From Candidatus Izemoplasma sp. (lineage in GTDB: Bacteria; Bacillota_I; Bacilli_A; Izemoplasmatales; Izemoplasmataceae), in contig JASFZA010000007.1 in NCBI GenBank assembly GCA_045046715.1, forward strand, positions 14,945 through 78,944: a stretch of 64,000 bases of DNA, read 5' to 3'. The translations under genes and the position numbers were made by a program. Under the pieces are notes generated by a model that was given only the letters and a program-made list of their open reading frames with translations, was not told the origin of the DNA and searched no databases. Shown here one piece after another: positions 1 through 64,000 of this stretch. Numbering within the stretch: the stretch's first letter is position 1; every line of letters starts with the position of its first letter.

Positions 1-47
1 TTGGAATTGTTCATCGATTGCTTTTTTAAATACTAAGAAATCGCTCA
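1..47 (-). CDS. N-terminal fragment of a gene continuing past the left window edge
   Basis: ATG at 47..45 on the minus strand, frame open to position 1 (MSDFLVFKKAIDEQFQ...). Confidence 0.3.
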
Positions 48-121
48 TAATATACTTTCCTCTTGTTAGTTATTTTTTTAAGTGGAGCCATTATATCTAT
101 AGTTTATGTAAAAGTAAACTA

Positions 122-556
122 TTATTTTAATCTTTTCCAATTATTAGATATTTCTGATAAATCCCTCTTTTTTAAGGTCTTTTTAGATTTCTTAAAACGT
201 AGAGATTGCAATAACTTAAAATCTGTTAAAGGCATTTCAACTTTAACAGTAACTTCTTCAAGATCCCATAGATCTTTTAAATGGCTATCTTCAAATAATT
301 CGCCTCGTGATATTAGATCTAATTTACCTCTGCTATAAGTTAAAGTGGAGTTTAAATAGCTAATATACAAACAGGCACTGACTTCATCATCTCCTAAATA
401 TGCACTAGGAATATTATCCCAAAAATAACCGGCAGAAAATAAAATGTCTTGAAGTAATCTTACAAAATCGTTTCTCGATAGTTCAGGATTTTTAGTTTTG
501 GCCATTATATAATTGTAATTATTTAATAGTTGGACTACATCTATAATTTTTCTCAT
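122..556 (-). CDS. hypothetical protein (144 aa)
   Basis: Long minus-strand ORF in a tightly packed co-directional array; no motif recognised. Confidence 0.6.
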   Translation of the reverse strand: MRKIIDVVQLLNNYNYIMAKTKNPELSRNDFVRLLQDILFSAGYFWDNIPSAYLGDDEVSACLYISYLNSTLTYSRGKLDLISRGELFEDSHLKDLWDLEEVTVKVEMPLTDFKLLQSLRFKKSKKTLKKRDLSEISNNWKRLK

Positions 557-557
557 T

Positions 558-965
558 TCATTTTCCTTTAGGGATGTAGTTTTTAATTTTCTGGTATTCT
601 TCTTTAGAAATTTTTAGGCCCCATTCTAAAATCAGATCGTTAAGATTTTTCAAAGCATATTCAGCGTCACTAGCCTTTCTTCTTCCTTCTAAATTTTCTA
701 CGTGCATAGCGTATTCTTCTTTAGTAATAAGGCCTAGTTTAACAAAACACTTAACGGTATTAAGAGAAGATTCGTCCCAAGTATTAGTATAAAATGCATT
801 TTTAATTCCTACCCGATTAGAATACAGTTTACCATCTTTAGTCATAGCAACCATTTGCCGATTAACTCTAGCAATTTTGACTACACATCTTGTTTGATTA
901 TTGTCTAATTGATGTAAACTTATGTCTTGTATTTTTTTCACAACTGATTGGTAACGTACACTCAT
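558..965 (-). CDS. hypothetical protein (135 aa)
   Basis: ORF abutting neighbours (1-nt gap downstream, 4-nt overlap upstream); no motif recognised. Confidence 0.6.
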   Translation of the reverse strand: MSVRYQSVVKKIQDISLHQLDNNQTRCVVKIARVNRQMVAMTKDGKLYSNRVGIKNAFYTNTWDESSLNTVKCFVKLGLITKEEYAMHVENLEGRRKASDAEYALKNLNDLILEWGLKISKEEYQKIKNYIPKGK

Positions 966-1153
966 AATGATTCTCTTTTATTGTTCCAGAAGTCATCACA
1001 ATCTTCAGGAATCATTTTTTCATTAAAATCATTATTGAAATATCCATCAAAATTAGCGTAAGATTGCATATACGGGTTAGCTGATGCGGTAAATCGATAA
1101 CATTGCTCTTTTTTAGGACAATTTTGTCCGTGACACATCGAAATATCTGCCAT
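962..1153 (-). CDS. small Cys-rich protein (63 aa)
   Basis: N-terminal cysteine cluster MCHGQNCPKKEQCYRF; 4-nt overlap with downstream ORF. Confidence 0.55.
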   Translation of the reverse strand: MADISMCHGQNCPKKEQCYRFTASANPYMQSYANFDGYFNNDFNEKMIPEDCDDFWNNKRESL

Positions 1154-1222
1154 TATTATTCTCCTATATTATTGTTTGTGATTCGAATAAAATTTTCTTA
1201 GAAAAGACTCGGTCAATTAAAT

Positions 1223-1408
1223 TTATATCTTTACAGAAAACCATTCTATACTGGTTGTTTTATAATTATACCATAATTTGGGTTCTACTAAATCCATATA
1301 CTTATAAAAGATCCATCCTTTGCGTATTGCATAAGTTTGGTCTTCTTTTCTATAGATTTTTTTATAGTTTTTGATGAATATCTTAAAGTCCGACATGATA
1401 GACTCCAT
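1223..1408 (-). CDS. hypothetical small protein
   Basis: ORF track; more likely start is the internal ATG at 1396 (MSDFKIF...), which reduces overlap with the upstream ORF. Confidence 0.4.
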   Translation of the reverse strand: MESIMSDFKIFIKNYKKIYRKEDQTYAIRKGWIFYKYMDLVEPKLWYNYKTTSIEWFSVKI

Positions 1409-1628
1409 TTTTAAGATCTAATTCGATTGTATCAGCTAAAAGTCTAAGATTCTTAACATGATCGTTCATTTTTTCTATAGTATCGGTTTCCAATGCCGGC
1501 TTAAGTAAAAACCGGTAACCTCGTTTTTTATTAATATAATTAGGATACATAGGATCGTATATTCCAAAGGTTGCTAGTAATTTAGTATTGCCTTTAGGAT
1601 CTTTAACAAATTCAATTCTATCATTCAT
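1383..1628 (-). CDS. hypothetical protein (81 aa)
   Basis: ORF with 4-nt overlap to upstream ORF. Confidence 0.5.
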   Translation of the reverse strand: MNDRIEFVKDPKGNTKLLATFGIYDPMYPNYINKKRGYRFLLKPALETDTIEKMNDHVKNLRLLADTIELDLKNGVYHVGL

Positions 1629-1807
1629 AGTGAGTTAAAGAGATTTTCGCGATAAATTCTATCTTCTTTAGGTTCTTTATCTAATCTGTATCCACCGGGA
1701 TCGTTAGGATTTAACGGAGGATTTTGAAGATACCCTTTAAGCCACTTAGCTTCGTCTTCAGTTAAAGATAGTTGAATAGTTGTAACGGTTTGTTTTGTGA
1801 CTTGCAT
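1625..1807 (-). CDS. hypothetical protein (60 aa)
   Basis: ORF in co-directional array. Confidence 0.45.
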   Translation of the reverse strand: MQVTKQTVTTIQLSLTEDEAKWLKGYLQNPPLNPNDPGGYRLDKEPKEDRIYRENLFNSL

Positions 1808-1831
1808 AATAATTCCACTGGTTCATAATAA

Positions 1832-2493
1832 TTATTTTTTCTTAATTCTTCTACCTTTTTCCCAACCTTTAGGAATGTTAAAAGATTTAAGCACTTTTTT
1901 ACTTTCTAAAGTATCTGTATTAAATATCCACATAGTTCCATATTGTGAATTCTTCATAGGATCTTTTAGTCTTTCTTTAGCTTTACTAGATATTAAAGCT
2001 TTAGTTGTTTTTGAATGAAATTTATTTTTAAACCCATTAACTAATCCTTTAGAATAATTTTCTTTCATACTTTTAGATAAATTTAATAAGTATGCATCCC
2101 AAGTACCATTCTTTTGTAATACTTTCTTCCTCTCTAAGCCGTGTACAAAATTAGATTTACCATTTTGACCATTTCGGCCATATACATTTAGCTTTAAAGA
2201 ATTAATAGCATCCCAACCTCCTTCTCCGCCAGTTTTCAAATTATAAGTTTCTTTATCAGAAACAAATTCTTCACTAACTAGCAAAGCTTCCATCTTAAAC
2301 ATATCTTCTAGATTTGTAAACACTTTTAGGATTTTCTTGGTAAAATTTTCTATTCCATATTTCTTCTGAGCTCTTTTTAAAATTTTACCAGAACCCATAT
2401 AACCATCTTCGATATTTTAGTCTTATGAACCCCAATGTAGAGTTTGCCATTAATATCGTTAGTTATTTGATAAACAGTGTAATATATTTTCAT
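1832..2493 (-). pseudogene. GIY-YIG homing endonuclease, interrupted by a 1-nt frameshift
   Basis: ATG at 2493 encodes MKIYYTVYQITNDINGKLYIGVHKTK (the GIY-YIG N-terminus, near-identical to intact paralog 8481..9149). The frame is then lost in an A-run near 2410-2420. The track ORF 1832..2398 continues the paralog alignment (GSGKILKRAQKKYGIENFTKKILKVF...). Confidence 0.7.
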
Positions 2494-2537
2494 ATACTAT
2501 TTATCTTAGTTCAACCCTCAAAAGGGTTAAACAAATG

Positions 2538-2610
2538 CTCTCTCGGAGGGACTTGAACCCACAACCTTTCGATTAACAGTCGACTGCTCCACCAATTGAG
2601 CTACGAGAGA
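2538..2610 (-). tRNA. tRNA-Asn (GTT)
   Basis: Cloverleaf read by hand: acceptor TCTCTCG/CGAGAGA, D stem GCTC/GAGC, anticodon loop CTGTTAA, T loop TTCAAGT; one U-U mismatch in T stem; no encoded CCA. Confidence 0.8.
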
Positions 2611-2784
2611 ATAAATTCTGGCTAACATACCGGCTTTTACGGCAGATCAATTAAGTTGTTATACGAAAGCCAGTATAACACTACTTGAGACTTCAATGAG
2701 ACTTCAATGAATTCTGTTTTTATACGTAGGGCTCATCAACCGCTACAAACAATAATTTAATTACTGTTTACCATTTATGAATGA

Positions 2785-2893
2785 TCCAAGTACGGGAATC
2801 GAACCCACTGATACATATCCCCTTCTGATAGCTTTTCCTCAAAATCGTGCTTAGCCAGCCTCCGAAGATTCGACCTTTTCTCTACTTCGCTAA
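2785..2893 (-). ncRNA. tRNA-like element (canonical T arm and D arm, no convincing anticodon arm; possible degenerate or interrupted tRNA)
   Basis: Minus strand has GTGGG-TTCGATT-CCCGT T arm, a TA-GAGA-AAAGGTCGAA-TCTT D arm and only a 5-6/7 acceptor pairing; about 110 nt overall. Confidence 0.3.
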
Positions 2894-3012
2894 CGTCAGG
2901 TTAATATAGAATACTCCAAGCTAATAATTATAACCATTACTGATTAAAAAACCAAATGGAAGCAATTTCACATCTGGGGATACAATCTAACTGCATTCCA
3001 AGGACCATATTT

Positions 3013-3088
3013 TGGTGGACCTGGCGAGACTCGAACTCGCGACATCTGATTTGCAAAACCAGCGCTCTCCCATCTGAGCTACAAGCCC
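3013..3088 (-). tRNA. tRNA-Ala (TGC)
   Basis: GGGCTTG-TA-GCTC...GAGC, anticodon loop TTTGCAA, T arm GCGAG-TTCGAGT-CTCGC, encoded CCA. Confidence 0.9.
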
Positions 3089-3211
3089 TAATCAAAAAGG
3101 GAAAGGGTGCTGACCAGAGCCTTTCCGCATATTTAAGTGTTAGAGGGGAACAGGGTTTGCCGTTTCAACTATAGCGCTATAGCTCTCACATTCGAGAATT
3201 CTCTAACTGTT

Positions 3212-3287
3212 TGGTGGTAATAGTTGGAATTGAACCAACGTGTTTCAGATTATGAGTCCGATGGAACGGCCATTGTCCTTTATTACC
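3212..3287 (-). tRNA. tRNA-Met (CAT), elongator type or Ile2 type
   Basis: Acceptor GGTAATA/TATTACC, anticodon loop CTCATAA, T arm GTTGG-TTCAATT-CCAAC, encoded CCA. Confidence 0.85.
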
Positions 3288-3394
3288 TAATTTATTTGGG
3301 CAAGTTTTTTTATTTTAATTCAGTAACCGGCCTTAAAACCCTGAATAAAGCTGTACAACTTCAATAAAATACTCCTAAAAGAGTATCTCTAATT

Positions 3395-3471
3395 TGGTAG
3401 CGGGGAACGGATTCGAACCGCTGACACTCGGGTTATGAGCCCGGTACTCTGCCAAACTGAGCTACCCCGCA
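3395..3471 (-). tRNA. tRNA-Met (CAT), initiator-like
   Basis: Anticodon loop CTCATAA closed by three consecutive G-C pairs (GGG/CCC); position 1-72 unpaired; T loop TTCGAAT; encoded CCA. Confidence 0.8.
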
Positions 3472-3593
3472 ACATTCTGTAGCTCTTGCTATTTCTAGCC
3501 TAGATATATTTAACCGCTGAACTACAACACGGACTTCATCACAATTCTTTCTCTAGAATAAGAACTATAACTTAAGAAGCTATATATTTAAGA

Positions 3594-3671
3594 TGGTGCC
3601 GATGGAGAGATTCGAACTCCCGACCATCTCCTTACAAGGGAGCCGCTCTGACCAAACTGAGCTACAAGGGC
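3594..3671 (-). tRNA. tRNA-Thr (TGT) with two adjacent acceptor-stem mismatches
   Basis: Anticodon loop CTTGTAA, T arm GGGAG-TTCGAAT-CTCTC, encoded CCA; acceptor GCCCTTG vs CATCGGC leaves C4-C69 and U5-U68 unpaired. Confidence 0.7.
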
Positions 3672-3763
3672 AATATTTCTAAAAGTTAATCAATATTTAA
3701 TTAACAAATATATTATATATCATAATCAACACATTGAACACTTTATTTAACTATTTATCTAAA

Positions 3764-4033
3764 TTATTTCGTTTTCCACAATTCATTATAATGAGCCTTA
3801 ACTAAATTATTTTCAGCTATTGTTATTAATCTCCATGCATCCGTATTAAATGTGGAAAAACAAAAATCATCAATACAACAGCGTCCTTCAAAACTTTCAT
3901 GTAATAATGAAATTCGATCGACATGTGCAAACTGTCGATGTAAAAACATATTAGGGTGAGTCTTATGTTTATATATTAATAAACCAGACGTATTTAAATA
4001 AAACGGTTGTAATTGTTTTTCATTTTGTTTCAT
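3764..4033 (-). CDS. hypothetical protein (89 aa)
   Basis: ORF starting immediately after the stop of the upstream ORF. Confidence 0.55.
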   Translation of the reverse strand: MKQNEKQLQPFYLNTSGLLIYKHKTHPNMFLHRQFAHVDRISLLHESFEGRCCIDDFCFSTFNTDAWRLITIAENNLVKAHYNELWKTK

Positions 4034-4243
4034 TTAACATTCACCTCTATATCGAGCTCTGTTATAGCCAAAACCAAATCCTAATAATAAGAATAAAGGT
4101 AGGCCTACAAATAATTGAAACATTGCCCATCCATATACTCCATGTACACTGGGATTAGCAGTTGATAATAGTAAACTAGCGACTATTACAATTAAACCTA
4201 CCTCTCTATTAAAAAAGTTTGAAACTTTATTAAATAATTTCAT
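4034..4243 (-). CDS. small membrane protein (about 69 aa)
   Basis: Track ORF 4034..4288 trimmed to internal ATG at 4243 (MKLFNK...) because the extension overlaps tRNA-Leu; two hydrophobic segments. Confidence 0.55.
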   Translation of the reverse strand: MKLFNKVSNFFNREVGLIVIVASLLLSTANPSVHGVYGWAMFQLFVGLPLFLLLGFGFGYNRARYRGEC

Positions 4244-4258
4244 AATAATTCCTATAAA

Positions 4259-4344
4259 TGGTGCGGGAGAAGGGCATCGAACCCTCATACCTTTCGGTGC
4301 TGATTTCTAAAACCAGTGCGTATACCAAGTTTCACCACTCCCGC
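4259..4344 (-). tRNA. tRNA-Leu (TAG)
   Basis: Class II tRNA: acceptor GCGGGAG/CTCCCGC, anticodon loop TTTAGAA, long variable arm, T loop TTCGATG, encoded CCA. Confidence 0.85.
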
Positions 4345-4587
4345 TTAATTCAATTTTAAAACATAATGATCATAAATATTCACTAATAAATCATAATCAA
4401 CATGTACTATATTGTGAAGATCTGCTCTACTATAACTTAGCCAATCTCCTGTTCTAATGTTTAAATACATTTCGCCTTTTTTGATACAATATCTAAAGGC
4501 TGGCACATCGTCAAAATATTGCCATTCAATTTCAATTTTCTGTATTTTAGCTTTTAAGAACCAAAACATATTTATTAAAGTTTTCAT
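4345..4587 (-). CDS. hypothetical protein (80 aa)
   Basis: ORF ending directly at the 5' end of tRNA-Leu(TAG). Confidence 0.55.
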   Translation of the reverse strand: MKTLINMFWFLKAKIQKIEIEWQYFDDVPAFRYCIKKGEMYLNIRTGDWLSYSRADLHNIVHVDYDLLVNIYDHYVLKLN

Positions 4588-4766
4588 GTATTTGACTGTG
4601 GAACTCTAAATATATCTACTTTAAATGTGGTATTGCCTCTTCGAGCGTGCAAAGCATTTACCCGATTAACTTTAAAACAATATCCCTGTTTTATTCCTTC
4701 TGCATCCAACGCTGCTTCTAATTTAGGCTTTAATTTAGCCCATGCTGCTTTATCAAAATTTTTCAT
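4584..4766 (-). CDS. hypothetical protein (60 aa)
   Basis: ATG 20 nt downstream of tRNA-Leu(TAA) CCA; 4-nt overlap with next ORF. Confidence 0.5.
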   Translation of the reverse strand: MKNFDKAAWAKLKPKLEAALDAEGIKQGYCFKVNRVNALHARRGNTTFKVDIFRVPQSNT

Positions 4767-4786
4767 AATAATCCTATTTTATTGTT

Positions 4787-4874
4787 TGGTACGCAGAGAG
4801 GGAGTCGAACCCTCAAGGCCATTACAGCCGACGAGTTTTAAGCCCGTTGTATTTACCAATTTCACCACCTGCGC
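4787..4874 (-). tRNA. tRNA-Leu (TAA)
   Basis: Class II tRNA: acceptor GCGCAGG/TCTGCGT, anticodon loop CTTAAAA, long variable arm, T arm GAGGG-TTCGACT-CCCTC, encoded CCA. Confidence 0.85.
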
Positions 4875-5320
4875 TTAATATTTTTAGCTCTAAATGTAGA
4901 AGTTTGAGAATGACAATTAGGACATAAAATTCTTAAATTTGTCATTTTATGATTTGTTCTAATACCATCTATATGATCTAATTCACATTCAATAGGCCTA
5001 GAATTCCATTCATCTATTCCACATAATTCACATTTGTTTTCTTTCAAACCTGCCTTATAAAGTCTTTGTTTTAATTTATAAGATTGGTACTGAGGATGCT
5101 TCCCTTCTAAAATATCTTCTAATAAGTATTTAACTCCATTAAAAGGTTTAGTAGAACCTCTACCTCCTTTATTTCCCTTATAAATAATATTCATTTTAAT
5201 AAGGTAACTTTCTAGAGTTCCAGGTTGACACTCTAATTTACTACATATCAAAGTTTTTGACATTCTTTCTTTAATCCAACCTAATATTTCAGGCTTACGA
5301 TCTAATATATCTTTTCTCAT
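4862..5320 (-). CDS. HNH homing endonuclease
   Basis: CELCG...ECELDHIDGIRTNHKMTNLRILCPNCH (Cys4 plus H-N-H); last 13 nt of the ORF lie inside tRNA-Leu(TAA). Confidence 0.8.
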   Translation of the reverse strand: MRKDILDRKPEILGWIKERMSKTLICSKLECQPGTLESYLIKMNIIYKGNKGGRGSTKPFNGVKYLLEDILEGKHPQYQSYKLKQRLYKAGLKENKCELCGIDEWNSRPIECELDHIDGIRTNHKMTNLRILCPNCHSQTSTFRAKNIKRRW

Positions 5321-5571
5321 ATTTAAATTATTATACTCTTAAGATATATTTATCTAACGTATAATAAAAATGCAGAATGAAATTAGCCAGTGGGTCTATC
5401 CCGATAGGCCAATCTCACCCTACTACATGGCATTTCACCCAATTAGGAACCTTTGTATATTCTCTAGCTAAGAGGTTATGATGCTATCATACCTACGTCC
5501 GGTTCGCGACTCTCGTTTCTAGAAATGCATAACATTTCCGTAACTCTTTCTTCAACATGGAAGATGAGATT

Positions 5572-5668
5572 TGGCGGAGAAAGAGAGATTCGAACTCTCA
5601 CACCCTTTCAAGGATCGGCGGTTTTCAAGACCGTTGCCAGTACCCTAAATCTTTTGGCTTACTTCTCC
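5572..5668 (-). tRNA. tRNA-Ser (TGA)
   Basis: Acceptor GGAGAAG/TTTCTCC, anticodon loop CTTGAAA, 5-bp variable-arm stem (ATCCT/AGGGT), T arm GAGAG-TTCGAAT-CTCTC, encoded CCA; D loop unusually long (about 17 nt). Confidence 0.75.
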
Positions 5669-5962
5669 TTATCTTTGTAATTGTATAGATTTTTCATAGC
5701 TAAATAGCTTTTCAAATCATATCCTAATTGTTTAAGATAATGTTTATTGGTTGTATTATATATCAAAACTCTCGTTTCGGATATAACTTTATCAATATTA
5801 TTCTTATTTATATTTTCTACACTTTTCTCATAATTGTATTCCTATGATTGAGCTCTGTTTCTTTAAGGAGTAGAACAGAGCAATGAAAAGATCTCTAAGT
5901 TGTATTATACGTTCATTTAATACAAATGTACATTAATAATGAACATTTAAGTAGAATGAACA

Positions 5963-6454
5963 CTATTTATTTAAGTGTTCTATGACTTCCTCTTTAAATT
6001 CAATTTTAAAGCTAGGTAACTTAATAGTTTTTAACTTTAAGTCCTCAGGCGGCTTATACGCTAAGCTAATGTGCTGTATATAATCTGGGAACTTATTTTT
6101 ATAACCATGTGCTTTAACATAATGATCGAATCGTTCTTTAAGAATTTTAGATTTGATAGTTAAAACTACCGCTCTCCATTCTGTATCTTTCTCGCCTAAA
6201 TATTTAATTCCTACAATAGATCCTTTTTCTTTAACCTTAATAGGAGATTTACCTGGATCTAGATCTAAAGTTTCAATAGAATATACAATAGTTGCATGGA
6301 AGTCTTTAATAGGATCTAGCCCTAAAGATTCAGCATATTCTTTTAAGTTCTTATTAGTTTTAGCAGAGAACTTAGCACTAACATACGTGCCCTTTTCGTG
6401 TTCTTCATTTAAAAATTGTTCAAAATCCATCATCTTTCGCGATCCATCCACCAT
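5963..6454 (-). CDS. 2H phosphoesterase superfamily protein (LigT / Acb1-like)
   Basis: Two H-x-T/S motifs with appropriate spacing: FHATIVYS and QHISLAYK; size (about 155-163 aa) as for phage Acb1/LigT-type enzymes; start may be the MMDFEQ methionines. Confidence 0.55.
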   Translation of the reverse strand: MVDGSRKMMDFEQFLNEEHEKGTYVSAKFSAKTNKNLKEYAESLGLDPIKDFHATIVYSIETLDLDPGKSPIKVKEKGSIVGIKYLGEKDTEWRAVVLTIKSKILKERFDHYVKAHGYKNKFPDYIQHISLAYKPPEDLKLKTIKLPSFKIEFKEEVIEHLNK

Positions 6455-6512
6455 GTGTATGTTACTCTACAGACTAAATAAATTATAAAGATCGTTACTA
6501 CAGTTCCAAAGT

Positions 6513-6920
6513 TCATATTTTATTCTGTCCTTCTACATCTCTTTTAATTCTATCTTGCTTTCTTTTATTTAACCACATACCAGCTTCTTCAAGATGGGTA
6601 ATAGCGCAAGCATTTTCTTTGCAAGGATAATTAGCATTCAAGCCTAATAAAATTTGTTTAGCGGCTTCAATAATTTCATCGACTTGACAACCATTAATCC
6701 CATTTTCTTTGATAGGACCGTTTTGTAAAGTAAATGATAAAGAATTTACATCGTGTCTAACGTAGATGAAATTATGAGGCCTAATCTTTTCCTCAAACCA
6801 TTGATAATCCATTCTTCCATTTTCTTCGAATTTTTCCGGATGAGTAACTTTTAATTTGCCCATATCCACTAAAGAGAAGTCATTGATTTTTGTAATATTT
6901 TTTAAAGTTTCTAATGCCAT
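6513..6920 (-). CDS. hypothetical protein (135 aa)
   Basis: ORF preceded by a TATAAATA element; no family assigned. Confidence 0.6.
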   Translation of the reverse strand: MALETLKNITKINDFSLVDMGKLKVTHPEKFEENGRMDYQWFEEKIRPHNFIYVRHDVNSLSFTLQNGPIKENGINGCQVDEIIEAAKQILLGLNANYPCKENACAITHLEEAGMWLNKRKQDRIKRDVEGQNKI

Positions 6921-6950
6921 TGGTGGGTTCCGTTAATTGTTTAGATATGA

Positions 6951-6958
6951 TATTTATA
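6951..6958 (-). promoter_or_regulatory. T4-type late promoter TATAAATA
   Basis: Exact TATAAATA on the minus strand about 30 nt upstream of the ATG at 6920; gp55 late sigma is encoded in the window. Confidence 0.4.
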
Positions 6959-6974
6959 TGCTAATAAATAATGT

Positions 6975-7295
6975 ATGGATGTACATCAAAAAGATATTAA
7001 ACAACTTTACAATCATTTAAAGGGTTCTGCTAAGAAAAGAGGGATAGAATTTCTATTAGCTCCTTCTCATTTGTATGAACTAACATTTCCTATTACTTGT
7101 CCAGTACTTGGGATGCCTTTAACTTTTAATTCTCGTAGACCGCAAGATAATAGTTACTCTATAGATCGTATAGATAGCGCTCTAGGCTATAGGGAAGATA
7201 ATATTGTAGTAATCAGTTATAGAGCTAATAGAATCAAATCTGACGCAACCCTAGACGAATTAAAGAGCCTTGTTGAGTTCTTTTCTATGTTGTAG
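6975..7295 (+). CDS. HNH / His-Me finger endonuclease (small free-standing type)
   Basis: CPVLGMPL...YSIDRIDSALGYREDNIVVISYRANRIKSD; the only plus-strand gene in this minus-strand island. Confidence 0.6.
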   Translation: MDVHQKDIKQLYNHLKGSAKKRGIEFLLAPSHLYELTFPITCPVLGMPLTFNSRRPQDNSYSIDRIDSALGYREDNIVVISYRANRIKSDATLDELKSLVEFFSML

Positions 7296-7548
7296 GTTCA
7301 TTAGTTTCAAAACTGCTATATACAATTCTCAATTCTGCAGAAGAGGTCCTTTTCATAGGATGAACTCCGACTAATTCGCTAGCAATAGTAGATGGATAGC
7401 ATCTTCTTATTCTCCCCATTATTAAAGGAGCCATATTATTAGGTTTAGGGAAATCTATAGGTGAAGCCTTACCTTTTAAAATAATAGTAGGAGCCATTAA
7501 TACTCCGGCTCCTACTCCGAATACTTTTAAAAATTTACGTCTATTCAT
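7285..7548 (-). CDS. small protein with consensus twin-arginine signal and a gp23 (major capsid) Gol-region-like motif
   Basis: N-terminus MNRRKFLKVFGVGAGVLMAPTIIL = (S/T)RRxFLK plus h-region; C-terminal half IMGRIRRCYPSTIASELVGVHPM...LRIVYS aligns with T4 gp23 VMGMVRRAIPNLIAFDICGVQPM...LRAVYG. Confidence 0.55.
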   Translation of the reverse strand: MNRRKFLKVFGVGAGVLMAPTIILKGKASPIDFPKPNNMAPLIMGRIRRCYPSTIASELVGVHPMKRTSSAELRIVYSSFETNEPTT

Positions 7549-7838
7549 TTATAAATTCTTCCCGTATTCATTTTCTCAGCTTGCATAAAAATGCCAGTGA
7601 TTTCCGGTTCTGGCTTAGTTCTTAAACCTCTTCCTATCATTTGATTTGGGACTTTGATTTTTGAGACTTGATCGAATGATCTATTAATGGAGCTTCTATA
7701 TCCGTTAGAAGAATCGTCTATTGTTACTCCTTTTGGAGAAAAGCTAACAATAAGACCTGTTTTTAATCGACTATAACCTACTTTGCAATAAGCTACCATG
7801 TCTCCTATTTCTAATTCAATTCCTGCTACATCTTTCAT
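7545..7838 (-). CDS. hypothetical protein (97 aa)
   Basis: ATG 15 nt downstream of the tRNA-Gly-like CCA; ATGA overlap with next ORF. Confidence 0.55.
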   Translation of the reverse strand: MKDVAGIELEIGDMVAYCKVGYSRLKTGLIVSFSPKGVTIDDSSNGYRSSINRSFDQVSKIKVPNQMIGRGLRTKPEPEITGIFMQAEKMNTGRIYK

Positions 7839-7853
7839 AATTTACCTTTTAAT

Positions 7854-7927
7854 TGGGGTGGATGAGGAGATTCGAACTCCACTCTGCAAAGCTTGGAAGG
7901 CTCGCGATCGGCCTTTGACTTACCCGC
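7854..7927 (-). tRNA. tRNA-Gly (TCC)-like, non-canonical
   Basis: T arm (T)GGAG-TTCGAAT-CTCC(T), anticodon loop CTTCCAA, encoded C-CCA; acceptor pairs only 5/7 (two A-C mismatches), short 3-bp D stem, extended anticodon helix with a bulge. Confidence 0.45.
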
Positions 7928-8044
7928 TTATTTTTTATTAACCATCGGTGAAGGAGGTGCTTTCAATGGTTTTAAATTAGATCTTAGTTCTCTTTGTTTC
8001 GAATCTAATGTTTTACCTTCTGTTAAAGGTTTTTTTAATTTCAT
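7928..8044 (-). CDS. 38-aa ORF (MKLKKPLTEGKTLDSKQRELRSNLKPLKAPPSPMVNKK)
   Basis: Hand-translated; ATG 13 nt after tRNA-Tyr CCA, stop abuts the 5' end of the tRNA-Gly-like gene; below the track size cut-off. Confidence 0.35.
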   Translation of the reverse strand: MKLKKPLTEGKTLDSKQRELRSNLKPLKAPPSPMVNKK

Positions 8045-8057
8045 AATAATCCTAAAT

Positions 8058-8143
8058 TGGTGGTCATAGAAGGATTCGAGCCTTCTCAGCACAAGGGCAG
8101 CGAGTTTACAATCCGCTAAAGCTCTCCAACACTCAGTATGACC
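8058..8143 (-). tRNA. tRNA-Tyr (GTA)
   Basis: Class II tRNA: acceptor GGTCATA/TATGACC, anticodon loop TTGTAAA, long variable arm, T arm GAAGG-CTCGAAT-CCTTC, encoded CCA. Confidence 0.8.
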
Positions 8144-8352
8144 TAATTTGTTATTGTTTTGATATGTTTTCTTATGTATCTCATTAATAATGTAGCCTTT
8201 TCAACTGCGTTAAAGGTTGCATCACCAATATCATCCATAGGAACCGGGAATTCAAATCCACATTCCGTTACATAGTATAAATGGTTCTTCCTGTAATATG
8301 TAAATTTTACAGTTTTATTCTTAACCATTTCTAAAATGTTGTATTTTTTCAT
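8143..8352 (-). CDS. hypothetical protein (69 aa)
   Basis: ORF ending at the tRNA-Tyr 5' end. Confidence 0.55.
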   Translation of the reverse strand: MKKYNILEMVKNKTVKFTYYRKNHLYYVTECGFEFPVPMDDIGDATFNAVEKATLLMRYIRKHIKTITN

Positions 8353-8368
8353 AATATTCTCTAATTAA

Positions 8369-8465
8369 TGCAGCGTTACAGGTGATCAACCAAGTCACAA
8401 TTCTAATCAATGGATTCAACCACCTGGCCGTAGACTAGAATTATGTAAAGGAACCGGTAACGCTG
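8369..8465 (-). ncRNA. candidate structured RNA (about 97 nt, strand inferred from context)
   Basis: Perfect 10-bp closing helix GCAGCGTTAC (8369-8378) / GTAACGCTGC (8456-8465). Nested helix AGGTG (8379-8383) / CACCT (8420-8424). Additional AATTCTA/TAGAATT complementarity. ORF-free and relatively G+C-rich. Confidence 0.4.
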
Positions 8466-8480
8466 CTCAACAGTTCCACT

Positions 8481-9149
8481 TTAATATATTTTTCTGCCTT
8501 TCTTCCAACCTTCTTGTAGATAGGAATCTTTTTTAACCTTTTTTGATTTTTGTAACTTTTCGTTAAAAATCCACATAGTACCATATTGTGAATTTTTCTT
8601 AGGATCTTTTAATCTTTCTTTAGCGGCTAAACTCATTTTTAATTTAGTTTGCTTGCTATGAGTTTTACCTTTCCAAGTGCCATTTGGATATTTTTCTTTA
8701 ATAGTAGCTCTACCTATTATTAATTTTTCTCGTCTCCAAAGATTTTGAGTATTAGCAAAAACTTTATTATTTTTATATTTCTTTTGGTATGCTTTAACAC
8801 CGGCTTTATGCCAAGCTAATCTTTGCCTTATTTGCTTTTCGGATTGAGGTAAATCATTAATATGATCCCACCCACCTTCGCCGCCTAATTTCAAATTATA
8901 AGTTTTATTATTATTTACAAATTCTTCATTAACTAATAAAGATTCTATTTTAAACATATCTTCTGGATTTGTAAATACTTTTAAAACTTTTTTAGTAAAA
9001 TTTTCTTTACCATATTTTTTAATAGAGTATTTTAAATGGTTTCCAGATCCTAAATAATCATCATTAATGTTTTTAGTTTTATGTACTCCAATATACACCT
9101 TTCCATTAATTTGATTAGTAGTTTTATAAACAGTATAATATATCTTCAT
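8481..9149 (-). CDS. GIY-YIG homing endonuclease (intact)
   Basis: MKIYYTVYKTTNQINGKVYIGVHKTKNINDDYLGSG (GIY...YIG), downstream R/E/N core context and basic C-terminal DNA-binding region; paralogs at 1832..2493 and 60559..61275. Confidence 0.85.
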   Translation of the reverse strand: MKIYYTVYKTTNQINGKVYIGVHKTKNINDDYLGSGNHLKYSIKKYGKENFTKKVLKVFTNPEDMFKIESLLVNEEFVNNNKTYNLKLGGEGGWDHINDLPQSEKQIRQRLAWHKAGVKAYQKKYKNNKVFANTQNLWRREKLIIGRATIKEKYPNGTWKGKTHSKQTKLKMSLAAKERLKDPKKNSQYGTMWIFNEKLQKSKKVKKDSYLQEGWKKGRKIY

Positions 9150-9189
9150 ACACTATTTATATGGTTCAAATCTAGTTTGAACCAAATGC

Positions 9190-9262
9190 CTCCCATAAAG
9201 GACTCGAACCTCTAACACCTAACTTAGAAGGTTAGTGCTCTATCCAATTGAGCTAATGGGAG
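9190..9262 (-). tRNA. tRNA-Arg (TCT)
   Basis: Acceptor CTCCCAT/ATGGGAG, anticodon loop CTTCTAA, T arm AGAGG-TTCGAGT-CCTTT; no encoded CCA. Confidence 0.85.
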
Positions 9263-9507
9263 TCTTTTTCTAAAACTTTTTGGAATAGCCAAGCTAAACC
9301 TAAAACGTATCTATCACTCACTGTTTGTCCTGTTTGTATTCTTCTAATCGTAGATAAACAAACTTCAGCATTTCTATTACCTGATAAAGAAGTACTTGCT
9401 ATAGATTCTACTATGCTAGCCTTATTAATCATAATATCTTTAACATATTTAAATGCACTTATAGCACTTGGGTGAGCTTCACCATCAATCAAACAAACTT
9501 CCTTCAT
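9253..9507 (-). CDS. hypothetical protein (84 aa), possible HTH
   Basis: ATG 16 nt after tRNA-Val CCA; 3' end overlaps tRNA-Arg by 10 nt. Confidence 0.5.
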   Translation of the reverse strand: MKEVCLIDGEAHPSAISAFKYVKDIMINKASIVESIASTSLSGNRNAEVCLSTIRRIQTGQTVSDRYVLGLAWLFQKVLEKDSH

Positions 9508-9523
9508 AATAACCTCTTTAAAT

Positions 9524-9599
9524 TGGTGGTCCTTGTCAGACTCGAACTGACGACCTCTTCCTTGTAAGGGAAATGCTCTCCCAACTGAGCTAAAGGACT
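9524..9599 (-). tRNA. tRNA-Val (TAC)
   Basis: Anticodon loop CTTACAA, T arm GTCAG-TTCGAGT-CTGAC, encoded CCA; A1-C72 unpaired. Confidence 0.85.
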
Positions 9600-9812
9600 A
9601 AAATAATATAATAGTCTGTTCCTATAAGTCAATTACCTCACTTGCTCAACTAACCTAAACTTTGAGCAACTACGAATGTTTAGGGTGCCTATCTACTTGG
9701 TAATATTGATAGGGTCGGACTAAAAATATCATATTCTGTTAATAAGGCCATTAGTCGCGAGTTGGTTCCTTATGCCGTGCATGTTATCCTCAGCACTGCA
9801 CATGATATTAAA

Positions 9813-9890
9813 TGGCGGATCGAACGGGATTCGAACCCGTGATATCTCGCGTGACAGGCGAGTGCTTTGAGCCAGCTAAGCTACCGATCC
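9813..9890 (-). tRNA. tRNA-Asp (GTC)
   Basis: Acceptor GGATCGG/TCGATCC, anticodon loop CTGTCAC, T arm ACGGG-TTCGAAT-CCCGT, encoded CCA. Confidence 0.9.
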
Positions 9891-10140
9891 TAATTTAATT
9901 TCGTCGTATCAAGTTAATACAACTATGATGTTCGTTAGTTTTTAACGTCAAAACTTATAATCAAAGATCTTACCCTTGTAAAAACGCTCTTTTAATACGA
10001 ATTATGGTCTTAAGGAGAAGAGTTTCTCACCTCGCATAATTGCGATCTAGGAAAACTTTTAATAGTTCTCTGTTTGACGTGCCTAGATGCACCGAAAAGT
10101 TTTTAATGAACCTTTAAACATTTTAGTTCTTCAACAAATT

Positions 10141-10217
10141 TGGTCCCGGTAGGAAAATTCGAATTTCCGGCCTCTGATTCCCAAAACCAGCGCTCTACCA
10201 AACTGAGCTATACCAGG
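10141..10217 (-). tRNA. tRNA-Pro (TGG)
   Basis: Acceptor CCTGGTA/TACCGGG, anticodon loop TTTGGGA, T arm GGAAA-TTCGAAT-TTTCC, encoded CCA. Confidence 0.9.
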
Positions 10218-10316
10218 GTGTAACGATAGTTTTATGGGGACTTCACTCTAGTGGAGCCAATCTGTACTAAACTATCAAACCATTATTGCACCAAATATGT
10301 GTTATGCAATATAGAA

Positions 10317-10392
10317 TGGATGGGAAACTCAGACTCGAACTGAGGACCGTTAGGATCAAAACCTAGTGCTCTACCAACTGAGCTACTTCCCA
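10317..10392 (-). tRNA. tRNA-Gln (TTG)
   Basis: Acceptor TGGGAAG/TTTCCCA, anticodon loop TTTTGAT, T arm CTCAG-TTCGAGT-CTGAG, encoded CCA. Confidence 0.9.
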
Positions 10393-10468
10393 AAACCGTT
10401 TACTTTAATTATACATTTTTCATATCGTGTCTCCTTACTAAGTTAATTTAAAATTATTTCAAAAGAAT

Positions 10469-10544
10469 TGGCATCCCATACGGGGTTCGAACCCGTGTTG
10501 TCCGCGTGAAAGGCGGGTATCCTAGTCCACTAGATGAATGGGAT
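10469..10544 (-). tRNA. tRNA-Glu (TTC)
   Basis: Acceptor ATCCCAT/ATGGGAT, anticodon loop CTTTCAC, T arm ACGGG-TTCGAAC-CCCGT, encoded CCA. Confidence 0.9.
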
Positions 10545-10602
10545 ATAACTCTTTATTCATAAGAAGGTGTATTATAACTCTTTATTCATAAGAAGGTGTA
10601 TT
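10545..10602. repeat. perfect 29-bp tandem duplication (2 copies plus a 4-nt partial third)
   Basis: ATAACTCTTTATTCATAAGAAGGTGTATT at 10545-10573 and 10574-10602, abutting the tRNA-Glu 5' end. Confidence 0.95.
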
Positions 10603-10613
10603 ATACCATACCT

Positions 10614-10621
10614 TATTTATA
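10614..10621 (-). promoter_or_regulatory. T4-type late promoter TATAAATA upstream of the Glu-Gln-Pro-Asp tRNA run
   Basis: Exact TATAAATA on the minus strand about 70 nt upstream of the tRNA-Glu 5' end. Confidence 0.4.
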
Positions 10622-10734
10622 CTTGAAACATTTATTTTACTTTTTTATAAAAATATTCAAAAAGGGTCGTATGTGAACTCTACAAGCCGACGAAGTTCAT
10701 TGTTTCATCGGTCACATGTCTTAGTGCTGTTACG

Positions 10735-10983
10735 CTATACCTTCCTTTTTACACTCTTTAAATATTGTTTTCTTACCTTAGTTTGGTTCTTCCAACTTTT
10801 ATGACATGAACTATAAAAACATTCAAATGATTTATAATTGTCAATACCATATAATTGTTTCTTCCCGATTCTCACAGGAACTCCATCACTTGTTTTACCT
10901 TTATCTACTTCTTTAAGAAATTGGTAAAAGTGGGTTATTTTATGATGGCCATAGCAAGAACCCTTTCTTTGATACTTTTGCAT
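10735..10983 (-). CDS. hypothetical basic protein (82 aa)
   Basis: ORF track; Cys/His-rich, lysine-rich C-terminus. Confidence 0.5.
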   Translation of the reverse strand: MQKYQRKGSCYGHHKITHFYQFLKEVDKGKTSDGVPVRIGKKQLYGIDNYKSFECFYSSCHKSWKNQTKVRKQYLKSVKRKV

Positions 10984-11035
10984 TTTCGTCTCCGATTACG
11001 TTAAATAATCGGAATACTATTTTTTTCGTTTATCG

Positions 11036-11386
11036 TTATCGTTTCCATTCATGGCCATTTTTACAAGACATATTACCATCCATGCATCTTTCCGTACCAT
11101 TAGCAAACTCACCACACTCCGGACAAGGTCTACATTGATATGGATTTTCTTTTAAAGAGGTTTTTGGTAAAAATGTCGATATATCTTTTAAAACGAGAGC
11201 AGCCTTTTTCCAAACTTCTCCGTGATATGGATAGTACGGATTCTTACTTGCTAACTTTACTTTAATACTTTTTTCTGTTATTCCCACTACAACGCCTTTA
11301 ACAAATTCTGGCGTTCTATTGTGATTATAAAGAAGGGTGACAACACTGTTACCCATATTCACTAAATTTCCATTAAAATCTTTCAT
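11036..11386 (-). CDS. hypothetical protein with C-terminal zinc ribbon (116 aa)
   Basis: CRPCPECG...CMDGNMSCKNGH; ATG 13 nt after tRNA-Phe CCA. Confidence 0.55.
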   Translation of the reverse strand: MKDFNGNLVNMGNSVVTLLYNHNRTPEFVKGVVVGITEKSIKVKLASKNPYYPYHGEVWKKAALVLKDISTFLPKTSLKENPYQCRPCPECGEFANGTERCMDGNMSCKNGHEWKR

Positions 11387-11399
11387 AATATACCTTGTT

Positions 11400-11475
11400 T
11401 GGTGGGAAGAGAGGGAATCGAACCCTCGACACGCGAATTTTCAATCCGATGCTCTACCTACTGAGCTACCTCCCC
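11400..11475 (-). tRNA. tRNA-Phe (GAA)
   Basis: Acceptor GGGGAGG/TCTTCCC, anticodon loop TTGAAAA, T arm GAGGG-TTCGATT-CCCTC, encoded CCA. Confidence 0.85.
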
Positions 11476-11484
11476 AGATTTAAT

Positions 11485-11724
11485 TTAATCTTGACTATTC
11501 AAAATTACATCCATTTGTTCTTTATTTATACCTCTTGAATTTTGAGCAAGAGATTTCAAAACAGGTTCGACTCGTTTATAAGGGAATTCTGTTAAGAAAC
11601 TTTGTAGTTGTACAAATACTTGAACATCAAGCACTACAGCAACTGCAACTTTATCTTCTGGTGATCCATTACGCCTTAGTCCATCCTTTGATTCAGCTAT
11701 ATTTAATTTTGTTTTCTTTGTCAT
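11485..11724 (-). CDS. hypothetical protein (79 aa)
   Basis: Track ORF 11485..11832 trimmed to the ATG at 11724 (MTKKTK...), just downstream of the stop of ORF 11741..12073. Confidence 0.5.
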   Translation of the reverse strand: MTKKTKLNIAESKDGLRRNGSPEDKVAVAVVLDVQVFVQLQSFLTEFPYKRVEPVLKSLAQNSRGINKEQMDVILNSQD

Positions 11725-11740
11725 ATTTTTTTCTCTGTTG

Positions 11741-12073
11741 TTAAATTTCGATTCTATATTTTTCTTGTTCTGCATCTTCGAGTTTATAAAATTCTGAAAA
11801 CAAGTTATAAAACACTTGCCCAGCTCTTTCACGTGGCTCTAGATCTTTCTTTAATGGCCAAGGTCCATAAGGTTTACCTCGATCATATTCAAACTTCCAA
11901 CCTTTATATTCATAAGCTTTAATAAAGCAAATATGGATAAGAGGTTCATTTGAAAATTCTTGCAATTTACTTAGTGCGCTTTCTTTCATGAAGTTTAAAA
12001 CTTCATCAGGAATTGTATGATCTATTTTTCTAATCAAACAATAAGCATCTATAATAGAATTTTTATTTATCAT
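11741..12073 (-). CDS. hypothetical protein (110 aa)
   Basis: ATG 16 nt after the CCA of the outer cloverleaf at 12090. Confidence 0.55.
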   Translation of the reverse strand: MINKNSIIDAYCLIRKIDHTIPDEVLNFMKESALSKLQEFSNEPLIHICFIKAYEYKGWKFEYDRGKPYGPWPLKKDLEPRERAGQVFYNLFSEFYKLEDAEQEKYRIEI

Positions 12074-12089
12074 ATATTTCTCATAATAT

Positions 12090-12244
12090 TGGTCCAGAAG
12101 GATGGACTTTCACCACCAACCTTTCTCTTATGGTAAGCCCGGAAGGATTCGAACCTTCGACCGCCACCTTATTAGGGAAGCTGCTCTAACCTAACTGAGC
12201 TACGGGCTTGAGTGAGAACGCTCTAATTTTTGAGCTACCTCTGG
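12090..12244 (-). tRNA. split cloverleaf (tRNA-like) whose anticodon loop contains tRNA 12131..12209
   Basis: 5' half (12244->12210): CCAGAGG-TA-GCTC-AAAAATTA-GAGC-G-TTCTC-ACTC. 3' half (12130->12090): TAA-GAGAA-AGGTT-GGTGG-TGAAAGT-CCATC-CTTCTGG-A-CCA. All four stems pair; standard 76-nt geometry once the insert is removed. Confidence 0.6.
12131..12209 (-). tRNA. tRNA with unusual anticodon arm (loop CTAATAA, anticodon AAT, Ile-like; identity uncertain)
   Basis: Acceptor AAGCCCG/CGGGCTT, D arm GCTC-AGTTAGGTTA-GAGC, T arm GAAGG-TTCGAAT-CCTTC, encoded CCA; anticodon helix GCTTCC/GGTGGC is 6 bp with a U-U mismatch. Confidence 0.7.
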
Positions 12245-12252
12245 ATATTCTT

Positions 12253-12328
12253 TGGTGGGTCGCCGGAGACTTGAACTCCGCACCTTCAGATTAAAAGTCT
12301 GTTGCTCTACCTGATGAGCTAGCGACCC
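12253..12328 (-). tRNA. tRNA-Lys (TTT)
   Basis: Acceptor GGGTCGC/GCGACCC, anticodon loop CTTTTAA, T arm CGGAG-TTCAAGT-CTCCG, encoded CCA. Confidence 0.9.
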
Positions 12329-12332
12329 AATT

Positions 12333-12408
12333 TGGTACTCCTGGCTGGACTCGAACCAGCGACGTATGGATTATCGGTCCACTGTTCTACCAACTGAACT
12401 ACAGGAGT
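12333..12408 (-). tRNA. tRNA-Ile (GAT) with C at position 33
   Basis: Acceptor ACTCCTG/CAGGAGT, anticodon loop CCGATAA, T arm GCTGG-TTCGAGT-CCAGC, encoded CCA. Confidence 0.8.
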
Positions 12409-12434
12409 ATTTTTTATTTAGTCATTATATCAAC

Positions 12435-12442
12435 TATTTATA
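12435..12442 (-). promoter_or_regulatory. T4-type late promoter TATAAATA upstream of the Ile-Lys-nested tRNA cluster
   Basis: Exact TATAAATA on the minus strand 27 nt upstream of the tRNA-Ile 5' end, overlapping the stop region of ORF 12438..12902. Confidence 0.4.
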
Positions 12443-12902
12443 CTAAAGTAAACAGGTTTTTAAGGTTTTTAGTCTTTTTTATCTTTTTATTAGAAGAGAC
12501 TATTTTTAACTTGGGCTTATTGAAGACTTTAGGATGATCCAACTCTCCAAAACCTGGTTTATCTAAAGCCTCTGTTTCTGCGGTGCCATGGCTACCTAAG
12601 TTAAATATTAATCCTTCTCTTCTGTTCCCTCTAGGGAATATAGAAATTAGACTCTGCATGGGTATATACAAGTTCTGACTGATCCCAGAAAACATGGCGC
12701 TAAACATAATACCTTCTTCATCAATTTTAAGACCTAAAGTCGAAGAATATGATATATTAAAAACCACAACTCCGTTCTGACCTAGGCCTGGAGGAATCAT
12801 TAGATCTTTAAAATCTGTTCTAACCATAATTTCAGGAACACCGTTGGTATCAGTGATCCAACGGTGCATAGCCTCAACTAGATAATATTTAGACCCACTC
12901 AT
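12438..12902 (-). CDS. SspB-like ClpXP adaptor protein
   Basis: YLVEAMHRWITDTNGVPEIMV...GVVVFNISYSSTLGLKIDEEGIMFSAMFSGISQNLYIPMQSLISIF parallels E. coli SspB (YLLRAFYEWLLDNQLTPHLVV...IVLNIAPRAVGNLEL...FNARFGG...VSVPLAAVLAIY), followed by a flexible basic tail. Confidence 0.6.
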   Translation of the reverse strand: MSGSKYYLVEAMHRWITDTNGVPEIMVRTDFKDLMIPPGLGQNGVVVFNISYSSTLGLKIDEEGIMFSAMFSGISQNLYIPMQSLISIFPRGNRREGLIFNLGSHGTAETEALDKPGFGELDHPKVFNKPKLKIVSSNKKIKKTKNLKNLFTLV

Positions 12903-13114
12903 GACAGGTGGGAGATCGTCCTATTTTTATTTCTAAAGATATCCTTCATTTTTTGATACAAATATCTTGTGCAACCTTTAGCTAGTCTTTTAGAATATGT
13001 TTTACCTTTAACTGAATGATAGCTCTCATGGTGCATATAATAATCTGCCATTGGAGCCCCTACAGTCATTTCTTTTGCTGTGGTTCTGATTTTTCTACAT
13101 TGCTTACCGTTCAT
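12899..13114 (-). CDS. hypothetical basic protein (71 aa)
   Basis: ORF with 4-nt overlap downstream. Confidence 0.5.
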   Translation of the reverse strand: MNGKQCRKIRTTAKEMTVGAPMADYYMHHESYHSVKGKTYSKRLAKGCTRYLYQKMKDIFRNKNRTISHLS

Positions 13115-13138
13115 TTATTTTTCCTTTATTAAAAATTA

Positions 13139-13720
13139 TTACTTTGAAATATAATATCTCGCCTTAACGTCAAAGACCGCTTGAGGGAGCTCTTTAGGCT
13201 TATTATCTAGTATCCATTGAGTATCTGGTACATCTTTATTAGCTCTTTGCAGAACTCCTACCATATACACATAATAACGAATATCGGTTCCTATCTGACT
13301 CATTTGAAGTTTGACATCTTCTTCGATAGCTTTAATTACATCTGAAACTAAAGAACCGCTAACGTATCGCTGTTCTAAATCTTCTCTAGATATTTTTAAA
13401 TCTATAGCTCTAGACCTTAGTCTAGGATCAGGTTTATCTATTCTTACAAATAAATCATTATTTTTAACTTCTTTAAAGAAAGTTTTATACAGATCTTTAG
13501 TTTCGATTGGATGTTCATATAATTGTCTGAATTCTGCTGTTTTTGCATACTCAAACCCATTGTTAGCTATCGCTAAGTCGGATTTTGATAAAGTTTTTAG
13601 CCATGTGTCTCTTTTATCTGGAGTTTCTATAGATTCATAATTGACAATTAATCCTCCAGTGAAATGAAGATAAGGACAAAAATCATTGCTTCCCATAAAA
13701 TGAGTAATTATTACTTTCAC
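13139..13720 (-). CDS. hypothetical protein (193 aa)
   Basis: Long ORF, 4-nt overlap with upstream ORF. Confidence 0.65.
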   Translation of the reverse strand: MKVIITHFMGSNDFCPYLHFTGGLIVNYESIETPDKRDTWLKTLSKSDLAIANNGFEYAKTAEFRQLYEHPIETKDLYKTFFKEVKNNDLFVRIDKPDPRLRSRAIDLKISREDLEQRYVSGSLVSDVIKAIEEDVKLQMSQIGTDIRYYVYMVGVLQRANKDVPDTQWILDNKPKELPQAVFDVKARYYISK

Positions 13721-14187
13721 ATTAACATCCTATTTTGAATTTTCCATATTTTGAATAGATCTTTATTTTCTTCTATCCAAACATCTGAAATAAAGTGTTC
13801 ATTAATATAATATCCTTGACTTAAAGGACAATACGTATTTGATCCAATACAAAAGTGCTTGTATCGTAAGAATTCAATTATTCTATCTATACATTTATAA
13901 GAATATTGTTCAACTCTGTCTGTATCAGACCATCTATAATTAGTAGTTAATGTTAGGTCGTTACCGGAAATTTTAAGATCGGTTAATTGTGTTTCTTTAA
14001 AAATATGGCCGAGATAGTTTCTAACATCAACTACGTTTTCTGTTAAGATAATATTATTAGAAACTTTAAGTAAATTTAATTTAAATTCTATTTTAGAAGG
14101 AGGTTCATAAGAACTCCCTTCTAAAATATAAGCAATAAACATAATTCCTAAATAATTACCTTCATATATAGTTTGTGTTAATTTCAC
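13717..14187 (-). CDS. hypothetical protein (156 aa)
   Basis: Long ORF in operon context. Confidence 0.65.
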   Translation of the reverse strand: MKLTQTIYEGNYLGIMFIAYILEGSSYEPPSKIEFKLNLLKVSNNIILTENVVDVRNYLGHIFKETQLTDLKISGNDLTLTTNYRWSDTDRVEQYSYKCIDRIIEFLRYKHFCIGSNTYCPLSQGYYINEHFISDVWIEENKDLFKIWKIQNRMLM

Positions 14188-14191
14188 AAGT

Positions 14192-15547
14192 CTATAATCC
14201 TCTTAGCTTTTCTTCTTTGATTGCGCTGAGGTCATCTGCTTCATCTGTATCGTGTCTGAATCCTAAAAAGATTGGACAATATAGATGAAAGTCTCCTTTA
14301 GTCTCTAGTAAGCCTGCATGCTTCAGGGATACAACCTTCCCAATTGAACCTTTGTTAAAATAGTCAGTACGTTGTTTATCAGTGAATCCACTTCCAACAT
14401 TTACCGTAACCAAGCCATCTTCTGATTCGCATTGAAAGGAACCGAGCTTTCCCGATAACCGTCCAGTGCCTTCGCATACACCTGAAACATACATATCGCA
14501 TTCGTATTCAGCTTTAATTTTGATCCATGCTTTAGTTCTTTTATTTTTCCAAAGAGATTTAGGATCTTTAACTACGATACCTTCTTCGCCTTTACCAATA
14601 TGGTATTGGAAATATTGTAAAACTTCGTCAAAATTGTTGCACATAGTATGCTCTACAACTTCAACTCTAGAATCTTTAATTTTATCTACTCTGCTTTCAA
14701 GACCTTTGAATCTTTTAATATTCTGAACAGATCCTTCTCCAGCTTGAAATTGGTCTTCTGTTAGAATGTCCCAAACTACTGCTTTGATTCGTTCTAGTTG
14801 ATCGATAGAAGCAGTACCTTTCATAACTTTATTAATGATGCCATTAGATTTTTGTCTAGGAAGTAATTTACCATCTTTATCTAAGACGTGAATTTCTCCA
14901 TCTACTACAATTGCAGGTTCATTACTATATTTAAGTTTAGAAATCACATTAGCAAAATCTTCAGGTAGTGGAATTGGTTTGCCAGATCTACCTGCCTTGG
15001 CGATGACGCTGCCTGTTGAAGTAATATGGAAACTAACTCTCATAGCATCTTGTTTAACTTCTGCCATTAATGGATATTCTTTTTCATCCATGGTCTTTTT
15101 AGAGAATCTTTCACATAAAGAAACTTTATAAGTATCTATAAATTTAGGAAAAGCTTTATTAATAGAAGAGATGCTAAAACCTGCTTTTAAATCTCCTTCT
15201 AAAACTCTTCTTAATACTTCAACATCATCTTCATTCATTCCACTAGTTGTTAACATTAATTTTTGAAGAGCTCTATTGCCGGTAAGGTCTCGATTATAAA
15301 GTAAAGGAAGAAATAGTCTATAAATTCTAGATAGTTTCTTGCCATCAGGCCAATTCTTAAATGGTGGCCCAGTTTCAAACTTTTTGATACCGTAATTTAA
15401 GTGTGGAGTGTATGCAAAATGCAATGTTTGTTTAAAGTCTTCATTGACTGATCCAGCTTCTTTAATAAGGTTTATCTTATCAATTCGGCCTGGTGTATCA
15501 GTAATCATATTTAAGATTTCTAATACTGAATAATGTCTATAGTTCAT
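14192..15547 (-). CDS. gp30: ATP-dependent DNA ligase (T4 gp30-like)
   Basis: Motif I AEVKQDAMR (KxDxxR), motif IV EGIVVKDP, motif V KAWIKIK; size 451 aa. Confidence 0.85.
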   Translation of the reverse strand: MNYRHYSVLEILNMITDTPGRIDKINLIKEAGSVNEDFKQTLHFAYTPHLNYGIKKFETGPPFKNWPDGKKLSRIYRLFLPLLYNRDLTGNRALQKLMLTTSGMNEDDVEVLRRVLEGDLKAGFSISSINKAFPKFIDTYKVSLCERFSKKTMDEKEYPLMAEVKQDAMRVSFHITSTGSVIAKAGRSGKPIPLPEDFANVISKLKYSNEPAIVVDGEIHVLDKDGKLLPRQKSNGIINKVMKGTASIDQLERIKAVVWDILTEDQFQAGEGSVQNIKRFKGLESRVDKIKDSRVEVVEHTMCNNFDEVLQYFQYHIGKGEEGIVVKDPKSLWKNKRTKAWIKIKAEYECDMYVSGVCEGTGRLSGKLGSFQCESEDGLVTVNVGSGFTDKQRTDYFNKGSIGKVVSLKHAGLLETKGDFHLYCPIFLGFRHDTDEADDLSAIKEEKLRGL

Positions 15548-15548
15548 T

Positions 15549-16406
15549 TTATGTAAAGTCCTCGCAGAATGCGCTTAAGTTAGATCTCATAAAAAGCTTT
15601 AATTTTTTTAATGAGAAAAATTTGTAAATTTTATGGTTGTTTTGTAAATACGGTTCTTCAATAGCTTCTTGAATTGCTGTTATTACATGTTCAGGTTGAG
15701 CGGTTAAATCTAACAGAATACGATTCATGTTATATCTATCCAGGGTTTCTTTATCTGGACAGAACTTTTCTGGTTCAGATGTTAGGCATTGTGCCAAAAA
15801 TTTAGCAGAAATAACCTTTTGCCTTTTATCTGGAGAATTAACAAAATGATCTTCAGCAGATAAGATATTTGGAATATCATCTTTCTTTTGACCTCTAATT
15901 ATTTGTTCTTCAAGCCAGACTAAAGGATCTTCACACGTCATTAATTTCTTATGATGTAATGAATACCAATCCACGTGCGGGAATTGTAATAATTGTATAA
16001 AATCTTTATCAGATGAACATACTAAAGTTTTTTCTGTTGAATTAGCAGCCATGTATCCAATAATATCATCGGCTTCACAGATATTTACTTTAAGAAATTG
16101 ATATGGAAGATATTGTCTAAACTCTTCTATAATTTCACTTGACATAGCAAAGATTGCTCCCCAATCTAACGGGGATTCGGCTCTACCAATTTTTCTACGA
16201 TACTTATAATGTTCAAAAGTTTTTTTACGCCAATTTTTTTGACCATCTAAGGCTACTACAAATCTACCGTAATCAGAACTAAACTTCATTTTCAGAGATT
16301 TAAATTGAGAAAGGATCAAAGCTCTAAGATTTTCAATTTTATCAGTCTCGACTCCTTGAGTAAAAACTGCCTTAATTAAAACGTTTGAATAATCTACTAT
16401 TATCAT
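15549..16406 (-). CDS. rnh: RNase H / 5'-3' flap exonuclease (T4 rnh-like)
   Basis: Alignable by eye to T4 RNase H: ...YLPYQFLKVNICEADDIIGYM...VCSSDKDFIQLLQFPHV. Confidence 0.85.
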   Translation of the reverse strand: MIIVDYSNVLIKAVFTQGVETDKIENLRALILSQFKSLKMKFSSDYGRFVVALDGQKNWRKKTFEHYKYRRKIGRAESPLDWGAIFAMSSEIIEEFRQYLPYQFLKVNICEADDIIGYMAANSTEKTLVCSSDKDFIQLLQFPHVDWYSLHHKKLMTCEDPLVWLEEQIIRGQKKDDIPNILSAEDHFVNSPDKRQKVISAKFLAQCLTSEPEKFCPDKETLDRYNMNRILLDLTAQPEHVITAIQEAIEEPYLQNNHKIYKFFSLKKLKLFMRSNLSAFCEDFT

Positions 16407-17719
16407 TTATCACCTATTGATTTTAAATCTTTTTCATAAGCCTCTATTATATCAATAGTTGACCATCTTTGTACATCTTTATTAATGATTCTTCCGTCTT
16501 TTTTAATAGCTTCTAATTCATCCTTGTTAAATCTATAAACTTTAAGATTTAAAAGTTCTGTGCTATACTTAGGATCGACAGAATCTGCTACTTCTTTGAT
16601 CTCAGCTCGGCTCTTTTTCTCAATAGTTGCAACTCCATCTACAAACTTTTTAATAAACTTATATTTGTTGAGTAACCATTCTTTTTCTTTAGTGGCTTCG
16701 CCAATTTTATGTTCGTATCTTTTTTGGTAAAAGGCCTTTCTAACTTCTATAAAATATTTAATTAGGTCTGAAGCTGATTCAAACTTTTTTAATTGGCCAT
16801 TTTCTAAAATTACTGTTAAGCTTTCTGTTATAGGCCTTTCAAGTTTTAAAAGTTTAGATAGTTTAGCATCACTTAAATTTTTAGATTTAATAGGAAGTTT
16901 GATTGTAAATAAGAAACCCTTTTTGCCGCATTGTTCAGTATAACTTGAAATCTTTTTAGCGTCTTTAAGTTTTTCTAATCCTTCCAGGTATTTTTCTCTT
17001 TCTACTCCATATGGAATTTCAGTTATTTGAACTGTAGTAGGTGTTGGTTTATTAAAGCAGCCTTTGATTAAATATTTAGAATCTAAGCCAACTACTCTTT
17101 CAACGGTTCCTTTAAAATCTGGGTATTTAGGAGTAAGCCATTTATCTAAAGGTTCTCTATCGTTTAATACTGATATACAAGCTTTTTTAAGCCCAATAGG
17201 ATCTCTTGGCAAAATATTAGTGGCAAAACCTACTGCAATACCTTGAATCCCGTTAACCAAAACCCATGGAATGATTGGGAGATAAAATAATGGCTCAGGA
17301 TCTTCTGGGTCAGGTTGTGGTAATAAAATTTCTCGGTCTAAAAACCACTTATCAAAATTTTCGTGTACTTTAACAAATGTGTATCTCGGGGCCCCGGCTT
17401 CATTAACGATTCGAGATCCAAAATTACCTTCGCCTTGTAATAGTTGAGCGTTATTATTCCAATCGCCTGCCATTAAAGTAGAAGCAGCATCTAATGAAGC
17501 GTCGCCATGATGAAAATTAGCAGTTGCTATCGTTTGTCCACCTAACGCTTTGGTTTTTACTTTTTTATTCTTAGCTACTTTTAAGGCGGTGAATAAAATT
17601 TTACGCTGACTAGGTTTAAGACCATCCATGATAGAAGGGATTGCTCTTGAATAAACTACATATTTAGCGTATTCTTTACACTCATTGTTCAGATAATTTT
17701 CAATCGATTTAATTTGCAT
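16403..17719 (-). CDS. gp52: DNA topoisomerase II medium subunit (T4 gp52-like, GyrA-type N-terminal domain)
   Basis: YSRAIPSIMDGLKPSQRKILF signature; 438 aa. Confidence 0.85.
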   Translation of the reverse strand: MQIKSIENYLNNECKEYAKYVVYSRAIPSIMDGLKPSQRKILFTALKVAKNKKVKTKALGGQTIATANFHHGDASLDAASTLMAGDWNNNAQLLQGEGNFGSRIVNEAGAPRYTFVKVHENFDKWFLDREILLPQPDPEDPEPLFYLPIIPWVLVNGIQGIAVGFATNILPRDPIGLKKACISVLNDREPLDKWLTPKYPDFKGTVERVVGLDSKYLIKGCFNKPTPTTVQITEIPYGVEREKYLEGLEKLKDAKKISSYTEQCGKKGFLFTIKLPIKSKNLSDAKLSKLLKLERPITESLTVILENGQLKKFESASDLIKYFIEVRKAFYQKRYEHKIGEATKEKEWLLNKYKFIKKFVDGVATIEKKSRAEIKEVADSVDPKYSTELLNLKVYRFNKDELEAIKKDGRIINKDVQRWSTIDIIEAYEKDLKSIGDK

Positions 17720-18002
17720 TCATTTTCTCAGCTATTTCTAGAAATTCAGGTGTTTGAACAAAAAATCGACTTAGCCATAAATTATTATCAATATACCGGA
17801 AGACTTTGAGTTTTATCAAATGATTGATTCTCATTTTATCTTCAAGTTTGCATCCTTTAGGATTATACGCAATTGTGTACCAATTCATATTTTGAAGAGA
17901 AGTTAAATTCTCAATTTGATGATCTCTTTTGATCATTAAAAGATATTGATAAATTGGTTGCTTCTCTTCTTCGCTTAACTTAGGGTAAACTATATCAGTC
18001 AT
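17709..18002 (-). CDS. hypothetical protein (97 aa)
   Basis: ORF wedged between the two topoisomerase subunit genes with overlaps on both sides. Confidence 0.5.
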   Translation of the reverse strand: MTDIVYPKLSEEEKQPIYQYLLMIKRDHQIENLTSLQNMNWYTIAYNPKGCKLEDKMRINHLIKLKVFRYIDNNLWLSRFFVQTPEFLEIAEKMNAN

Positions 18003-19854
18003 TATTCATTATCCATTCTTTACGTTTTTTAGGATCGTTGCCATAAACAACACTTAATTGAACATCATCTTCAGCCGTTACTTCACTCATCTGTGCAATA
18101 ACTGGATGATGTATCATATCTTCATAAGCGTCTTCGGTTAAAGAGCCAAGACCTTTTAAATATGTAATCTCGCCTTTGACTTTACCTGCGCTTACGGCCT
18201 TATTATAATCTTCTAAAGTATAATAGTAAACCACTTCTTTCTTAAATTCCGCTTTTAATATTGGAGATGAAACAACATGAACTCTTTTTTCTGAAAATAA
18301 CCTTGGCCATTTTCTTAAGAAGTTTAATAAGAGTCCAACAATTGAATATCCATCTAAATCGGCATCAGCTAGTATATTAATCTGGCCATAATTTAATTTA
18401 CCATATTCAGGGTTACCATATTCTAGCCCGATAATATTCATTAAATCTGTCAATTCTTTATTGCCTAAAATCTTAGCCATCGATTGTCCGGTAACATTCA
18501 TAGGTTTTCCTCTTAAAGGATATCCTCCATGAATTGCCGTATCTCTCACTTTAGATAAAGATCCTATAGCTGACCCACCTTCTGAAATAAACAATTGTCG
18601 CTTTTCAGGATTCTTGTGATTTGCAGGAATATGCGATAATACTTTTTTCTTCTTAGCATCTCTAAGAGCTTGGTTATTTGCCACTCTTTCTGCTACTTCT
18701 TGTTTAAGCTTATAAGTTTCAATAATAGGATCTATTAAAGCCTGATTTCTAAGTAATCTATGAAAAAATGCATCATTTTCAATATCTAAAATGCCTTTAT
18801 ATTCTCTCACTGGATTAGTAATAAATTCTTTTGTTTGAGATCTAAATTTTGCACCTTTAATTTTATTGGTAATTAAAACCACTGTTAAATGATTTTTTAC
18901 ATCTGAAGGTTTGATCTTCCATCTTTTATATTTTTTAAGTAATAAGTCTCTTAGCTTATACGTGATTTGATTTGTAATGTATTCAACATGAGTACCACCT
19001 TCATAGGTATCGATACCATTAACGAAAGAAATTTGGTCTGGTTCGTCAGACGAAACCACCGCTAATCTAAAATTATCCGTTTGTAAAATTTCAGCCGGTC
19101 GATCTAGCAATTCGATGTAATGTTTAAAAAGTTTAGTTTTTATTAACTTCTTCTTCCATTTAAACTTGATATCAGGGTAAACGACGGCTAAGTCTAAGAC
19201 TCTTTTATGCAATAACTTTAAGTGAGCCTCATCTAAGCCTTTTAAGCCAAACCTGGCGTAATCAGGAGTGTATTTGATTTTAGTGTATGGTTTAGAATTT
19301 GTTGGTGCACTTGTATAAGTTGTCTTATACATATTATTTGCGGAGCTTATTACGCTTAAATTAATTCCGTCATGAGTTGAAGCTGTAAACTTCTTACTAA
19401 AAATGTTAACTAAAGAAGCTCCTAGCCCATGTGTGCCAATTGACACTACATCATCATCTTCAAAATTACCACCTGCCCTAAGGCTAGTAAAGGCCATTTC
19501 AGCTTGAGATTTACCAGTTTCTTTATCTATTTCTGAACTAATTCCTCTACCGTTATCTTTAATGATAATAGTATCTCCATCAATATCAACATCTATTAAA
19601 TTAGCGAATTTGAAATCTGTTCTTAAAGCTTCATCAATACTATTTGATATAATTTCATCAAACATCTTTAATTGCGCTGGACAAATTTTAACAGATTTCT
19701 TTAACAGGAGGTCTTCTTCTAATACCCATTTAATTTGTTTGGAAACTGAAGTATCTCCAAGATACATCCCAGGCCTTTTTAAAATGTGATCAATTTCAGA
19801 CAATTGTTTTACAACATTCTTTCTCATATTTTTTCCTCTTTGGAATGAATCCAA
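17995..19854 (-). CDS. gp39: DNA topoisomerase II large subunit (T4 gp39 plus gp60 fused type, GyrB-like)
   Basis: ILKRPGMYLG, GHKL ATPase motifs (DNGRGI, GLGASL), TOPRIM EGGSA...DADLDG; likely true start is the ATG at 19827 (ATGA overlap with the dCMP deaminase stop). Confidence 0.9.
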   Translation of the reverse strand: MDSFQRGKNMRKNVVKQLSEIDHILKRPGMYLGDTSVSKQIKWVLEEDLLLKKSVKICPAQLKMFDEIISNSIDEALRTDFKFANLIDVDIDGDTIIIKDNGRGISSEIDKETGKSQAEMAFTSLRAGGNFEDDDVVSIGTHGLGASLVNIFSKKFTASTHDGINLSVISSANNMYKTTYTSAPTNSKPYTKIKYTPDYARFGLKGLDEAHLKLLHKRVLDLAVVYPDIKFKWKKKLIKTKLFKHYIELLDRPAEILQTDNFRLAVVSSDEPDQISFVNGIDTYEGGTHVEYITNQITYKLRDLLLKKYKRWKIKPSDVKNHLTVVLITNKIKGAKFRSQTKEFITNPVREYKGILDIENDAFFHRLLRNQALIDPIIETYKLKQEVAERVANNQALRDAKKKKVLSHIPANHKNPEKRQLFISEGGSAIGSLSKVRDTAIHGGYPLRGKPMNVTGQSMAKILGNKELTDLMNIIGLEYGNPEYGKLNYGQINILADADLDGYSIVGLLLNFLRKWPRLFSEKRVHVVSSPILKAEFKKEVVYYYTLEDYNKAVSAGKVKGEITYLKGLGSLTEDAYEDMIHHPVIAQMSEVTAEDDVQLSVVYGNDPKKRKEWIMNND

Positions 19855-20282
19855 TTTTCTTTACCCTTGGCTTTAATCCAAAGATCTTTAGCATCTTTAG
19901 CAGAATGATATTCATCAACAAATACGATTCTACAACACGTAGTATTTAATAAGAGTTTAACACAAGTTAAACATGGCGACCAAGTCACATAGCAGGTGTG
20001 AATTTCATAAACATTAGAACATTGTAATAAAGCATTTTGTTCAGCATGGATAGCTTCACATTTAGTAAAAGATTTATTACTAGATTCTAGAGCTTCAGGG
20101 TGACAAGGCGAATTCGAAGTGCAATTAGGGGTTCCTGCAGCAGGTCCATTATACCCCGTTGAAGCTATATGCCCTAAGTGATCTACCAAAACGCACCCAA
20201 CTTGGTTTCGACAACAGGAGGCTCTCATCTTTACTTCTTTAACTATATTTATGAAGTATTGATCTTTAGAAATTCTACTCAT
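19824..20282 (-). CDS. cd: dCMP deaminase
   Basis: HAEQNA ... SPCLTCVKLL zinc-binding CDA motifs. Confidence 0.85.
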   Translation of the reverse strand: MSRISKDQYFINIVKEVKMRASCCRNQVGCVLVDHLGHIASTGYNGPAAGTPNCTSNSPCHPEALESSNKSFTKCEAIHAEQNALLQCSNVYEIHTCYVTWSPCLTCVKLLLNTTCCRIVFVDEYHSAKDAKDLWIKAKGKENWIHSKEEKI

Positions 20283-20449
20283 TTGTTAAGAACTCTTTCT
20301 TTGTTTACAAGTCGAACATATTCAGATTCTGTACATATCTTGCCATTAATAGAAAAGGTTTCACACCTAGAGCCATATTCATCTTCAGCTATAAATCGAT
20401 AAAATTTTATATTATTCAGAGTAAATGTGTCTTTTTCATGTCTATACAT
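20279..20449 (-). CDS. 56-aa ORF, translationally coupled on both sides
   Basis: Hand-translated (MYRHEKDTFTLNNIKFYRFIAEDEYGSRCETFSINGKICTESEYVRLVNKERVLNK); ATG overlaps the kinase stop, and its TGA overlaps the cd ATG (ATGA). Confidence 0.4.
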   Translation of the reverse strand: MYRHEKDTFTLNNIKFYRFIAEDEYGSRCETFSINGKICTESEYVRLVNKERVLNK

Positions 20450-21002
20450 CGATAAAATTCTCTACTTCTAAATGAGCCAAATCAAATTGCATTTGACTCA
20501 CGCTAGTAACGCATGGCATATCGGTAAAATCGTCATATCCCCAGATAATAGTGTTAAAAATCTTAGGAGGTGTTAAATAATTAGAAAATAATTCATATCG
20601 ATCTATAATTCGGTTAAATTGATCTCGACTTAAGGATATTTTATCATCTTCAAAATCTTCAACAACGTGATTTCTTAATAAAATGATTTCTAATAAATTT
20701 ATTTCAGATTTTTCTAATAGCCATTCTCTAAATATCATAGATTCAGATTGATTTTCATCATATACTAAATTGCTTAAATAGCATCTATCAAAAATATAAG
20801 TGTAATTAGGATCTAACAAAACTAAAAAAGCTTTCATTATTTCGAAATGCTTGGCAGTGTTGATTTTCATCAAAGAACCATCTGGAGCAGATTTAGGCAT
20901 TGTAAATAATTTAGCTTTGTGTTTTTGTAATAAGCTTCTGATGAAGGTAGTTTTACCAGCACCATCAGGGCCATCTACCATAATTAACTTAATTTTAGTC
21001 AT
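20442..21002 (-). CDS. thymidylate-kinase-like P-loop nucleotide kinase
   Basis: VDGPDGAGKTTF P-loop and DRCYLSNLVY (Tmk DRY..S motif). Confidence 0.65.
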   Translation of the reverse strand: MTKIKLIMVDGPDGAGKTTFIRSLLQKHKAKLFTMPKSAPDGSLMKINTAKHFEIMKAFLVLLDPNYTYIFDRCYLSNLVYDENQSESMIFREWLLEKSEINLLEIILLRNHVVEDFEDDKISLSRDQFNRIIDRYELFSNYLTPPKIFNTIIWGYDDFTDMPCVTSVSQMQFDLAHLEVENFIDV

Positions 21003-21900
21003 TTAATACCTCTTTGAGTTTAGGGATTTCATACGGGCAGATAATATCACAATTAAAATAAATAAAATCTGCTAATCCAGGATGAAACACTTCTTGTGGA
21101 TTCTCATTATACACTATTTTAGGCTGATTAAACAATATTCCGTAATATTCTCGCTTATTTGGCTTAATTAATTTGATATTAGAAGGAGGATTTCGAAATT
21201 TACTAAAACTTTCATTAGGATCAGTGATAAAAATATTACAATCTGTATAAGTATCTATTACTTCTTCAAACTTATAAGCTCGATCTGTTAATCTAAAAGG
21301 AAAGAAAATATCGTTTTTACCTATTTTAAAATCTAAATTAAAATCTAAACCAACTAAATCAAAATATTTTTTAGAAATCACTTTTTGATTTACTTCTATT
21401 TTAGATGAAGAAACCTCTGGAGAGTGTTGTAATATATAGTCTTTTTGACATCGGTTTAATACAGTAGTTTTATCTGCGTGTAAAATTGACAAAACATCTG
21501 TTGCATAAAAGTCATCGATATAAGGGCGATCTAAATGTTCTAACTTTGTAATATTAAAATTATTACTATATGTTCTATCTCCTGCGTAGCCAGTAATGTC
21601 TGTTATTAAAGGAATATCAGATCCTACAATATTATCTATCAATCTAGTGTTTTGAGACCAAAACCCTACCCTAGTATCAACTGTATTAAGTCCGTATCTA
21701 GCTTTAATGATTCGACATTCATCTATTAATTTAAGATCCAAAAACTCTTGTAAATCCGCAACACGATCTGGGATAACTAAATAATCATTATCAAGATCCA
21801 TTCGGCAAAGATGCAATTTGAGGTTACCATCTTTTAAAATAGAGTAGAGACCGCTGGTGTGCGATCTCATACTATACATAGGAACTATAATTTTACTCAT
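20995..21900 (-). CDS. orphan protein (301 aa) in the hydroxymethylase/sugar operon; candidate DNA glycosyltransferase (hypothesis only)
   Basis: Track ORF 20995..21936 trimmed to ATG 21900 (MSKIIVPMY..., 8-nt overlap with the hydroxymethylase stop); no motif recognised. Confidence 0.6.
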   Translation of the reverse strand: MSKIIVPMYSMRSHTSGLYSILKDGNLKLHLCRMDLDNDYLVIPDRVADLQEFLDLKLIDECRIIKARYGLNTVDTRVGFWSQNTRLIDNIVGSDIPLITDITGYAGDRTYSNNFNITKLEHLDRPYIDDFYATDVLSILHADKTTVLNRCQKDYILQHSPEVSSSKIEVNQKVISKKYFDLVGLDFNLDFKIGKNDIFFPFRLTDRAYKFEEVIDTYTDCNIFITDPNESFSKFRNPPSNIKLIKPNKREYYGILFNQPKIVYNENPQEVFHPGLADFIYFNCDIICPYEIPKLKEVLND

Positions 21901-22603
21901 TGATAATTGCATCGATATATTCAAAATCTCGATCAAAAATATGACCAGAAACCATTGTTGAACTAAAAGATCCTAAACCAACTCCTAGAACTGAAGCTAA
22001 ATAGCATAGAGCTTTTCCTTGTAAATACATATCCAATTGTAAGACAATTGCAGTATTCTGAGATCTCATATCGACCTGAGCATTTAATTTTCCATCTCTA
22101 ATAAAATAAGTCATAGAAATAGTACAAGGAAATTCTAAAGTTTCGTCTTTATCTAATAAAACATGATCTGATTCGTTAAGAATTAGGATGGTAGCTCTTC
22201 TTGATTCAGGATTATCTGATAGCTCTTTAATAATAGATTTTAATTGTCTTTTAATCCGAGGGCCATATAAAGAATTAAAATTATCCGGAATATCTTTCGA
22301 TTTAGGTTTATCTATAAAAGGGATAACAGCAGAATAATTTTTGAAAGCTTCTAAGGCGTTTTCTTTACCAGACATCATAAAATCGTAGAATGTTTCTGCG
22401 TAGTGATAAGGAATACGATTGATATTAGTATTCTGAAATTCGAACGTTGTAGGATCTTCTACAGTAAAAGATACCGTATGACATTCTTGGCATTGCCCTA
22501 TTCTAGATTCTAGGTTAAAATCTGGATTGGTTCGAATTAATTTATTAACTTTAATGAAAGCTTCTTCAAAAGTTTTAGTTTCTATATGTTTACATTTACT
22601 CAT
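21893..22603 (-). CDS. gp42: deoxycytidylate hydroxymethylase-like (T4 gp42 homologue, ThyA fold)
   Basis: NPESRRATILI / EFPCTISMTYFIRDGKLNAQVDMRSQN / LQLDMYLQ align with T4 gp42 NPDSRRGIMIY / DFMCTNTVQYLIRDKKINAVVNMRSND / FRNDYAWQ, including the catalytic Cys and Asp at the T4 Asp179 position. Confidence 0.75.
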   Translation of the reverse strand: MSKCKHIETKTFEEAFIKVNKLIRTNPDFNLESRIGQCQECHTVSFTVEDPTTFEFQNTNINRIPYHYAETFYDFMMSGKENALEAFKNYSAVIPFIDKPKSKDIPDNFNSLYGPRIKRQLKSIIKELSDNPESRRATILILNESDHVLLDKDETLEFPCTISMTYFIRDGKLNAQVDMRSQNTAIVLQLDMYLQGKALCYLASVLGVGLGSFSSTMVSGHIFDRDFEYIDAIINE

Positions 22604-22935
22604 ATTTTTAAAAATTCCTCTATATTTAGATTTTTGTCATCGATGTAAAAGTCTCCGAGAGGCTTACAAAGATATAATTTGTGGTATTTAACTTTATGTT
22701 TTATCAACCACTTTTCAATTATAGGTCTATTATTGTTTTCAATTTGATTTCTTTTTTCACTGTAAAAAGACATACCTCTAGCGGTATTAAAAACAATTAT
22801 ATGGCCTTCGTCATAAAGCTTATTAATTTTATCTATCATTGGTTGAATAGGTTCGAAATTATCATAATCACGGTCTTCATTCCACACTGATATGGTATTA
22901 TCAATATCTATTACGTATTTCATTGTTTGTCCCAC
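22600..22935 (-). CDS. HAD-superfamily phosphatase (small, cap-less)
   Basis: Motif I DIDNT, motif II FNTAR, motif III K (CKP), motif IV YIDDK. Confidence 0.7.
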   Translation of the reverse strand: MGQTMKYVIDIDNTISVWNEDRDYDNFEPIQPMIDKINKLYDEGHIIVFNTARGMSFYSEKRNQIENNNRPIIEKWLIKHKVKYHKLYLCKPLGDFYIDDKNLNIEEFLKI

Positions 22936-24704
22936 ATTTCATGTAATTGTGTTGAGTTAGAGTTCGGGATATATTCTTCACCTGTTTCTTTATCTATTAG
23001 CATCCATTTTCCGGGACATTTAGTTTTTATTACAAATTCTTTAGGTTCGTTAAAGCAAGTCGCGATAGTATTATCTAATAATATTCTACCTGTCCGGTTT
23101 TTATTAGATGAAAACTTTTGTTTCACCAATTCTGCTAAATATAAACCATAATAATATGCTGAATAAGACTTTATAGGATTGTTACTGAAATATCCGGCTA
23201 AACTAATCCAGATAATTGGTAACCATAAATAAGTTTCTTCGTCAAAAAAATTATCTAAATTCATAAAATTATTTAAAAATGGCGGAATATCTAATTCTAA
23301 ATTTCCATCTTCTAAACCTTTGATAGCATATAATGGGTCTTCATTAAAATTATCATATCCGCTGCAACCATATAAGATTTTAGCAAAATCGTATTTTTCT
23401 AAACCATACAATTGATTATGACCAAAATATCCTCTAGGATCTATTAATTTAACGTTATCTTCAAGATCTATAATCATATTACTGAAATTAGGATCCCCGT
23501 GTATGAAAGTATAAACTCCGCACACAGTATTTTGATAATAATCTACTAATCTTTCTGATAGAGCCTTAGAAACATTAAAATAATTCGAATCGATTTTAAT
23601 TCCATTTACCGAATGAATTTCTCCTAAGCTTTCTAATAAAGTTTTTAATCTATGTGTTCGCTGAACTACTTTTTCGTGAGATTCTTTAATAATGTCTCTA
23701 ATGATTGTTTTAGACGGCAATATTCTAGCTTCTGATGAAACATGCAACTTTTTAATAGCGCTAATTGCTTTCAAAACATATTTAAATTTAGATTTTTCTT
23801 TTTGAGCAATAGCAGTTCCTCGAATTCGAGAAAGTTTAATATATTTTTGGGCTACAACAGTATTTCTACTTGGTTTAAAAACTGAAGCAGACTTATATTC
23901 AGCAGTTGGCGTTAATTCATCTGATTTGAGATGATCGTACCAAGACATTTCTATTTTTTGTAATTTATCGCCAGCTTTGTTATTAGAATATTTTCTAACA
24001 TAGTTATCTCCAATTTCTACCCTATTAAAATCTCGACATACTTGTAAAAAAGTAGTAGCATCTTTAAGCTTAGTCATATCGCCAAAATCTAATACTTTAA
24101 ATATAGGCATCGGATTAAAAGATTTAGGATCAAATAAATGTATTAGATCCCCAGTCGGCGGTTTTGATCCTATTTTCCATTTCTTCTTAAGAAATCCTTT
24201 AGGAACATAATAAATTCCTATAACATCTCCATTATCGCTCGGAATAATAGAATCTAAAGATTTAATATACCTAAATCTACATCGATCTCCGTTTAAAGCG
24301 ATTCCTGGCATGCTGTAATCAATATAAAATTTAGTTTTAGGGATTATGTCAGCCCAATTGAAGATGACGTTAGAGTCATATAAGATAGGGTTGTTACTAA
24401 AAGTCCTAAAGATAGCGCCAGCACTTCCGTCAAATTCTGTGTCTGAATAGAAATAGCAATTTGGGATACCAGCGGCCATTAAATATCCTTCAACCATTTT
24501 AAGAAATTCTTCGTTAACTATAACATGAAATTTTCCAACATTAAAATGCTTAGTATAATATTCTATTTGTTGTAATAATGCGGTTTTAGATCCGATATTT
24601 ACTAAGCATTTTGGAAGGTGAGTAGTAATAGGTTCTAATCTGGTAGCTAAACCAGAAGAAACTATTACTACATCTACTTTTTGTTTTTGTTTTTCTTTAT
24701 TCAT
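22920..24704 (-). CDS. bifunctional sugar-1-phosphate nucleotidyltransferase / sugar kinase (APH-choline kinase fold)
   Basis: N-terminus VVIVSSGLATRLEPITTHLPKCLVNIG (GxGxRLxPxT..PK); C-terminus HGDPNFSNMII...VKLIDPRG (Brenner HxDxxxxN plus D). Confidence 0.7.
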   Translation of the reverse strand: MNKEKQKQKVDVVIVSSGLATRLEPITTHLPKCLVNIGSKTALLQQIEYYTKHFNVGKFHVIVNEEFLKMVEGYLMAAGIPNCYFYSDTEFDGSAGAIFRTFSNNPILYDSNVIFNWADIIPKTKFYIDYSMPGIALNGDRCRFRYIKSLDSIIPSDNGDVIGIYYVPKGFLKKKWKIGSKPPTGDLIHLFDPKSFNPMPIFKVLDFGDMTKLKDATTFLQVCRDFNRVEIGDNYVRKYSNNKAGDKLQKIEMSWYDHLKSDELTPTAEYKSASVFKPSRNTVVAQKYIKLSRIRGTAIAQKEKSKFKYVLKAISAIKKLHVSSEARILPSKTIIRDIIKESHEKVVQRTHRLKTLLESLGEIHSVNGIKIDSNYFNVSKALSERLVDYYQNTVCGVYTFIHGDPNFSNMIIDLEDNVKLIDPRGYFGHNQLYGLEKYDFAKILYGCSGYDNFNEDPLYAIKGLEDGNLELDIPPFLNNFMNLDNFFDEETYLWLPIIWISLAGYFSNNPIKSYSAYYYGLYLAELVKQKFSSNKNRTGRILLDNTIATCFNEPKEFVIKTKCPGKWMLIDKETGEEYIPNSNSTQLHEMWDKQ

Positions 24705-25353
24705 TAATCCTCTTTTTTACAATGTCGCTTAAAGTTCCACCTGGATGATACTTCAAAAAATCTTCCTGTGTAAATCCTCTCATATCTGAGAGCGTTACTG
24801 AAATACAGTCTAAGAAACATAAGATAAGGGCCGTTGAAGCCGTAGGAGCCAATAAATTAGCGTCGCCTTCAGTTACTTCTCCTAAACATAAGTTAGGTAT
24901 TATATCATTTTCGAACTCAGGATTACAATGAATTAAGATAGAATTTTCAACTTTGTTTTTTATTAATTCTCGATGAGTAAATATGCCCTGTATTTCGGCT
25001 GTAGTACCAGATTTAGATAATGCTATAACAAAGTCATCTTCCCCTATAAATCCTGCATCACCGTGAAAATAATTAGATGCATTTAGATAAAAAGATGGTA
25101 ATCCTAAACTAACAAAAGTTTCTGAAGCTTTCGCTGCTATGTTTCCATTTTTACCAACTCCTGTAATTACAATTTTATTACCTCTTTCTAAACAATAATG
25201 CAAACTTCTAACTAAATTAAAAAAGGGGGCTTCCCATATAATTTTATGCATGTTAGCAATCGCTTCGATACTTCTTTCAATACATAATTGCGCTTGTGCG
25301 ATACTGAGACTATTTGTCATTAGTTGAGCCCATTTTGCCTTCGCCTCTTTCAC
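24697..25353 (-). CDS. SIS-domain sugar-phosphate isomerase (KdsD-type arabinose-5-phosphate isomerase-like)
   Basis: ITGVGKNGNIAAKASETFVSLGLPSFYLNASNYFHGDAGFIGEDDFVIALSKSGTTAEI parallels KdsD GMGKSGHIG.K.AAT.ASTGTP.FFVHP.EA.HGDLGM....DV..AISNSGE..E. Confidence 0.7.
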   Translation of the reverse strand: MKEAKAKWAQLMTNSLSIAQAQLCIERSIEAIANMHKIIWEAPFFNLVRSLHYCLERGNKIVITGVGKNGNIAAKASETFVSLGLPSFYLNASNYFHGDAGFIGEDDFVIALSKSGTTAEIQGIFTHRELIKNKVENSILIHCNPEFENDIIPNLCLGEVTEGDANLLAPTASTALILCFLDCISVTLSDMRGFTQEDFLKYHPGGTLSDIVKKRINE

Positions 25354-25765
25354 TAACTAAAGGCACTTGTTTATACAAATCTTCTTCTAAAACGCATAGC
25401 AAAGAAGGAGTCATTACAGGAATTTGAATTAGTTGTCCTAATTTCATTCCATTGGTTAAGTAGCGTGTTTCGCTGCCAATATTGTGAATATCTAAATGGA
25501 CTTCGCCTGAATACCCATGATCAATTAAGCATGCACCTATAATTAGAGATTTTTTGGCTGCAACGCCAGATTTATTTACAAACATTAAAGCATATCCAAA
25601 CGGTACTTCAAATTTTAAGCCTGTTGGGATTACGATATTTTGCGAAGGTAAAATTCTTTTACCTGTAGCATTAAAATTGTTAGGAATGAAGACGTCTATC
25701 GCGTCGCCGGCATTGGCTCTTATTGGATCTTTGACATCACGCGTTTTAGCGTATTTAATATACAT
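25310..25765 (-). CDS. dut: dUTPase-family nucleotide pyrophosphatase
   Basis: Trimeric dUTPase motifs: AGDAIDV, IDHGYSGEV, GMKLGQLI, ERGEGKMGST. Confidence 0.8.
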   Translation of the reverse strand: MYIKYAKTRDVKDPIRANAGDAIDVFIPNNFNATGKRILPSQNIVIPTGLKFEVPFGYALMFVNKSGVAAKKSLIIGACLIDHGYSGEVHLDIHNIGSETRYLTNGMKLGQLIQIPVMTPSLLCVLEEDLYKQVPLVSERGEGKMGSTNDK

Positions 25766-26104
25766 TTATACTTTTTCCTCTATTGTGTAATCGATTAAAC
25801 AGTCGTATCTGAAAGATCTAAAAGCTTTAGCTTCTAAATCCATTACTACTTGAACTTCTAAATTTTCTTTTTTATCCGAATCTTTCTTTTCTGGTAAATG
25901 CTCCGGAATCAAAGTACATTTCATGCACCTAATTTTAGAACTATTAGCTTTTTTAAAACTAATTAACATTATATTAGAGGCTAAAAGCGGTTTGAGTTCT
26001 TTTCTCATTCTTTCTGCGTCATTTGGCGAATTTAGATCTTCTTTAGTAGTTTGATACCAAAATTCACAAAATTCGTAATAGTTATTCCAATTTCTTTCTG
26101 TCAT
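25766..26104 (-). CDS. hypothetical protein (112 aa)
   Basis: ORF abutting neighbours. Confidence 0.55.
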   Translation of the reverse strand: MTERNWNNYYEFCEFWYQTTKEDLNSPNDAERMRKELKPLLASNIMLISFKKANSSKIRCMKCTLIPEHLPEKKDSDKKENLEVQVVMDLEAKAFRSFRYDCLIDYTIEEKV

Positions 26105-26727
26105 TAAATTTCCTCGTAAAATAAGTGATCACCAACTTGTTTGATGTATCTGGTTTTAGACCAATCCCAATCGGGTTTGACATAGTATGCATGATATAAA
26201 GTAGCTCCAATTAAATCCGGGTCGCGATTAAAATCACCGATGATCATGGCTTGAGCTACTTCACGAGATTTGTTCCAAGCAATTAGCTCGACCTTATTTG
26301 TGGGTTTTGTATCAGGTTTACCGTCTGTGAACCATGAAAATTGGCCTACCCATCTACCTTTATGCCATTTCTTTTGTTTAACAACTCCACAAATATTATT
26401 AGGGTATTTTGGCTTTTCTTGCCTTTCTCTAACTATTTGAGCAATTGCTAATTTACTTTGATAGTCTTGATTGCCTCCTTCAAAATATAAATTTTGAGTC
26501 ATACAAGTTAAGGTTTCTAAAGTTTGAGTCCTCATTTGTTCTTGTTCGACGGCTTTAGATAATTCTATTGTAAACTGAGAGAAAGCTTCTAAAATTTTAT
26601 TGGATCTTGTGGTAAATTGACCGATATTGGATAATTGAGATTTAATTTCTTGATTATCCATATAATTAACAATAGAAATTCCTACTAATATTGATAAGAT
26701 TATTGCAAGTACACCTTTATTGAACAT
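26104..26727 (-). CDS. SleB-family cell wall hydrolase with N-terminal membrane anchor
   Basis: N-terminal TM (VLAIILSILVGISIV); C-terminal ...AIAQIVRER...ICGVVKQKKW...GQFSWFTDGKP...ATLYHAYYVKPDW. Confidence 0.7.
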   Translation of the reverse strand: MFNKGVLAIILSILVGISIVNYMDNQEIKSQLSNIGQFTTRSNKILEAFSQFTIELSKAVEQEQMRTQTLETLTCMTQNLYFEGGNQDYQSKLAIAQIVRERQEKPKYPNNICGVVKQKKWHKGRWVGQFSWFTDGKPDTKPTNKVELIAWNKSREVAQAMIIGDFNRDPDLIGATLYHAYYVKPDWDWSKTRYIKQVGDHLFYEEI

Positions 26728-26728
26728 T

Positions 26729-27550
26729 TTACACCTCTAAATTAAGTTTAGTTTGTTTTTGTGCTACTAATTCTGAAAATCTTTTAATCATTTTCTTAGA
26801 TAATGCAGAATCTGTGTCACAACTTAAAAGCATCTTATCATACTCTTGTTCTAAATTGTAACATTTTATGAAAGTAATAAAAAATTCGAGTATTTTTTGA
26901 ACTCTGGCATAATCTTTCCTTCCTTGGACAAATTTTCTACATTGAGTAATATTTCGATTGATAGTAGTTTGCAAGTTAGAATAATTATCTCCTTTAAATG
27001 TGTATAGCTCTGTTGGAACTAAAAATTTTCTAAGATTTGCTAATGCCTCTAATCTTTCTTTTCTAAAATGATTTAATCTTTTATATAAAACATCATAGTA
27101 TTTGTGAGTTGGGGGAGGAGTCAAAGCTTTAAACATTGATTGATTATTATTTTTAATACATTGCCTAATATAAGTACCTGACGTAAATCTTTCAGTTTTA
27201 ATTAAGGAAACAGGTTTGGGTAGATCGTATTTTTCGATATTAGTTTGATAGCTATAGTACCGATCTTCTCCAGCATATAAATTTCGATAATTGTATCCAT
27301 CATTATCGATATTGGTTAAGATATCGTTTAAAAAACCGGTAGAGCTTGGAATAATTTTAGCATTGGGAATATTAGAAGCGATTTCTCTTAATAATTCAAT
27401 ACGTTCCTCAATCTTTAAAGGATTTTTAGTCATTGTATCTTTGGTTGTATAAACAATCACAATGATCGGGTTCTTCATTGTTTCAAAGACTTTCAAATGG
27501 CCTAAATGGGGAGGATTAAACCTCCCAATTATTACATCTTGTTCTAACAT
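26729..27550 (-). CDS. HxGH nucleotidyltransferase (NMN adenylyltransferase / cytidylyltransferase-like) with uncharacterised C-terminal half
   Basis: VIIGRFNPPHLGHLKVFE signature at the N-terminus. Confidence 0.6.
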   Translation of the reverse strand: MLEQDVIIGRFNPPHLGHLKVFETMKNPIIVIVYTTKDTMTKNPLKIEERIELLREIASNIPNAKIIPSSTGFLNDILTNIDNDGYNYRNLYAGEDRYYSYQTNIEKYDLPKPVSLIKTERFTSGTYIRQCIKNNNQSMFKALTPPPTHKYYDVLYKRLNHFRKERLEALANLRKFLVPTELYTFKGDNYSNLQTTINRNITQCRKFVQGRKDYARVQKILEFFITFIKCYNLEQEYDKMLLSCDTDSALSKKMIKRFSELVAQKQTKLNLEV

Positions 27551-28662
27551 GGTTCGCCCATTTTGATGATAGAATTAATTAATTGTTTACGATCTGCTGT
27601 AATAATTTTAGAGCATCTTTTCTTAAGCTTCTTAAAATTAAATAATACAATTCTAAATACATCTTCTAAACCTGGCTCAGATTGAACCATTACTTCAAAA
27701 TATTCTTCTAGTTTTTTATAGTTGAGACGAGTAGGGCGCTTTGTAAAGTCAACTCTATTCTCTTGAATGTAATCATTGACACTATCTTTAATACCAGCGT
27801 AGACTAAACAGGATACGACAGAAACAAAGGAAATATAATCATCTTTGTGTAATATTTTTTTAGTTTTAATTAAAGACGAGTTTTTATCAATTTCGTCAAA
27901 AACTAAATCAATCATGGTATCGGAATATTTACTATAAGAACTTAATTGGAATTCTTCTTTCTTTTCTTTATGAAAAGTATTAAAAACAGGGTTTTGAATT
28001 TTATATGATTGGTTAGAAACCGTATCATGGATTACAAAACCTTCATTAGGAACAATTTTACCAGCGGTTAAAACTAAATCGAATAAAATGCGAAAGTAAT
28101 CTAAAGAAAATTCATCCATCTCTGCATATTTAGTACTTAATACTGTTTCTAAAGCAGATAGATCAATATCCTTAGCCAGTTTAATATTCGGCTGAGAGTC
28201 AACTTCTAAAATATTAGCAATTGTACTAGAATCACTTAAATATTGTCCATTACTAATTGCTAAAGACAATATAATACCACTTGTACCTTCTTCATCCATA
28301 AAATCCGTATAATCAATAATACTCGGCTGGTATTTAGATTTAGAAAATTGTAAAGTTTCATCTAAAACTTTCGGAAAGATTTCTAAATGGATTTCCGTTC
28401 GATTCGGGATTAAATCTAATCTTTTAGAATTTAAAAATTCTATAGCGCCTTCATAGATCCCGACTCCGATTCTTTTAACATTATCTAATGGAACTTTAGC
28501 TCTAGAATAATAATTAATTTGTCCATTTTCATCTTTTTCTAATATTAAGCAAACCGCATCAATTTTTACATTGCACATAATTTGCCCAAGTTTGCTTCTT
28601 CTACCAAACATAGATTCTAATAAACCTAGATCTTTGAGCATTGCTGATTGCAAAGTTTTCAT
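27544..28662 (-). CDS. ligase-like covalent nucleotidyltransferase (possible RNA ligase)
   Basis: Candidate motifs I NVKIDAV (K33), III IHLEIF (E94), IV NEGFVIHD (E207), V YKIQN (K221); spacing resembles T4 Rnl2 (K35, E99, E204, K225/K227). Confidence 0.45.
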   Translation of the reverse strand: MKTLQSAMLKDLGLLESMFGRRSKLGQIMCNVKIDAVCLILEKDENGQINYYSRAKVPLDNVKRIGVGIYEGAIEFLNSKRLDLIPNRTEIHLEIFPKVLDETLQFSKSKYQPSIIDYTDFMDEEGTSGIILSLAISNGQYLSDSSTIANILEVDSQPNIKLAKDIDLSALETVLSTKYAEMDEFSLDYFRILFDLVLTAGKIVPNEGFVIHDTVSNQSYKIQNPVFNTFHKEKKEEFQLSSYSKYSDTMIDLVFDEIDKNSSLIKTKKILHKDDYISFVSVVSCLVYAGIKDSVNDYIQENRVDFTKRPTRLNYKKLEEYFEVMVQSEPGLEDVFRIVLFNFKKLKKRCSKIITADRKQLINSIIKMGEPC

Positions 28663-29540
28663 TTTTTTTCTCCGTATTCGCTAGGACTTTTGTATTCGCT
28701 AGGAAGATCGTAATTGTTTTTAGTTAAATAAACGATATGTTTATCTTTGATTTTTTGAACTATTTCATAATCGACGTTTCTAATTAAAAATTCCCACACC
28801 GATTCGAAGCTTCTAAAATTTCTGGCTTCTAATGAATAGTTGCCTAGTAATAGTTGGATAATTGTATCAGGATCTTTACTAATAAATTGTCTATGCATTT
28901 CTTTAGGATTTTTTAATACTGGGCCTAATTCATCAACTTTAGCTCTATATCCTCTAGTCCTAGATTTAATATAATGCAATCCACTAGAATAATTAAATAG
29001 GAATCTTTGTTCTGAATTAACGGTAGATTTATAATTCACAAAGTGTGAACAAGCCGAGAGTAAAGAATTTCGATATAAATTTTTGTAATTAGAGTTTTGG
29101 TTTCTATGATCTCCATACATCCATAATGAAAATTTAACATCCATAGTGCATATTAGATCGATTTGGTATTTTTTACCATCTATATAATATGCTAATGATA
29201 TGATTTGGGCGCTATGATTAAAATAATATTCTAGGGAAGGATTTACAGATAACAAATACTTAAATAAAATTTCTCTAGGGCTATTACCCGGAATTGTGGT
29301 TAAACTATCCCATAAATAACAAGTTGTATCGAAAATCAAATCTATATCGCCAATAGTTTCGTCTTCTTTAACTGGGTTAGTTGTTAATAATTGTTGGCTA
29401 CGGATTATTGCGCTTGCGGTAGAGCCGGTAGCTGTTAATTTGTTTTTATTAATGTTGTAGAAATTACAAAAACTTTCTATAATTGGAATCACGTTGTTGA
29501 CTAAGACGCGATCAGATTTTTTGATAGCTTGTCCACCCAT
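28659..29540 (-). CDS. pol-beta superfamily nucleotidyltransferase
   Basis: G-S...[D]x[D] signature: ATGSTASAIIRS ... TIGDIDLIFD. Confidence 0.5.
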   Translation of the reverse strand: MGGQAIKKSDRVLVNNVIPIIESFCNFYNINKNKLTATGSTASAIIRSQQLLTTNPVKEDETIGDIDLIFDTTCYLWDSLTTIPGNSPREILFKYLLSVNPSLEYYFNHSAQIISLAYYIDGKKYQIDLICTMDVKFSLWMYGDHRNQNSNYKNLYRNSLLSACSHFVNYKSTVNSEQRFLFNYSSGLHYIKSRTRGYRAKVDELGPVLKNPKEMHRQFISKDPDTIIQLLLGNYSLEARNFRSFESVWEFLIRNVDYEIVQKIKDKHIVYLTKNNYDLPSEYKSPSEYGEKK

Positions 29541-29602
29541 AATATATTCTCTAAAATTAAAAGAAATATTATACCATAGGTGGCGACTATTTGTAAATGT
29601 TT

Positions 29603-29770
29603 TTATTCGGAATTTTCTAATTCTTCTAAATATTCATCGAGTTCATCATCTAAATTATAAATCAGTTCTAGAGTTTCTTCCATCAGCTCCCACCACTGAT
29701 TATCTATTTTGGTATATTCTGTTCCTTTATACTCAATAGTGAGCGCGTCGTGTCGTTTAATCTCAGGCAT
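29603..29770 (-). CDS. small acidic protein (55 aa)
   Basis: Track ORF trimmed to ATG 29770 (MPEIKRH...), 8-nt overlap with the upstream stop. Confidence 0.45.
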   Translation of the reverse strand: MPEIKRHDALTIEYKGTEYTKIDNQWWELMEETLELIYNLDDELDEYLEELENSE

Positions 29771-30089
29771 AACTTTGAAACACCTTTTGACATAAATCTT
29801 TTTCAGATAAATGCATACCAAAATCTTTACGTACTTTAAAATATTTAAGATCTGGACGATTCAATTTATTTAAAAGCTTAACACACAAGTTTTGGTGTAG
29901 GTTAGCATTCTGCTCCCACCATTCATCAAATGTGCTAAATAAAGAAGATTTATCTAATTTAGCCGGCACTACTTCAGGAGATACCTTTTTCTTAGTAGCT
30001 TTCTTTTTCGTAACTTTCTTTTTCGTAACTTTTTTAGGAGTAGGTTTTGTGCCTACTTCTACTTTTTCTGATTCAATTTCATCAATCAT
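29763..30089 (-). CDS. lysine-rich repeat protein (108 aa)
   Basis: PKKVTKKKVTKKKATKKKV basic repeats near the N-terminus. Confidence 0.55.
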   Translation of the reverse strand: MIDEIESEKVEVGTKPTPKKVTKKKVTKKKATKKKVSPEVVPAKLDKSSLFSTFDEWWEQNANLHQNLCVKLLNKLNRPDLKYFKVRKDFGMHLSEKDLCQKVFQSYA

Positions 30090-30660
30090 TGTTTAATTCC
30101 TCGTGTGCATATTTACATATGAAGTAAGCATCAGCTAAATCATCGATTGGTGATGAAGCCGCTTTCTTGTTAAAAGTTGTGTATAAATCTATACCTGTTT
30201 CTTTGATAAATTTGTCAATCATAGCTAGTTTATCTGATCTACCATCGCCTGATGCAAATTTCTTAATTCTTGTCGGAGGAACTTCAACACACGTGGCTAT
30301 TCTATCTAAGAATGCCCTTAATATGCCTCCATTTTCTCCTATCTGGACTACTCGATTTCCTTTTTGTTTTGATATCCCAAATGCGTATCCTTCGATGTAA
30401 GCATCTGTAACGTTTGCCTTATTAAGAAAATTTTCTACTTGAGAACCTAATTCAATAAATCTTTTGATTCTATCTTCAGCTTCCCAAATAGATTTTTTAG
30501 CAATATAAAAAACATTGCCAATTACTTTAACGTCAGCGTGTTTTTTTAAACTAGAAAAGAATAGAAATTTACATTTCCTACTATTCCATTCTATATCTTT
30601 AGGATGAATGCAAACAGCCGGAGAAGTCATAGAATAATCTATACCGGCAACATAATTCAT
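30082..30660 (-). CDS. RuvC-like Holliday junction resolvase
   Basis: AGIDYSMTSPAVC (catalytic D), AYIEGYAFG (E), DDLADAYFICKY (D/D). Confidence 0.65.
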   Translation of the reverse strand: MNYVAGIDYSMTSPAVCIHPKDIEWNSRKCKFLFFSSLKKHADVKVIGNVFYIAKKSIWEAEDRIKRFIELGSQVENFLNKANVTDAYIEGYAFGISKQKGNRVVQIGENGGILRAFLDRIATCVEVPPTRIKKFASGDGRSDKLAMIDKFIKETGIDLYTTFNKKAASSPIDDLADAYFICKYAHEELNND

Positions 30661-30902
30661 TCTGAACTATCTTCCATTAATAGCTCTTCGTCACCTACTA
30701 CACCTTCAGATTCAACTTCTGGTAGATCTTCTCCAAAAGCCACTCCAGTAGTATCTTTATAATCTTTTCTTAAAGCTCGAACCGTACTTTTACGCACTTT
30801 AAGTTTATGGGCGGCTTTTTCGCCGTGTTGTTCGATTTGTTTTTCGATTTTATTGATTTGTAGGGCTAAATGGCCTACATGTTCTTTGTTATCTTTGTTC
30901 AT
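30657..30902 (-). CDS. hypothetical protein (81 aa)
   Basis: ORF with 4-nt overlaps. Confidence 0.5.
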   Translation of the reverse strand: MNKDNKEHVGHLALQINKIEKQIEQHGEKAAHKLKVRKSTVRALRKDYKDTTGVAFGEDLPEVESEGVVGDEELLMEDSSE

Positions 30903-31111
30903 GATTTTACCTTTAATTTAAATTTTTTCTTTAATACTGTATAAGAATTATATTCAACTACTAATTCATTGTAATGGGTTTTCATTTTAAGAATCTTACC
31001 TTCTGCTAAATCTTTCCAACTTAATTTTGATTTAATAATTTTAAGTGTAGTTTCAATTTCTTCTATTCTTTGTTTATTTTTCATATTTATTACCCTTGGC
31101 ATGCTAGGCAA
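30899..31111 (-). CDS. hypothetical protein (70 aa)
   Basis: ORF downstream of nrdA. Confidence 0.45.
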   Translation of the reverse strand: MPSMPRVINMKNKQRIEEIETTLKIIKSKLSWKDLAEGKILKMKTHYNELVVEYNSYTVLKKKFKLKVKS

Positions 31112-32799
31112 GAATCTTCCTCTTTAGCAGCTTGAATTCCGGCTTTGGATCTCATGTAGTATAAAGCTTTGATGTATTTATCTTCAAATGCAAGTTGATG
31201 TATATGCGCGATATATTCTTCTTTGGCGTTAGAATCAAAAAATAAGTTTAATGATTGGCCTTGATCGATATATTTTTGTCTAGATGAAGCCATAGCTAAA
31301 ATAGCTTCTTGGGGGATTTCAAAAGCAGTTAATCCTAATCTCTTTTCCTCATCACTAAAACCTTCAATGCCTTGAATAGATCCATTATCATTGATAATTG
31401 CATTAATAGTCTTTTTATTATACATTCCTTTAGATTTTAAGAGATTTAAGCACCATGGGTTGATTCTTCTAATTTCTCCAGCAGGGCCGGTTTGATTAAA
31501 CACATTTTCACAAAAAGGTTCTGTTGATGGGCTAACACCGCCACATAATAATGCACTCGATGAATTAGGAGCAATCGCACATCGATGGGTATTTCTTAAT
31601 CCAAATCCTCTACACCATTCAGGCTCTCCAAGAAGTTCTGCTAAGTATTTAGAAGCTCTTAAAGATTCCTCGTCTAATTGTTGGTATAAATGAGTATTGA
31701 ATGAAAATGAATTGAAAGATTCATAAGGCCATTCTTTTTGTTGTAAATAACTATGGAACCCTAAGGTCCCTAATCCTAATGCTCGACCTTTTTCGGTAAA
31801 TCTAACGGCTTTCTCTAAACCTTTAATTTGACTACCCATTTCAATAAATTCTGAGGCTACACAATCAAGAAAAATCGTTGAATCAAATATTGCATCTGTG
31901 CCTTCCCATTCATCAAATTTAGCTATATTCATCGAACTTAAAACACAAGTAAAAGTATGGTCTGAATCAGAATGCAGCATAATTTCTGAACAAAGATTAG
32001 AAGCTTTAACTTTTAATCCATTTTCTGTGTACATCGGCGGATTCGCTCGATTTGCCCGATCTATAAAGACAAAATATCCTTTACCTGTTAAGCATTTGAC
32101 TTTTAAAGCTCTAGCGTATCTAATATGAGCATCTTCGTCATTATTATTTAATCTTTCTATAAAATCGTCTGAGATATTCCATCCAATATTTAATCCATCT
32201 GGCTCGGCGGCAACTAAATCTGCTAATTCGAAGAAATCTCCATGATCAATATCTAAATAGCCTGCCCATGCGCCTCTTCTTGTATTGCCTTGTGATACAT
32301 GTTCTGAAAGCTGAATGTAATCTTTAACAACTTGGATAACGCCGCTAGCGGTGCCTCCTATTGATATAGAAGAGCCTCTAGGTCTTATATCTCCTAAATA
32401 ACTTGAAGTACCAAAGCCATATTTAGTTAGCATTGCAGTTTCTAATTCTGAATCGTAAAAATCATATATGGAATCCCCGATATAATTACCTGAACATGAA
32501 ACTGGACAACCTCTATTAGTTCCCATATTTGACATTACTGGACTTGAAGGGGCTAACCAACCTTTCCACATTAAATCAAAGAATTTAACTCTATATTCAT
32601 TCGCCATATTGCTAGGTAAATGCTTGGCTGCTGCATTAGATATTCTATGGAACGCTTGTTTAACAGTTTCATCTTTGTTTTGGTATTTTTCCAGGTACAT
32701 TTGATAACCTCCTGTTGTGTACCATTCTGGGATAGATCCTATTGCTATTCCTTGCTTTCGTTCCCTTGAAATTCTTTCTAATATATTTTCTTCTTTCAT
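31090..32799 (-). CDS. nrdA: ribonucleotide reductase large subunit (class I, no ATP cone)
   Basis: ASNLCSEI active-site motif, APNSSSALL, C-terminal CLACQG cysteine pair. Confidence 0.85.
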   Translation of the reverse strand: MKEENILERISRERKQGIAIGSIPEWYTTGGYQMYLEKYQNKDETVKQAFHRISNAAAKHLPSNMANEYRVKFFDLMWKGWLAPSSPVMSNMGTNRGCPVSCSGNYIGDSIYDFYDSELETAMLTKYGFGTSSYLGDIRPRGSSISIGGTASGVIQVVKDYIQLSEHVSQGNTRRGAWAGYLDIDHGDFFELADLVAAEPDGLNIGWNISDDFIERLNNNDEDAHIRYARALKVKCLTGKGYFVFIDRANRANPPMYTENGLKVKASNLCSEIMLHSDSDHTFTCVLSSMNIAKFDEWEGTDAIFDSTIFLDCVASEFIEMGSQIKGLEKAVRFTEKGRALGLGTLGFHSYLQQKEWPYESFNSFSFNTHLYQQLDEESLRASKYLAELLGEPEWCRGFGLRNTHRCAIAPNSSSALLCGGVSPSTEPFCENVFNQTGPAGEIRRINPWCLNLLKSKGMYNKKTINAIINDNGSIQGIEGFSDEEKRLGLTAFEIPQEAILAMASSRQKYIDQGQSLNLFFDSNAKEEYIAHIHQLAFEDKYIKALYYMRSKAGIQAAKEEDSCLACQG

Positions 32800-33540
32800 A
32801 TTTGCTCTTGTATTCTTCTTCTTTTAAATGTTAATCTTCCAGGTTCAAACCCTTCAGGACGTATTTGTAATCTTTTACTTATTATGCCGTTGTTCCACCA
32901 TTTTAATTTAGCCATCTTTTTTCTTTGGGCTTCTCTCTGCTTTTCAGATATAATTTTCCCTTTATGAATTTTTGACATTAAATTTTTAGATTTTTGAGTA
33001 TGTTTTCTTCCTTGAAAAGCATTCCCGTTTTTAGCATTCAGTTCTTTGGCTTTAATTGACATTAAATTTTTAGATTTTTGAGTATGTTTTCTTCCTTGAA
33101 AAGCATTTCCGTTTTTAGCATTCCACTCTCGGATCTTTTTCTTTTGTCTCTTCTTCCACTCTAATGTACACCGCTTTTTTGGCAGATACAGCCATCTTTT
33201 TTCTAGTTTCTTTAGTAACGTTTCTATTAGACATCCAAATACGATGTTTATTCTTAGCATTTTCATAGACTCTACTTGTTACTTTATATCTGTTACCTCT
33301 TGAATCTTTGGTATAACACATTATAGCAAAGGCTATTTGGATTTTATCTATGTTCGGGTATATCTTAGATAATAAATGATGACATATAAAGTGGGCCTTA
33401 ACTGGTAATATTACTATATTATTTTTGGCCTCGCCTCCACCTATGCATCTAGGAATTATATGGTGCCTTTCATGACCTATTCTATTACTATTTTTCTTAT
33501 TGTTTTGTATAATTCTGGCATAAACCTTTTTATAATTCAT
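32796..33540 (-). pseudogene. HNH-NUMOD homing endonuclease between nrdA and nrdB, split by a frameshift in an A7 run
   Basis: ORF 33115..33540 has GHERHHIIPRCIGGGEAKNNIVILPVKAHFICHH (HNH). ORF 32796..33266 carries NUMOD3-like repeats (NGNAFQGRKHTQKSKNLMS x2). The frames join if one A is removed from CCAAAAAAGCGG near 33175-33190. Confidence 0.7.
32974..33122. repeat. 84-bp-period tandem duplication (two about 65-bp near-identical cores, 1 mismatch)
   Basis: GACATTAAATTTTTAGATTTTTGAGTATGTTTTCTTCCTTGAAAAGCATT(C/T)CCGTTTTTAGCATTC at 32974 and 33058. Confidence 0.9.
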
Positions 33541-33589
33541 AATTTCTCTAAAGTATTTAATATTTATACTTTAGAGGATTAGGTTATGC

Positions 33590-34645
33590 TTATAAGGGTT
33601 TATGTTTCCAGGTAAAAGCCGATTCACTCCAATTCCTAGAATATTCCCTACCTGTTGAAGTAAAAAAATCGTTTAATTGGTACGCGTTAATACCTTCGTA
33701 GAACCATTCTGCTATAGGATTATAAGTTACCATGAACATAGCGGGTATTCCTAATTGTTTTAAGCAAATATTTAATCTAGATTCTACAAAATGCTTTAAT
33801 TGAATATCTGTGATTCCTTCGATAGGGCCTTTAGAAAAGATTGTATCGATTATATGGCATTCATGCTCATATATTTTCATAGCAGCTTCTTTTATTTTTT
33901 CTTCTAATTCTGCATATTGGTAAGTTGAAGGGTCTACATATCCTGCTTTATCTAATAAAGAAGCTTCTTTCCATTGTAGTTTTAATGCAGCAACTTCTTC
34001 GTTCTTTCTAATATTATAGCACAGGGCCCCACCTATACAATGAATGTTTTCATCTCTAACAGAAAAATTGATGCCTCTAACGACATTCATTAATTTGTTT
34101 TTACCTTTAGATTGGAAATGTTTGAAGAAGGCGAACGCAGAATATAATACGGCGCCTTCGATCATAGAGAAAACAGCTAATGATAATAAATCATCTTTAG
34201 AACTAACCATTTTATCTAAGAAGTCCATTCGATCTACTAAGACAGAGTCTTCTGTATATGAATTGTAGAATTCTTCGGTATTTAGGTGTAACGCTTCATT
34301 TAATTGATTATAGAATGGAGCATGCACATTTATTTCAAAGAATGAGAAACAGTTGGCCATCATTTGTATACAAGGTTTAGGGAACATTTTCATGACTCTA
34401 TTTCCCCAATACTCGTTTCCTATGAATATTTCGTATTTGACAAACATTTTTAGTAAGAAGGTTGTTCCAAATCTTTCAGGAGGTTCCATATTTACCATCA
34501 TGTCTTGGATATCTTTTTCGACCTTAATCTCTTCAGGCGGCCAAAAAACGCCTCTTTGTAATTTAGCTAGTGCTGCCGCTTCTGGGTATTCGTATATGTA
34601 TGCGTCTTGTGGTATTTGGCAATTAACCGGGGTTTTTAATTTCAT
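33590..34645 (-). CDS. nrdB: ribonucleotide reductase small subunit
   Basis: Di-iron ligand context (FFEINVHAPFY, MIEGAVLYSAFAFF, RDENIHC); 351 aa. Confidence 0.85.
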   Translation of the reverse strand: MKLKTPVNCQIPQDAYIYEYPEAAALAKLQRGVFWPPEEIKVEKDIQDMMVNMEPPERFGTTFLLKMFVKYEIFIGNEYWGNRVMKMFPKPCIQMMANCFSFFEINVHAPFYNQLNEALHLNTEEFYNSYTEDSVLVDRMDFLDKMVSSKDDLLSLAVFSMIEGAVLYSAFAFFKHFQSKGKNKLMNVVRGINFSVRDENIHCIGGALCYNIRKNEEVAALKLQWKEASLLDKAGYVDPSTYQYAELEEKIKEAAMKIYEHECHIIDTIFSKGPIEGITDIQLKHFVESRLNICLKQLGIPAMFMVTYNPIAEWFYEGINAYQLNDFFTSTGREYSRNWSESAFTWKHKPL

Positions 34646-34648
34646 GTA

Positions 34649-35674
34649 TTATCTGTTCCATTTTGCTAGTTCGAGTTGGGCTTTGAATCCGACAAATGTA
34701 TATTTGGTATACAATTGTTCAGCATCAATACCTTGTAAAACTAAATCGTTAGTGTCTAAGCCAGAATATTTTTTAGGTAATATTACTATTGACTCGCCTT
34801 GTTTTATAAGTTTTTTATAAATTATTTTTATTTGTTGATTTCTTGTATCTGGGTCTAAGACATATACTCTATTTGGAAATAAAGTTAGATCTAGGGTTTT
34901 GCCTGCACCGCATAACGCTATAGAATTGCTTAAAAAAAGTGAATCTATCGGGCCTTCTAATATCCAGACCTTCTTTTCTAAATCTACAAAGTTTTGGCCA
35001 AAAATAGGCGGATTTCTTTCTTTATTAAAAGCTATGGTAATGTATCTAAAGGCTTTATCTTTACAAGTAAGACTTCTTCCTTGATAACCAATCATTTTTC
35101 CTTCAGAAGTAATTAATGGGAATACAATATATTTGTTTCCAAATTCTTCATTGTTGGCAAATTTACCAGGAATCAATTTATTAGTGATTTCTTTAAATCT
35201 TTCAGTATAAAATATATGCTCAAAATATTTATCGGGAATCTTCCTGGTTTTTAAATAATTTAGAGCTATTTGTGAACTATTTACGCTATCAAATATCGTA
35301 GCTGGATCTAAATACTTTTTAGTTTTTTCTAATCTCTTTTTAGATTCTTCTAATTTAGATTTATTGTATTTAATAGGCTCTTTTTTAGATTCTCTTGAAT
35401 TGCCCCTGGTTATCTCTAATAAATATTCTGAATATAAAGAATTTACATGTTTCTTTAAAAATTTTAACAAAGTAGAATCAGTTTCATTACAGTTATGGCA
35501 TTTGTATTTCATTATGCCTTTGACCGTATAAAACCAGCCTCTAGTTTTGTTAGGATCTTTTTTTGAATCACCACACTTAGGACATCTAAAATTAAAATGA
35601 CCCGGTTTAGTTTCTTTAAATTTAAGCAAATAAGGTGAGGACAGCCTCGCATATTTATTATCTAGATAGTTCAT
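34649..35674 (-). CDS. gp61: DNA primase (T4 gp61-like)
   Basis: Zinc ribbon FRCPKCGDS...KCHNCN and TOPRIM ILEGPIDSLFL; 341 aa. Confidence 0.85.
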   Translation of the reverse strand: MNYLDNKYARLSSPYLLKFKETKPGHFNFRCPKCGDSKKDPNKTRGWFYTVKGIMKYKCHNCNETDSTLLKFLKKHVNSLYSEYLLEITRGNSRESKKEPIKYNKSKLEESKKRLEKTKKYLDPATIFDSVNSSQIALNYLKTRKIPDKYFEHIFYTERFKEITNKLIPGKFANNEEFGNKYIVFPLITSEGKMIGYQGRSLTCKDKAFRYITIAFNKERNPPIFGQNFVDLEKKVWILEGPIDSLFLSNSIALCGAGKTLDLTLFPNRVYVLDPDTRNQQIKIIYKKLIKQGESIVILPKKYSGLDTNDLVLQGIDAEQLYTKYTFVGFKAQLELAKWNR

Positions 35675-35692
35675 TAATTAGTACATTATTTT

Positions 35693-36073
35693 ATGAAATT
35701 TACAAAAAGATTAAACGCAAACAACTTTCCAATATATGCCATACAACATTGGCTGGAAACCGAAAACGTAACCGTCAAAGAACTTAATAAAGATTTAAAG
35801 ATCTTTTCCTACATCGGGAAATCTTTAAAAAAGTATTATAACACAGGTAACCTTAATATCAGAATAGTTTTGAATCAAATAACACAATTAAACAATGTTT
35901 TTGGCCATTTGCCTAGTGCAAGATTATTATTCTTCTATTACGACATTAGTTACCATAATTCTATTAAAACTTTGTTAGCGCATTTAGGAACATTACCTAA
36001 GAAAATACCTGAAACAGATATTCCTGCTTTAGTAGATGATGCTAACATGATTAAACTGTTAAGAGAACTTTAA
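35693..36073 (+). CDS. hypothetical protein (126 aa)
   Basis: First gene of a plus-strand two-gene cassette inside the minus-strand replication module. Confidence 0.6.
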   Translation: MKFTKRLNANNFPIYAIQHWLETENVTVKELNKDLKIFSYIGKSLKKYYNTGNLNIRIVLNQITQLNNVFGHLPSARLLFFYYDISYHNSIKTLLAHLGTLPKKIPETDIPALVDDANMIKLLREL

Positions 36074-36594
36074 TGCCATCAATGAATAGAGGCCTTGCGG
36101 TAGTTTTTACCATTTCTTTTATCAAATGGCTTAATAAACCTTTTGAAGAATGGCCATCATTTGAATCTGGACTAATAAATCGAGATGGAAAGGTTCTTCG
36201 TAAAGCAGAAAATGCTGCTGAAAGAAAAATGATGGGACCTTTCTCAAATTTGATTAGAAACTTAAAAAGACTTTTATTAAAAATTCCTGGAGGTAGATCT
36301 AAATTTGCTACGGCATTAACTACTATAGCTCTATTAAAAGAATCTCATGAGATCAATGAACCTTTAATGTTAGAGCGTTTAGAACAAATGTTTAACATAG
36401 ATTCAGAGTATAAAAATGAACCTCTATTTGCAGAATTTAATAATGAATCTTTTTTATTATTTGATACCATTTATAATGAAATCGTAGGTAAAGTTTCAAT
36501 TAAAGTAGTTCCTAAAAAAGTAGAACATATACAATTAGGAAGGCACCAGATATTAAAAATCACGGATACCTTAAATAACACCTACTTTATTTAA
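36073..36594 (+). CDS. hypothetical protein (173 aa)
   Basis: TAATG overlap with the upstream gene. Confidence 0.6.
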   Translation: MPSMNRGLAVVFTISFIKWLNKPFEEWPSFESGLINRDGKVLRKAENAAERKMMGPFSNLIRNLKRLLLKIPGGRSKFATALTTIALLKESHEINEPLMLERLEQMFNIDSEYKNEPLFAEFNNESFLLFDTIYNEIVGKVSIKVVPKKVEHIQLGRHQILKITDTLNNTYFI

Positions 36595-36744
36595 CATATA
36601 TAACCTGCTTTTAATTATTTTGATAGCAGTTGTTTTAGCTACCTGCATACTGCTAAAATGCCTGCTATCTAGTTTAACCACTTGGCCAGATGGAATATGT
36701 TCTACTTTAACGGCCCAGTGATATGGTGGTCTTGATCCTACCAT
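36571..36744 (-). CDS. 57-aa ORF directly after the helicase stop
   Basis: Hand-translated (MVGSRPPYHWAVKVEHIPSGQVVKLDSRHF...); TAA-ATG junction with gp41; convergent 24-nt overlap with the plus-strand ORF. Confidence 0.3.
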   Translation of the reverse strand: MVGSRPPYHWAVKVEHIPSGQVVKLDSRHFSSMQVAKTTAIKIIKSRLYMLNKVGVI

Positions 36745-38130
36745 TTAAAATACGAAATCATCAGTTTTAAGTTTGGTGGTTTCATTCCAAGTAATAGCGT
36801 CTTCTTTCTTAGGTTTTTTAGTGGCTTCAGTATCTGTCCAATCATTGTCAACATCGTGGAGCATCATTTTAGATTTTTGAACGCCTATTTTTAAATATGG
36901 GTTAACATGAATATCTCCAAATCTATTTTTGATTTGTTTAAACACTAAAAGATTTTTATTGTTACATTCTTCATCATCAATAATTGCAAACATAACATCA
37001 GCAGTTGCTGGCAATCCATACGATTCTGATACATCATCTAAATCGATTTTCATCCCTGCTTTGACTCCTTGCCTCCCTGATTGGGTTCCTGTTAAGATAG
37101 CTACATCGTATTCCATAGCAATTGATCTTAATTCTTCAGCGATGCCTTTAATAATCGTATAACTATTGTGACGACCCGCATCATATCTAGAAGATGCACA
37201 AATATTTAGATAATCAATACAAATAAGATCTGGTTTGAATTTTTGTTTAGCCGCTAATTCTTTTAATAAAAATCTAAAATGGCCTGCATGAGCAGATGTT
37301 GGAGGATACTCTTGAACAAATAATCTCCCAGTTAAATTTTTCTTAACTTGATTAATTCGATTAACATAAGTTGCTCTGGGGATTTTTTTGATATCATCTA
37401 AAGGAGTATTAATTAAATTAGCATCTGTTCTTCGTAAGATTTCTCTTTCAGCTAATTCTAAAGTAATGTACAGGACATTATAGCCCATTGTCTGGGCTGC
37501 TGCTGAAATATGGCACATAGTCCCGGACTTAAAACCTCCTGTTTTATTCGACATAAGAACGCTAAGAGTTTTCTTTCTAAATCCGCCTTTTAAAACTTTA
37601 TTAAGAATATCAATATCTGTTTCTACTATAGATTCTACCGAATGGTAAAAATCATATTGCTCTTCTGGATTTCGCCCGTATTCTATACCGATACTATTAT
37701 CAAAACTAATATTTAAAGCTTCCGTCATTAAGTCTGGGATTTCGCTTCGTCTGGTTTTATCATCTCCTTGCATAATATCAACGCCAGTAGAAAAGGCTAT
37801 GAAAACTGCTTGTTCCTTAGCCCATTTTTCTGTTTGTTGAAATCTCCATAATGGTTCGACGTCTGGGATTTCTTTCATATAATTAAGTGTTAATTGCACC
37901 ACATCCCAAGTATCATCTGCCATTGTAGGAGAAGCTTCTATATCAATAAAAAGAGAATCTACACTGGGCGCTTTATTATACTTTTTATTAAATGCATCGA
38001 TAGCTTTAAATATTTCTTTATCGCCAGCATCTTCAAAATATTCCGGTTTGATGTGTGGCATGGTTGAGATAAAAAATGGTTCATCTTGTATTAAGCTTGC
38101 TAATATAAGTCTTTCAATGCATTCTGCCAT
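36745..38130 (-). CDS. gp41: replicative DNA helicase (T4 gp41 / DnaB family)
   Basis: DnaB-like N-terminal domain and RecA-type core (SNKTGGFKSG, LICIDYLN); 461 aa; synteny with uvsX and gp61. Confidence 0.85.
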   Translation of the reverse strand: MAECIERLILASLIQDEPFFISTMPHIKPEYFEDAGDKEIFKAIDAFNKKYNKAPSVDSLFIDIEASPTMADDTWDVVQLTLNYMKEIPDVEPLWRFQQTEKWAKEQAVFIAFSTGVDIMQGDDKTRRSEIPDLMTEALNISFDNSIGIEYGRNPEEQYDFYHSVESIVETDIDILNKVLKGGFRKKTLSVLMSNKTGGFKSGTMCHISAAAQTMGYNVLYITLELAEREILRRTDANLINTPLDDIKKIPRATYVNRINQVKKNLTGRLFVQEYPPTSAHAGHFRFLLKELAAKQKFKPDLICIDYLNICASSRYDAGRHNSYTIIKGIAEELRSIAMEYDVAILTGTQSGRQGVKAGMKIDLDDVSESYGLPATADVMFAIIDDEECNNKNLLVFKQIKNRFGDIHVNPYLKIGVQKSKMMLHDVDNDWTDTEATKKPKKEDAITWNETTKLKTDDFVF

Positions 38131-38131
38131 A

Positions 38132-38398
38132 TTATTTTAATTCCTTCAATTGTTTTTCATAAGTATCCAAGCAGCAATTGAATATTTGCTCTTGGAAGTT
38201 TGTAAGTACTTCTTCACTATAAGTATTTGTAATTTGTTTAGAAAATGAAACTTCTAGTAATGGCGGATTAGCGCCAGGTTCTAAGCGTTCGATGAGTGCC
38301 GATATCGGCACTCCTAATTCTAAACATACAAAATTAATACACAATTGGCCATCTGCAACAGCCATATCGTATTTAGGTATCTTAGGTTTAGTCGACAT
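38132..38398 (-). CDS. hypothetical protein (88 aa)
   Basis: ORF between uvsX and gp41. Confidence 0.5.
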   Translation of the reverse strand: MSTKPKIPKYDMAVADGQLCINFVCLELGVPISALIERLEPGANPPLLEVSFSKQITNTYSEEVLTNFQEQIFNCCLDTYEKQLKELK

Positions 38399-39455
38399 CT
38401 ACAGATTCCTCCACAGCCAACAGATCTATATCTGGAGATCCATATTGAAAATTAGTATTGACAAATTCTTCGATTTTAGCCATTACATCTTCGTTAAAGT
38501 ATCTTTCAGGATCTTTCATTATAGCGGTAGCAAATTTTTTCTTTTCTTTACCATCTTTGCTATCAATAACTAAAAGCATTTTGCCTTCTTTCTTAAATAC
38601 ACCTGCTGCAATTGCAAATGTATCCATATAATGCCATCTATCTAAGCCTGTATCATAATTTAGCAAAATTTCAATTTGCTGTTCTTCTTTACTTAGTCTT
38701 GATTTAGCTGTTTTAGCTCTGATTAAAGCTCCAATCACATCTTTGCCAGTTCTAACTTTTGATTTACCAAACACAATAATTGTAGAAGCTGCGTACACCA
38801 TACCAGAACCGCCGGCTTGATTAGTAGCTGGGAATAATCCTATAGAATCATATGTGTGATTGGTTAATAAAATTGGAACATTTTCTTCGGCGGCTGTAAT
38901 TGTTAAAGCTCTAAAAGTAGCTTTTAATAACTTAGCTTTAGTCATATCAACTTTGTTATCACCTTTCTCGACGTCTTCTAATTCTTTAATTGAAGATAAA
39001 TTACCCATTGAATCAAGAATCATTAATAATCTTGGTTCAGATTTATCATCTTGTAATTCGCCGTATTCTTTAATTAATTTAAAAGCTTTTGTTCTAAATT
39101 CTTCAATAGTCGACATACATTTGACTACAATTCGATCCAAAGGTAGATCTCGAGATTCTAACATCTCTTGAGTAATAGCTGCTTCTGTATCAACATAAAT
39201 TACTACGTTCTCAGGATGGGCTTCTAAGTGGTGTTTTACGGCTTGCAATGCAAAATACGTTTTACCGACTCCAGATTTGCCGCTGTAGCCTGTTATTTTA
39301 TTACTAGGGATCCCTTTATAAAGCGATGCTGAAACTAGAGCGTTAAAAGCATATGAACCTGTGTCAATATAGCCTGCAACGTCTCCTAAGCAACCTACGG
39401 TTGCTACTGTGCCAGTTTTAAGCACAGATTTAGATATTTTTTGTAAAAATGTCAT
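38388..39455 (-). CDS. uvsX: UvsX/RecA-family recombinase
   Basis: Walker A YSGKSGVGKT, Walker B MILDSMG; position between gp43 and gp41 as in T4. Confidence 0.8.
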   Translation of the reverse strand: MTFLQKISKSVLKTGTVATVGCLGDVAGYIDTGSYAFNALVSASLYKGIPSNKITGYSGKSGVGKTYFALQAVKHHLEAHPENVVIYVDTEAAITQEMLESRDLPLDRIVVKCMSTIEEFRTKAFKLIKEYGELQDDKSEPRLLMILDSMGNLSSIKELEDVEKGDNKVDMTKAKLLKATFRALTITAAEENVPILLTNHTYDSIGLFPATNQAGGSGMVYAASTIIVFGKSKVRTGKDVIGALIRAKTAKSRLSKEEQQIEILLNYDTGLDRWHYMDTFAIAAGVFKKEGKMLLVIDSKDGKEKKKFATAIMKDPERYFNEDVMAKIEEFVNTNFQYGSPDIDLLAVEESVDVD

Positions 39456-39463
39456 ATTTATTA

Positions 39464-41992
39464 TTATCCGAAAAAGTCTGTTAATGAAGTAGAATTAGAA
39501 TAACTAATTCCAATATTGTCGCAGATATCGGTTAAAGCCTTTTTAAAGGTCTTTTCGAACTGCTTATCATAACAAACATAATCTCGTAATTCAAGTCTTT
39601 CATCTAAGTAAGATTCATACGCGATGGCAGTAGAATGCCAAGGATTTGGTTGCTGTAACCAAGCCCATTTACACATTTCACCTGACATAATAGGTGGAAT
39701 ATCTTTTAAGTCTTTATTTTCAATAATACGATTATGTAATAACATACCTTTGGTCCAAGCTAATGCGCCTTTACCATAAAAGGGTTCATCATCTAATTTG
39801 TACTTATTGAAGTCTCCAGCTCTAATATTAGCTGAAACTGCTTCCGGTGATAAAGATTTAAACTCTTCTTCACACTTATCAAAATATTTAACCATTCGAT
39901 CTTCATCAGTTTCTCGGAGCATTATTTTAAGGCCATCTTTCATTTTATCTCTACACCATTCAGGAGTAGAAGATCTAATCATTGATAAGCCCATTACTTT
40001 AAGTTTTGGTTCTTTATATCTTACTCCTTCAGAATCATATACATCTAATGCATAATTCTGTTTAGCTTGCCAAAATCCGTTCTTAGCAATTACTTCTCGA
40101 TCCATAAACATAAGCTGTTTGCGGCAGTTTAATTTCAGTGCAAACTTTTCTAAGTTAGGCTTAATTATATTTTCCGAGATATGATTACATATTTCATCTG
40201 CGGTGTCTACATCTTTTTGATCATCACCTGTTAATAAAGGTTGCATTAATCGATCAATAGAAAAATATACAGAATCCGTTGCAATAGCGGTACAATAATC
40301 TTCTTCGATACCGGTTTTAGCAATGATATAATCATTGATACATTTCTCTATGTATTTTATCACACATTGCCCAGAAAGGGTTACCGCTGATGCGAAATTA
40401 GTATCAAAAAATCTAAAATAAATTGAACCTAAAACACCATATCCTGCATTGGCGATTACCTTCAAAGCTTTGTTACGAGTATTCCATTTTGCTTTGAGTT
40501 GATCGTACTCATATTTCTTATCTTTATTAAGTTCTCTTTCCGCTAGCCCGGTAAATTTAATGTCTTCTTTTTTGGAAGCATCTCGTAAAGTCATAAGCTC
40601 TTCATGAATTTCTGCTAAGATAGATTGCTTACTTAGATCGAATTTTAAATTATTAGCGGCTAAACTAACATTTTGTTGTTGCAATTCTTCCGTATTAATA
40701 TCGTCTAAATTATAAGCGAATTCTTCCGATTTATCAACATAAAAATCACCGTCTAATATTGTATCAAACCCAATATTGAACTGTTGGATTAAAGATGGAT
40801 ACAAACCTTTGTAATCCCAGCTCACTATCCATTTAGATAATGCTGGAATAGGCTCTTTAAAATATCCTCCTGGAAAGGGTTCAGGTTCATGAACTGTATT
40901 AATATGAGGAACTTCGCCTCTTTCTAACATTCTATTTAATATTAAGGCATCCCAAATTTTTACTGGAGAAAACACGTCTTCGTAATTAATTTTAGCAATA
41001 TATGCTACATCGACTACCATGCTAATTAAGTTTAATTTTTCATCTAATCTGTCGATAAGAACCGCATCTAAGATATTGTAAGACATAAACTTTTGAAAGT
41101 TATTATTTGCTAAAGTGAAAAGACTTTTTTCTTCTTCATATGACAATTTTTCCTGTTTAAGTTCCACCCAAGCTATATGATTTAATTTATAGCTATCTCT
41201 TTTCTTAAATGTGTATTTTTCATAAAGCTCTTTATAATCTAGTTGGGCGATACCTTTATAATTGACTTGTTCCGAAGTCTTACCAAATTTTTGATATTCT
41301 CTAACATATGCTTTATTCCAAGGCGATAATCTTTTTTCGCTACCTGGTAAAATTTGGGCTAAACGATTATGAATGTAGATCATATCGAATCCTTCACTAT
41401 GCCAACCTGTAACAATGTGCGGACTACGAATTTTAAATAAAGTTAATAACGATCTTAGTAATTCTTCTTCAGATCTACAATGCTTATATCTTACTTGACC
41501 TGCGACTTCTTTATCTAATTCTTTATTAGCCACCGCTTTAATAGGACACCAAGGCCCTAATCCAAAAGAATAAATTTGATTCCTATTTCTATCAGTTACG
41601 GTTATCGCGTTAATAGGCCAGGCAGCTTTAATAGGCTCTGGAAATCCTTCCCCAGTTGGCACAGAAACCTCAATATCAATTGCATATATTGTTAGATCTT
41701 TTGAATCAACTGGTGCTAAATGGCCATATTGATCGTTAATAATTTGTAAATCGTAGTTGTTTTGACCGTAGATTGGAAAGATCTTTCTGTATTGTTTAAC
41801 ATAGTCTTTCGCTTCTTTGATACTAGAAAAATCTTTCTTATCTAAAGCGTCTCCTTCTAAAGATATGTAAGGAGTTTGGTCTTTTTGAGATTCTGAATAT
41901 AAACTAACTTCAGGTTTAAATTTGAAGTCGCCATCTAGTGTTCTGACATAGAAACTAGACCCTTCGTGGAATGCATTAATATAATTATTGAT
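39464..41992 (-). CDS. gp43: family B DNA polymerase (T4 gp43-like); start codon non-canonical or unresolved
   Basis: ExoI DIEV (about 41670-41680), ExoII NILDAV-type, pol motifs (YPSLI, ATDSVY). The frame is open from 42001 but the first ATG/GTG/TTG is the GTG at 41662, downstream of ExoI. Candidate ATC at 41992, 6 nt after AGGAG. Confidence 0.85.
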   Translation of the reverse strand: MNNYINAFHEGSSFYVRTLDGDFKFKPEVSLYSESQKDQTPYISLEGDALDKKDFSSIKEAKDYVKQYRKIFPIYGQNNYDLQIINDQYGHLAPVDSKDLTIYAIDIEVSVPTGEGFPEPIKAAWPINAITVTDRNRNQIYSFGLGPWCPIKAVANKELDKEVAGQVRYKHCRSEEELLRSLLTLFKIRSPHIVTGWHSEGFDMIYIHNRLAQILPGSEKRLSPWNKAYVREYQKFGKTSEQVNYKGIAQLDYKELYEKYTFKKRDSYKLNHIAWVELKQEKLSYEEEKSLFTLANNNFQKFMSYNILDAVLIDRLDEKLNLISMVVDVAYIAKINYEDVFSPVKIWDALILNRMLERGEVPHINTVHEPEPFPGGYFKEPIPALSKWIVSWDYKGLYPSLIQQFNIGFDTILDGDFYVDKSEEFAYNLDDINTEELQQQNVSLAANNLKFDLSKQSILAEIHEELMTLRDASKKEDIKFTGLAERELNKDKKYEYDQLKAKWNTRNKALKVIANAGYGVLGSIYFRFFDTNFASAVTLSGQCVIKYIEKCINDYIIAKTGIEEDYCTAIATDSVYFSIDRLMQPLLTGDDQKDVDTADEICNHISENIIKPNLEKFALKLNCRKQLMFMDREVIAKNGFWQAKQNYALDVYDSEGVRYKEPKLKVMGLSMIRSSTPEWCRDKMKDGLKIMLRETDEDRMVKYFDKCEEEFKSLSPEAVSANIRAGDFNKYKLDDEPFYGKGALAWTKGMLLHNRIIENKDLKDIPPIMSGEMCKWAWLQQPNPWHSTAIAYESYLDERLELRDYVCYDKQFEKTFKKALTDICDNIGISYSNSTSLTDFFG

Positions 41993-42001
41993 TTGGAGCT
42001 C

Positions 42002-42652
42002 CTATAAGATTGGACGAATATTAGACATTAATAGTTGGTAACATAAAGTAGGAATAGCTTCTAAAGTTCCGTTATTATCTAATATGATGTCAGATTGAGG
42101 TTTATAACTTACCATCATTTCTGAAGGATGAAGATTATCAAAAGTTTTTTGACTGTATTTTTCTTGTTTATCTACTCGCGAAACATGGATTAAAATACCT
42201 TTATCTCGCACCCATTGAGCTTCATTTTCAAATCTAATATCACCTATAATAACAATTCTATTATAGATTTTATCGTAATGTAGTTGTTCTTTTTCTGAAT
42301 TGATTAAAGTGTCTATCCAGATGCTTTCGCCATAAACCTTTCTACCATAATCTGTGCCTTCTAATTGCGCTAATTCTCGCGGAGAATACATACCATCTCC
42401 TACTTTAATATTTTTAATTTCTTTGTTTTCGCGATCAAAATGCCTCCATCCAATTCCAAATTTTTGAATGCAACAAGCCTTTACTGGATAAGCGAGATTT
42501 CTCCTATAGACCATGTATTTGTGCTTATACATTTCTTTAGTAATTGTTTCTAAAGCGTCTGCAACTGTATCTTTGCCAACGTTGTTATTATTAAGGAAAT
42601 TACCGTCTGGGTCTAGTCTTCTTCCTGCAAATCCTATTGGTATTAAGTTCAT
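42002..42652 (-). CDS. gp1: deoxynucleoside monophosphate kinase (T4 gp1-like)
   Basis: GKDTVADAL, SPRELAQLEGTDYG, IIGDIRFENEAQWVRDKGILIHVSR, LDNNGTLEA parallel T4 gp1 (GKDTTADF, RRLMQALGTD, PDTRQDHEMDAARAMGATVIHVVR, ITNDGSLEE). Confidence 0.75.
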   Translation of the reverse strand: MNLIPIGFAGRRLDPDGNFLNNNNVGKDTVADALETITKEMYKHKYMVYRRNLAYPVKACCIQKFGIGWRHFDRENKEIKNIKVGDGMYSPRELAQLEGTDYGRKVYGESIWIDTLINSEKEQLHYDKIYNRIVIIGDIRFENEAQWVRDKGILIHVSRVDKQEKYSQKTFDNLHPSEMMVSYKPQSDIILDNNGTLEAIPTLCYQLLMSNIRPIL

Positions 42653-43050
42653 ATCCTGCCTCCAATGGTATATTTAGCTTCTAAGTTCCAATCTTTCTTT
42701 TCATGAAACTTCACTATTTTAAGCCTAGATTGAGTATCTTTTGAATCTAATATGTTATCATTAACGATCTTGCAAAGCTTCCAGGATTGAACCAGATTTG
42801 CTATAGAGTTGCGTCTTTGGATGTCTTCTCTTGACAAATTAGTAGGCCTTCCGTCTAATTTAAATAATTCTTTAAAGTGGCAAATATAATATTTACCTTT
42901 CTTGTGAAGAATATGGCAACTTTGAAAAAGGGTGCTTGTTCTATAAGATGGCACGCCGATTCTTGTTAATGTTTCTTTAATTTTTAAGAAGTTATCTTCT
43001 TCTAAGATGTCGATCTCGACTAATGTATCTACTATTTCTTGTTCTTGCAT
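42649..43050 (-). CDS. regA: translational repressor RegA
   Basis: FLKIKETLTRIGV...LFQSCHILHKKGKYYICHFKELFKLDGR matches T4 RegA FLKVKETLTRMGI...LYQSCHILQKKGLYYIVHFKEMLRMDGR. Confidence 0.9.
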   Translation of the reverse strand: MQEQEIVDTLVEIDILEEDNFLKIKETLTRIGVPSYRTSTLFQSCHILHKKGKYYICHFKELFKLDGRPTNLSREDIQRRNSIANLVQSWKLCKIVNDNILDSKDTQSRLKIVKFHEKKDWNLEAKYTIGGRI

Positions 43051-43448
43051 TATTTGGCTCCGCCTTCTTCAAGGCATTTTTTCATTTCTAATATATCCTC
43101 CGGTTTCATAATTTTAACAATGCCTAGGCATTTTTCCTTGCTCAATTTTGGATAATATTCCATTACGATTTCTAAATCGTTATTATTTGTTTCTTTAGGC
43201 CATTTAGCCCATCTTTTCTTTTTTCTTATTGCATTATTGAAAAATTGAAAATGACCTTCGTTGCTAGCACAAGGGTACATATTCATATCATTAGCAATTA
43301 GTATAGTGTCTTCAAAATTTCCAAAGGCTCTAGTAATCATAAATTGGTTATATGTGTGATACGTGTAAGAATCTAATTCTAATTTCTTAGTATGAGATAA
43401 ACTATTAATCCATTCAAATAAACCTAATTTTGGAGCTTTGTCGCTCAC
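43050..43448 (-). CDS. gp62: clamp loader small subunit (gp62-like)
   Basis: Position between regA and gp44, 4-nt overlap with gp44; assignment by synteny. Confidence 0.6.
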   Translation of the reverse strand: MSDKAPKLGLFEWINSLSHTKKLELDSYTYHTYNQFMITRAFGNFEDTILIANDMNMYPCASNEGHFQFFNNAIRKKKRWAKWPKETNNNDLEIVMEYYPKLSKEKCLGIVKIMKPEDILEMKKCLEEGGAK

Positions 43449-44395
43449 TTAAAGTGTACCAAGCCAATTATTTCAGTCATAAGACTTACAAAGTTTAGTT
43501 GTTGATCTTGGACGAAACTGTGCTTATAACTATATTCGTTAAGAAGTAAAACGACTTGCGGTAGATCTTTTTCATCTATAAACTTAGCCATGTGATCATA
43601 CATTGAAGTAAAAATCTGGCTATTAGATCCTAAGATAATATCTAAATTATCTGGGACCCAATTAAGTCTCATCTTACCCCATTCTTTTTTGCTAGCAATT
43701 TGGAATAATTCTTGAATTCTATTAGATGCGATATCTCCAGTTAAAATACCGCTATCAATTGGGCCTGCATTTGAGTAAAGTTGTAAATCTCCTAAGATTG
43801 TTCTCATATCTGGGTAATTTCTTTTAATAAAAAGGGCCACAGATTTTTGATCAAATTTAATGTCTTCGCCTTTAAGAATCTCAAATGTTCTTTTGGCGAA
43901 TTCTTTCATCATCTTTGAACTTTCTTCTTTGGTAATATTAAAACTGATATTACTACATCTTGAATGAATAGCTCCTAAGATTTTATTAGGAAAGTTACAA
44001 GTAAAAATAAACCTACAGGTATCTTTAAATTCTTCAATCATACCATTCAAAGATTTCTGAACTTTAGCAGGATCTAATCCATCAGCTTCGTCTAAAATAA
44101 CTACTTTCATTTTATCACCATGTTCAAGGCTTCTTAATGAGGCAAAGGGAGTAATTTCGTTCCTTAATACTTCAATATTAGCATCTCTTGGGCAATTAAC
44201 AAATAAGCTATCTATATTTAATTCTTCGCAAAAAGCCATAGCTATAGAAGTTTTACCTGTGCCGCTAGGTCCATGCAAAATCATATTTGGAATTTCTTCT
44301 TTATCAAGTAAGGCTTTAAAAGTTTTTTTGATTCTTTCAGGCAAAATACATTCATCTACAGTTTTAGGTCTGTAATCCTCTACAAAATTTCTCAT
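43445..44395 (-). CDS. gp44: clamp loader large subunit (gp44-like AAA+ ATPase)
   Basis: Walker A GPSGTGKTS, Walker B VVILDEAD, SRC-type HSRC. Confidence 0.9.
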   Translation of the reverse strand: MRNFVEDYRPKTVDECILPERIKKTFKALLDKEEIPNMILHGPSGTGKTSIAMAFCEELNIDSLFVNCPRDANIEVLRNEITPFASLRSLEHGDKMKVVILDEADGLDPAKVQKSLNGMIEEFKDTCRFIFTCNFPNKILGAIHSRCSNISFNITKEESSKMMKEFAKRTFEILKGEDIKFDQKSVALFIKRNYPDMRTILGDLQLYSNAGPIDSGILTGDIASNRIQELFQIASKKEWGKMRLNWVPDNLDIILGSNSQIFTSMYDHMAKFIDEKDLPQVVLLLNEYSYKHSFVQDQQLNFVSLMTEIIGLVHFK

Positions 44396-44419
44396 ATTAT
44401 TATTTCTTTGAAGTTGTGG

Positions 44420-45106
44420 TTAAAACTTAGATTTGTGAAGCAGACCGATCATGTAAGTTACTTGAAGTTCAGGATTTACTAATCGAGCGCAACCAGTTTT
44501 ACTAATAGACACCTCGTAATCGCCTGGAATGATTTTAAGTAAATTAACATCAAAGATAGCGGTTATAGGATTTTGAAATTCGTTGACCGTTGGTTCACCT
44601 AGAGTGGTAAAAAAGTCATTTCGAACATTTAGATTTGCCTTAGAATTAATTGTAGACATTTCTATTAAATTTGTTTCTAAATTAACAGAACAAATCATGG
44701 AATCATGGCCTAATGAACTAGCGGCTTTCATAATATAGCTTAATTGATCGTTAGTTATTTTAAATTCTAATTCAAATTCAGGAGTACCTAAATCTTCTAA
44801 AGGTTTGTTATTAACTAATCTAGACATAGAAGAAAGATAAGGTATCTTAGATTTTCCATCAGAAATAGTGCAAGTATTTTCTTCGAAAGTTAATTCTGGA
44901 TCATTAAAAAGTGACATAGCAGCCATAAAATCTGAAAGCTTATGCATAGGAAACAATGTAGGAATTTCTTCGTCAATAGTAGCCCAAGAAAGAAAACTGC
45001 CTTGGATAGCACGAGTTTCAATTCTATGGCCAGGAGATAAAATTATTGAATCATTAATCGACATGTAATTCTTCAATATGTTGAGGGTTTTTTGGCTTAA
45101 TTTCAT
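44420..45106 (-). CDS. gp45: sliding clamp (gp45-like)
   Basis: 228 aa, N-terminus MKLSQKTLNILKNYMSINDSIIL vs T4 MKLSKDTTALLKNFATINSGIML. Confidence 0.9.
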   Translation of the reverse strand: MKLSQKTLNILKNYMSINDSIILSPGHRIETRAIQGSFLSWATIDEEIPTLFPMHKLSDFMAAMSLFNDPELTFEENTCTISDGKSKIPYLSSMSRLVNNKPLEDLGTPEFELEFKITNDQLSYIMKAASSLGHDSMICSVNLETNLIEMSTINSKANLNVRNDFFTTLGEPTVNEFQNPITAIFDVNLLKIIPGDYEVSISKTGCARLVNPELQVTYMIGLLHKSKF

Positions 45107-45165
45107 ATTATATTTTGATTTATTATTTATTCAACTATTATAACCCAATCAATCAAAAAATGATA

Positions 45166-46896
45166 CTATTTTTCCATATTATATACAGAAAAATTACCTT
45201 TTTTCTCAACTGTTATCGTTCTATCTACTCCTTTCATATTTTCCGAATTATGAGAGATAATTATTGCGCATTGTTCCTTACGATTTGTGTTTAAAATACG
45301 GTTGAATCCAAACAATCCTGCAGCATCTAAAGAAGAATCTCCTATCTCATCTAATATGATTAAATTACAATACGCTGAGTTCTTAATTTTAGTTAATTCT
45401 CTCCACGTAAATAATAAAGCTAAATCTATACGTAGTTTTTCTCCTGCTGAGAAATTTCCATAAGATAATTCATCTCTTCCTCTACTTTTAATAATTTCGT
45501 TAAATTCATTATCGAAAGTAAAAGCCAGCGGGAATTCTAAAATATCCATAAACTTCTGAATAAGAGTATTAATTACTGGAAGATATGTACTAATAATTTG
45601 AGCTTTAATCCCAGTATCTTTAAGAAGATCTACAATTACATTGTAATTTTTAGTTTCTATTAATAATTCTCTACCTTCAGTTTTGTTAGAGTTAAGGTTA
45701 GTCTTTAAATCTTTAAATTCGACGTTTAAAGAGTCCAAGGCAGTATTATTAGCGCCTACCTTAAAGGAATCTATACGTTTTTGTAAAGACGCCTTAGTTG
45801 TATTTAAATGCTCTAAATCCATTGTCATCGAATTAATTTCTTTCGAGAGATCTGTGTATTCTTGGATTTTTATGTTAACCGCTGAAATACGAGCATTGAT
45901 AGAATCTGAATAATGGGTTAATTTTTCTCTAGATTCAACTATTTTTTCCTTCTTAGATTCGCCATCTACTATTTTATCTTCTTTCCAATGAGATTCAATA
46001 GATTGCATACATGAAGGGCATTCATCGTTATTACTAAAGAATTTAAGTTCTTTATTAATATTTTTTAATTTCGACTCTAATTTAGCCTTAACTTCTACAA
46101 CTTTAAGAGTATTTTTTTGATCGGCCTTTTTAGCTTCTGAGATTTCTACAAAATTTAGAGCTAAAAGTCTATCAGATAAGTATCCCTTTGAAACTAAATG
46201 TTGAGAGATTTTATTATCGATTTTCTCTAATTCACCGTCTAAATCGCTTTGTTCTGCTTGGATGGCTTCTAACAATTCTGCTATTTGAGTTTTCTTGTAT
46301 TTTAAGCTAATTAATTTTTCTTTAACTTTTCTTTCACATTCATCTAAATCTCGTTTTCTTATATTCAAATGAGACCTTGCTATAGTTAACATCGTTGAAA
46401 ATATTTTAAGATCTAATAAATCTTCTATAACTGTTCTTCTAATGTGAGAAGAAAGCAACATAAATGGGATATAACTTGTAGATCCCAATATTACAATTTG
46501 CCTAAAAGTATTTTCAGAAATTTGCAATAATTGTGATAGGAAATATGCTTGTTGATCTTTAATTGCCGCTTCAGTTTCTTTCAATTTACCATCTACCCAT
46601 ATTTTAAACAAATTCGGCTTAATGCCTCGCAATATTTTAATATGATTTTTTCCATTAGTAAATTCAATAGTAACTTTGAGGTCTCTTTTATTGATAGAAT
46701 TAATTAATTGATCTTTTTTTATTTTTCGAAAAGGTTTGCCGTACAATCCAAAGAATAAAGCTTCGTATATTTGGCTTTTACCAGATCCATTGCCACCAAC
46801 TATTAAGGTTGTGGTCCCGTTGGTAAAATCTATTGTGGTAGGTTTCTTCCCATTAGATAAAACATTTTGGAAAGTAAGTTTTGTAAAATTTATCAT
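45166..46896 (-). CDS. gp46: recombination endonuclease subunit (gp46, Rad50/SbcC-like)
   Basis: Walker A GGNGSGKSQ, coiled-coil centre with CPSC zinc hook, signature/Walker B LILDEIGD. Confidence 0.9.
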   Translation of the reverse strand: MINFTKLTFQNVLSNGKKPTTIDFTNGTTTLIVGGNGSGKSQIYEALFFGLYGKPFRKIKKDQLINSINKRDLKVTIEFTNGKNHIKILRGIKPNLFKIWVDGKLKETEAAIKDQQAYFLSQLLQISENTFRQIVILGSTSYIPFMLLSSHIRRTVIEDLLDLKIFSTMLTIARSHLNIRKRDLDECERKVKEKLISLKYKKTQIAELLEAIQAEQSDLDGELEKIDNKISQHLVSKGYLSDRLLALNFVEISEAKKADQKNTLKVVEVKAKLESKLKNINKELKFFSNNDECPSCMQSIESHWKEDKIVDGESKKEKIVESREKLTHYSDSINARISAVNIKIQEYTDLSKEINSMTMDLEHLNTTKASLQKRIDSFKVGANNTALDSLNVEFKDLKTNLNSNKTEGRELLIETKNYNVIVDLLKDTGIKAQIISTYLPVINTLIQKFMDILEFPLAFTFDNEFNEIIKSRGRDELSYGNFSAGEKLRIDLALLFTWRELTKIKNSAYCNLIILDEIGDSSLDAAGLFGFNRILNTNRKEQCAIIISHNSENMKGVDRTITVEKKGNFSVYNMEK

Positions 46897-47114
46897 AAAT
46901 GAATATTAGTCCGAACCGATACTTGTGCTGTAAAAGAAACTCTTTTGTCAAGATCTACTTTTGTCTCAACTGCTACTACACTAACATCTGGAGTGGCATA
47001 TTTATCAAAAACTTTTTGTACAGAATCTGACATTCGCTTTTTGGTTACATCGTCTAATATTTCATTGATAAAAGGTTGTAAACTAACCATGATATCGTGC
47101 TTAAAATTATTCAT
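46893..47114 (-). CDS. hypothetical protein (73 aa)
   Basis: ORF between gp47 and gp46 with overlaps. Confidence 0.5.
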   Translation of the reverse strand: MNNFKHDIMVSLQPFINEILDDVTKKRMSDSVQKVFDKYATPDVSVVAVETKVDLDKRVSFTAQVSVRTNIHL

Positions 47115-48201
47115 TATCTATTTGCTCCAGTAAAGCTTGTTCATAAATATCTTTGATAATATGATTTAGTTCGTTATTTCTCGGGAAGTTGAGTACAGAT
47201 TCATGTAATAGAGCTACAGGAGATTTTACTCTAATATTATCAATGTCAACATCTGCTTGAATAATATTGTAAATGTCTATTACCGAAATTTTAGTAGGTA
47301 ACCAAGCTTTATCTAACCATTTAACAAAAGAGTCTACTTGCATATCATAATTAGCATCATGAACAGATATCTTAAACGAGCATCCTTTAGCTGCATTGTA
47401 TTTTCCTTTAATATCTATCTTTCCAGTAGTTAGCCATTCTTTGCTAGCTGTTTCATCCCAATCAACGTAAACAAACATTCTTTGATTCAATGAAAATGAT
47501 TCTATTTCTTTGGTCCCACAATCAAATAGATAAACTTTTTTAGGATCATTAAAATCTGACCAAGTTATTTCGTATGGGGTCCCTAAATAGGTAATATTCC
47601 CTTGAGTAGAAGAAGTATGGTAATGCCCGGTCCAAACATGTTCAAACTTTTCAAAAGGATCTTTATTAGTCCCGTTATAAGATAAGATGCCTTTCGCAAA
47701 TTCAAATCCTGATAACTCTAAGTGGCTCAGGCAGTATTTTGCATCGGTCTTCTTTATGTAATCATACACTTCAACTGAATTGTCGTCTGTGATCCAAGGA
47801 ATGATTAAGAATTTAGTATTATCAAAAGTAACTTCTGTTGGAGCATTATAAATCGTAATTAAATCTGAAAACAGACCTTCTACAGAATTAACTTTATTGG
47901 TTGATTTATAATACACATCATGGTTACCAAGTAATACATGAAGTTCTATATCATTTTCTTTAAAGAAATTAAAAAATCTAGTTTTAATTAAATCTAGTGT
48001 CACAAAATTAACAGATTTTCTCTTATCCATGAGATCACCGAATTGGATTACATGTTTAATTTTATTCTTAAGAAGGAACGGGAAAAATTCTTTTTCGAAA
48101 AATGATAGAAAGTGTTCGAGGAAAACAGTGTTGTCATTTTTGACTCCAAAGTGGGTATCTCCCAAAAATGCAATTTTTCCTACGTTATTGTATTTAATCA
48201 T
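47107..48201 (-). CDS. gp47: recombination endonuclease subunit (gp47, Mre11/SbcD-like)
   Basis: Phosphoesterase motifs FLGDTHFG, QFGDLMD, LGNHD, GHYH. Confidence 0.9.
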   Translation of the reverse strand: MIKYNNVGKIAFLGDTHFGVKNDNTVFLEHFLSFFEKEFFPFLLKNKIKHVIQFGDLMDKRKSVNFVTLDLIKTRFFNFFKENDIELHVLLGNHDVYYKSTNKVNSVEGLFSDLITIYNAPTEVTFDNTKFLIIPWITDDNSVEVYDYIKKTDAKYCLSHLELSGFEFAKGILSYNGTNKDPFEKFEHVWTGHYHTSSTQGNITYLGTPYEITWSDFNDPKKVYLFDCGTKEIESFSLNQRMFVYVDWDETASKEWLTTGKIDIKGKYNAAKGCSFKISVHDANYDMQVDSFVKWLDKAWLPTKISVIDIYNIIQADVDIDNIRVKSPVALLHESVLNFPRNNELNHIIKDIYEQALLEQIDNE

Positions 48202-48222
48202 TAACTACCTATAAGTTGAATA

Positions 48223-48843
48223 TTATTTTTTATTCTTATTTAAAGCTTCTAACAAAGTTTCAGGTTTTACTACCTCTACAACTTCATCTTTCGGGTCTAT
48301 CTTTTTCCTATTTTGTAAATACAATGGAGCTCTAGTAGCTTTCTTTTTCTTAACTTCTGAGGCTGCAATATCAAAATCTAAATAAATTTGCAATTGATTA
48401 ACAGTGGCTTCTACATTAGGATCGTTTGATACACTTTTGCCACTTAATTCGGCAACTATATCCATGCATGTAAAGGCATTCGATTGAATCATTTTGCATT
48501 TATTTTTAAAGATTTTTTGTTCTTTAATTAGGATCTTTAAAAAGGCATAATATGCAATTTGTGTAAAATAGCCAAAAGGGTTTTTAGATTTTTTGGAATC
48601 GAAGTTTTTAAGGGCTTTAACACAATCAAATATTGCTTCACTAATCAAGCTATCCCTATCAACATTTTGTTTCATAAACGTTGGAGAGTCTAATAGCTTT
48701 GTGCAAATTTTAATTATAGATTTAGAGACATAATCCGTTGGCTGAATTAATTCAGGGTTTAGGGAAGTGTTTCTTAGATTTTCATAGTGAAGTAAGTCAT
48801 TCAAAAATTTTTCATTATCAACATAGTGGTTAGCTTTTGCCAT
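48223..48843 (-). CDS. gp55: late-transcription sigma factor (gp55-like)
   Basis: VDNEKFLNDLL..., KALKNFDSKKSKNPFGYFTQIAYYAFLK vs T4 [28 protein letters not shown]. Confidence 0.85.
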   Translation of the reverse strand: MAKANHYVDNEKFLNDLLHYENLRNTSLNPELIQPTDYVSKSIIKICTKLLDSPTFMKQNVDRDSLISEAIFDCVKALKNFDSKKSKNPFGYFTQIAYYAFLKILIKEQKIFKNKCKMIQSNAFTCMDIVAELSGKSVSNDPNVEATVNQLQIYLDFDIAASEVKKKKATRAPLYLQNRKKIDPKDEVVEVVKPETLLEALNKNKK

Positions 48844-48869
48844 ATGTCTTTTTATATTTTGATTTAAGT

Positions 48870-48898
48870 ATTATATCCTAACTAGGTAGGAAAGTAAA
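48870..48898 (-). promoter_or_regulatory. sigma70-type promoter for gp55 (TTTACT-N17-TATAAT)
   Basis: Minus strand: TTTACT (48898-48893), 17-nt spacer, TATAAT (48875-48870), about 27 nt upstream of the ATG at 48843. Confidence 0.5.
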
Positions 48899-49058
48899 CA
48901 ATTATTTGTATATAGTATTTATTTAGCCAAAAATATAGGGAAATAAATTTAATTTCGTTATTTTTGCAATTAAATTGAACTTTTTGTGATATTTGTATCT
49001 AATACTATAAAAACTTCTTAATATACTTAACAAAAATACTTAATTAACTAAATTAAAT

Positions 49059-49091
49059 ATGATTGGTGAACCAATCATTGTGCGAAGCACA
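49059..49091. promoter_or_regulatory. palindrome plus GCGAAGC mini-hairpin module
   Basis: ATGATTGGT-GA-ACCAATCAT (49059-49078) immediately followed by TGTGC-GAA-GCACA (49079-49091). Confidence 0.5.
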
Positions 49092-49234
49092 AACATTTAA
49101 TAATTAATATTAATACATTTAAATACCATTTAACATTTAAATACTTAAATATTTAATTAATATATTTAAAAACAATTTAAATACTACATTGCTTAATATT
49201 TTGCGCATTAGTACTTTTAAATTGTAAATAATTG

Positions 49235-49266
49235 TTTAGGTAAACCTAAATGAGTTGGATCAACTC
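49235..49266. promoter_or_regulatory. second palindrome plus triloop-hairpin module
   Basis: TTTAGGT-AA-ACCTAAA (49235-49250), then GAGTTG-GAT-CAACTC (49252-49266). Confidence 0.5.
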
Positions 49267-49287
49267 AATATTATTATTTTTTACCTA

Positions 49288-49295
49288 AATAAATA
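49288..49295 (+). promoter_or_regulatory. late-promoter-like AATAAATA upstream of the 1959-aa gene
   Basis: AATAAATA (7/8 match to TATAAATA) 32 nt upstream of the ATG at 49327. Confidence 0.3.
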
Positions 49296-49326
49296 AAGTA
49301 TATTTACAATAATAGACAAAGACATA

Positions 49327-52300
49327 ATGGCATATAAAGATTTAGTTGGTACCAAACCGTTTTACGATGACTTCAATAAAGACTTAAATTTTCTAAGTTG
49401 TTTATTTGTTCCCGGTAGAGCAGTTCAAGGAAGAGAGTTAACCCAAGCACAAACTATATTACAAAATCAGGTTTCACAATTAGCTGGACATATATTTGAA
49501 AATAATAGTTTAGTATATGGTGGTGAAATTGATTTTAATAATCATAAACCTGCCGCTAAGGTTGAATTAGAATATTTTAATACTGGTGGAACTACTACTG
49601 GAGTGGTTATAAACCCCGAATCACTTATAGGCAACACTTATGCCAATACTGCGGAATCTTCTCAATTTACAATAACACATGCTAAAATAGTTAATAGTGA
49701 ATTATTCATTTACTATTCATACACCGGTGTTAATGCTTTAAGTAACGAACAATTAAATGCTTTAACTGGGACCAATTTAGATCTTAAAATTATAGATTCT
49801 TCATTTAATGCTACTTCAGTTCAATGTAGACCTGGGATTATATTTAAAGATGGATATTTTATTACAATTATTGAGCAAGAGAAAGTTATCGCCAATCAAT
49901 CTACCGGTAGAATTTCTAGTGGTTATAGATTTGAAGAAGATATTGTTGATGAAAATGATCCATATTATGGTGCAACATTAAGAGATCCAGCAAACGGTTC
50001 GTATAATGCTAATGCTCCGGGTGCAAGTCGTTATAGAATTACTCCAATCCTAGATGGGTACGAAGATGATGCTTCCGATACTAATCGAGTCAAAATTTGG
50101 TCTATTGAAGATGGATCGATAATTGAGTCTGGCAGAAATGTCCAAATAGATGATTTCTTCCAAAAATACCGTGAAATTGTTGTAATACAAAATGGTAACA
50201 TCATTAAAGATAACCAAGAACCTATTTATGGCGATATCTTAAAAATGATAGCCCGTAGAACATCAGACGAATCTGGCGATTATACAATAGACGATTTCAA
50301 ACTAAGAGCATTCTTCGGTAAACAATTACCATCAGCTCCTAACTATAAAATATCTGTAAGTTCTGGTAAAGCATATGTTAAAGGATTCGAACATGAAAAA
50401 TTAACTAAAACGATTTTAGAACCAACTAAAGCTAGAACATTTAATACAATTACTTCAGGTAGAGCCAATTCTAAAGGAATGTATTATGTTGTTTTAGATC
50501 AAGAAACTTCGGCCCAGGAACAATTAAAAACTACTGGAGCTACAGGCTACCCATCTTTTGAAGAATTTACAGAAGTTAATTTTTATAATGCAACTCATTC
50601 AATAATTGGATCTGGAAGATTATTAACGATCACAAGGCAATCAAGCGATTATAGAGCATATTTTGGTGGTATGACAAGTGTTGTAGCTAATATCAAAAAT
50701 GTGGCCTATTTCCAAGAAGCTTCATCTACTATGAAATTCTATTTAAGACAAGGCACCGATGGCCCTGATATCTTTGGTAGTAGAAATCCATTAGTGTATC
50801 CAATTGAAGGAACTATTTTTACAAAAAATGTAGGATTATTAACTTATGATTCACAATTAGAAATTGAAATTAATTCTAATGGATCTGGCGAAGCTTTAAT
50901 CGTTAGAAATCCTGGCGAAATCGAATTTTATGACCATAACAACGGTGGTATTATTATGATCCAAGATACCGTTACAGGAGCTCAGGTAGATATTGATACT
51001 CTAACAGCTTCAGGAGGATCTTCTAATACCATCTCTGGTTTGGCAAATAATACATCTTATAGAACAATTCTTAAAGCTGAAATTGTAGATTCTCAACAAC
51101 GTACAAAATCTTTAACAACTGTTACGGACGAATTACATACTTTAGGATCAGATGATATTATTACTTTGAATCAAGAAGATGTTTATGATATCGAAAGTAT
51201 TAAAGAAGTCGGAGCTGGGTCAGATTATACATTTACAGCGGCCGAAAGAAATAATACTACTTTTGATACAGGAGCTACTGATTTTTGGTATGACAAAGGT
51301 ACTATTTCAGGTGTTAGAAGAAACGGCTTAAAGCGTTCTATCGGAGCTAGACAGTTTAAAATTTCTTATAGATATTTCACTCATTCTGCTTTAACAGAAA
51401 CTTCTCAATTTTTCACAGTGAATTCTTATTTTACTGATTTTTCAACTGAACTCGGAAGTATAAAATCTTTTAAATCTTCTAATAAAATTAATTATAAACT
51501 TTTAGATTGTATTGATTTTAGACCTAAATTAAGTGAAATCGTTGGCGGGAAGGCGAACGTAGCGAACCCTTTTGGGAGAATGAGCTTTTCTTATGAAACT
51601 TATATGCCTAGAATCGATAGAGTTTTCATTACATCAGAAGGTGTAATTGATTTTACCGAAGGAGTTCCATCTGCTCAAAATTTACCAGAAGTTCCTCCAT
51701 TATTAGAAGAGTCAATGTCTTTAGGTACAACATTCGTGCCAGCATATACTCCTAATGCAGTAGAAATTCAAATTCAAGTTAATGATAATAGACGTTACAC
51801 AATGCGAGATATTGGTAATCTTGAAGATCGTATTGAAAATTTAGAAGTTTATACTTCTTTAAGCGCTTTAGAAAGATCCGCATCTGATTTAAATATATTT
51901 GATTCTAACGGTTTTGATAGATTTAAAAATGGAATCTTTGTAGATCCATTTAATAATCATTTAATTGGTAATTTATTAGACGATGAATATAGAGTTGTAA
52001 CATATCCTGGTGGAGGTATGACTTGCCCATTTGAAGCGGTTGCTTTAGAATTTGATCAGTCAGTCGTTACTCCTACGGATTCGGTAGCGAATTTTCCTCA
52101 TTTGATTACTTCTCGAATAGAGCTAATCAAGCCTTTAGCAAAAAATTTAACGGCTTCAACTTGTATTAATGTTAATCCATATCTATATGCTGAATGGGAA
52201 GGCACTGTTGAAATTAATCCTAGTTTAGATACTTGGACTGAAACTAGATATGACCCGGAAGAAGTTTTAAGTGGTTTTATATTATTTGGAGTTGCTAGCG

Positions 52301-55206
52301 CAAATGGTGGATTTGGAACCAATGCATCTGACAATGCTAGAATCATACAAGAATTAGGAAGCGATTGGCAGAATTGGGGACAATGGATGGGCCTTGATAG
52401 AAATACTTGGAGATCGTATGCAAACAATCGTTGGAATGCTCAAACTTCTGTAGGAAGCCGATCAGGATCGCAAGGAGACATCTCTATTGAAGCTATATAT
52501 AGCGGTGGTAGTTCAGGAGGAGGTACGGCTTTTTCTTCAGTAACAACAGATCGTTTAGTTTCTAACGAAAATGCAGCTTTTGCTAGACCAATTACTATTG
52601 ATTACCAAATAGAGAACATGAGGCCTAATGTAGTGTTACAGGCTTCTATGGGAGCCGTTGATTTAGTATTATCTAATGATACTACTGATGGGATTGGTAA
52701 CGTATCAGGAACGTTTGAAATAGATGAGTTTACTATTCCTACTGGAGTTAATTTATTAGAAGTTTCTGACGCAAATGAAACCTCTACTGCCCAAACCACT
52801 TTTACTTCTCAAGGAGTTATCGAAAGAAGACAAAGAAATACAATTAATCTAACATGGCATGATCCTTTAGCTCAATCATTTTTAGTCGATTCAGTAGGTG
52901 GAGCCTTTTTGTCTAGTGTTGATGTATATGTTAGAACAAAACCAGTATTTGGATCATTTGAAGATTTTCCTTTAGAAGTAGCAATTGTTGAAATGTTAAA
53001 TGGTTACCCAACTCAAAATATTTTAAGATTCTCTAAAGTGTCATTAACCTCTAATTTGGTTAATGCTACGGTTGGTTCAATTGACGAAGATTCAGTTCAA
53101 CAAGGTTTAACCAATTTTACTTTTTCTGATCCTGTTTATGTTGAAGAAGGTAAAGAATATGCAATTGTTGTATCATCTCAATCACCAGATTATTGTGTAT
53201 GGGTTTCAGTACTTGGAGAACAGAATGTATTTAACGATGGAATTTTAGTAGGAACCGGCGGCAATAATACTGCTACGGCTCCTTCTCACCAATTACCTGA
53301 TTCTATTTTAGGTAGTTATCAAACTCCTGTTTGGTCACCTAATTCAGGCCAATATGTAACTAGAGAAGAGTTTCAGCAAATTTATGGAAACAACGCTCCA
53401 GAAAATGCTAATCCAGGCACAGGAACAACTGGAGGCACAGGAGCCGGTATTTCAAGGCAGCCTTATTTAGGTAGCTTATTCTTATCGCAAAATAGTTCTA
53501 CTTGGACAGCCGATCAAATGAAAGATTTAACATTTTCATTAAACCAATACCAATTTAAGAAAGATTTTGATTCGCATTATATTGCTAAAGATAACAAGCA
53601 AGATCAGTTTGGAAATCATACTATATATGGAGATACACAAACGTTTGCATTTGGAGATGTAGTTGATAATTCTACATTTGTAATGGCTAGACATTTAGGT
53701 GGATTAACAGAAGCTAATATTTCCGTTATTCATAGCAATACAGGTTTAGGAGATAATGGCTTATTATCAGCCTTTGCAGATCCTGCCGAATATACTTTAG
53801 ATCTAGAAAATAATACAATTATTCTAACAACAGCTTTAGCGGTTACAGAATCAGTAGTAATTAGTACAAGAGAAGTTAATTTATTAAGAAGAAATCAGAA
53901 TCAAGGTTCTACTTTATTCTTAAATTTAGGCGAATTTGTATTACCTGGAACGCAACTGCAACATTCTTATGATAATCAAAAAAATAGTTCTCCTTCATTA
54001 AGTGCAGGAAATGTTTTAGCTAATGGTAAAGAAATCTCTAACAGGCAAAATTTACTATTAGATACAGAATTAGTTATTGATGATGGAATTAATGGGTTTT
54101 CAACAAGTCCTTCGGCTGATGTAAATAACTTATGGATACAAAATACGTTCAATACCGGTAATGCTAATATTTCAGCAGTGCTTGAAAAAGAAGCTTATAG
54201 ATTTGTATTAGTCAGAAATTTAACAATTCCTTTAAATAATTTTGACGATCCGGATAATGCGTCTCGCTGGGATGCAGGCAAATATGTTGGTAAAACAGTC
54301 GAACTATTAGAAGAAGCCGATGATTTAAGAGTAATTGTTGATGCTTACTTACCTAATAATTCAGATATCGAAGTATTTTATAGAGCCATCGATAGCGAAA
54401 CAAGTTATGTGACAGTTGATAAAGATACAGTTACGAGAAGTAATATTTCTGAATATGAAGATTTATTTGGACAGAAAGTTCAATTATTTAATCTAACTGG
54501 AGGAAATCTTGTCCAAGATAGTGTTGATAAAGCCTATGTGAATGGTGTTTCATACAGAACAAGTAGTTCTCAAAGCTATTCAGCATTAAATGATTATTCG
54601 ATTGGTAATAAAGTTATTGCATCGGACGGTAATGAATATATTTGTATTGATGATCATGTCTCAGGAGATGCTGCTCCAGATTCACCTTCAGTTAAATGGC
54701 AAACATATGATGCCAGAGTTTATTTAACTAACATCGGTGATGCTACCGCTTATTCAGGATTAACTGATGGATATTTAATTGATGATACTCAATTATCCGC
54801 ACCATCAACTCCTTGTGGAGTATGGTCTGATATTGTAGATTATAGCCAAGATGATTATGTAATCCATAATAATACTATTTTTAGAAAAGTAGCAGATGGT
54901 GGAGCAGATGCCGGAACTTACCCAACAATTCAAGGAACTGCATGGGATTTAATACCATCTATTCGACTAGGAACTCCTACAGGAGTTCTATTAGATGATG
55001 CTTCTGGAGAATGGAAGCCAATGAAATATTCTGATCCTTCTTTTGATTCTACAGCGGCTTCTTCAAATTTTATAGAATTTACCTTTGTCCCGGAAATTGC
55101 ACCGGCGACATCGTTCGAAGATTTTGCTTTAAAAGTTGAATTAATTAGTTCAACTAAAGCGCATATGCCAATTATCAGAAACTTTAGAGCAATAGCAGTA
55201 TTATAA
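49327..55206 (+). CDS. giant virion structural protein (1959 aa), putative tail fibre/baseplate component with C-terminal carbohydrate-binding-like repeats
   Basis: N-terminus FVPGRAVQGRELTQAQTILQNQVSQLAGHIF resembles a conserved phage structural N-terminal domain (recalled as DUF4815-like). Two CBM5/12-like W/Y-rich repeats near 54.57-54.71 kb and 54.83-54.96 kb. Late-gene position. Confidence 0.7.
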   Translation: MAYKDLVGTKPFYDDFNKDLNFLSCLFVPGRAVQGRELTQAQTILQNQVSQLAGHIFENNSLVYGGEIDFNNHKPAAKVELEYFNTGGTTTGVVINPESLIGNTYANTAESSQFTITHAKIVNSELFIYYSYTGVNALSNEQLNALTGTNLDLKIIDSSFNATSVQCRPGIIFKDGYFITIIEQEKVIANQSTGRISSGYRFEEDIVDENDPYYGATLRDPANGSYNANAPGASRYRITPILDGYEDDASDTNRVKIWSIEDGSIIESGRNVQIDDFFQKYREIVVIQNGNIIKDNQEPIYGDILKMIARRTSDESGDYTIDDFKLRAFFGKQLPSAPNYKISVSSGKAYVKGFEHEKLTKTILEPTKARTFNTITSGRANSKGMYYVVLDQETSAQEQLKTTGATGYPSFEEFTEVNFYNATHSIIGSGRLLTITRQSSDYRAYFGGMTSVVANIKNVAYFQEASSTMKFYLRQGTDGPDIFGSRNPLVYPIEGTIFTKNVGLLTYDSQLEIEINSNGSGEALIVRNPGEIEFYDHNNGGIIMIQDTVTGAQVDIDTLTASGGSSNTISGLANNTSYRTILKAEIVDSQQRTKSLTTVTDELHTLGSDDIITLNQEDVYDIESIKEVGAGSDYTFTAAERNNTTFDTGATDFWYDKGTISGVRRNGLKRSIGARQFKISYRYFTHSALTETSQFFTVNSYFTDFSTELGSIKSFKSSNKINYKLLDCIDFRPKLSEIVGGKANVANPFGRMSFSYETYMPRIDRVFITSEGVIDFTEGVPSAQNLPEVPPLLEESMSLGTTFVPAYTPNAVEIQIQVNDNRRYTMRDIGNLEDRIENLEVYTSLSALERSASDLNIFDSNGFDRFKNGIFVDPFNNHLIGNLLDDEYRVVTYPGGGMTCPFEAVALEFDQSVVTPTDSVANFPHLITSRIELIKPLAKNLTASTCINVNPYLYAEWEGTVEINPSLDTWTETRYDPEEVLSGFILFGVASANGGFGTNASDNARIIQELGSDWQNWGQWMGLDRNTWRSYANNRWNAQTSVGSRSGSQGDISIEAIYSGGSSGGGTAFSSVTTDRLVSNENAAFARPITIDYQIENMRPNVVLQASMGAVDLVLSNDTTDGIGNVSGTFEIDEFTIPTGVNLLEVSDANETSTAQTTFTSQGVIERRQRNTINLTWHDPLAQSFLVDSVGGAFLSSVDVYVRTKPVFGSFEDFPLEVAIVEMLNGYPTQNILRFSKVSLTSNLVNATVGSIDEDSVQQGLTNFTFSDPVYVEEGKEYAIVVSSQSPDYCVWVSVLGEQNVFNDGILVGTGGNNTATAPSHQLPDSILGSYQTPVWSPNSGQYVTREEFQQIYGNNAPENANPGTGTTGGTGAGISRQPYLGSLFLSQNSSTWTADQMKDLTFSLNQYQFKKDFDSHYIAKDNKQDQFGNHTIYGDTQTFAFGDVVDNSTFVMARHLGGLTEANISVIHSNTGLGDNGLLSAFADPAEYTLDLENNTIILTTALAVTESVVISTREVNLLRRNQNQGSTLFLNLGEFVLPGTQLQHSYDNQKNSSPSLSAGNVLANGKEISNRQNLLLDTELVIDDGINGFSTSPSADVNNLWIQNTFNTGNANISAVLEKEAYRFVLVRNLTIPLNNFDDPDNASRWDAGKYVGKTVELLEEADDLRVIVDAYLPNNSDIEVFYRAIDSETSYVTVDKDTVTRSNISEYEDLFGQKVQLFNLTGGNLVQDSVDKAYVNGVSYRTSSSQSYSALNDYSIGNKVIASDGNEYICIDDHVSGDAAPDSPSVKWQTYDARVYLTNIGDATAYSGLTDGYLIDDTQLSAPSTPCGVWSDIVDYSQDDYVIHNNTIFRKVADGGADAGTYPTIQGTAWDLIPSIRLGTPTGVLLDDASGEWKPMKYSDPSFDSTAASSNFIEFTFVPEIAPATSFEDFALKVELISSTKAHMPIIRNFRAIAVL

Positions 55207-55433
55207 TGACTGAAAGATATATAACAGTAGAGGACGTTCCAGCGGTAAGAGATACCAAATCTGGAGCGATCTTATTTAAAAAGAATAGTCAAAGACATCA
55301 AATAGCTAAAAACAGAAAAGCTTTAGTTATAAAAAATAAGAAGCAGGAAGAAGAAGTATCTCGACTTATATCTCAAAACAAATCATTAGAAGAGAGATTA
55401 CTAAAATTAGAACAATTAATAAGAGAAAAATAA
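55206..55433 (+). CDS. small coiled-coil protein (75 aa)
   Basis: ATGA overlap with the upstream gene; heptad-like C-terminus. Confidence 0.55.
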   Translation: MTERYITVEDVPAVRDTKSGAILFKKNSQRHQIAKNRKALVIKNKKQEEEVSRLISQNKSLEERLLKLEQLIREK

Positions 55434-55434
55434 A

Positions 55435-57699
55435 ATGGCAACAATAATCCTAGAAGCAGACGATTTTGTAGTATGGGAGACTAAAATTAATGCACTTATT
55501 GCTGAATATAATAATTCGGATTTAAGTGATATGAAAGTCCCATTCCAACTAAACGGCGATGAAGCTTCTCCAATAATTAACACAAAATATGGCGAAGTCA
55601 GATTTACAGCAGATTTCAATAACATAAATTACGCTGCTATTACTGGTGAAACAGGATCAGTTTTAGACGATATGTCTTTACACTTTGAAATATTAAAAGG
55701 AGGAGTTTTATTCGAAAGCCTAGTTTTACACGAAGATAGTAACTTTTTAATTCTTAACCCTCTATTTGATTCAGGATCTTACAATTTTGTAGGCGGAAGC
55801 ACTGCCGGAATGATTGGCGACAGAAATTTCGTATGGGCAACAGGAGCTGATGCCGATGTGAATGGAGATAGTAATGCTACTTTTTTTGGTCAAGATGGCA
55901 TTGCTACCGGAAATCATAATTTCAGTGGGCCAGGTAATCTACAAACCATAACAGGAGATTTTAATGTCTTGGGTGGTGGTGATACCAACACCATTAATGC
56001 TAATTACGGTTCAATAGGCGGTGGTAAAAATAATATAGTATCTCAAAATTATGGTATGATTCCAGGTGGAATAGGCAATACCGTATCTGCCAGCTATGGG
56101 TCTGCAAGCGGTAGAAATAGTACAGTATCTTGTAATTATGGCTTTGCTCACGGAGATAACGTTCTAGCCAGCGGAGCAAGCGCTGCCATTTGCATGGGCC
56201 TTAATTCTACTTCTACAAATACCGTTTCGGTATCAATTGGTTTTGGCACAGACGCAACCGGCGCGTCAGCAGTCGCATTAGGTAATGGGACATTAGCTTC
56301 AGCCACTTGGTCAACTGCTACAGGTCGTAATACAACCGCATCAGGAAATTCTTCTTTTGCTTCAGGTATTGCTACAACCGCATCAGGTAATGCTTCTACA
56401 GCAATGGGAAGCGTAACATCAGCATTAGCGGATTATACTACAGTTGGTGGAGGATATTATAATAAAGTTGAAGCATTAGGTGGAACAATTGCAGGTGGGT
56501 ATTCTTTAGATGCAGGAACGACGTTTAATCATGTCGTAGGTAGACAAGGCACAATTGGTGGTGGCTCTGGTAATGTTGTAGGAGATGTAGGTAATATCGA
56601 TCACGCAACAATTGGAATACTTTCTACCATTGCAGGCGGTTGGAATAACCTTGTAACTGGAGCATATTCTACCGTTGGAGGTGGAGCTGGGCATAATGTT
56701 TCAGGATCATCTTCATGGGTCGGCGGTGGAGGTGCCCATAATGTTTCAGGCGCGTTTAGCGGAGTCTCTTCAGGAGTGTCAAACACGGTTAATGGCTCAA
56801 ATTCTTTAATTGGGTGTGGATCAACAAATCTAGTAGATGGAAATTATTCATTTTTAGGATCTGGGCTCAATAATTCTTTAGCAGGCGCTAGCAGCTTTTT
56901 AGGTAGCGGTGAAAGTAATACGGTCAACGGTTTATATAATTTAATCGCAGGCGGATTTAGTAATACTATCGGCTTTGGTGCACAATGGTCAAGTATAGTT
57001 GGTGGTAATAATAATACTAATTCTGCTTTTGGTGGAGTTATAGGTGGCGGTTTCAACCATGTTATGACGGGCAGTACCGGTTCAATTGGTGGTGGTGATT
57101 CAAATACCGTAGGTGGTTCTTATGCGACCATTCCAGGAGGAACTCAGAACTTAGCAAATGGATCCGGAAGTTTTGCTCAAGGAACTAGGGCCAAAGCAGA
57201 GTTAGCAGGCCAATTTGTAATTTCTGATACGAATTTTGATGATTGGAGTAATACAGTTGATACTACAAGAATCTGGTTGGCAGATCAATTTAATGCTAGA
57301 TTCGCAGGAGGTTTTTACTTAGCCTCAGGATACGATGGTGCTGGTGTTCCAACATCTGGTTCTCAATTAGCATCAGGATCTAATGCATGGGCGGTATTAT
57401 CAGATAGAAGTAAGAAAACTGAATTTGAATCAGTAGATCATAAAAATACTGTTGATAAATTAAGAAAATTAAAATTATTGCAATGGAGCTATATCTCAGA
57501 TGTTGAATCCAAAAAAGATAAGCAATATATTGGTTATCTTGCTCAAGATTTTCATTCAACTTTTAACTTTGGAGCCAATGTAGATAAATTATCTATTGAT
57601 ACTTTACAATATGACGGAGTGCATGCAAGTGCTATTAAAGGCTTAATTGAAATGGTAGATGCTCAGCAAAAACAAATTAATAAACTTTTAAACAAATAA
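55435..57699 (+). CDS. tail fibre / spike protein with Gly-rich beta-roll repeats and C-terminal S74 intramolecular chaperone domain
   Basis: Many GG.N.V.G..S.IGGG-type repeats; C-terminus SDRSKKTEF...LKLLQWSY...IGYLAQDF...DGVHASAIKGLIE typical of the auto-cleaving chaperone domain. Confidence 0.8.
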   Translation: MATIILEADDFVVWETKINALIAEYNNSDLSDMKVPFQLNGDEASPIINTKYGEVRFTADFNNINYAAITGETGSVLDDMSLHFEILKGGVLFESLVLHEDSNFLILNPLFDSGSYNFVGGSTAGMIGDRNFVWATGADADVNGDSNATFFGQDGIATGNHNFSGPGNLQTITGDFNVLGGGDTNTINANYGSIGGGKNNIVSQNYGMIPGGIGNTVSASYGSASGRNSTVSCNYGFAHGDNVLASGASAAICMGLNSTSTNTVSVSIGFGTDATGASAVALGNGTLASATWSTATGRNTTASGNSSFASGIATTASGNASTAMGSVTSALADYTTVGGGYYNKVEALGGTIAGGYSLDAGTTFNHVVGRQGTIGGGSGNVVGDVGNIDHATIGILSTIAGGWNNLVTGAYSTVGGGAGHNVSGSSSWVGGGGAHNVSGAFSGVSSGVSNTVNGSNSLIGCGSTNLVDGNYSFLGSGLNNSLAGASSFLGSGESNTVNGLYNLIAGGFSNTIGFGAQWSSIVGGNNNTNSAFGGVIGGGFNHVMTGSTGSIGGGDSNTVGGSYATIPGGTQNLANGSGSFAQGTRAKAELAGQFVISDTNFDDWSNTVDTTRIWLADQFNARFAGGFYLASGYDGAGVPTSGSQLASGSNAWAVLSDRSKKTEFESVDHKNTVDKLRKLKLLQWSYISDVESKKDKQYIGYLAQDFHSTFNFGANVDKLSIDTLQYDGVHASAIKGLIEMVDAQQKQINKLLNK

Positions 57700-57700
57700 A

Positions 57701-57931
57701 ATGAACAAAGCAACTTTAGGAATTTTCGTATCCTCTTTAATAGCGGAGGATGTCATTCATCTGACTCCAGATCTGAAACAGTATATTGAAAATACTGCTA
57801 TTTCATTATCGGTTCTTTCTGGGTCTCATGTAACTTCAAAGTTGGGTCATGTAAATGATAAAAAATCAATATTTTCGAAAATGATAGTTAATTCTAGGTT
57901 TAAAGTAAGTAAAGAAGTAGAATGTGCATAA
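57701..57931 (+). CDS. hypothetical protein (76 aa)
   Basis: ORF starting 1 nt after the fibre gene stop. Confidence 0.5.
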   Translation: MNKATLGIFVSSLIAEDVIHLTPDLKQYIENTAISLSVLSGSHVTSKLGHVNDKKSIFSKMIVNSRFKVSKEVECA

Positions 57932-57962
57932 AAATATGTACATATCTAAAGTTTTAAAGTAA

Positions 57963-57970
57963 TATAAATA
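57963..57970 (+). promoter_or_regulatory. T4-type late promoter TATAAATA
   Basis: Exact TATAAATA, followed by AGGAG (57978-57982) and ATG at 57989. Confidence 0.55.
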
Positions 57971-57988
57971 CCCTAATAGGAGTAATAC

Positions 57989-58240
57989 ATGAAGATTAAA
58001 GATTTTGAAGAATTTTTGCAAGAACAGACTATAGATATTTTGTCTAACCGAGATTTAGTTAAAGACTTAACAAAAGCTGGTTTTAAAGTGTCTAAAGCCA
58101 AGAATCCAGCTGGAACGTTTATTGTACAAGTTAATAGCCGACAAGATAAGAAAAAACTATTAAATTGGATGCTAAAAAACGGATGGGATAAAACCGATAT
58201 CAAAGACGGATATGATACTGAATTTAAAGGACTAGTTTAA
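57989..58240 (+). CDS. hypothetical protein (83 aa)
   Basis: Good RBS and late promoter upstream. Confidence 0.65.
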   Translation: MKIKDFEEFLQEQTIDILSNRDLVKDLTKAGFKVSKAKNPAGTFIVQVNSRQDKKKLLNWMLKNGWDKTDIKDGYDTEFKGLV

Positions 58241-58246
58241 CTACAA

Positions 58247-58954
58247 ATGAGAAATAATATGAAAATAAAAGACGGATGGAAATTAATTCCATTAATATTG
58301 GTGGCAATGTTTATGGCCTCTTGTGCCTCCAATTCAAAATATACGGCCCAAATGTATGCAGATAAACAAAAGACCGAAGTGGCTTCTAAGATCGAACAGG
58401 CCCAAGCTCAATCGCTAGCGTATGCCGCTTGTTCTCAAGATGCAAGCCCGGGTTTATGTGTAGTGGCTTTTAATTTGTCATCAGGCCAAGCTAACGCTAG
58501 TAATGGTTCTAATGCAATTCCTCAATTACGAAGCACAACAGCGGAAGTATTTAAATCGCTTATTAAAGTCGGAGCTCAAGTATATGGCGGCAAGTTAGCA
58601 GCTGATACAATTCAATCTAGTTACACGGCTATTAGAGGAGCCGCAGCAGATGCAGCCGGCGAAAATAGTTCTATTAATGTTGGTGGAGATTATATCGCAG
58701 AAAATAGCGGTAGGATTAATTCTGACAATATAGATAACTCTGACAATTCAGATAATAGCGACAATTCAGATAATAGCGACAATTCAGATAATAGGATAGA
58801 TAATTCTGTGAATGATAGCAATAACGACAATAGTCATGACAACGACAATAGTCATGACAACGACAATTCAAATCACGATAATGACAATGATAATAGTCAT
58901 GACAACGGTGATAATGGATTAGATCCTGTAGACCCCGGCAACGGAGGTGGATAA
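58247..58954 (+). CDS. lipoprotein with D/N/S/H low-complexity C-terminal tail
   Basis: Signal peptide KLIPLILVAMFMAS-C (lipobox-like MASC); tail DNSDNSDNSDNSDNSDN...DNSHDNDNSHDNDNS. Confidence 0.65.
   Translation: MRNNMKIKDGWKLIPLILVAMFMASCASNSKYTAQMYADKQKTEVASKIEQAQAQSLAYAACSQDASPGLCVVAFNLSSGQANASNGSNAIPQLRSTTAEVFKSLIKVGAQVYGGKLAADTIQSSYTAIRGAAADAAGENSSINVGGDYIAENSGRINSDNIDNSDNSDNSDNSDNSDNSDNRIDNSVNDSNNDNSHDNDNSHDNDNSNHDNDNDNSHDNGDNGLDPVDPGNGGG
58742..58861. repeat. in-frame 18-bp tandem repeats inside the lipoprotein gene
   Basis: GACAATTCAGATAATAGC x2.9 (58742-58793) and GACAATAGTCATGACAAC x2 (58826-58861). Confidence 0.9.
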
Positions 58955-59041
58955 TGGAAGGCTTTAACGACTATGTCGATGGTTATCATGGTTGGATCGA
59001 CGGATGGCACGATGGTGTTAGAGATTAAATAAAATAATATT

Positions 59042-59353
59042 ATGAATAATGTGAAAGAAATAAAACAATGGACAAGGTTCTTGCCTGTTGAATTAAAAAT
59101 AGCCGAAGATGAGCAATTCATTAAGGTGTTTAAAATTGTAGTTCCAAAGGTCATTCGAAATGATGGCCTAGGAACTATCGTTATGAAAGAAATTATTAAA
59201 TATGCGAGTTCTCGCTATAAACCTATTATATTAACACCCTCTGCAGATTTTGGAGGAGATGTTGATAGACTTACTAAGTGGTATTCTAGCTTAGGATTCC
59301 AAGATTTGCCACAAATATGGAATCTTGATGATAAAATGTATAAAACCCCATAA
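59042..59353 (+). CDS. small GNAT-like acetyltransferase (103 aa)
   Basis: Motif A-like VIRNDGLGTIVMKEIIKYA and C-terminal WYSSLGFQ. Confidence 0.45.
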   Translation: MNNVKEIKQWTRFLPVELKIAEDEQFIKVFKIVVPKVIRNDGLGTIVMKEIIKYASSRYKPIILTPSADFGGDVDRLTKWYSSLGFQDLPQIWNLDDKMYKTP

Positions 59354-59536
59354 ATAAGTGTACAAACCTAATTAGTTAAGATATAATGGTTTCTCCAATG
59401 AGGTCTAAGTAGTTTAACCTCCTAGTTAGTATTGTTCCCATATGCTATTTAGATCTCTATAACAAATTATATTATTACTATATTATTAATTCATTATGCA
59501 ATCAGTGAATGAGGCGGACAAATCAATGCCTTATTT

Positions 59537-60550
59537 ATGTCTAACATTATTAAAACCCAACAAGATATCAATCTTGTGGTAAATTCCATTTCATGTATTA
59601 GAGAACTTAATTCTATTAAAGTCTTTTTACACAAAAAAGCTATTTCCAGCCAAATCGAAAAATTTTTGATGATAAAAAAATTAGATCATCCTCAAAATAT
59701 AGAATGGCTTACCAATCTCATATTATTTAAAAGTTTCGCTTCCATCAAAAACAAATACTTATTTTGTAATCAATTAATGGAACCTAACACCTTATTACCT
59801 AACATTAATATTTTAAAAAATCGAAATTTAGTTTTAGATGATAATATTTCTATAGCTTTGAATCCAGTGTTTCATGATATTAAAGAAGATATTATGAATA
59901 AAACAGATTTTCAAGGATTAGGTACGGCTAATATCGGTAAAGGTGAAGTATTTTTCCTCTTATTAAGCCAGAACGTTCAGAAGGGACGTTCTGGCGATTT
60001 ACTGATAGATTCATATAATATAGAAGTTAAAGGACAGTGTGCTGGTGCTCGCGGCCAAAAGGGATATAACTCTCCTAATAATGTAGGCCCTATTAAAATT
60101 TTTGAAGAGTATTTAAACTTAACTTTAGATACAAGAAGAATGGGCTTTGTACAATATCAAAATTTTAATAAAGCTCTACTGAAATCTTACAATTGTAATA
60201 ATTTAAAGAATTCTTTGGTACAATGTTTAGATAGTTTTTTTAGTAAGATGTATACTAATTCTTTAATATACAATAATATTAAAAATACATATTTACCTAA
60301 AATGGTTAATGATCAAGGGTTATTGCACTCTAAAAGTATTATATATTTAACAGCTCTTCAAATTGAATATTATATGAAAATAGAATCTATTGATTCAATC
60401 TTATTTTTAAACCCTAAAACTTTTAAATCAATTAGAATTGATTCTTCAAAAGAATTTATTAAATATCATGAACATTTTAAAATTTCTCAATTTGCTTGGA
60501 CCGGAACTGGTACAAGAACTAGTGTTAATCCTATTTCATATTTAGGCTAG
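59537..60550 (+). CDS. hypothetical protein with PD-(D/E)xK nuclease-like core (337 aa)
   Basis: NIGKGEVFFLLL...SGDLLIDSYNIEVKG (GKGE, D...E-x-K arrangement). Confidence 0.4.
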   Translation: MSNIIKTQQDINLVVNSISCIRELNSIKVFLHKKAISSQIEKFLMIKKLDHPQNIEWLTNLILFKSFASIKNKYLFCNQLMEPNTLLPNINILKNRNLVLDDNISIALNPVFHDIKEDIMNKTDFQGLGTANIGKGEVFFLLLSQNVQKGRSGDLLIDSYNIEVKGQCAGARGQKGYNSPNNVGPIKIFEEYLNLTLDTRRMGFVQYQNFNKALLKSYNCNNLKNSLVQCLDSFFSKMYTNSLIYNNIKNTYLPKMVNDQGLLHSKSIIYLTALQIEYYMKIESIDSILFLNPKTFKSIRIDSSKEFIKYHEHFKISQFAWTGTGTRTSVNPISYLG

Positions 60551-60558
60551 GCTAGAAC

Positions 60559-61275
60559 TTGTATACTGTTTATAAAACTATCAACCTTGTTAATGGGAAA
60601 GTGTACATTGGAGTACATAAAACTAAAAACATTAATGATGATTATTTAGGATCGGGTTTTCTATTAACTTTAGCCATTAAGAAATATGGAAAGAGCAATT
60701 TTACTAAAAAAGTTCTAAAAGTATTTAATGGGAAAATCGCTGCTTATTCATATGAAAAGAATTTAGTTAATCAACAATTTGTAGATCTTAAAACCACTTA
60801 TAACCTAAAAATAGGAGGCTTGGGAGGTTTTATCCCTTTATATGGAGATAATCATCCGGGCTACGGTAAACATAGATCTTTAAAAACTAAAGAAAAGATT
60901 TCAAAAGCTTTATTAGGTCCTAAAAATCCTTGGTATGGAAAAAAGGGTTCTTTACATCCTAATTTTGGTAAGAAACATAGCCAAGAAGCCAAAGATAAAA
61001 TAGCTGCTTTTAATTCAGGGAAAATCCTTTCTAAAGAAACTAAAAATAAAATATCTTTGGCTTCTTCTGGAGTAAACAACTACAAAGCACAAAAAGTTTA
61101 TTTAATTTCAAGGCTAGGTAGAATAGGCTATAATTGTATTAAAGATTTAGCTATAGAAGCTAATATTCCTTATCCAACTTGTAAATATATTTTTAGAAAA
61201 TGCAAAGTAGACCAAGCTTATATCAGTCCTAAGCATAAAATACGAATTGAAAGATTTATTGTCAAGGATAAATAG
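60559..61275 (+). CDS. GIY-YIG homing endonuclease with NUMOD3 repeats (TTG start in track)
   Basis: YTVYKTINLVNGKVYIGVHKTKNINDDYLGSG; repeats GKHRSLKTKEKISKAL / GKKHSQEAKDKIAAF / SKETKNKISLAS; C-terminal HTH-like tail. Confidence 0.8.
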   Translation: MYTVYKTINLVNGKVYIGVHKTKNINDDYLGSGFLLTLAIKKYGKSNFTKKVLKVFNGKIAAYSYEKNLVNQQFVDLKTTYNLKIGGLGGFIPLYGDNHPGYGKHRSLKTKEKISKALLGPKNPWYGKKGSLHPNFGKKHSQEAKDKIAAFNSGKILSKETKNKISLASSGVNNYKAQKVYLISRLGRIGYNCIKDLAIEANIPYPTCKYIFRKCKVDQAYISPKHKIRIERFIVKDK

Positions 61276-61295
61276 TTTTTAAGTAGAGAACAAAC

Positions 61296-61427
61296 ATGAA
61301 AGAAAAATTAACGAAAATATGGGATAGTGCCTATGCTTGGTACGATTCATTAACAAACAATAGAAAAAGAACAGTTTTAGTAACCTTTGGCGTAATACTA
61401 GGCTTTATTCTTGGTAAAATCTTTTAG
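61296..61427 (+). CDS. 43-aa membrane peptide
   Basis: Hand-translated MKEKLTKIWDSAYAWYDSLTNNRKRTVLVTFGVILGFILGKIF; its stop overlaps the AGGAG RBS of the next gene. Confidence 0.4.
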   Translation: MKEKLTKIWDSAYAWYDSLTNNRKRTVLVTFGVILGFILGKIF

Positions 61428-61436
61428 GAGACATAT

Positions 61437-61658
61437 ATGATTACATCATTATTTATTTCAGTATTAGCCAAAATAGGATTAGCTCTTATTGCTTTTTTAG
61501 CTATTAGGCTTTCTTTATACGTACTCGACCAGGCTTTAGATGTTTCATTTAAAGAGTGGATCCAAGTTATGGCTAAAGACCACCCGGAAAAATTATCTTT
61601 ATATTATGGTATGCGATTAGTTGCAGTTGCTGTTTTATTCGGATTTATTTTAGGCTAG
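61437..61658 (+). CDS. two-TM membrane protein (73 aa)
   Basis: AGGAG 6 nt upstream; hydrophobic N- and C-terminal segments. Confidence 0.6.
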   Translation: MITSLFISVLAKIGLALIAFLAIRLSLYVLDQALDVSFKEWIQVMAKDHPEKLSLYYGMRLVAVAVLFGFILG

Positions 61659-61660
61659 TA

Positions 61661-61689
61661 TTTACAAACCATCGATAGTTTTATATAAT
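61661..61689 (+). promoter_or_regulatory. sigma70-type promoter (TTTACA-N17-TATAAT) upstream of thyX
   Basis: TTTACA 61661-61666, 17-nt spacer, TATAAT 61684-61689. Confidence 0.5.
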
Positions 61690-61700
61690 GTTTCTTTTAA

Positions 61701-62693
61701 ATGAGATTATCGATGACACAAATTAATTATGTAGGTAAGGGAGGAATTTCGGCTAAAATAATAGCAGATTCTATTTATGGAGAAGTTAGGCTTCCTACTC
61801 TCCAACTAAGATTTCACAGATTTATATTACCGGAATTTAATACTCATCGGGTGTTTTCTCGTAATGCCTCTAGCTCAAGAGCTATCCCAGTTAAAAAATT
61901 ATTAGAACAAGTATCTAATGACCCTGCAATACCTGTTGAATTTGGTAAAAACCAAGCTGGTATGCAATCCGCTGGACCACATAATGCTTCCATTTATCAT
62001 GAAAATGAAGAAGGCCGTGGATTTCATTTTAAAGGAGGAGATAATAATGCTTTATCTTACTGGAAATCTTTAGCAGCTAATATGCATTATGCTGTAGAAC
62101 CTTTAATAGAGGCCGGCTATCATAAACAAGTAGCTAATAGATTATCGGAACCTTTTCAATTCATTAATATAATAGTTTCATCGACAGAATGGGAAAACTT
62201 TTTTAAACTGAGGTTGCATCCAGCCGCTCAACCTGAAATTCAGGAATTAGCAAGAGTCATGAAAAAAGCTTTAGATGCTTCAACTCCTAAAAAAATGACT
62301 CCAACTGAATGGCACCTTCCATATGTTTCTAAAGAAGATGAAATTTTAATCTGGGAATATGTCGATAAAAATATGTTAAAATCTCCTATATTATTTGAAG
62401 ATGCCATATTATTAGTTTCTGCTGCGCGATGCGCGAGGGTTTCATATCTAAATCACGATAAATCAGACCCAGATATTGGCGCAGATATTAAATTAGCCAA
62501 AATGTTACATCAGATGGAACACTTATCACCATTTGAACACCAAGCCAAACCTATGAATGATCCTATTTTCTTTGATACAGATAATGATGCTATTAAGTTT
62601 TTAGAAACTAAAGGTGTTACTCACTTAGACGCAGATTGTAATTTTTGGTCAGGAAATTTTAAGAGTTGGATCCAATATAGACAAATAATGTAA
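61701..62693 (+). CDS. thyX: flavin-dependent thymidylate synthase
   Basis: ThyX signature THRVFSRNASSSRA (RHRxxSxxxxSxR-type); the true start may be the ATG at 61713. Confidence 0.85.
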   Translation: MRLSMTQINYVGKGGISAKIIADSIYGEVRLPTLQLRFHRFILPEFNTHRVFSRNASSSRAIPVKKLLEQVSNDPAIPVEFGKNQAGMQSAGPHNASIYHENEEGRGFHFKGGDNNALSYWKSLAANMHYAVEPLIEAGYHKQVANRLSEPFQFINIIVSSTEWENFFKLRLHPAAQPEIQELARVMKKALDASTPKKMTPTEWHLPYVSKEDEILIWEYVDKNMLKSPILFEDAILLVSAARCARVSYLNHDKSDPDIGADIKLAKMLHQMEHLSPFEHQAKPMNDPIFFDTDNDAIKFLETKGVTHLDADCNFWSGNFKSWIQYRQIM

Positions 62694-62710
62694 TTATATT
62701 AAAATAATTG

Positions 62711-62739
62711 TTTACTTCTACGTTAACTTGTTGTAGAAT
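62711..62739 (+). promoter_or_regulatory. sigma70-type promoter (TTTACT-N17-TAGAAT)
   Basis: TTTACT 62711-62716, 17-nt spacer, TAGAAT 62734-62739, upstream of the ATG at 62774. Confidence 0.4.
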
Positions 62740-62773
62740 AGATTCATCAATTAAATAACAACAGGAAAATATT

Positions 62774-63040
62774 ATGAAAACATTAAATTTAGCAACCCAA
62801 GAAACTATCGTTTCTACCATAAATGTAGAAATTAACCCAAGCGACTTATCTTATTCAGTAGGCAGCAATAAGGATATAGATTCAAACAATATTACATTGT
62901 TTTATCAAAAAGATGAAATCGGTAGTGGCCACTTAAACAACCGTACCAATTGGGCTCATATCAGCCTTGATGTTGAGAACCCAGATTTAGAAGATTATTT
63001 TGTTGAAGGAATAGAAGGTAGAACAATAAAACAATCTTAA
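62774..63040 (+). CDS. hypothetical protein (88 aa)
   Basis: ORF with a GGAAAA RBS-like element, followed by a terminator hairpin. Confidence 0.6.
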   Translation: MKTLNLATQETIVSTINVEINPSDLSYSVGSNKDIDSNNITLFYQKDEIGSGHLNNRTNWAHISLDVENPDLEDYFVEGIEGRTIKQS

Positions 63041-63050
63041 TAGTAATACT

Positions 63051-63081
63051 AAAAAGCCTAGAATAACAATCTAGGCTTTTT
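63051..63081. terminator. bidirectional rho-independent terminator
   Basis: AAAAAGCCTAG-aataacaat-CTAGGCTTTTT: 11-bp stem flanked by A/T runs, between convergent genes. Confidence 0.8.
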
Positions 63082-63089
63082 AGTATCTA

Positions 63090-63638
63090 TTATTTAGCTA
63101 AACTGTAAATTTGTTGTTTAGATTTACCTACAAACTTAGCAGTTGGTAACATTACAGCTAGTTCCCATTCATTTGCAGGAATCACTATAATTTTAGATTT
63201 AACATGGCCTATTAAATATCTATGAATGGTTGGAGCAATTAGTTTGCTATTAGATAGTTTATTAAGAAGATCATAAGATAGTTGTAGTTTAGTTTTAGCG
63301 TTTAAATTTTTCTTTCCATTAATCTTTAACAATTCATCCATTAAAACAGCTCTTAATCTCGGGGGTAAATAATGGAAGTTTATCCCTATCCAGCCGTCGG
63401 TATACATCCCAAAAGGCATCACCATAGGGAATAAATCGTAATGCGGCAAAGTTTCTTTGTGTTTTGGAGAATACGAGTAAGTATAAAGCTTACCTATCAC
63501 CGGCCTCGAGGCTTGTTGCTTCCTAATTCCTTTGGTAAATTCTTTTATTTTATTTTGGAACCACTTAGCGGATCTTCTCGATTGTCTAGCTATAGAACTA
63601 GTTTTTTGTTTATTTAATAATTTAACAAAAGTTGACAT
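63090..63638 (-). CDS. gp2: gp2-like DNA end protector protein
   Basis: GKLYTYSYSPKHKETLPHYDLFPMVMPFGMY..GWIGINFHYLPPRLR resembles the T4 gp2 core as recalled (..YDNPKYK..L.FFD..P...FG...G.NIHYFPP..R). Confidence 0.55.
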   Translation of the reverse strand: MSTFVKLLNKQKTSSIARQSRRSAKWFQNKIKEFTKGIRKQQASRPVIGKLYTYSYSPKHKETLPHYDLFPMVMPFGMYTDGWIGINFHYLPPRLRAVLMDELLKINGKKNLNAKTKLQLSYDLLNKLSNSKLIAPTIHRYLIGHVKSKIIVIPANEWELAVMLPTAKFVGKSKQQIYSLAK

Positions 63639-64000
63639 TTATATTCTCTCTAATCGGATGCTATATTTTGGACAAAAATACTCTGCATATTTAATAGAAT
63701 ATTTTTCAATTCTAGATAATATTTTTCTAGTAATATTTAATTTTCGAGAACATAGTTTGATTGATAAGAATTTATCGTATTTATGATTCCTATGTATAAT
63801 TTTAATTGGAGTATTATTCTGAATATTATTTATTCTACCTACGGAAAAACCTTCTGGTATTTTATTCCCTATTTTAATTCTTTTATTTATTTTTTTATTA
63901 TTGTGCCATTTAGTGTTTTTGGTTCTACCTGTATTAGTCTTAAAATATTCTTTTAAACTTTCACTCATTTTTAATTTAGTTGCTTTGGACACTTTTTTAC
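63639..64000 (-). CDS. C-terminal part of a homing endonuclease (NUMOD3 plus HTH tail); N-terminus beyond the window
   Basis: Frame open to the right edge. KATKLKMSESLKEYF NUMOD3-like motif. The tail ...KYSIRLERI parallels the C-terminus of 60559..61275 (...KHKIRIERF). Confidence 0.6.
   Translation of the reverse strand, partial: KKVSKATKLKMSESLKEYFKTNTGRTKNTKWHNNKKINKRIKIGNKIPEGFSVGRINNIQNNTPIKIIHRNHKYDKFLSIKLCSRKLNITRKILSRIEKYSIKYAEYFCPKYSIRLERI

Follow-up and report, generated by a model that had tools for sequence, protein, structure and literature searches.

A tRNA gene nested within the anticodon loop of another in phage DNA

A complete tRNA gene lies inside the anticodon loop of a second tRNA-shaped element at positions 12090-12244 of the window, by which is meant the whole 64,000-nt stretch of phage DNA analyzed here, and there is very little doubt that this nested architecture is real. 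Judging from sequence comparisons, tRNA-in-tRNA nesting is found again in unrelated contigs of phages, in which the outer element often has the features of a fully canonical tRNA, and its presence in at least six unrelated phage lineages amounts to a new kind of disrupted tRNA gene. Gene finders overlook the outer gene entirely, so that phage tRNA repertoires are under-counted. A tentative proposal, held with rather less than even confidence, is that these phages use an undescribed form of tRNA splicing in which a tRNA serves as the intron; with end-processing enzymes and a phage ligase, two tRNAs would then come from a single 150-nt gene, the outer of which would depend on that ligase to mature.

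Architecture of the nested unit

The nested unit is read on the minus strand. Its outer 5' half (12210..12244, 35 nt), CCAGAGG-TA-GCTC-AAAAATTA-GAGC-G-TTCTC-ACTC, contains the 5' strand of the acceptor stem, the D arm (loop AAAAAUUA, without GG), the 5' strand of the anticodon stem and ACUC, the first four nucleotides of the anticodon loop. The outer 3' half (12090..12130, minus strand, 41 nt), TAA-GAGAA-AGGTT-GGTGG-TGAAAGT-CCATC-CTTCTGG-A-CCA, supplies UAA as the last three loop nucleotides, the 3' strand of the anticodon stem, the variable loop AGGUU, the T arm (loop UGAAAGU), the 3' strand of the acceptor stem, the discriminator A and CCA. Between the halves, separating positions 35 and 36 of the outer anticodon loop, is inserted the inner tRNA (12131..12209, minus strand, 79 nt), which runs from +1 to an encoded CCA and has the anticodon AAT (ARAGORN, Rfam). 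The bases and coordinates given in an earlier note on this locus were all correct, and the geometry that it described for the two flanks and the inner tRNA is exact, as found by re-reading the sequence and with ARAGORN; its interpretation as a whole is partly supported.

Once joined, the outer halves make 76 nt, with a 7-bp acceptor stem (one G.U), a 4-bp D stem, a 5-bp anticodon stem, a 5-bp T stem (one G.U), a 5-nt variable loop, a 7-nt anticodon loop (ACUC|UAA), a discriminator A and CCA. Every pair is formed in the acceptor stem (7/7), the anticodon stem (5/5) and the T stem (5/5), giving 17/17, or 21/21 stem pairs overall. The outer element takes the geometry of a canonical tRNA (RF00005; 7/4/5/5-bp stems, ~76 nt) only once 12131-12209 is removed. 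A tRNA scan after this deletion, as the earlier note had proposed, leads ARAGORN at default settings to call the joined outer sequence tRNA-Arg(TCT), i.e. Arg(UCU). With the gene in place, the outer element escapes the intron modes of ARAGORN (-i, -io), and Infernal does not report it at the locus, where it is masked by the inner tRNA. The junction that joining would create (GUUCUCACUC-UAAGAGAA; longer form GTTCTCACTC-TAAGAGAAAGG) is absent from the DNA. The minimum-free-energy fold of the joined outer sequence (RNAfold) is exactly this cloverleaf, at -22.6 kcal/mol and 49% of the ensemble; by the same criterion the full 155-nt segment folds as one cloverleaf enclosed in another, with separate outer and inner domains.

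The inner tRNA and the surrounding array

The inner tRNA is called tRNA-Ile(AAT) by ARAGORN and matches the Rfam tRNA model at 54.7 bits (E = 5e-9, threshold 29). Its D loop carries GG, its T loop is TTCGAAT and its CCA is encoded, all features of a canonical tRNA; it is atypical in having A34 and an anticodon stem of 6 bp that includes a U.U mismatch. It is very probably released as a functional tRNA. The encoded CCA was considered as a hallmark of inner tRNAs and rejected, since it is shared by most tRNAs of these arrays.

Directly upstream of the nested unit, on the same strand, lies tRNA-Lys(TTT) (12253-12328, minus strand), preceded by tRNA-Ile(GAT) (12333-12408, minus strand), both found with ARAGORN and Rfam. 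These genes and the nested unit, which ends the array, are arranged head to tail with spacings of 4 nt and 8 nt, and the three are therefore probably carried on one transcript. Just upstream of the block is a promoter-like site (12424..12452, minus strand) with TTTACT, a 17-nt spacer, TATAAT and an upstream TG, scoring 10/12 in a consensus scan, a pattern match alone. The tRNA region of the window also contains an ORF with the homing-endonuclease-associated NUMOD3 motif.

Controls for chance

None of 20,000 dinucleotide shuffles of the joined outer sequence was called a tRNA. An excision scan, in which every 60-100-nt segment was deleted at every position of the window on both strands (~5.2 million trials), produced a junction-spanning tRNA at the nested locus alone, save for chimeras of adjacent real tRNA genes. 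When 1,263 ordinary tRNAs were excised in 3.07 Mb of other DNA, an outer tRNA appeared solely at identified nested units. The nested geometry is thus non-random. Scored with a sequence-only HMM built from the tRNAs of this phage, the joined outer sequence reaches 6.3 bits (shuffles, at most 8.5) against 36.7 bits for the inner tRNA, and the tRNA-likeness of the outer element of the window is structural, not one of primary sequence.

Nested units in other viral contigs

A search of IMG/VR with the pattern TAGCTCAN{6,10}GAGCN{15,22}TAGCTCAG, that is, two D-arms 15-22 nt apart, found 49 loci, 13 of which passed an ARAGORN test for both an inner and an outer tRNA. Between 15 and 17 of 17 outer stem pairs are formed at 10 of the 29 distinct loci, compared with 1 of 1,400 swapped-locus controls. 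The scores are bimodal: 17/17 is reached by seven loci, which fall into six sequence families, and the remainder resemble controls. Nested units were found in six unrelated families with perfect outer stems, three with near-perfect ones and one with weaker ones. Class A was defined as units whose inner tRNA is detectable alone and spans +1 to an encoded CCA, and whose outer element has a 7/7 acceptor stem, a 5/5 anticodon stem and at least 4/5 T-stem pairs, with about 7 loop nucleotides left; the window unit, with 17/17 pairs and a 7-nt loop, belongs to it, and L025/L051, L029 and L031 show the same two values.

The insert is an exact mature-tRNA unit, from +1 to CCA, in four families, and excision leaves a 7-nt loop in the window and in L025/L051, L029 and L031. 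In the last three families the loop is canonical, with U33 and A37: excision gives CUU|CUAA (Arg-UCU) in L051, CUUUU|AA (Lys-UUU) in L029 and CUG|UUAA (Asn-GUU) in L031. The corresponding joined junctions, ACGGCCUU-CUAAGCCGU (longer form AACGGCCTT-CTAAGCCGTCGG) for L051, CACTTGACTTTT-AATCAAGTGG for L029 and ATCCGGCTG-TTAACCGGAAGG for L031, are absent from the DNA. The joined outer sequence of L051 aligns end to end, across the junction, with annotated, uninterrupted tRNA-Arg genes from cultured phages (query coverage of at least 80% in 475 records), as does that of L031 with annotated, uninterrupted tRNA-Asn genes (278 records at the same coverage). In the array portions covered, the outer elements of L025, L029 and L031 are the sole Arg, Lys and Asn(GUU) tRNA, respectively, as expected for a gene in use. 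When six nested units were compared with cultured phages at the level of near-identity, no match was obtained.

Insertion sites vary across nested units (34|35, 35|36 and 36|37), and not every unit is exact. L035 and L049 score 17/17, and exact excision in L035, L049 and L041 leaves 6-, 8- or 9-nt loops (8 nt in L035, 6 or 8 nt in L049). Non-canonical outer elbows occur in L031 (T loop AUCGUGC), L039 (UUAAAAU) and L047 (UUAGAUU), but not in the inner tRNAs of these units. Inner anticodons with A34 are found in the window, L031 and L039, compared with 24 non-Arg A34 tRNAs among 1,285. For several units, independent assemblies come from different metagenomes (L025/L046/L051, L049/L054/L071 and L041/L067). 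At 19 distinct loci a tRNA 5'-half-like fragment abuts the +1 of a tRNA without a matching 3' half, and in L043 a tRNA is split by 1.1 kb that has a tRNA at its start and also contains ORFs, an arrangement that could not be spliced through tRNA processing.

A 3'-side pattern (two T arms 29-34 nt apart) recovered L025 alone among the first 120 loci listed. In genome and metagenome collections, the matches listed for the D-arm pattern were a different, extended-stem class (L080, L111, L201, L238) and unrelated tandem repeats. Related contig pairs are 99-100% identical and for that reason uninformative on selection; the only diverged pair, L026/L037, has the 5' fragment and no 3' half.

The outer element of the window

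The outer element of the window is the oddest of the nested units. The earlier note had pointed out that both elbow partners are missing, and the sequence bears this out: the D loop AAAAAUUA and the T loop UGAAAGU are without G18G19 and psi55-C56, T54 and A58 are kept, and position 19:56 would be U:A. Its suggestion that the loss was co-varying is a reasonable reading, since loss of the D-loop GG strongly tracks loss of the T-loop TTCRA, which is gone from 33 of the 46 tRNAs without GG versus 76 of 1,239 others (1,285 tRNAs). The joined loop, A32-C33-U34-C35-U36-A37-A38, has A37, but U33, near-universal in tRNAs, is replaced by C33. Absence of both G18G19 and psi55-C56 is seen in 2.6% of the 1,285 tRNAs, and absence of U33 together with these two in 0.1%. 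The outer sequence has no match among phage tRNAs (best E = 0.6), and its apparent Arg(UCU) specificity is redundant with a conventional tRNA-Arg(TCT) at 9188..9262 on the minus strand (ARAGORN; Rfam, 63.4 bits; alignment).

Five near-universal loop positions are thus changed, yet all 21 stem pairs are kept, an outcome that neutral decay would not leave behind. C33 and the redundant tRNA-Arg(TCT) at 9188-9262 argue against the element as a working decoder, and it is probably not a standard one. Given the lost U33, G18G19 and psi55-C56 and the duplication of Arg(UCU), its product would be expected to be a non-decoding tRNA-shaped RNA, or the gene to be on its way out; that a rejoined product decodes AGA is very doubtful.

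Possible processing of the nested transcript

In the pathway favored here, RNase P would cut at the inner +1, leaving the outer 5' half with a 3'-OH, and an endonuclease of the RNase Z/BN type would cut after the inner CCA, freeing the inner tRNA and giving the outer 3' half a 5'-phosphate. The ends produced by RNase P and RNase Z are 3'-OH and 5'-P, and breaks with such ends in tRNA anticodon loops are sealed by T4 Rnl1. The outer halves, held by 12 inter-half pairs (seven in the acceptor stem and five in the anticodon stem), would form a cloverleaf nicked in the anticodon loop, and an ATP-dependent RNA ligase, for which the product of ORF 27544-28662 is the candidate, would seal the nick to give a 76-nt tRNA-shaped RNA. 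In the other phages, where the outer element is predicted to be an ordinary tRNA-Arg, tRNA-Lys or tRNA-Asn, the sealed product would be a working tRNA. Maturation of bacterial precursors that encode CCA usually involves a downstream endonuclease cut and exonuclease trimming, so that the 5' end of the outer 3' half would not be precisely defined, which counts against the pathway. Also weighing against it are the deviant loop sizes in L035, L049 and L041, the split tRNA of L043, the altered and redundant outer element of the window, and, for the ligase-like gene, its distance of 15 kb, its cytidylyltransferase-like partner and the lack of homologues in the flanks covered for other nested units. 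In its favor are the chance controls, the recurrence of the architecture, the canonical loops restored by exact excision, the alignments with uninterrupted phage tRNA genes, the outer specificities found nowhere else in the array portions covered for L025, L029 and L031, the stem pairs kept in the window and the RNA-repair genes near nested units. From sequence, rejoining of the outer halves in vivo appears possible, at a little under even chances, and the full pathway including rejoining is put just short of evens as well.

Should the outer halves be rejoined, tRNA splicing would have a third route, one that draws entirely on RNase P, a 3' endonuclease and a repair ligase, and phage RNA ligases would gain a routine job besides repairing nuclease damage. 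The varied insertion sites and the inserts spanning exactly +1 to CCA would suggest that nested genes arise when a repair ligase inserts an entire mature tRNA into an anticodon loop that a nuclease has broken, followed by copying of the product back into DNA. Nested units also bear on the conflict between phage and host over tRNAs and anticodon nucleases. Arg-UCU, Lys-UUU and Asn-GUU belong to the isoacceptor groups targeted by known anticodon nucleases.

The candidate sealing enzyme is a divergent RNA-ligase-like nucleotidyltransferase of 372 aa (27544..28662, minus strand), 15 kb from the nested unit and separate from the DNA ligase of the phage (14192-15547). The ORF itself has no Pfam, PHROG or PDB sequence match, and 27 remote homologues were found. 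In a 25-sequence alignment K33, D35, R64, E94, E207, G208 and K221 are invariant; the ORF has the motif I lysine (KxDG-like) and motifs III, IV and V, and 4 of the 25 homologues match PF09414 RNA_ligase. An AlphaFold2 model (pLDDT 82) has T4 Rnl2, T4 Rnl1 and the tRNA ligase Trl1 as its best Foldseek matches (E ~1e-4, TM ~0.3), with DNA ligases close behind. The invariant motif residues, the RNA_ligase homologues and the structural matches agree with the earlier note, which had called the gene ligase-like, and together they point to an RNA-ligase-like protein that may be the sealer of the outer halves. No homologue of it was found in the flanks covered for other nested units, and the contigs of its homologues have almost no tRNAs within 10-kb flanks. 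Near other nested units are a Pnkp-type kinase fused to an HD domain (L025) and a ligase with an RNA_ligase match (L031). DUF2828 proteins beside two nested units, checked for Ro60/TROVE likeness, had no PDB sequence match.

Alternative explanations

It could also be hypothesized that the nested unit is an insertion scar, in which a tRNA gene or a mature-tRNA copy landed in the DNA of an anticodon loop and killed the resident tRNA gene, so that the inner tRNA alone is functional, the outer halves are a leader and a trailer that are degraded, and the perfect stems reflect either a recent insertion or a tendency of phages to delete dead DNA before it decays. Several data fit this explanation: the window outer element has lost five near-universal loop nucleotides, duplicates tRNA-Arg(TCT) at 9188-9262, lacks sequence similarity to phage tRNAs and reaches 6.3 bits against the phage's own profile; L035, L049, L041, L039 and L047 have loops other than 7 nt or stem mismatches; and the 19 distinct loci with a 5'-half-like fragment lacking a 3' half, the 1.1-kb tRNA-plus-ORF cassette that splits the tRNA of L043 and the NUMOD3-motif ORF in the tRNA region of the window are in line with insertion. 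However, neutral decay would break many of the 21 stem pairs that survive five loop changes in the window, and the outer-stem scores are bimodal and form no continuum of decay. The unique specificity of canonical outer elements in the array portions covered also speaks against a scar, and random DNA insertion does not predict inserts that run exactly from +1 to CCA in four families. Such a scar is accordingly considered rather unlikely.

The outer cloverleaf might alternatively be kept for its shape and not for decoding, which is judged improbable. As a scaffold, a self-contained leader-trailer fold would shield the folding, RNase P cleavage or 3'-end processing of an unusual inner tRNA; as a decoy, the nicked or sealed outer element would be tRNA-shaped bait for a host tRNA-targeting nuclease. 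Perfect stems in the window combined with loss of the elbow and U33, which are needed by the ribosome, EF-Tu and synthetases, are what would be expected from either version, as are the non-canonical outer elbows of L031, L039 and L047 beside normal inner tRNAs, and a lowest-energy fold that keeps the outer and inner domains separate. The odd inner tRNAs with A34 in the window, L031 and L039 would suit a conflict with host anticodon nucleases (for context, PMC10264068). A scaffold of this kind has no known precedent, however, and a simple leader-trailer helix would serve the purpose at lower cost than an entire cloverleaf. Neither version explains the canonical, non-redundant outer elements elsewhere, whose anticodon is rebuilt exactly on excision.

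Chance resemblance, with flanks of an ordinary tRNA that happen to pair, or a chimeric contig, is given almost no credence and is effectively already refuted: the window is one metagenome-assembled contig without a second assembly, but 0 of 20,000 shuffles, 0 non-tRNA sites in ~5.2 million excision trials and none of ~1,250 other tRNAs tested yielded an outer tRNA, other units with this architecture are known from independent assemblies of different metagenomes, and a chimeric join cannot create 17 complementary stem pairs across a tRNA.

Comparison with known systems

A tRNA acting as the intron of another tRNA had no described case according to the earlier note, and the literature searched likewise did not describe any tRNA that interrupts a second one. 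Bacterial and phage tRNA genes are taken to be uniform in structure, and group I and II introns have been regarded as the sole significant structural exception among bacterial tRNA genes in a 2014 review (PMC4033280). The tRNA genes that they interrupt in bacteria, plastids and phages are likewise broken in the anticodon loop and need removal of the insert from the transcript. However, these introns are self-splicing ribozymes of at least 200 nt, whereas the window insert is a 79-nt tRNA without intron features, the removal of which would depend on RNase P together with a 3' endonuclease and a protein ligase. For the group I ribozyme core (P3-P9), no Rfam intron match was obtained in the window (gathering threshold), at the locus (E <= 10) or in 11 nested loci, tRNA alone being found.

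Protein-spliced introns of archaea and eukaryotes (EndA/TSEN, with RtcB or Trl1) also lie in or near the anticodon loop, and there too the halves remain base-paired and are reconnected by a ligase. What is cut out can be a functional RNA, as the inner tRNA would be here; the archaeal tRNA-Trp intron carries a box C/D RNA. These introns differ in position, at 37|38 compared with 34|35, 35|36 or 36|37 in nested units, and in their ends, which are 2',3'-cyclic phosphate and 5'-OH, whereas 3'-OH and 5'-P, the substrates of Rnl-type ligases, are predicted here. Their splicing endonuclease is absent from the bacterial and phage context. In the predicted fold of the window unit, the junctions are unpaired stretches of 4 nt (ACUC) and 7 nt (ACCA+UAA) that link the outer anticodon stem (5 bp) to the inner acceptor stem (7 bp), and a bulge-helix-bulge motif (two 3-nt bulges, 4-bp helix) is absent from them. 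Split, tri-split and permuted tRNA genes of Nanoarchaeum, Caldivirga and Cyanidioschyzon are processed with RNase P and tRNase Z (PMC4033280), and their halves likewise assemble through acceptor and anticodon-stem pairing. However, split and permuted genes use the splicing endonuclease and a bulge-helix-bulge, and none has a second tRNA as insert or is bacterial or phage-borne.

In the repair system of T4, in which PrrC cuts tRNA-Lys, Pnk heals the ends and Rnl1 seals them, a phage ligase reseals an anticodon-loop break, as proposed here, and RNA-repair genes also lie near several nested units. There, a host nuclease breaks a finished tRNA and end-healing is required, whereas the break considered here would be encoded in the gene and its ends would need no healing. 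Multimeric tRNA precursors of the T4 type also have several tRNAs cut by RNase P from one transcript, but in tandem and not nested. The stable RNAs C and D of T4, unexplained small RNAs that end its tRNA array, were considered as analogues and rejected, because rnaC and rnaD give no nested tRNA under any internal deletion.

Relatives of the locus and of the ligase

No relatives near the locus were found in INPHARED, IMG/VR, GTDB representative genomes or a 5.8-billion-protein database. Specifically, megablast and blastn of the locus against 50,697 phage records gave no matches, exact junction and arm motifs found no relatives in IMG/VR (15 motif matches were rejected as chance matches in coding DNA), the 3' end of the inner tRNA had no match in GTDB genomes, and searches anchored on the proteins of two flanking genes, the SspB-like one and the DNA ligase, returned no relative of the locus. 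The closest ligase relatives (61%, 52% and 46% identity) are on contigs of 1.9-4.2 kb that end before the tRNA block, and more distant ones are not syntenic. The RNA-ligase-like gene at 27544-28662 has a conserved partner in the window, coding for a cytidylyltransferase-like protein (26729..27550, minus strand; PF01467; Pfam, PHROGs); L433 and L434 have this gene pair as well, and the two domains are fused in 5 of the 25 homologues.

Structure of the nested unit

By ARAGORN, the window contains 17 tRNAs, every one of them minus-strand. A strong promoter-like site precedes a tight array of tRNA-Ile(GAT), 4 nt, tRNA-Lys(TTT), 8 nt and, as last member, a nested unit (12244->12090). Direct reading of the minus strand gives an outer 5′ half at 12244->12210 (CCAGAGG-TA-GCTC-AAAAATTA-GAGC-G-TTCTC-ACTC), a complete 79-nt tRNA with CCA at its end at 12209->12131, and an outer 3′ half at 12130->12090 (TAA-GAGAA-AGGTT-GGTGG-TGAAAGT-CCATC-CTTCTGG-A-CCA), agreeing base for base with the sequence set out in the earlier note. 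The inner gene is a tRNA-Ile(AAT) by ARAGORN and scores 54.7 bits with the Rfam tRNA model. At default settings, the joined flanks are called as a 76-nt tRNA-Arg(TCT) with stems of 7/4/5/5 bp and the loop ACUC|UAA, and their minimum-free-energy structure (RNAfold) is exactly this cloverleaf, with 49% of the ensemble; both programs recover the outer cloverleaf that had been proposed to appear on excision. Left uncut, the 155 nt are predicted by RNAfold to form two cloverleaves, one sitting in the anticodon loop of the other.

The outer cloverleaf around the inner tRNA is not due to chance. The joined outer sequence was given 20,000 dinucleotide shuffles, and not one was called as a tRNA. When each 60-100-nt segment was deleted at each window position on both strands (~5.2 million trials), junction-spanning tRNAs arose only at the nested locus, besides chimeras of neighbouring real tRNA genes, and single excision of 1,263 ordinary tRNAs (3.07 Mb of other DNA) yielded an outer tRNA only at identified nested units. 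Full-text literature searches, with most subscription journals lying outside them, gave no account of a tRNA that lies within another tRNA or serves as its intron, in line with the earlier note, which knew of no such case. In a review of disrupted tRNA genes, group I/II introns are the only significant exception to the uniform tRNA genes of bacteria, and phages are not mentioned (PMC4033280).

Recurrence in other phages

The window comes from a contig of 120.5 kb whose deposition is as a 'Candidatus Izemoplasma' MAG. The contig is a T4-like phage (~32% G+C) encoding a DNA ligase, topoisomerase II subunits, a family B polymerase, clamp, clamp loader, UvsX-like RecA, ribonucleotide reductase and Acb1. 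Close relatives were not found in INPHARED (50,697 phage records), IMG/VR, GTDB genomes or protein-anchored searches, and the few contigs with the nearest DNA-ligase homologues either end before reaching the tRNA block or lack synteny. With the window outer sequence as query, the 50,697 phage genomes likewise gave no match (best E = 0.6). Because sequence relatives were not found, the architecture itself was searched for, using the spacing of the D arms, which lie only ~17-20 nt apart in a nested pair and never so in tandem arrays. The pattern TAGCTCAN{6,10}GAGCN{15,22}TAGCTCAG has a single match in the window, none in window shuffles, and matches on 49 IMG/VR viral contigs. On 13 of these 49, cutting out the inner tRNA at the ends set by ARAGORN left flanks that ARAGORN called as an outer tRNA, joined within its anticodon loop. 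Base-pair counts made independently of ARAGORN at 29 distinct loci were bimodal: seven loci have 17/17 outer stem pairs, the families at this level being six (the window, L025/L051, L029, L031, L035 and L049/54/71; L-numbers denote other contigs or loci, most from IMG/VR). Three further loci have 15-16 pairs, and the remainder are indistinguishable from swapped-locus controls (n=1,400), only one of which reaches 15. Several units were assembled independently out of different metagenomes. Infernal confirmed all inner tRNAs (53-80 bits) and found no intron or Y-RNA family at the nested loci. The nested architecture is certainly real, and the window unit is one example of a phage gene architecture that recurs and is apparently undescribed.

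When the inner tRNA is taken out exactly, from +1 (the first nucleotide of the mature inner tRNA) to CCA, the outer loops that remain are CUU|CUAA in L051 (Arg-UCU; both U33 and A37 present), CUUUU|AA in L029 (Lys-UUU) and CUG|UUAA in L031 (Asn-GUU). Annotated, uninterrupted tRNA-Arg and tRNA-Asn genes from cultured phages align with the joined outers of L051 and L031 over their full length, junction included, with 475 and 278 records, respectively, covering at least 80% of the query; the joined L029 outer has similar, less specific matches. Judged by sequence, the outer gene in other phages is an ordinary tRNA. In L025, L029 and L031, the outer specificity is absent elsewhere in the covered part of the tRNA array, and the outers look like genes in use, ones that tRNA finders silently overlook.

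Proposed processing and a candidate ligase

RNase P cleavage at a tRNA +1 leaves the upstream piece with a 3′-OH, an RNase Z/BN-type cut behind the 3′ end gives the downstream piece a 5′-phosphate, and T4 Rnl1 seals 3′-OH/5′-P breaks in tRNA anticodon loops. Bacteria do not usually cut precisely behind an encoded CCA. In the nested unit, RNase P at the inner +1 and RNase Z/BN-type cleavage past the inner 3′ end would free the inner tRNA, the release of which is very likely. The outer halves, paired with each other at 12 positions, would stay together as a cloverleaf already nicked, needing a ligase alone for sealing. On this analysis, rejoining of the outer halves in the window phage is a serious possibility somewhat short of an even chance, and it appears more probable for the canonical units of other phages.

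The phage encodes a probable RNA ligase at 27544-28662 (minus), 15 kb away from the nested locus. This ORF has no family or PDB sequence match of its own. An exhaustive HMMER search gave 27 remote homologues, and residues K33, D35, R64, E94, E207-G208 and K221 of ligase motifs I, III, IV and V are invariant in an alignment of 25, four of which match Pfam RNA_ligase. The predicted structure (pLDDT 82) has T4 Rnl2, T4 Rnl1 and a fungal tRNA ligase as its best matches, and together these data bear out the description of the ORF as ligase-like. The phage DNA ligase is a separate gene. The ORF is partnered by a cytidylyltransferase-like (PF01467) gene at 26729-27550, an adjacency conserved in T4-like phage contigs (L433:6810-8845, L434:487-2522) and replaced by fusion in 5/25 homologues; because of this conserved partner, the true substrate of the ligase-like protein may be something else. 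Elsewhere, L025 encodes a fusion of a Pnkp-type polynucleotide kinase with an HD domain ~5 kb from its nested unit, and L031 carries a ligase with an RNA_ligase match on the contig of its unit. This association of RNA-repair genes with nested units is suggestive and uncontrolled, since tRNA-rich phages often have such genes (PMC7824862).

Possible insertion scars and possible selection for shape

Of two main rivals to rejoining, the reading of the unit as an insertion scar seems somewhat unlikely, and it draws on imperfect units. Excision leaves loops of 6, 8 or 9 nt in some (L049, L035, L041), and the outer stems of L039 and L047 contain mismatches. At 19 distinct IMG/VR loci, a 33-39-nt fragment resembling a tRNA 5′ half (acceptor strand, D arm and anticodon-stem strand) abuts exactly the +1 of a complete tRNA, and a 3′ half to match the fragment is not present in the vicinity; loci with such a fragment only are L027, L030, L034, L036, L038, L042, L045, L050, L055, L058, L060, L062, L064, L066, L069, L070, L072 and others. 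In the pair L026/L037 (90-92% identical), the fragment is 100% conserved. In L043 (reverse strand, unit start ~3836) and L057, an insertion of ~1.1 kb interrupts a tRNA-Thr(UGU)-like gene whose acceptor (7/7) and anticodon stem (5/5) are fully paired; the insertion starts exactly at the +1 of tRNA-Lys and contains two ORFs, one of which, with a D...(D/E)xK-like string, might encode a nuclease. The off-size loops, stem mismatches, lone 5′ fragments and L043 indicate that DNA-level insertion into anticodon-loop DNA occurs and can wreck the gene.

The window outer has C33 rather than U33 and is without G18G19 and psi55-C56, and only 0.1% of 1,285 tRNAs lack U33, G18G19 and psi55-C56 together. A profile of the same phage's tRNAs gives it 6.3 bits. 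It duplicates the specificity of a normal tRNA-Arg(TCT) at 9188-9262, and it is unlikely to decode. The loss of both elbow partners, described earlier as co-varying, is consistent with strong joint loss across the 1,285 tRNAs, in which TTCRA is missing from the T loop of 33/46 tRNAs without D-loop GG versus 76/1,239 others. All 21/21 stem pairs are intact, and on direct reading the contacts U8-A14, A9-A23-U12, G10-C25-G45, C13-G22-G46, G26-A44, A15-U48 and T54-A58 are still possible, with 19:56 readable as U:A. These intact pairs and this possible tertiary framework make the pattern unlike neutral decay, and they fit selection that acts on shape and not on decoding. The second rival, in which the outer RNA serves as a shape-only scaffold or decoy, builds on this pattern and is, in our estimate, rather unlikely.

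Other features of the phage and of nested-unit contigs

Embedded in the tRNA region of the window is a gene for the anti-CBASS protein Acb1 (5963-6454, minus; Pfam E = 5e-25), a homologue of which adjoins a homologue of the ligase-like ORF in contig L432. Directly beside tRNA-Arg(TCT), an ORF at 8481-9149 (minus) carries NUMOD3, a DNA-binding motif associated with homing endonucleases, and is reminiscent of segB in the T4 tRNA cluster. By our own tally, CCA is encoded in 13/17 tRNAs of the window phage and is absent from tRNA-Arg(TCT) (9188-9262) and tRNA-Asn (2537-2610); at least two of its tRNAs therefore depend on a CCA-adding activity. In a phage array of 21 tRNAs, the 240-nt spacer that separates tRNA-Pro from tRNA-Asp (L008:7883-8121) contains an exact 17-mer, GGTGGTGAAAGTCCATC, of the window outer T arm, which may be chance; the spacer has no Rfam match and no nested structure.

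The inner tRNAs of nested units are frequently unusual. Those of 3 of ~9 families (window 12131-12209; L031:794-870; L039:524-597) have A34 anticodons (Ile-AAT, Phe-AAA, Asn-ATT), against 24 non-Arg A34 tRNAs among 1,285 overall, and in two further inner tRNAs (L035, L047) the anticodon loop is not 7 nt. The contigs of L049:1702-1776, L054:8130-8204 and L071 are 98.7-99.6% identical over aligned blocks; the 1.8-kb block with the unit has seven differences, several within the inner anticodon arm, and the inner call switches from His(GTG) to Asn(GTT) with identical outer halves. On the unrelated contigs L029 (539-1993) and L031 (4374-5852, minus), a DUF2828+DUF7788(+vWA) protein without a PDB sequence match lies a few kb from the unit; this family may be Ro60/TROVE-like. 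Nested-unit contigs also carry a skipping-rope RNA (Rfam RF02924, 60 bits; L025:1708-1777) and a tmRNA (68 bits; L035:5296-5678).

Among the matches listed, L197, L204, L212, L217, L220, L230 and others (metagenome samples Ga0224501 and Ga0224511) fit the architecture pattern and are not nested tRNAs; contigs of the L197 type carry a tandem tRNA D-arm-like motif in up to 11 copies with a period of ~70 nt. A second nested class, also among the matches listed, comprises genome and metagenome contigs (L080:2394-2552, binned as Saccharibacteria, L111, L201 and L238). Exact excision gave no ARAGORN outer tRNA in these four. The anticodon arm of their outer tRNA-like element is extended to 10-11 bp and bears at its tip a complete tRNA (Val-GAC or Thr-GGT, without encoded CCA), and their lowest-energy folds are nested double cloverleaves.

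Follow-up and report, generated by a model that had tools for sequence, protein, structure and literature searches.

How does a phage that carries a ThyA-fold enzyme beside a set of sugar-activation genes modify its DNA, and is the system its own? The locus that raises this question lies in the window analyzed here, 64,000 nucleotides of DNA from an uncultured and very divergent T4-like phage, whose topoisomerase II reaches only 38-40% identity to that of any cultured phage. The first-pass annotation had proposed a glycosyl-hydroxymethylcytosine island independent of that of RB69. We consider it highly probable that six genes at 20442-25353 are this phage's copy of the arabinosyl-5-hydroxycytosine (ara-5hoC) DNA hypermodification cassette; the modification system itself has already been described, and its carrier here is a new and far more divergent phage. 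On view are homology, colinearity, active-site signatures and a GT-B fold, and by analogy with the characterized homologs we predict the catalytic steps throughout, the identity of the sugar (arabinose) and that of its carrier (UDP). The genes concerned are the following.

25310..25765, minus strand: trimeric dUTPase-fold NTP pyrophosphatase (PF00692, PHROG 135)
24697..25353, minus strand: SIS isomerase, KdsD-like, single SIS domain, putative D-arabinose-5-phosphate isomerase (PF01380, PHROG 5670)
22920..24704, minus strand: AfhE-like fused nucleotidyltransferase-kinase, 594 aa (PF00483, PHROG 4098)
22600..22935, minus strand: small HAD-type phosphatase, AfhF-like (PHROG 1238)
21893..22603, minus strand: predicted ThyA-fold 5-hydroxy-dCMP (5hodCMP) synthase (PF00303, active-site signature)
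20995..21900, minus strand: orf301, predicted GT-B fold glycosyltransferase (PHROG 3891, AlphaFold2 model)
20442..21002, minus strand: Tmk-like P-loop nucleotide kinase (PF02223, PHROG 761)
20279..20449, minus strand: orf56, 56 aa (open reading frame only)
19824..20282, minus strand: dCMP deaminase (PF00383, PHROG 174)
42002..42652, minus strand: gp1-type dNMP kinase (PF21448, PHROG 139)
61701..62693, plus strand: ThyX flavin-dependent thymidylate synthase (PF02511, PHROG 85)

The minus-strand open reading frames that had been assigned to an island at 19824-25765 are all present, and nearly all of their earlier domain calls were confirmed by Pfam and PHROG profile matches; the island had been credited with ten genes but holds nine, as many as the first-pass annotation itself listed. 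The start-to-stop overlaps reported among them were also borne out, measuring 4-11 nt with the best-supported starts (16 or 44 nt with GTG alternatives): 11 nt between the dUTPase-fold and SIS genes (likely SIS start ATG 25320, giving 207 aa; 44 nt with GTG 25353), 4 nt between the nucleotidyltransferase-kinase and HAD genes (likely HAD start ATG 22923, giving 107 aa; 16 nt with GTG 22935), 4 nt for HAD/ThyA-fold and for orf56/deaminase, and 8 nt for SIS/nucleotidyltransferase-kinase, ThyA-fold/orf301, orf301/Tmk and Tmk/orf56. The same packing, however, runs past both ends of the island, with the deaminase gene overlapping that of the topoisomerase II large subunit (ATG 19827) by 4 nt downstream, and genes for WYL_2, a cell-wall hydrolase, a cytidylyltransferase-like protein, orf372 and orf293 tightly packed to 29540 upstream. 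Thus, the overlaps mark a long T4-style gene array and not the private operon that had been suggested. Promoter-like sites (92 versus 92.8 expected) and terminator-like sites (8 versus 7.8 expected) occurred at chance frequency.

In the order isomerase, nucleotidyltransferase-kinase, HAD phosphatase, 5hodCMP synthase, GT-B transferase and Tmk-like kinase, the six genes are colinear, one to one and at 31-60% identity, with the cassettes of the ara-5hoC Straboviridae (RB69 gp45-55, the Afh proteins of HY126, DLP3 gp76-83/Maestro gp77-84 and Serratia phage 92A1), with which they also share the synthase signature. These phages are known from Lee et al. (NAR 2026; PMC13326640) and, as cited there, from He et al. 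(Nat Chem Biol 2026) and Mahler et al. (Cell Host Microbe 2025). Free of inserted genes, the core equals those of Maestro and DLP3 in compactness, and a cassette of the same compact form is also present in metagenomic T4-like contigs. This colinearity, together with the cytosine-directed ThyA-fold enzyme, supports the earlier view of a DNA cytosine hypermodification island; the claimed independence from RB69 does not hold, because each of the six genes has its homolog, in the same order, in the RB69 cassette. Like the T4 system, this one lies within a T4-type module of replication genes. Its position differs from that in the ara-5hoC Straboviridae, where the cassette occupies a slot between DNA polymerase and uvsX; here it adjoins the topoisomerase II genes, and polymerase and uvsX are adjacent. 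A further difference is that the cassette here is flanked by the dUTPase-fold and dCMP deaminase genes.

The nature of the base turns on the ThyA-fold enzyme (PF00303 at 1e-11). Its catalytic Cys in an FPCT motif and its Asp at the position of T4 Asp179 (E. coli Asn177), both noted before, were confirmed and support a cytosine-directed enzyme. The same two residues would suit a gp42-type dCMP hydroxymethylase, which would give DNA with pentosyl-hydroxymethylcytosine through a system independent of RB69; this alternative could also draw on the acidic residue at the L143 position, common to T4 gp42, and on the name dCMP hydroxymethylase given to homologs in many database records. We nevertheless regard it as very improbable, on several grounds. 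In E. coli numbering, the active site has L143E, C146, C168Q, D169N, G173V and N177D, and these six residues are identical in RB69 gp48, in the 92A1 and Maestro homologs and in three metagenomic relatives; L143E/C146/D169N/N177D is the published 5hodCMP synthase signature, validated experimentally across diverse homologs, with Asn at 169 diagnostic for the flavin/O2-dependent enzymes (Lee et al., PMC13326640). D169N and G173V occur in all validated 5hodCMP synthases, whereas D169 and G173 are kept in true ThyA and in T4 gp42, a folate-dependent enzyme that adds CH2OH. Identity is 47-58% to RB69 gp48 and the 92A1 and Maestro homologs but 27% to T4 gp42, and PDB matches reach 3e-76 for the RB69/HY126-type entries 9iqc/9ir2/9iqu (the 9iqc/9iqu sequence being nearly identical to RB69 gp48) versus 1e-8 for T4 gp42. 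RB69 gp48 has been shown to produce 5hodCMP, and RB69 DNA, with whose cassette the present one is colinear, has been re-assigned from arabinosyl-hydroxymethylcytosine to ara-5hoC (Lee et al., PMC13326640). The signature and the disparity in PDB matches therefore lead us to predict 5-hydroxycytosine, not the hydroxymethylcytosine proposed earlier, as the base, and an ether-linked arabosyl-5-hydroxycytosine without a hydroxymethyl bridge as the product. Similarly, in Rhizobium phage RL38J1 (Pootjesviridae), which has hexosyl-5-hydroxycytosine, a D169N ThyA homolog makes 5hodCMP and is clustered with a Tmk-like kinase and a transferase. That phage belongs to a different family; its sugars are hexoses (galactose, glucose), and it lacks the isomerase/AfhE/AfhF route to arabinose.

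Three genes probably supply the sugar. The SIS protein matches PF01380 (4e-6) and PHROG 5670 (8e-59), a family named 'arabinose 5-phosphate isomerase'; it shares 44-51% identity with RB69 gp55, Maestro gp84 and the isomerase of HY126, and its best PDB matches are 5uqi (2e-26), 3etn and 2xhz, the last being the KdsD isomerase of E. coli. The HAD phosphatase matches PHROG 1238 at 1e-25, carries a DIDNT (DxDxT) motif in its translation and shares 40-45% identity with its counterparts RB69 gp51, Maestro gp82 and the phosphatase of HY126, with 9iqw (6e-18) and 1xpj (3e-13) as best PDB matches; the same best structures have been given for homologs of both proteins (Lee et al., PMC13326640). In the AfhE-like protein, residues 13-98 match PF00483 and residues 12-593 match PHROG 4098 (4e-127); its alignment with the HY126 protein spans 582 aa at 34% identity (E 7e-82), and its motifs GLATRL..PK.LVN, IHGDPNFSN and IDPRGYFG are invariant across seven homologs. 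The protein consists of an N-terminal sugar-1-phosphate nucleotidyltransferase and a C-terminal APH/choline-kinase-type sugar kinase. By analogy, the isomerase is predicted to turn ribulose-5-P into arabinose-5-P, which the kinase half would convert to arabinose-1,5-bisphosphate; the HAD phosphatase would strip the 5-phosphate to leave arabinose-1-P, and the nucleotidyltransferase half would join this with UTP into UDP-arabinofuranose. This is the order given for HY126 by Lee et al. (PMC13326640), citing He et al. 2026: AfhE kinase, AfhF, AfhE nucleotidyltransferase. Homology to the ara-5hoC cassettes thus supports the proposal of a phage-encoded NDP-pentose (arabinose) pathway, unlike in T4, which borrows host UDP-glucose; the route through free pentose is at odds with the HY126 order as cited, in which the kinase precedes the phosphatase and free pentose does not occur.

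The product of orf301, described at first as an orphan, matches PHROG 3891 at 4e-87, with homologs in 343 phage records, and a genome/metagenome protein database gave 89 matches to it (E <= 1e-5). Its counterparts in RB69, 92A1, Maestro and HY126 share 37-49% identity with it, and their genes always adjoin that of the ThyA homolog. Structure prediction, suggested earlier as a check, gave a confident GT-B glycosyltransferase model (AlphaFold2, pLDDT 94.1, pTM 0.90), for which the top Foldseek PDB match was MshA 3c4q (4e-6), as MshA also is for RB69 gp46:47 (Lee et al., PMC13326640); the Foldseek list also holds 9ir0, 'phage HY126 glycosyltransferase with UDP'. By sequence, orf301 is a homolog of the proteins proposed to be the first, base-proximal arabinosyltransferase (RB69 gp46:47, DLP3 gp79/Maestro gp80, HY126 XAN60474); single transferases were inactive on 5hoC DNA (Lee et al., PMC13326640). 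In the pentosyl-cytosine cluster of Shewanella phage Thanatos (TH1_060, 062 and 063), a 300-aa GT-like protein adjoins a 237-aa ThyA homolog and a 561-aa nucleotidyltransferase-kinase, a likeness drawn from their description; there is one transferase candidate, as in this window, and an O-linkage attaches the sugar to the base itself, as predicted here. Synteny suggests that the 300-aa TH1_063 belongs to the orf301 family, although Brandt et al. (PMC12838424) ascribed UDP-xylose formation to it, as a UDP-xylose pyrophosphorylase, and took the sugar for a deoxypentose.

The glycan could still differ from that of the characterized phages, in that 5-hydroxycytosine might bear a sugar other than arabinofuranose or another number of units. 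The reason for raising this is that RB69/HY126 have a second and a third transferase and a U32-like protein that lack a counterpart here: the window holds no homolog of RB69 gp3, Maestro gp77/gp78 or RB69 gp50. In addition, 5hoC is hexosylated in RL38J1 (Lee et al., PMC13326640), and the Thanatos modification was first described as deoxypentose or xylose-like (PMC12838424). However, all three genes of the arabinose route (isomerase, AfhE-like and AfhF-like) are present and conserved, which points to arabinose. Thanatos, with a single transferase, is mono-arabinosylated (Lee et al., PMC13326640), so mono-arabosylation is the simple expectation and is covered by the ara-5hoC reading, which leaves a deviating glycan unlikely. 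We give still less weight to the idea that the sugar genes are auxiliary metabolic genes for host envelope or capsule precursors (Kdo/LPS, capsule arabinose) and that the ThyA-fold enzyme alone is DNA-related, for which one might cite the KdsD-like isomerase and database names of homologs such as 'capsule biosynthesis protein', 'GlmU' and 'phosphoheptose isomerase'. Against it, the genes for the ThyA homolog and the GT-B protein accompany the sugar genes without exception and in colinear order, both in many uncharacterized relatives and in RB69, DLP3, HY126, 92A1 and Maestro, which are reported to carry arabosylated DNA (for the last three, by citation in Lee et al., PMC13326640), and the HY126 proteins, by the same citation, make UDP-arabinose for DNA.

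Under the ara-5hoC reading, we propose that dCMP would be C5-hydroxylated by the ThyA-fold 5hodCMP synthase (with flavin and O2 in characterized homologs), that the gp1-type dNMP kinase and host NDP kinase would raise 5hodCMP to 5hodCTP, and that the phage polymerase would insert this instead of dCTP. The orf301 protein would then put arabinose on the 5-hydroxyl, so that every cytosine would bear an ether-linked sugar, which may block restriction and CRISPR nucleases. The logic is that of T4 (gp42, gp1, gp56 and the alpha- and beta-glucosyltransferases), in which a ThyA-fold enzyme acting on dCMP is followed by a dNMP kinase, incorporation and glycosylation of the exocyclic hydroxyl; the window holds no homolog of the T4 glucosyltransferases. 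The gp1-type dNMP kinase (PF21448 at 1e-10; PHROG 139 at 2e-30) and ThyX (PF02511 at 1e-10; PHROG 85 at 4e-78), both named before, were confirmed by Pfam and PHROG; the kinase, encoded outside the cassette as in the ara-5hoC Straboviridae, is expected to act on 5hodCMP by analogy with RB69 gp159, which phosphorylates it (PMC13326640). The Tmk-like kinase (PF02223 at 1e-6; PHROG 761 at 2e-22) shares 33-37% identity with RB69 gp45, Maestro gp79, 92A1 CDS0035 and HY126 XAN60473, all in the same position, and as a conserved cassette member may have a modified dCMP as its substrate.

A parallel supply of dTMP would be run by the dCMP deaminase, the dUTPase-fold enzyme and ThyX. ThyX is predicted to make dTMP, which the ara-5hoC Straboviridae obtain through td; tblastn with a metagenomic ThyA and with a DHFR as queries found no ThyA/td or DHFR homolog in the window. 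The deaminase (PF00383 at 6e-17; PHROG 174 at 2e-34; HAE and PCxxC motifs) has ordinary dCMP deaminases as its closest phage homologs and is predicted to be an accessory neighbor that converts dCMP to dUMP, feeding ThyX and competing with the 5hodCMP synthase for dCMP. The dUTPase-fold protein (PF00692 at 2e-9; PHROG 135 at 2e-26; motif 5, RGEGKMGST) has dUTPases as best PDB matches (first 8y1q, 5e-12) and dUTPases of unrelated phages, at 35-42% identity, as closest phage homologs; its most likely role is that of a dUTPase, supplying dUMP and excluding uracil from DNA. Both genes, counted earlier in a T-even-like hydroxymethylcytosine economy, lie outside the cassette conserved in RB69, HY126, 92A1 and Maestro and are ordinary nucleotide-pool neighbors. 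Likewise outside the conserved cassette is orf56, which has no Pfam or PHROG match and no homolog in the RB69, 92A1 and Maestro cluster loci. Replacing C completely would require a MazG-type dCTPase such as that of the ara-5hoC Straboviridae; none was found in the window, which spans roughly half of the contig (120.5 kb). Among the metagenomic relatives, L009 and L010 carry a dCMP deaminase gene just downstream of the cassette, and PRA-PH (MazG-type dCTPase) genes lie upstream of the SIS gene in L006 and L010, in the slot that the dUTPase-fold gene occupies here.

The arabinosyl-5-hydroxycytosine (ara-5hoC) cluster consists of an arabinose-5-phosphate isomerase, a fused nucleotidyltransferase-kinase, a HAD phosphatase, a synthase, a transferase and a Tmk-like kinase (PMC13326640). 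Using tblastn, we found one-to-one, colinear homologues of exactly six window genes in phages 92A1, RB69, Maestro (a DLP3 relative) and HY126, and these six genes form a minus-strand cassette.

Genes of the cassette (20442-25353, minus strand), with percentage identity to the phage homologues, and one related gene outside it
SIS isomerase: 44-51%
Nucleotidyltransferase (NTase)-kinase: 31-35%
HAD phosphatase: 40-45%
21893-22603, ThyA homologue: 49-60%
20995-21900, orf301, a 301-aa protein with a predicted GT-B fold: 37-49%
Tmk-like kinase: 33-37%, at the same position, the cassette end
42002-42652, gp1-type dNMP kinase, outside the cassette: PF21448 and PHROG 139

The window cluster is thus very probably an ara-5hoC cassette of the RB69/HY126/DLP3 type. 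The first-pass annotation had proposed an island for cytosine hypermodification in which the phage itself encodes an NDP-pentose pathway, and this is borne out by the homology to the ara-5hoC cluster; the proposed independence from the RB69 system is not, because the cassette is homologous to that of RB69. The chemistry and enzymology of ara-5hoC were already published in 2025-2026, and the window cassette is a divergent addition that opens no new question.

The DNA of RB69 and of Acinetobacter phage DLP3 contains mono- to tri-arabinosylated 5-hydroxycytosine with the sugar ether-linked to C5 (Lee et al., NAR 2026, PMC13326640). The ThyA homologue of these phages (RB69 gp48, DLP3 gp80) forms 5-hydroxy-dCMP (5hodCMP) with flavin and O2, with Asn at position 169 (E. 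coli ThyA numbering) as the diagnostic residue (PMC13326640). Our alignment of the window enzyme included E. coli ThyA, T4 gp42, a true ThyA from a metagenome and six relatives encoded in ara-5hoC-type cassettes, among them RB69 gp48, which has been shown to make 5hodCMP (PMC13326640). The window enzyme has L143E, C146, C168Q, D169N, G173V and N177D, a set that it shares with RB69 gp48 and the remaining cassette homologues. T4 gp42 agrees with it at C146 and N177D and is also acidic at 143, but retains D169 and G173. The retained catalytic Cys146 and N177D support the cytosine substrate that had been assigned to this enzyme, but not the hydroxymethyl product, since D169N and G173V are those of RB69 gp48, whereas T4 gp42 has D169 and G173. 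The closest solved structures, PDB 9iqc/9ir2/9iqu (E 3e-76, with T4 gp42 at 1e-8), are nearly identical in sequence to RB69 gp48 and are therefore inferred to be the HY126 enzyme. A T4-type glucosyl-hydroxymethylcytosine (hmC) system, which would call for a folate-dependent gp42-type dCMP hydroxymethylase retaining D169 along with an alpha- or beta-glucosyltransferase, was rejected on the basis of D169N, of an identity to T4 gp42 of only 27% and of the lack of any beta-gt homologue in the window by tblastn. Residue 169 of the ThyA fold tells 5hoC producers from hmC producers, and the database labels 'dCMP hydroxymethylase', 'thymidylate synthase', 'phosphoheptose isomerase' and 'GlmU' are misleading for the cassette genes.

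The sugar-nucleotide branch shows the same affinities. The isomerase, a single SIS domain, matches PHROG 5670 at 8e-59, and its best PDB matches are the phosphosugar isomerases 5uqi and 3etn, together with E. coli KdsD 2xhz; the small HAD phosphatase, of AfhF type, contains the DxDxT motif and matches PDB 9iqw at 6e-18 and 1xpj at 3e-13. The 594-aa NTase-kinase, of AfhE architecture, is alignable from end to end with its HY126 counterpart (34% identity, E 7e-82; PHROG 4098 at 4e-127), and its nucleotidyltransferase motif GLATRL..PK.LVN and kinase motifs IHGDPNFSN and IDPRGYFG are invariant in seven homologues, including that of HY126. According to the account of He et al. 2026 given in PMC13326640, the HY126 pathway runs from arabinose-5-P to arabinose-1,5-bisphosphate (kinase), then to arabinose-1-P (HAD phosphatase) and finally to UDP-arabinofuranose (nucleotidyltransferase). 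The route via a free pentose, as first drawn for the window, therefore has its middle two steps reversed relative to the HY126 order.

The protein encoded by orf301 had been taken for an orphan; however, it belongs to PHROG 3891, with homologues in 343 phage records that in every case adjoin a ThyA homologue, and has 89 protein matches at E <= 1e-5 in a genome and metagenome protein database. It is a member of the RB69 gp46:47 / DLP3 gp79 family and likewise lies directly beside the ThyA homologue. A profile search with the family against PDB sequences gave no match, and the GT-B fold was revealed only by structure comparison: with an AlphaFold2 model built from a 51-sequence alignment (pLDDT 94.1, pTM 0.90), Foldseek returned MshA 3c4q as the top match and also listed 9ir0, 'phage HY126 glycosyltransferase with UDP'. 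MshA 3c4q was likewise the top match for RB69 gp46:47 in Lee et al. (PMC13326640). From this model, orf301 is predicted to be a GT-B glycosyltransferase. In the work of Lee et al., individual transferases showed no activity towards 5hoC DNA (PMC13326640), and Brandt et al. described UDP-xylose formation by a 300-aa Thanatos protein (PMC12838424), which synteny suggests is a member of the orf301 family. Poly-arabinosylating variants carry additional GT-B transferases, RB69 gp3 for the di-arabinosyl and DLP3 gp76/77 for the tri-arabinosyl form; no second or third transferase was found in the 64-kb window when RB69 gp3 and Maestro gp77/gp78 served as tblastn queries, and Pfam scans of about 50 window ORFs found no other glycosyltransferase.

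The window cassette is as compact as that of Maestro/DLP3, with no inserted genes, but instead of the slot between polymerase and uvsX, which are adjacent in the window, it occupies a place beside the topoisomerase II genes. By tblastn, the window also lacks a U32-like gp50 homologue and any td or DHFR homologue. The same core cassette is present in metagenomic relatives, one of them on a scaffold named BATS20. In the two closest relatives, L006 and L007, the HAD phosphatase is called at just 82-90 aa (8485-8733 in L006), yet is 53% identical to that of the window, and the Tmk-like gene precedes the transferase, so that gene order inside the cassette is not absolutely fixed. Together, the window and the related metagenomic contigs indicate that the minimal six-gene cassette is a portable unit.

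The genes flanking the cassette have a different distribution: for the deaminase, orf56 (a 56-aa ORF at 20279-20449, minus strand), the dUTPase-fold gene and the upstream genes, no counterpart was found in the RB69, 92A1, Maestro or HY126 clusters. A dCMP deaminase gene lies just downstream of the cassette in two metagenomic relatives, as in the window, and the slot just upstream of the isomerase, where the window has the dUTPase-fold gene, contains or adjoins a MazG-type PRA-PH gene in two of three relatives (directly upstream of the isomerase in one, with a single gene in between in the other). Neither the deaminase nor the dUTPase-fold gene was accepted as a conserved cassette member: the clusters of the four cultured phages have no counterpart of either, and in both cases the nearest phage homologues are ordinary enzymes from unrelated phages. 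The dUTPase-fold protein, divergent and of the trimeric type, has somewhat atypical motifs (NKSG for motif 2, K at the motif-4 Arg and Met at the motif-5 Phe); because its closest phage homologues are ordinary dUTPases from unrelated phages, a plain dUTPase is the default reading. No significant match pointing to a MazG/gp56-type dCTPase was obtained with RB69 gp56, the 92A1 pyrophosphohydrolase or the PRA-PH protein of L006 as tblastn queries, over the 64 kb examined of the 120.5-kb contig. It seems rather unlikely that the dUTPase-fold enzyme was recruited as a dCTP (and dUTP) pyrophosphatase in a non-orthologous replacement of gp56; in that role it would both exclude dCTP and provide dCMP for the 5hodCMP synthase as well as for the neighbouring deaminase.

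All domain assignments made in the island were confirmed by Pfam and PHROG scans, as were the dNMP kinase and, at 61701-62693, ThyX; nine minus-strand ORFs are present in 19824-25765, not the ten stated in the first-pass annotation, whose own list also has nine. If the best-supported starts are used, the overlaps amount to 4 nt for orf56/deaminase and HAD/ThyA-fold and to 8 nt for SIS/NTase-kinase, ThyA-fold/orf301, orf301/Tmk and Tmk/orf56; that of NTase-kinase/HAD is 4 nt with ATG 22923 or 16 nt with GTG 22935, and that of dUTPase-fold/SIS is 11 nt with ATG 25320 or 44 nt with GTG 25353. The start-to-stop overlaps are real, but packing just as tight is found beyond each end: downstream, the genes for the deaminase and the topoisomerase II large subunit overlap by 4 nt, and upstream, five further genes are closely packed up to 29540. 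Such overlaps are thus what a long T4-style array usually shows, and they set no bounds to a dedicated operon. In a scan of the region, promoter-like and terminator-like sites occurred at chance level, and hence no operon boundaries can be assigned. The best sigma-70-like site, at 29568-29597 on the minus strand (TTTACA, 18-nt spacer, TG-TATAAT; 11/12 matches, with overall counts at chance level), sits in the sole sizeable intergenic gap upstream of orf293 and could drive the entire array as far as the topoisomerase genes.

Upstream of the island come three genes that overlap tightly.

26729-29540, the three genes together, comprising a cytidylyltransferase-like protein, orf372 and orf293
27544-28662, orf372, 372 aa, a true ORFan
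28659-29540, orf293, 293 aa, with weak matches to Lak megaphages only

Considered as extra glycosyltransferases, orf372 and orf293 gave no Pfam or PHROG match. The former has no phage homologue, matches itself alone among 5.8 billion proteins and has no PDB sequence match, and its single-sequence AlphaFold model was unusable (pLDDT 38). The cytidylyltransferase-like protein has an HxGH motif (PF01467, 3e-8), and, by eye only, ligase-like motifs (KDENG, EGFVIHD) can be seen in orf372 and a GS...DxD nucleotidyltransferase-like motif in orf293; the trio may be a candidate RNA-repair module.

The window encodes a T4-type replication module with sliding clamp, clamp loader (gp44/62), RegA, dNMP kinase and family-B DNA polymerase, and also UvsX, a gp41-like helicase, NrdA/NrdB, topoisomerase II subunits, RNase H and DNA ligase.

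2537-12408, minus strand, 17 tRNA genes in two clusters, including two tRNA-Met, two tRNA-Leu and two tRNA-Ile (one with the unusual anticodon AAT)
12438-12902, SspB-like protein (PF04386, 1e-13)
17995-19854, topoisomerase II large subunit, merely 38-40% identical to any cultured phage

No nucleotide-level relative of the island was found by megablast against 50,697 phage records, and its links to known phages come from protein-level searches only. The range of the ara-5hoC system, until now characterised in phages of Enterobacterales, Acinetobacter and Shewanella, is widened by the window cassette to a far more distant, low-GC, uncultured T4-like lineage. Many restriction enzymes and Cas nucleases would be expected to fail on the DNA of such phages, and nanopore sequencing to base-call it poorly, as reported for RB69 and Thanatos. 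Identity to cultured phages reaches 60% for the 5hodCMP synthase, markedly above the 38-40% of the core topoisomerase II large subunit; this gap would fit either a strongly constrained enzyme or a horizontally transferred cassette.

The phage is known solely as a metagenomic contig of 120,510 bp and ~31% GC (locus tags QM489_00660 and QM489_00705 for proteins P0001 and P0090) in a MAG labelled Candidatus Izemoplasma sp. One window protein shows 100% identity to an NCBI entry from this contig. Class I ribonucleotide reductase, which is encoded in the window, requires O2. Homologues of the ThyA-fold hydroxylase also use O2 (Lee et al., PMC13326640), and Pfam identifies a cell-wall hydrolase in the window. 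From these three features we infer that a T4-like phage contig was probably mis-binned into the Izemoplasma MAG by its composition or low GC. It would be a wilder reading to take the MAG label at its word and let the phage truly infect Candidatus Izemoplasma, as the O2-requiring enzymes speak against an anaerobic host and the cell-wall hydrolase against a wall-less one. SspB is a ClpXP adaptor typical of Proteobacteria, and the SspB-like gene of the phage would hint at a proteobacterial host.

Several other features of the window were observed.

5963-6454 and 6513-6920, adjacent genes forming a candidate anti-defence pair
49327-55206, plus strand, 1959-aa ORF that opens the plus-strand block, where GC skew changes sign near 48-50 kb
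55435-57699, the next ORF, with an endosialidase-chaperone (Peptidase_S74) C-terminus, typical of tail fibres
60559-61275, NUMOD3-repeat protein (homing-endonuclease-type DNA-binding module; 1e-19), directly upstream of ThyX

One gene of the candidate anti-defence pair matches Acb1, an anti-CBASS phosphodiesterase (PF23474, 5e-25), and the other has an Acb2/Tad1 hairpin domain (PF24729, 2e-7). ThyX is unusually long at 330 aa.
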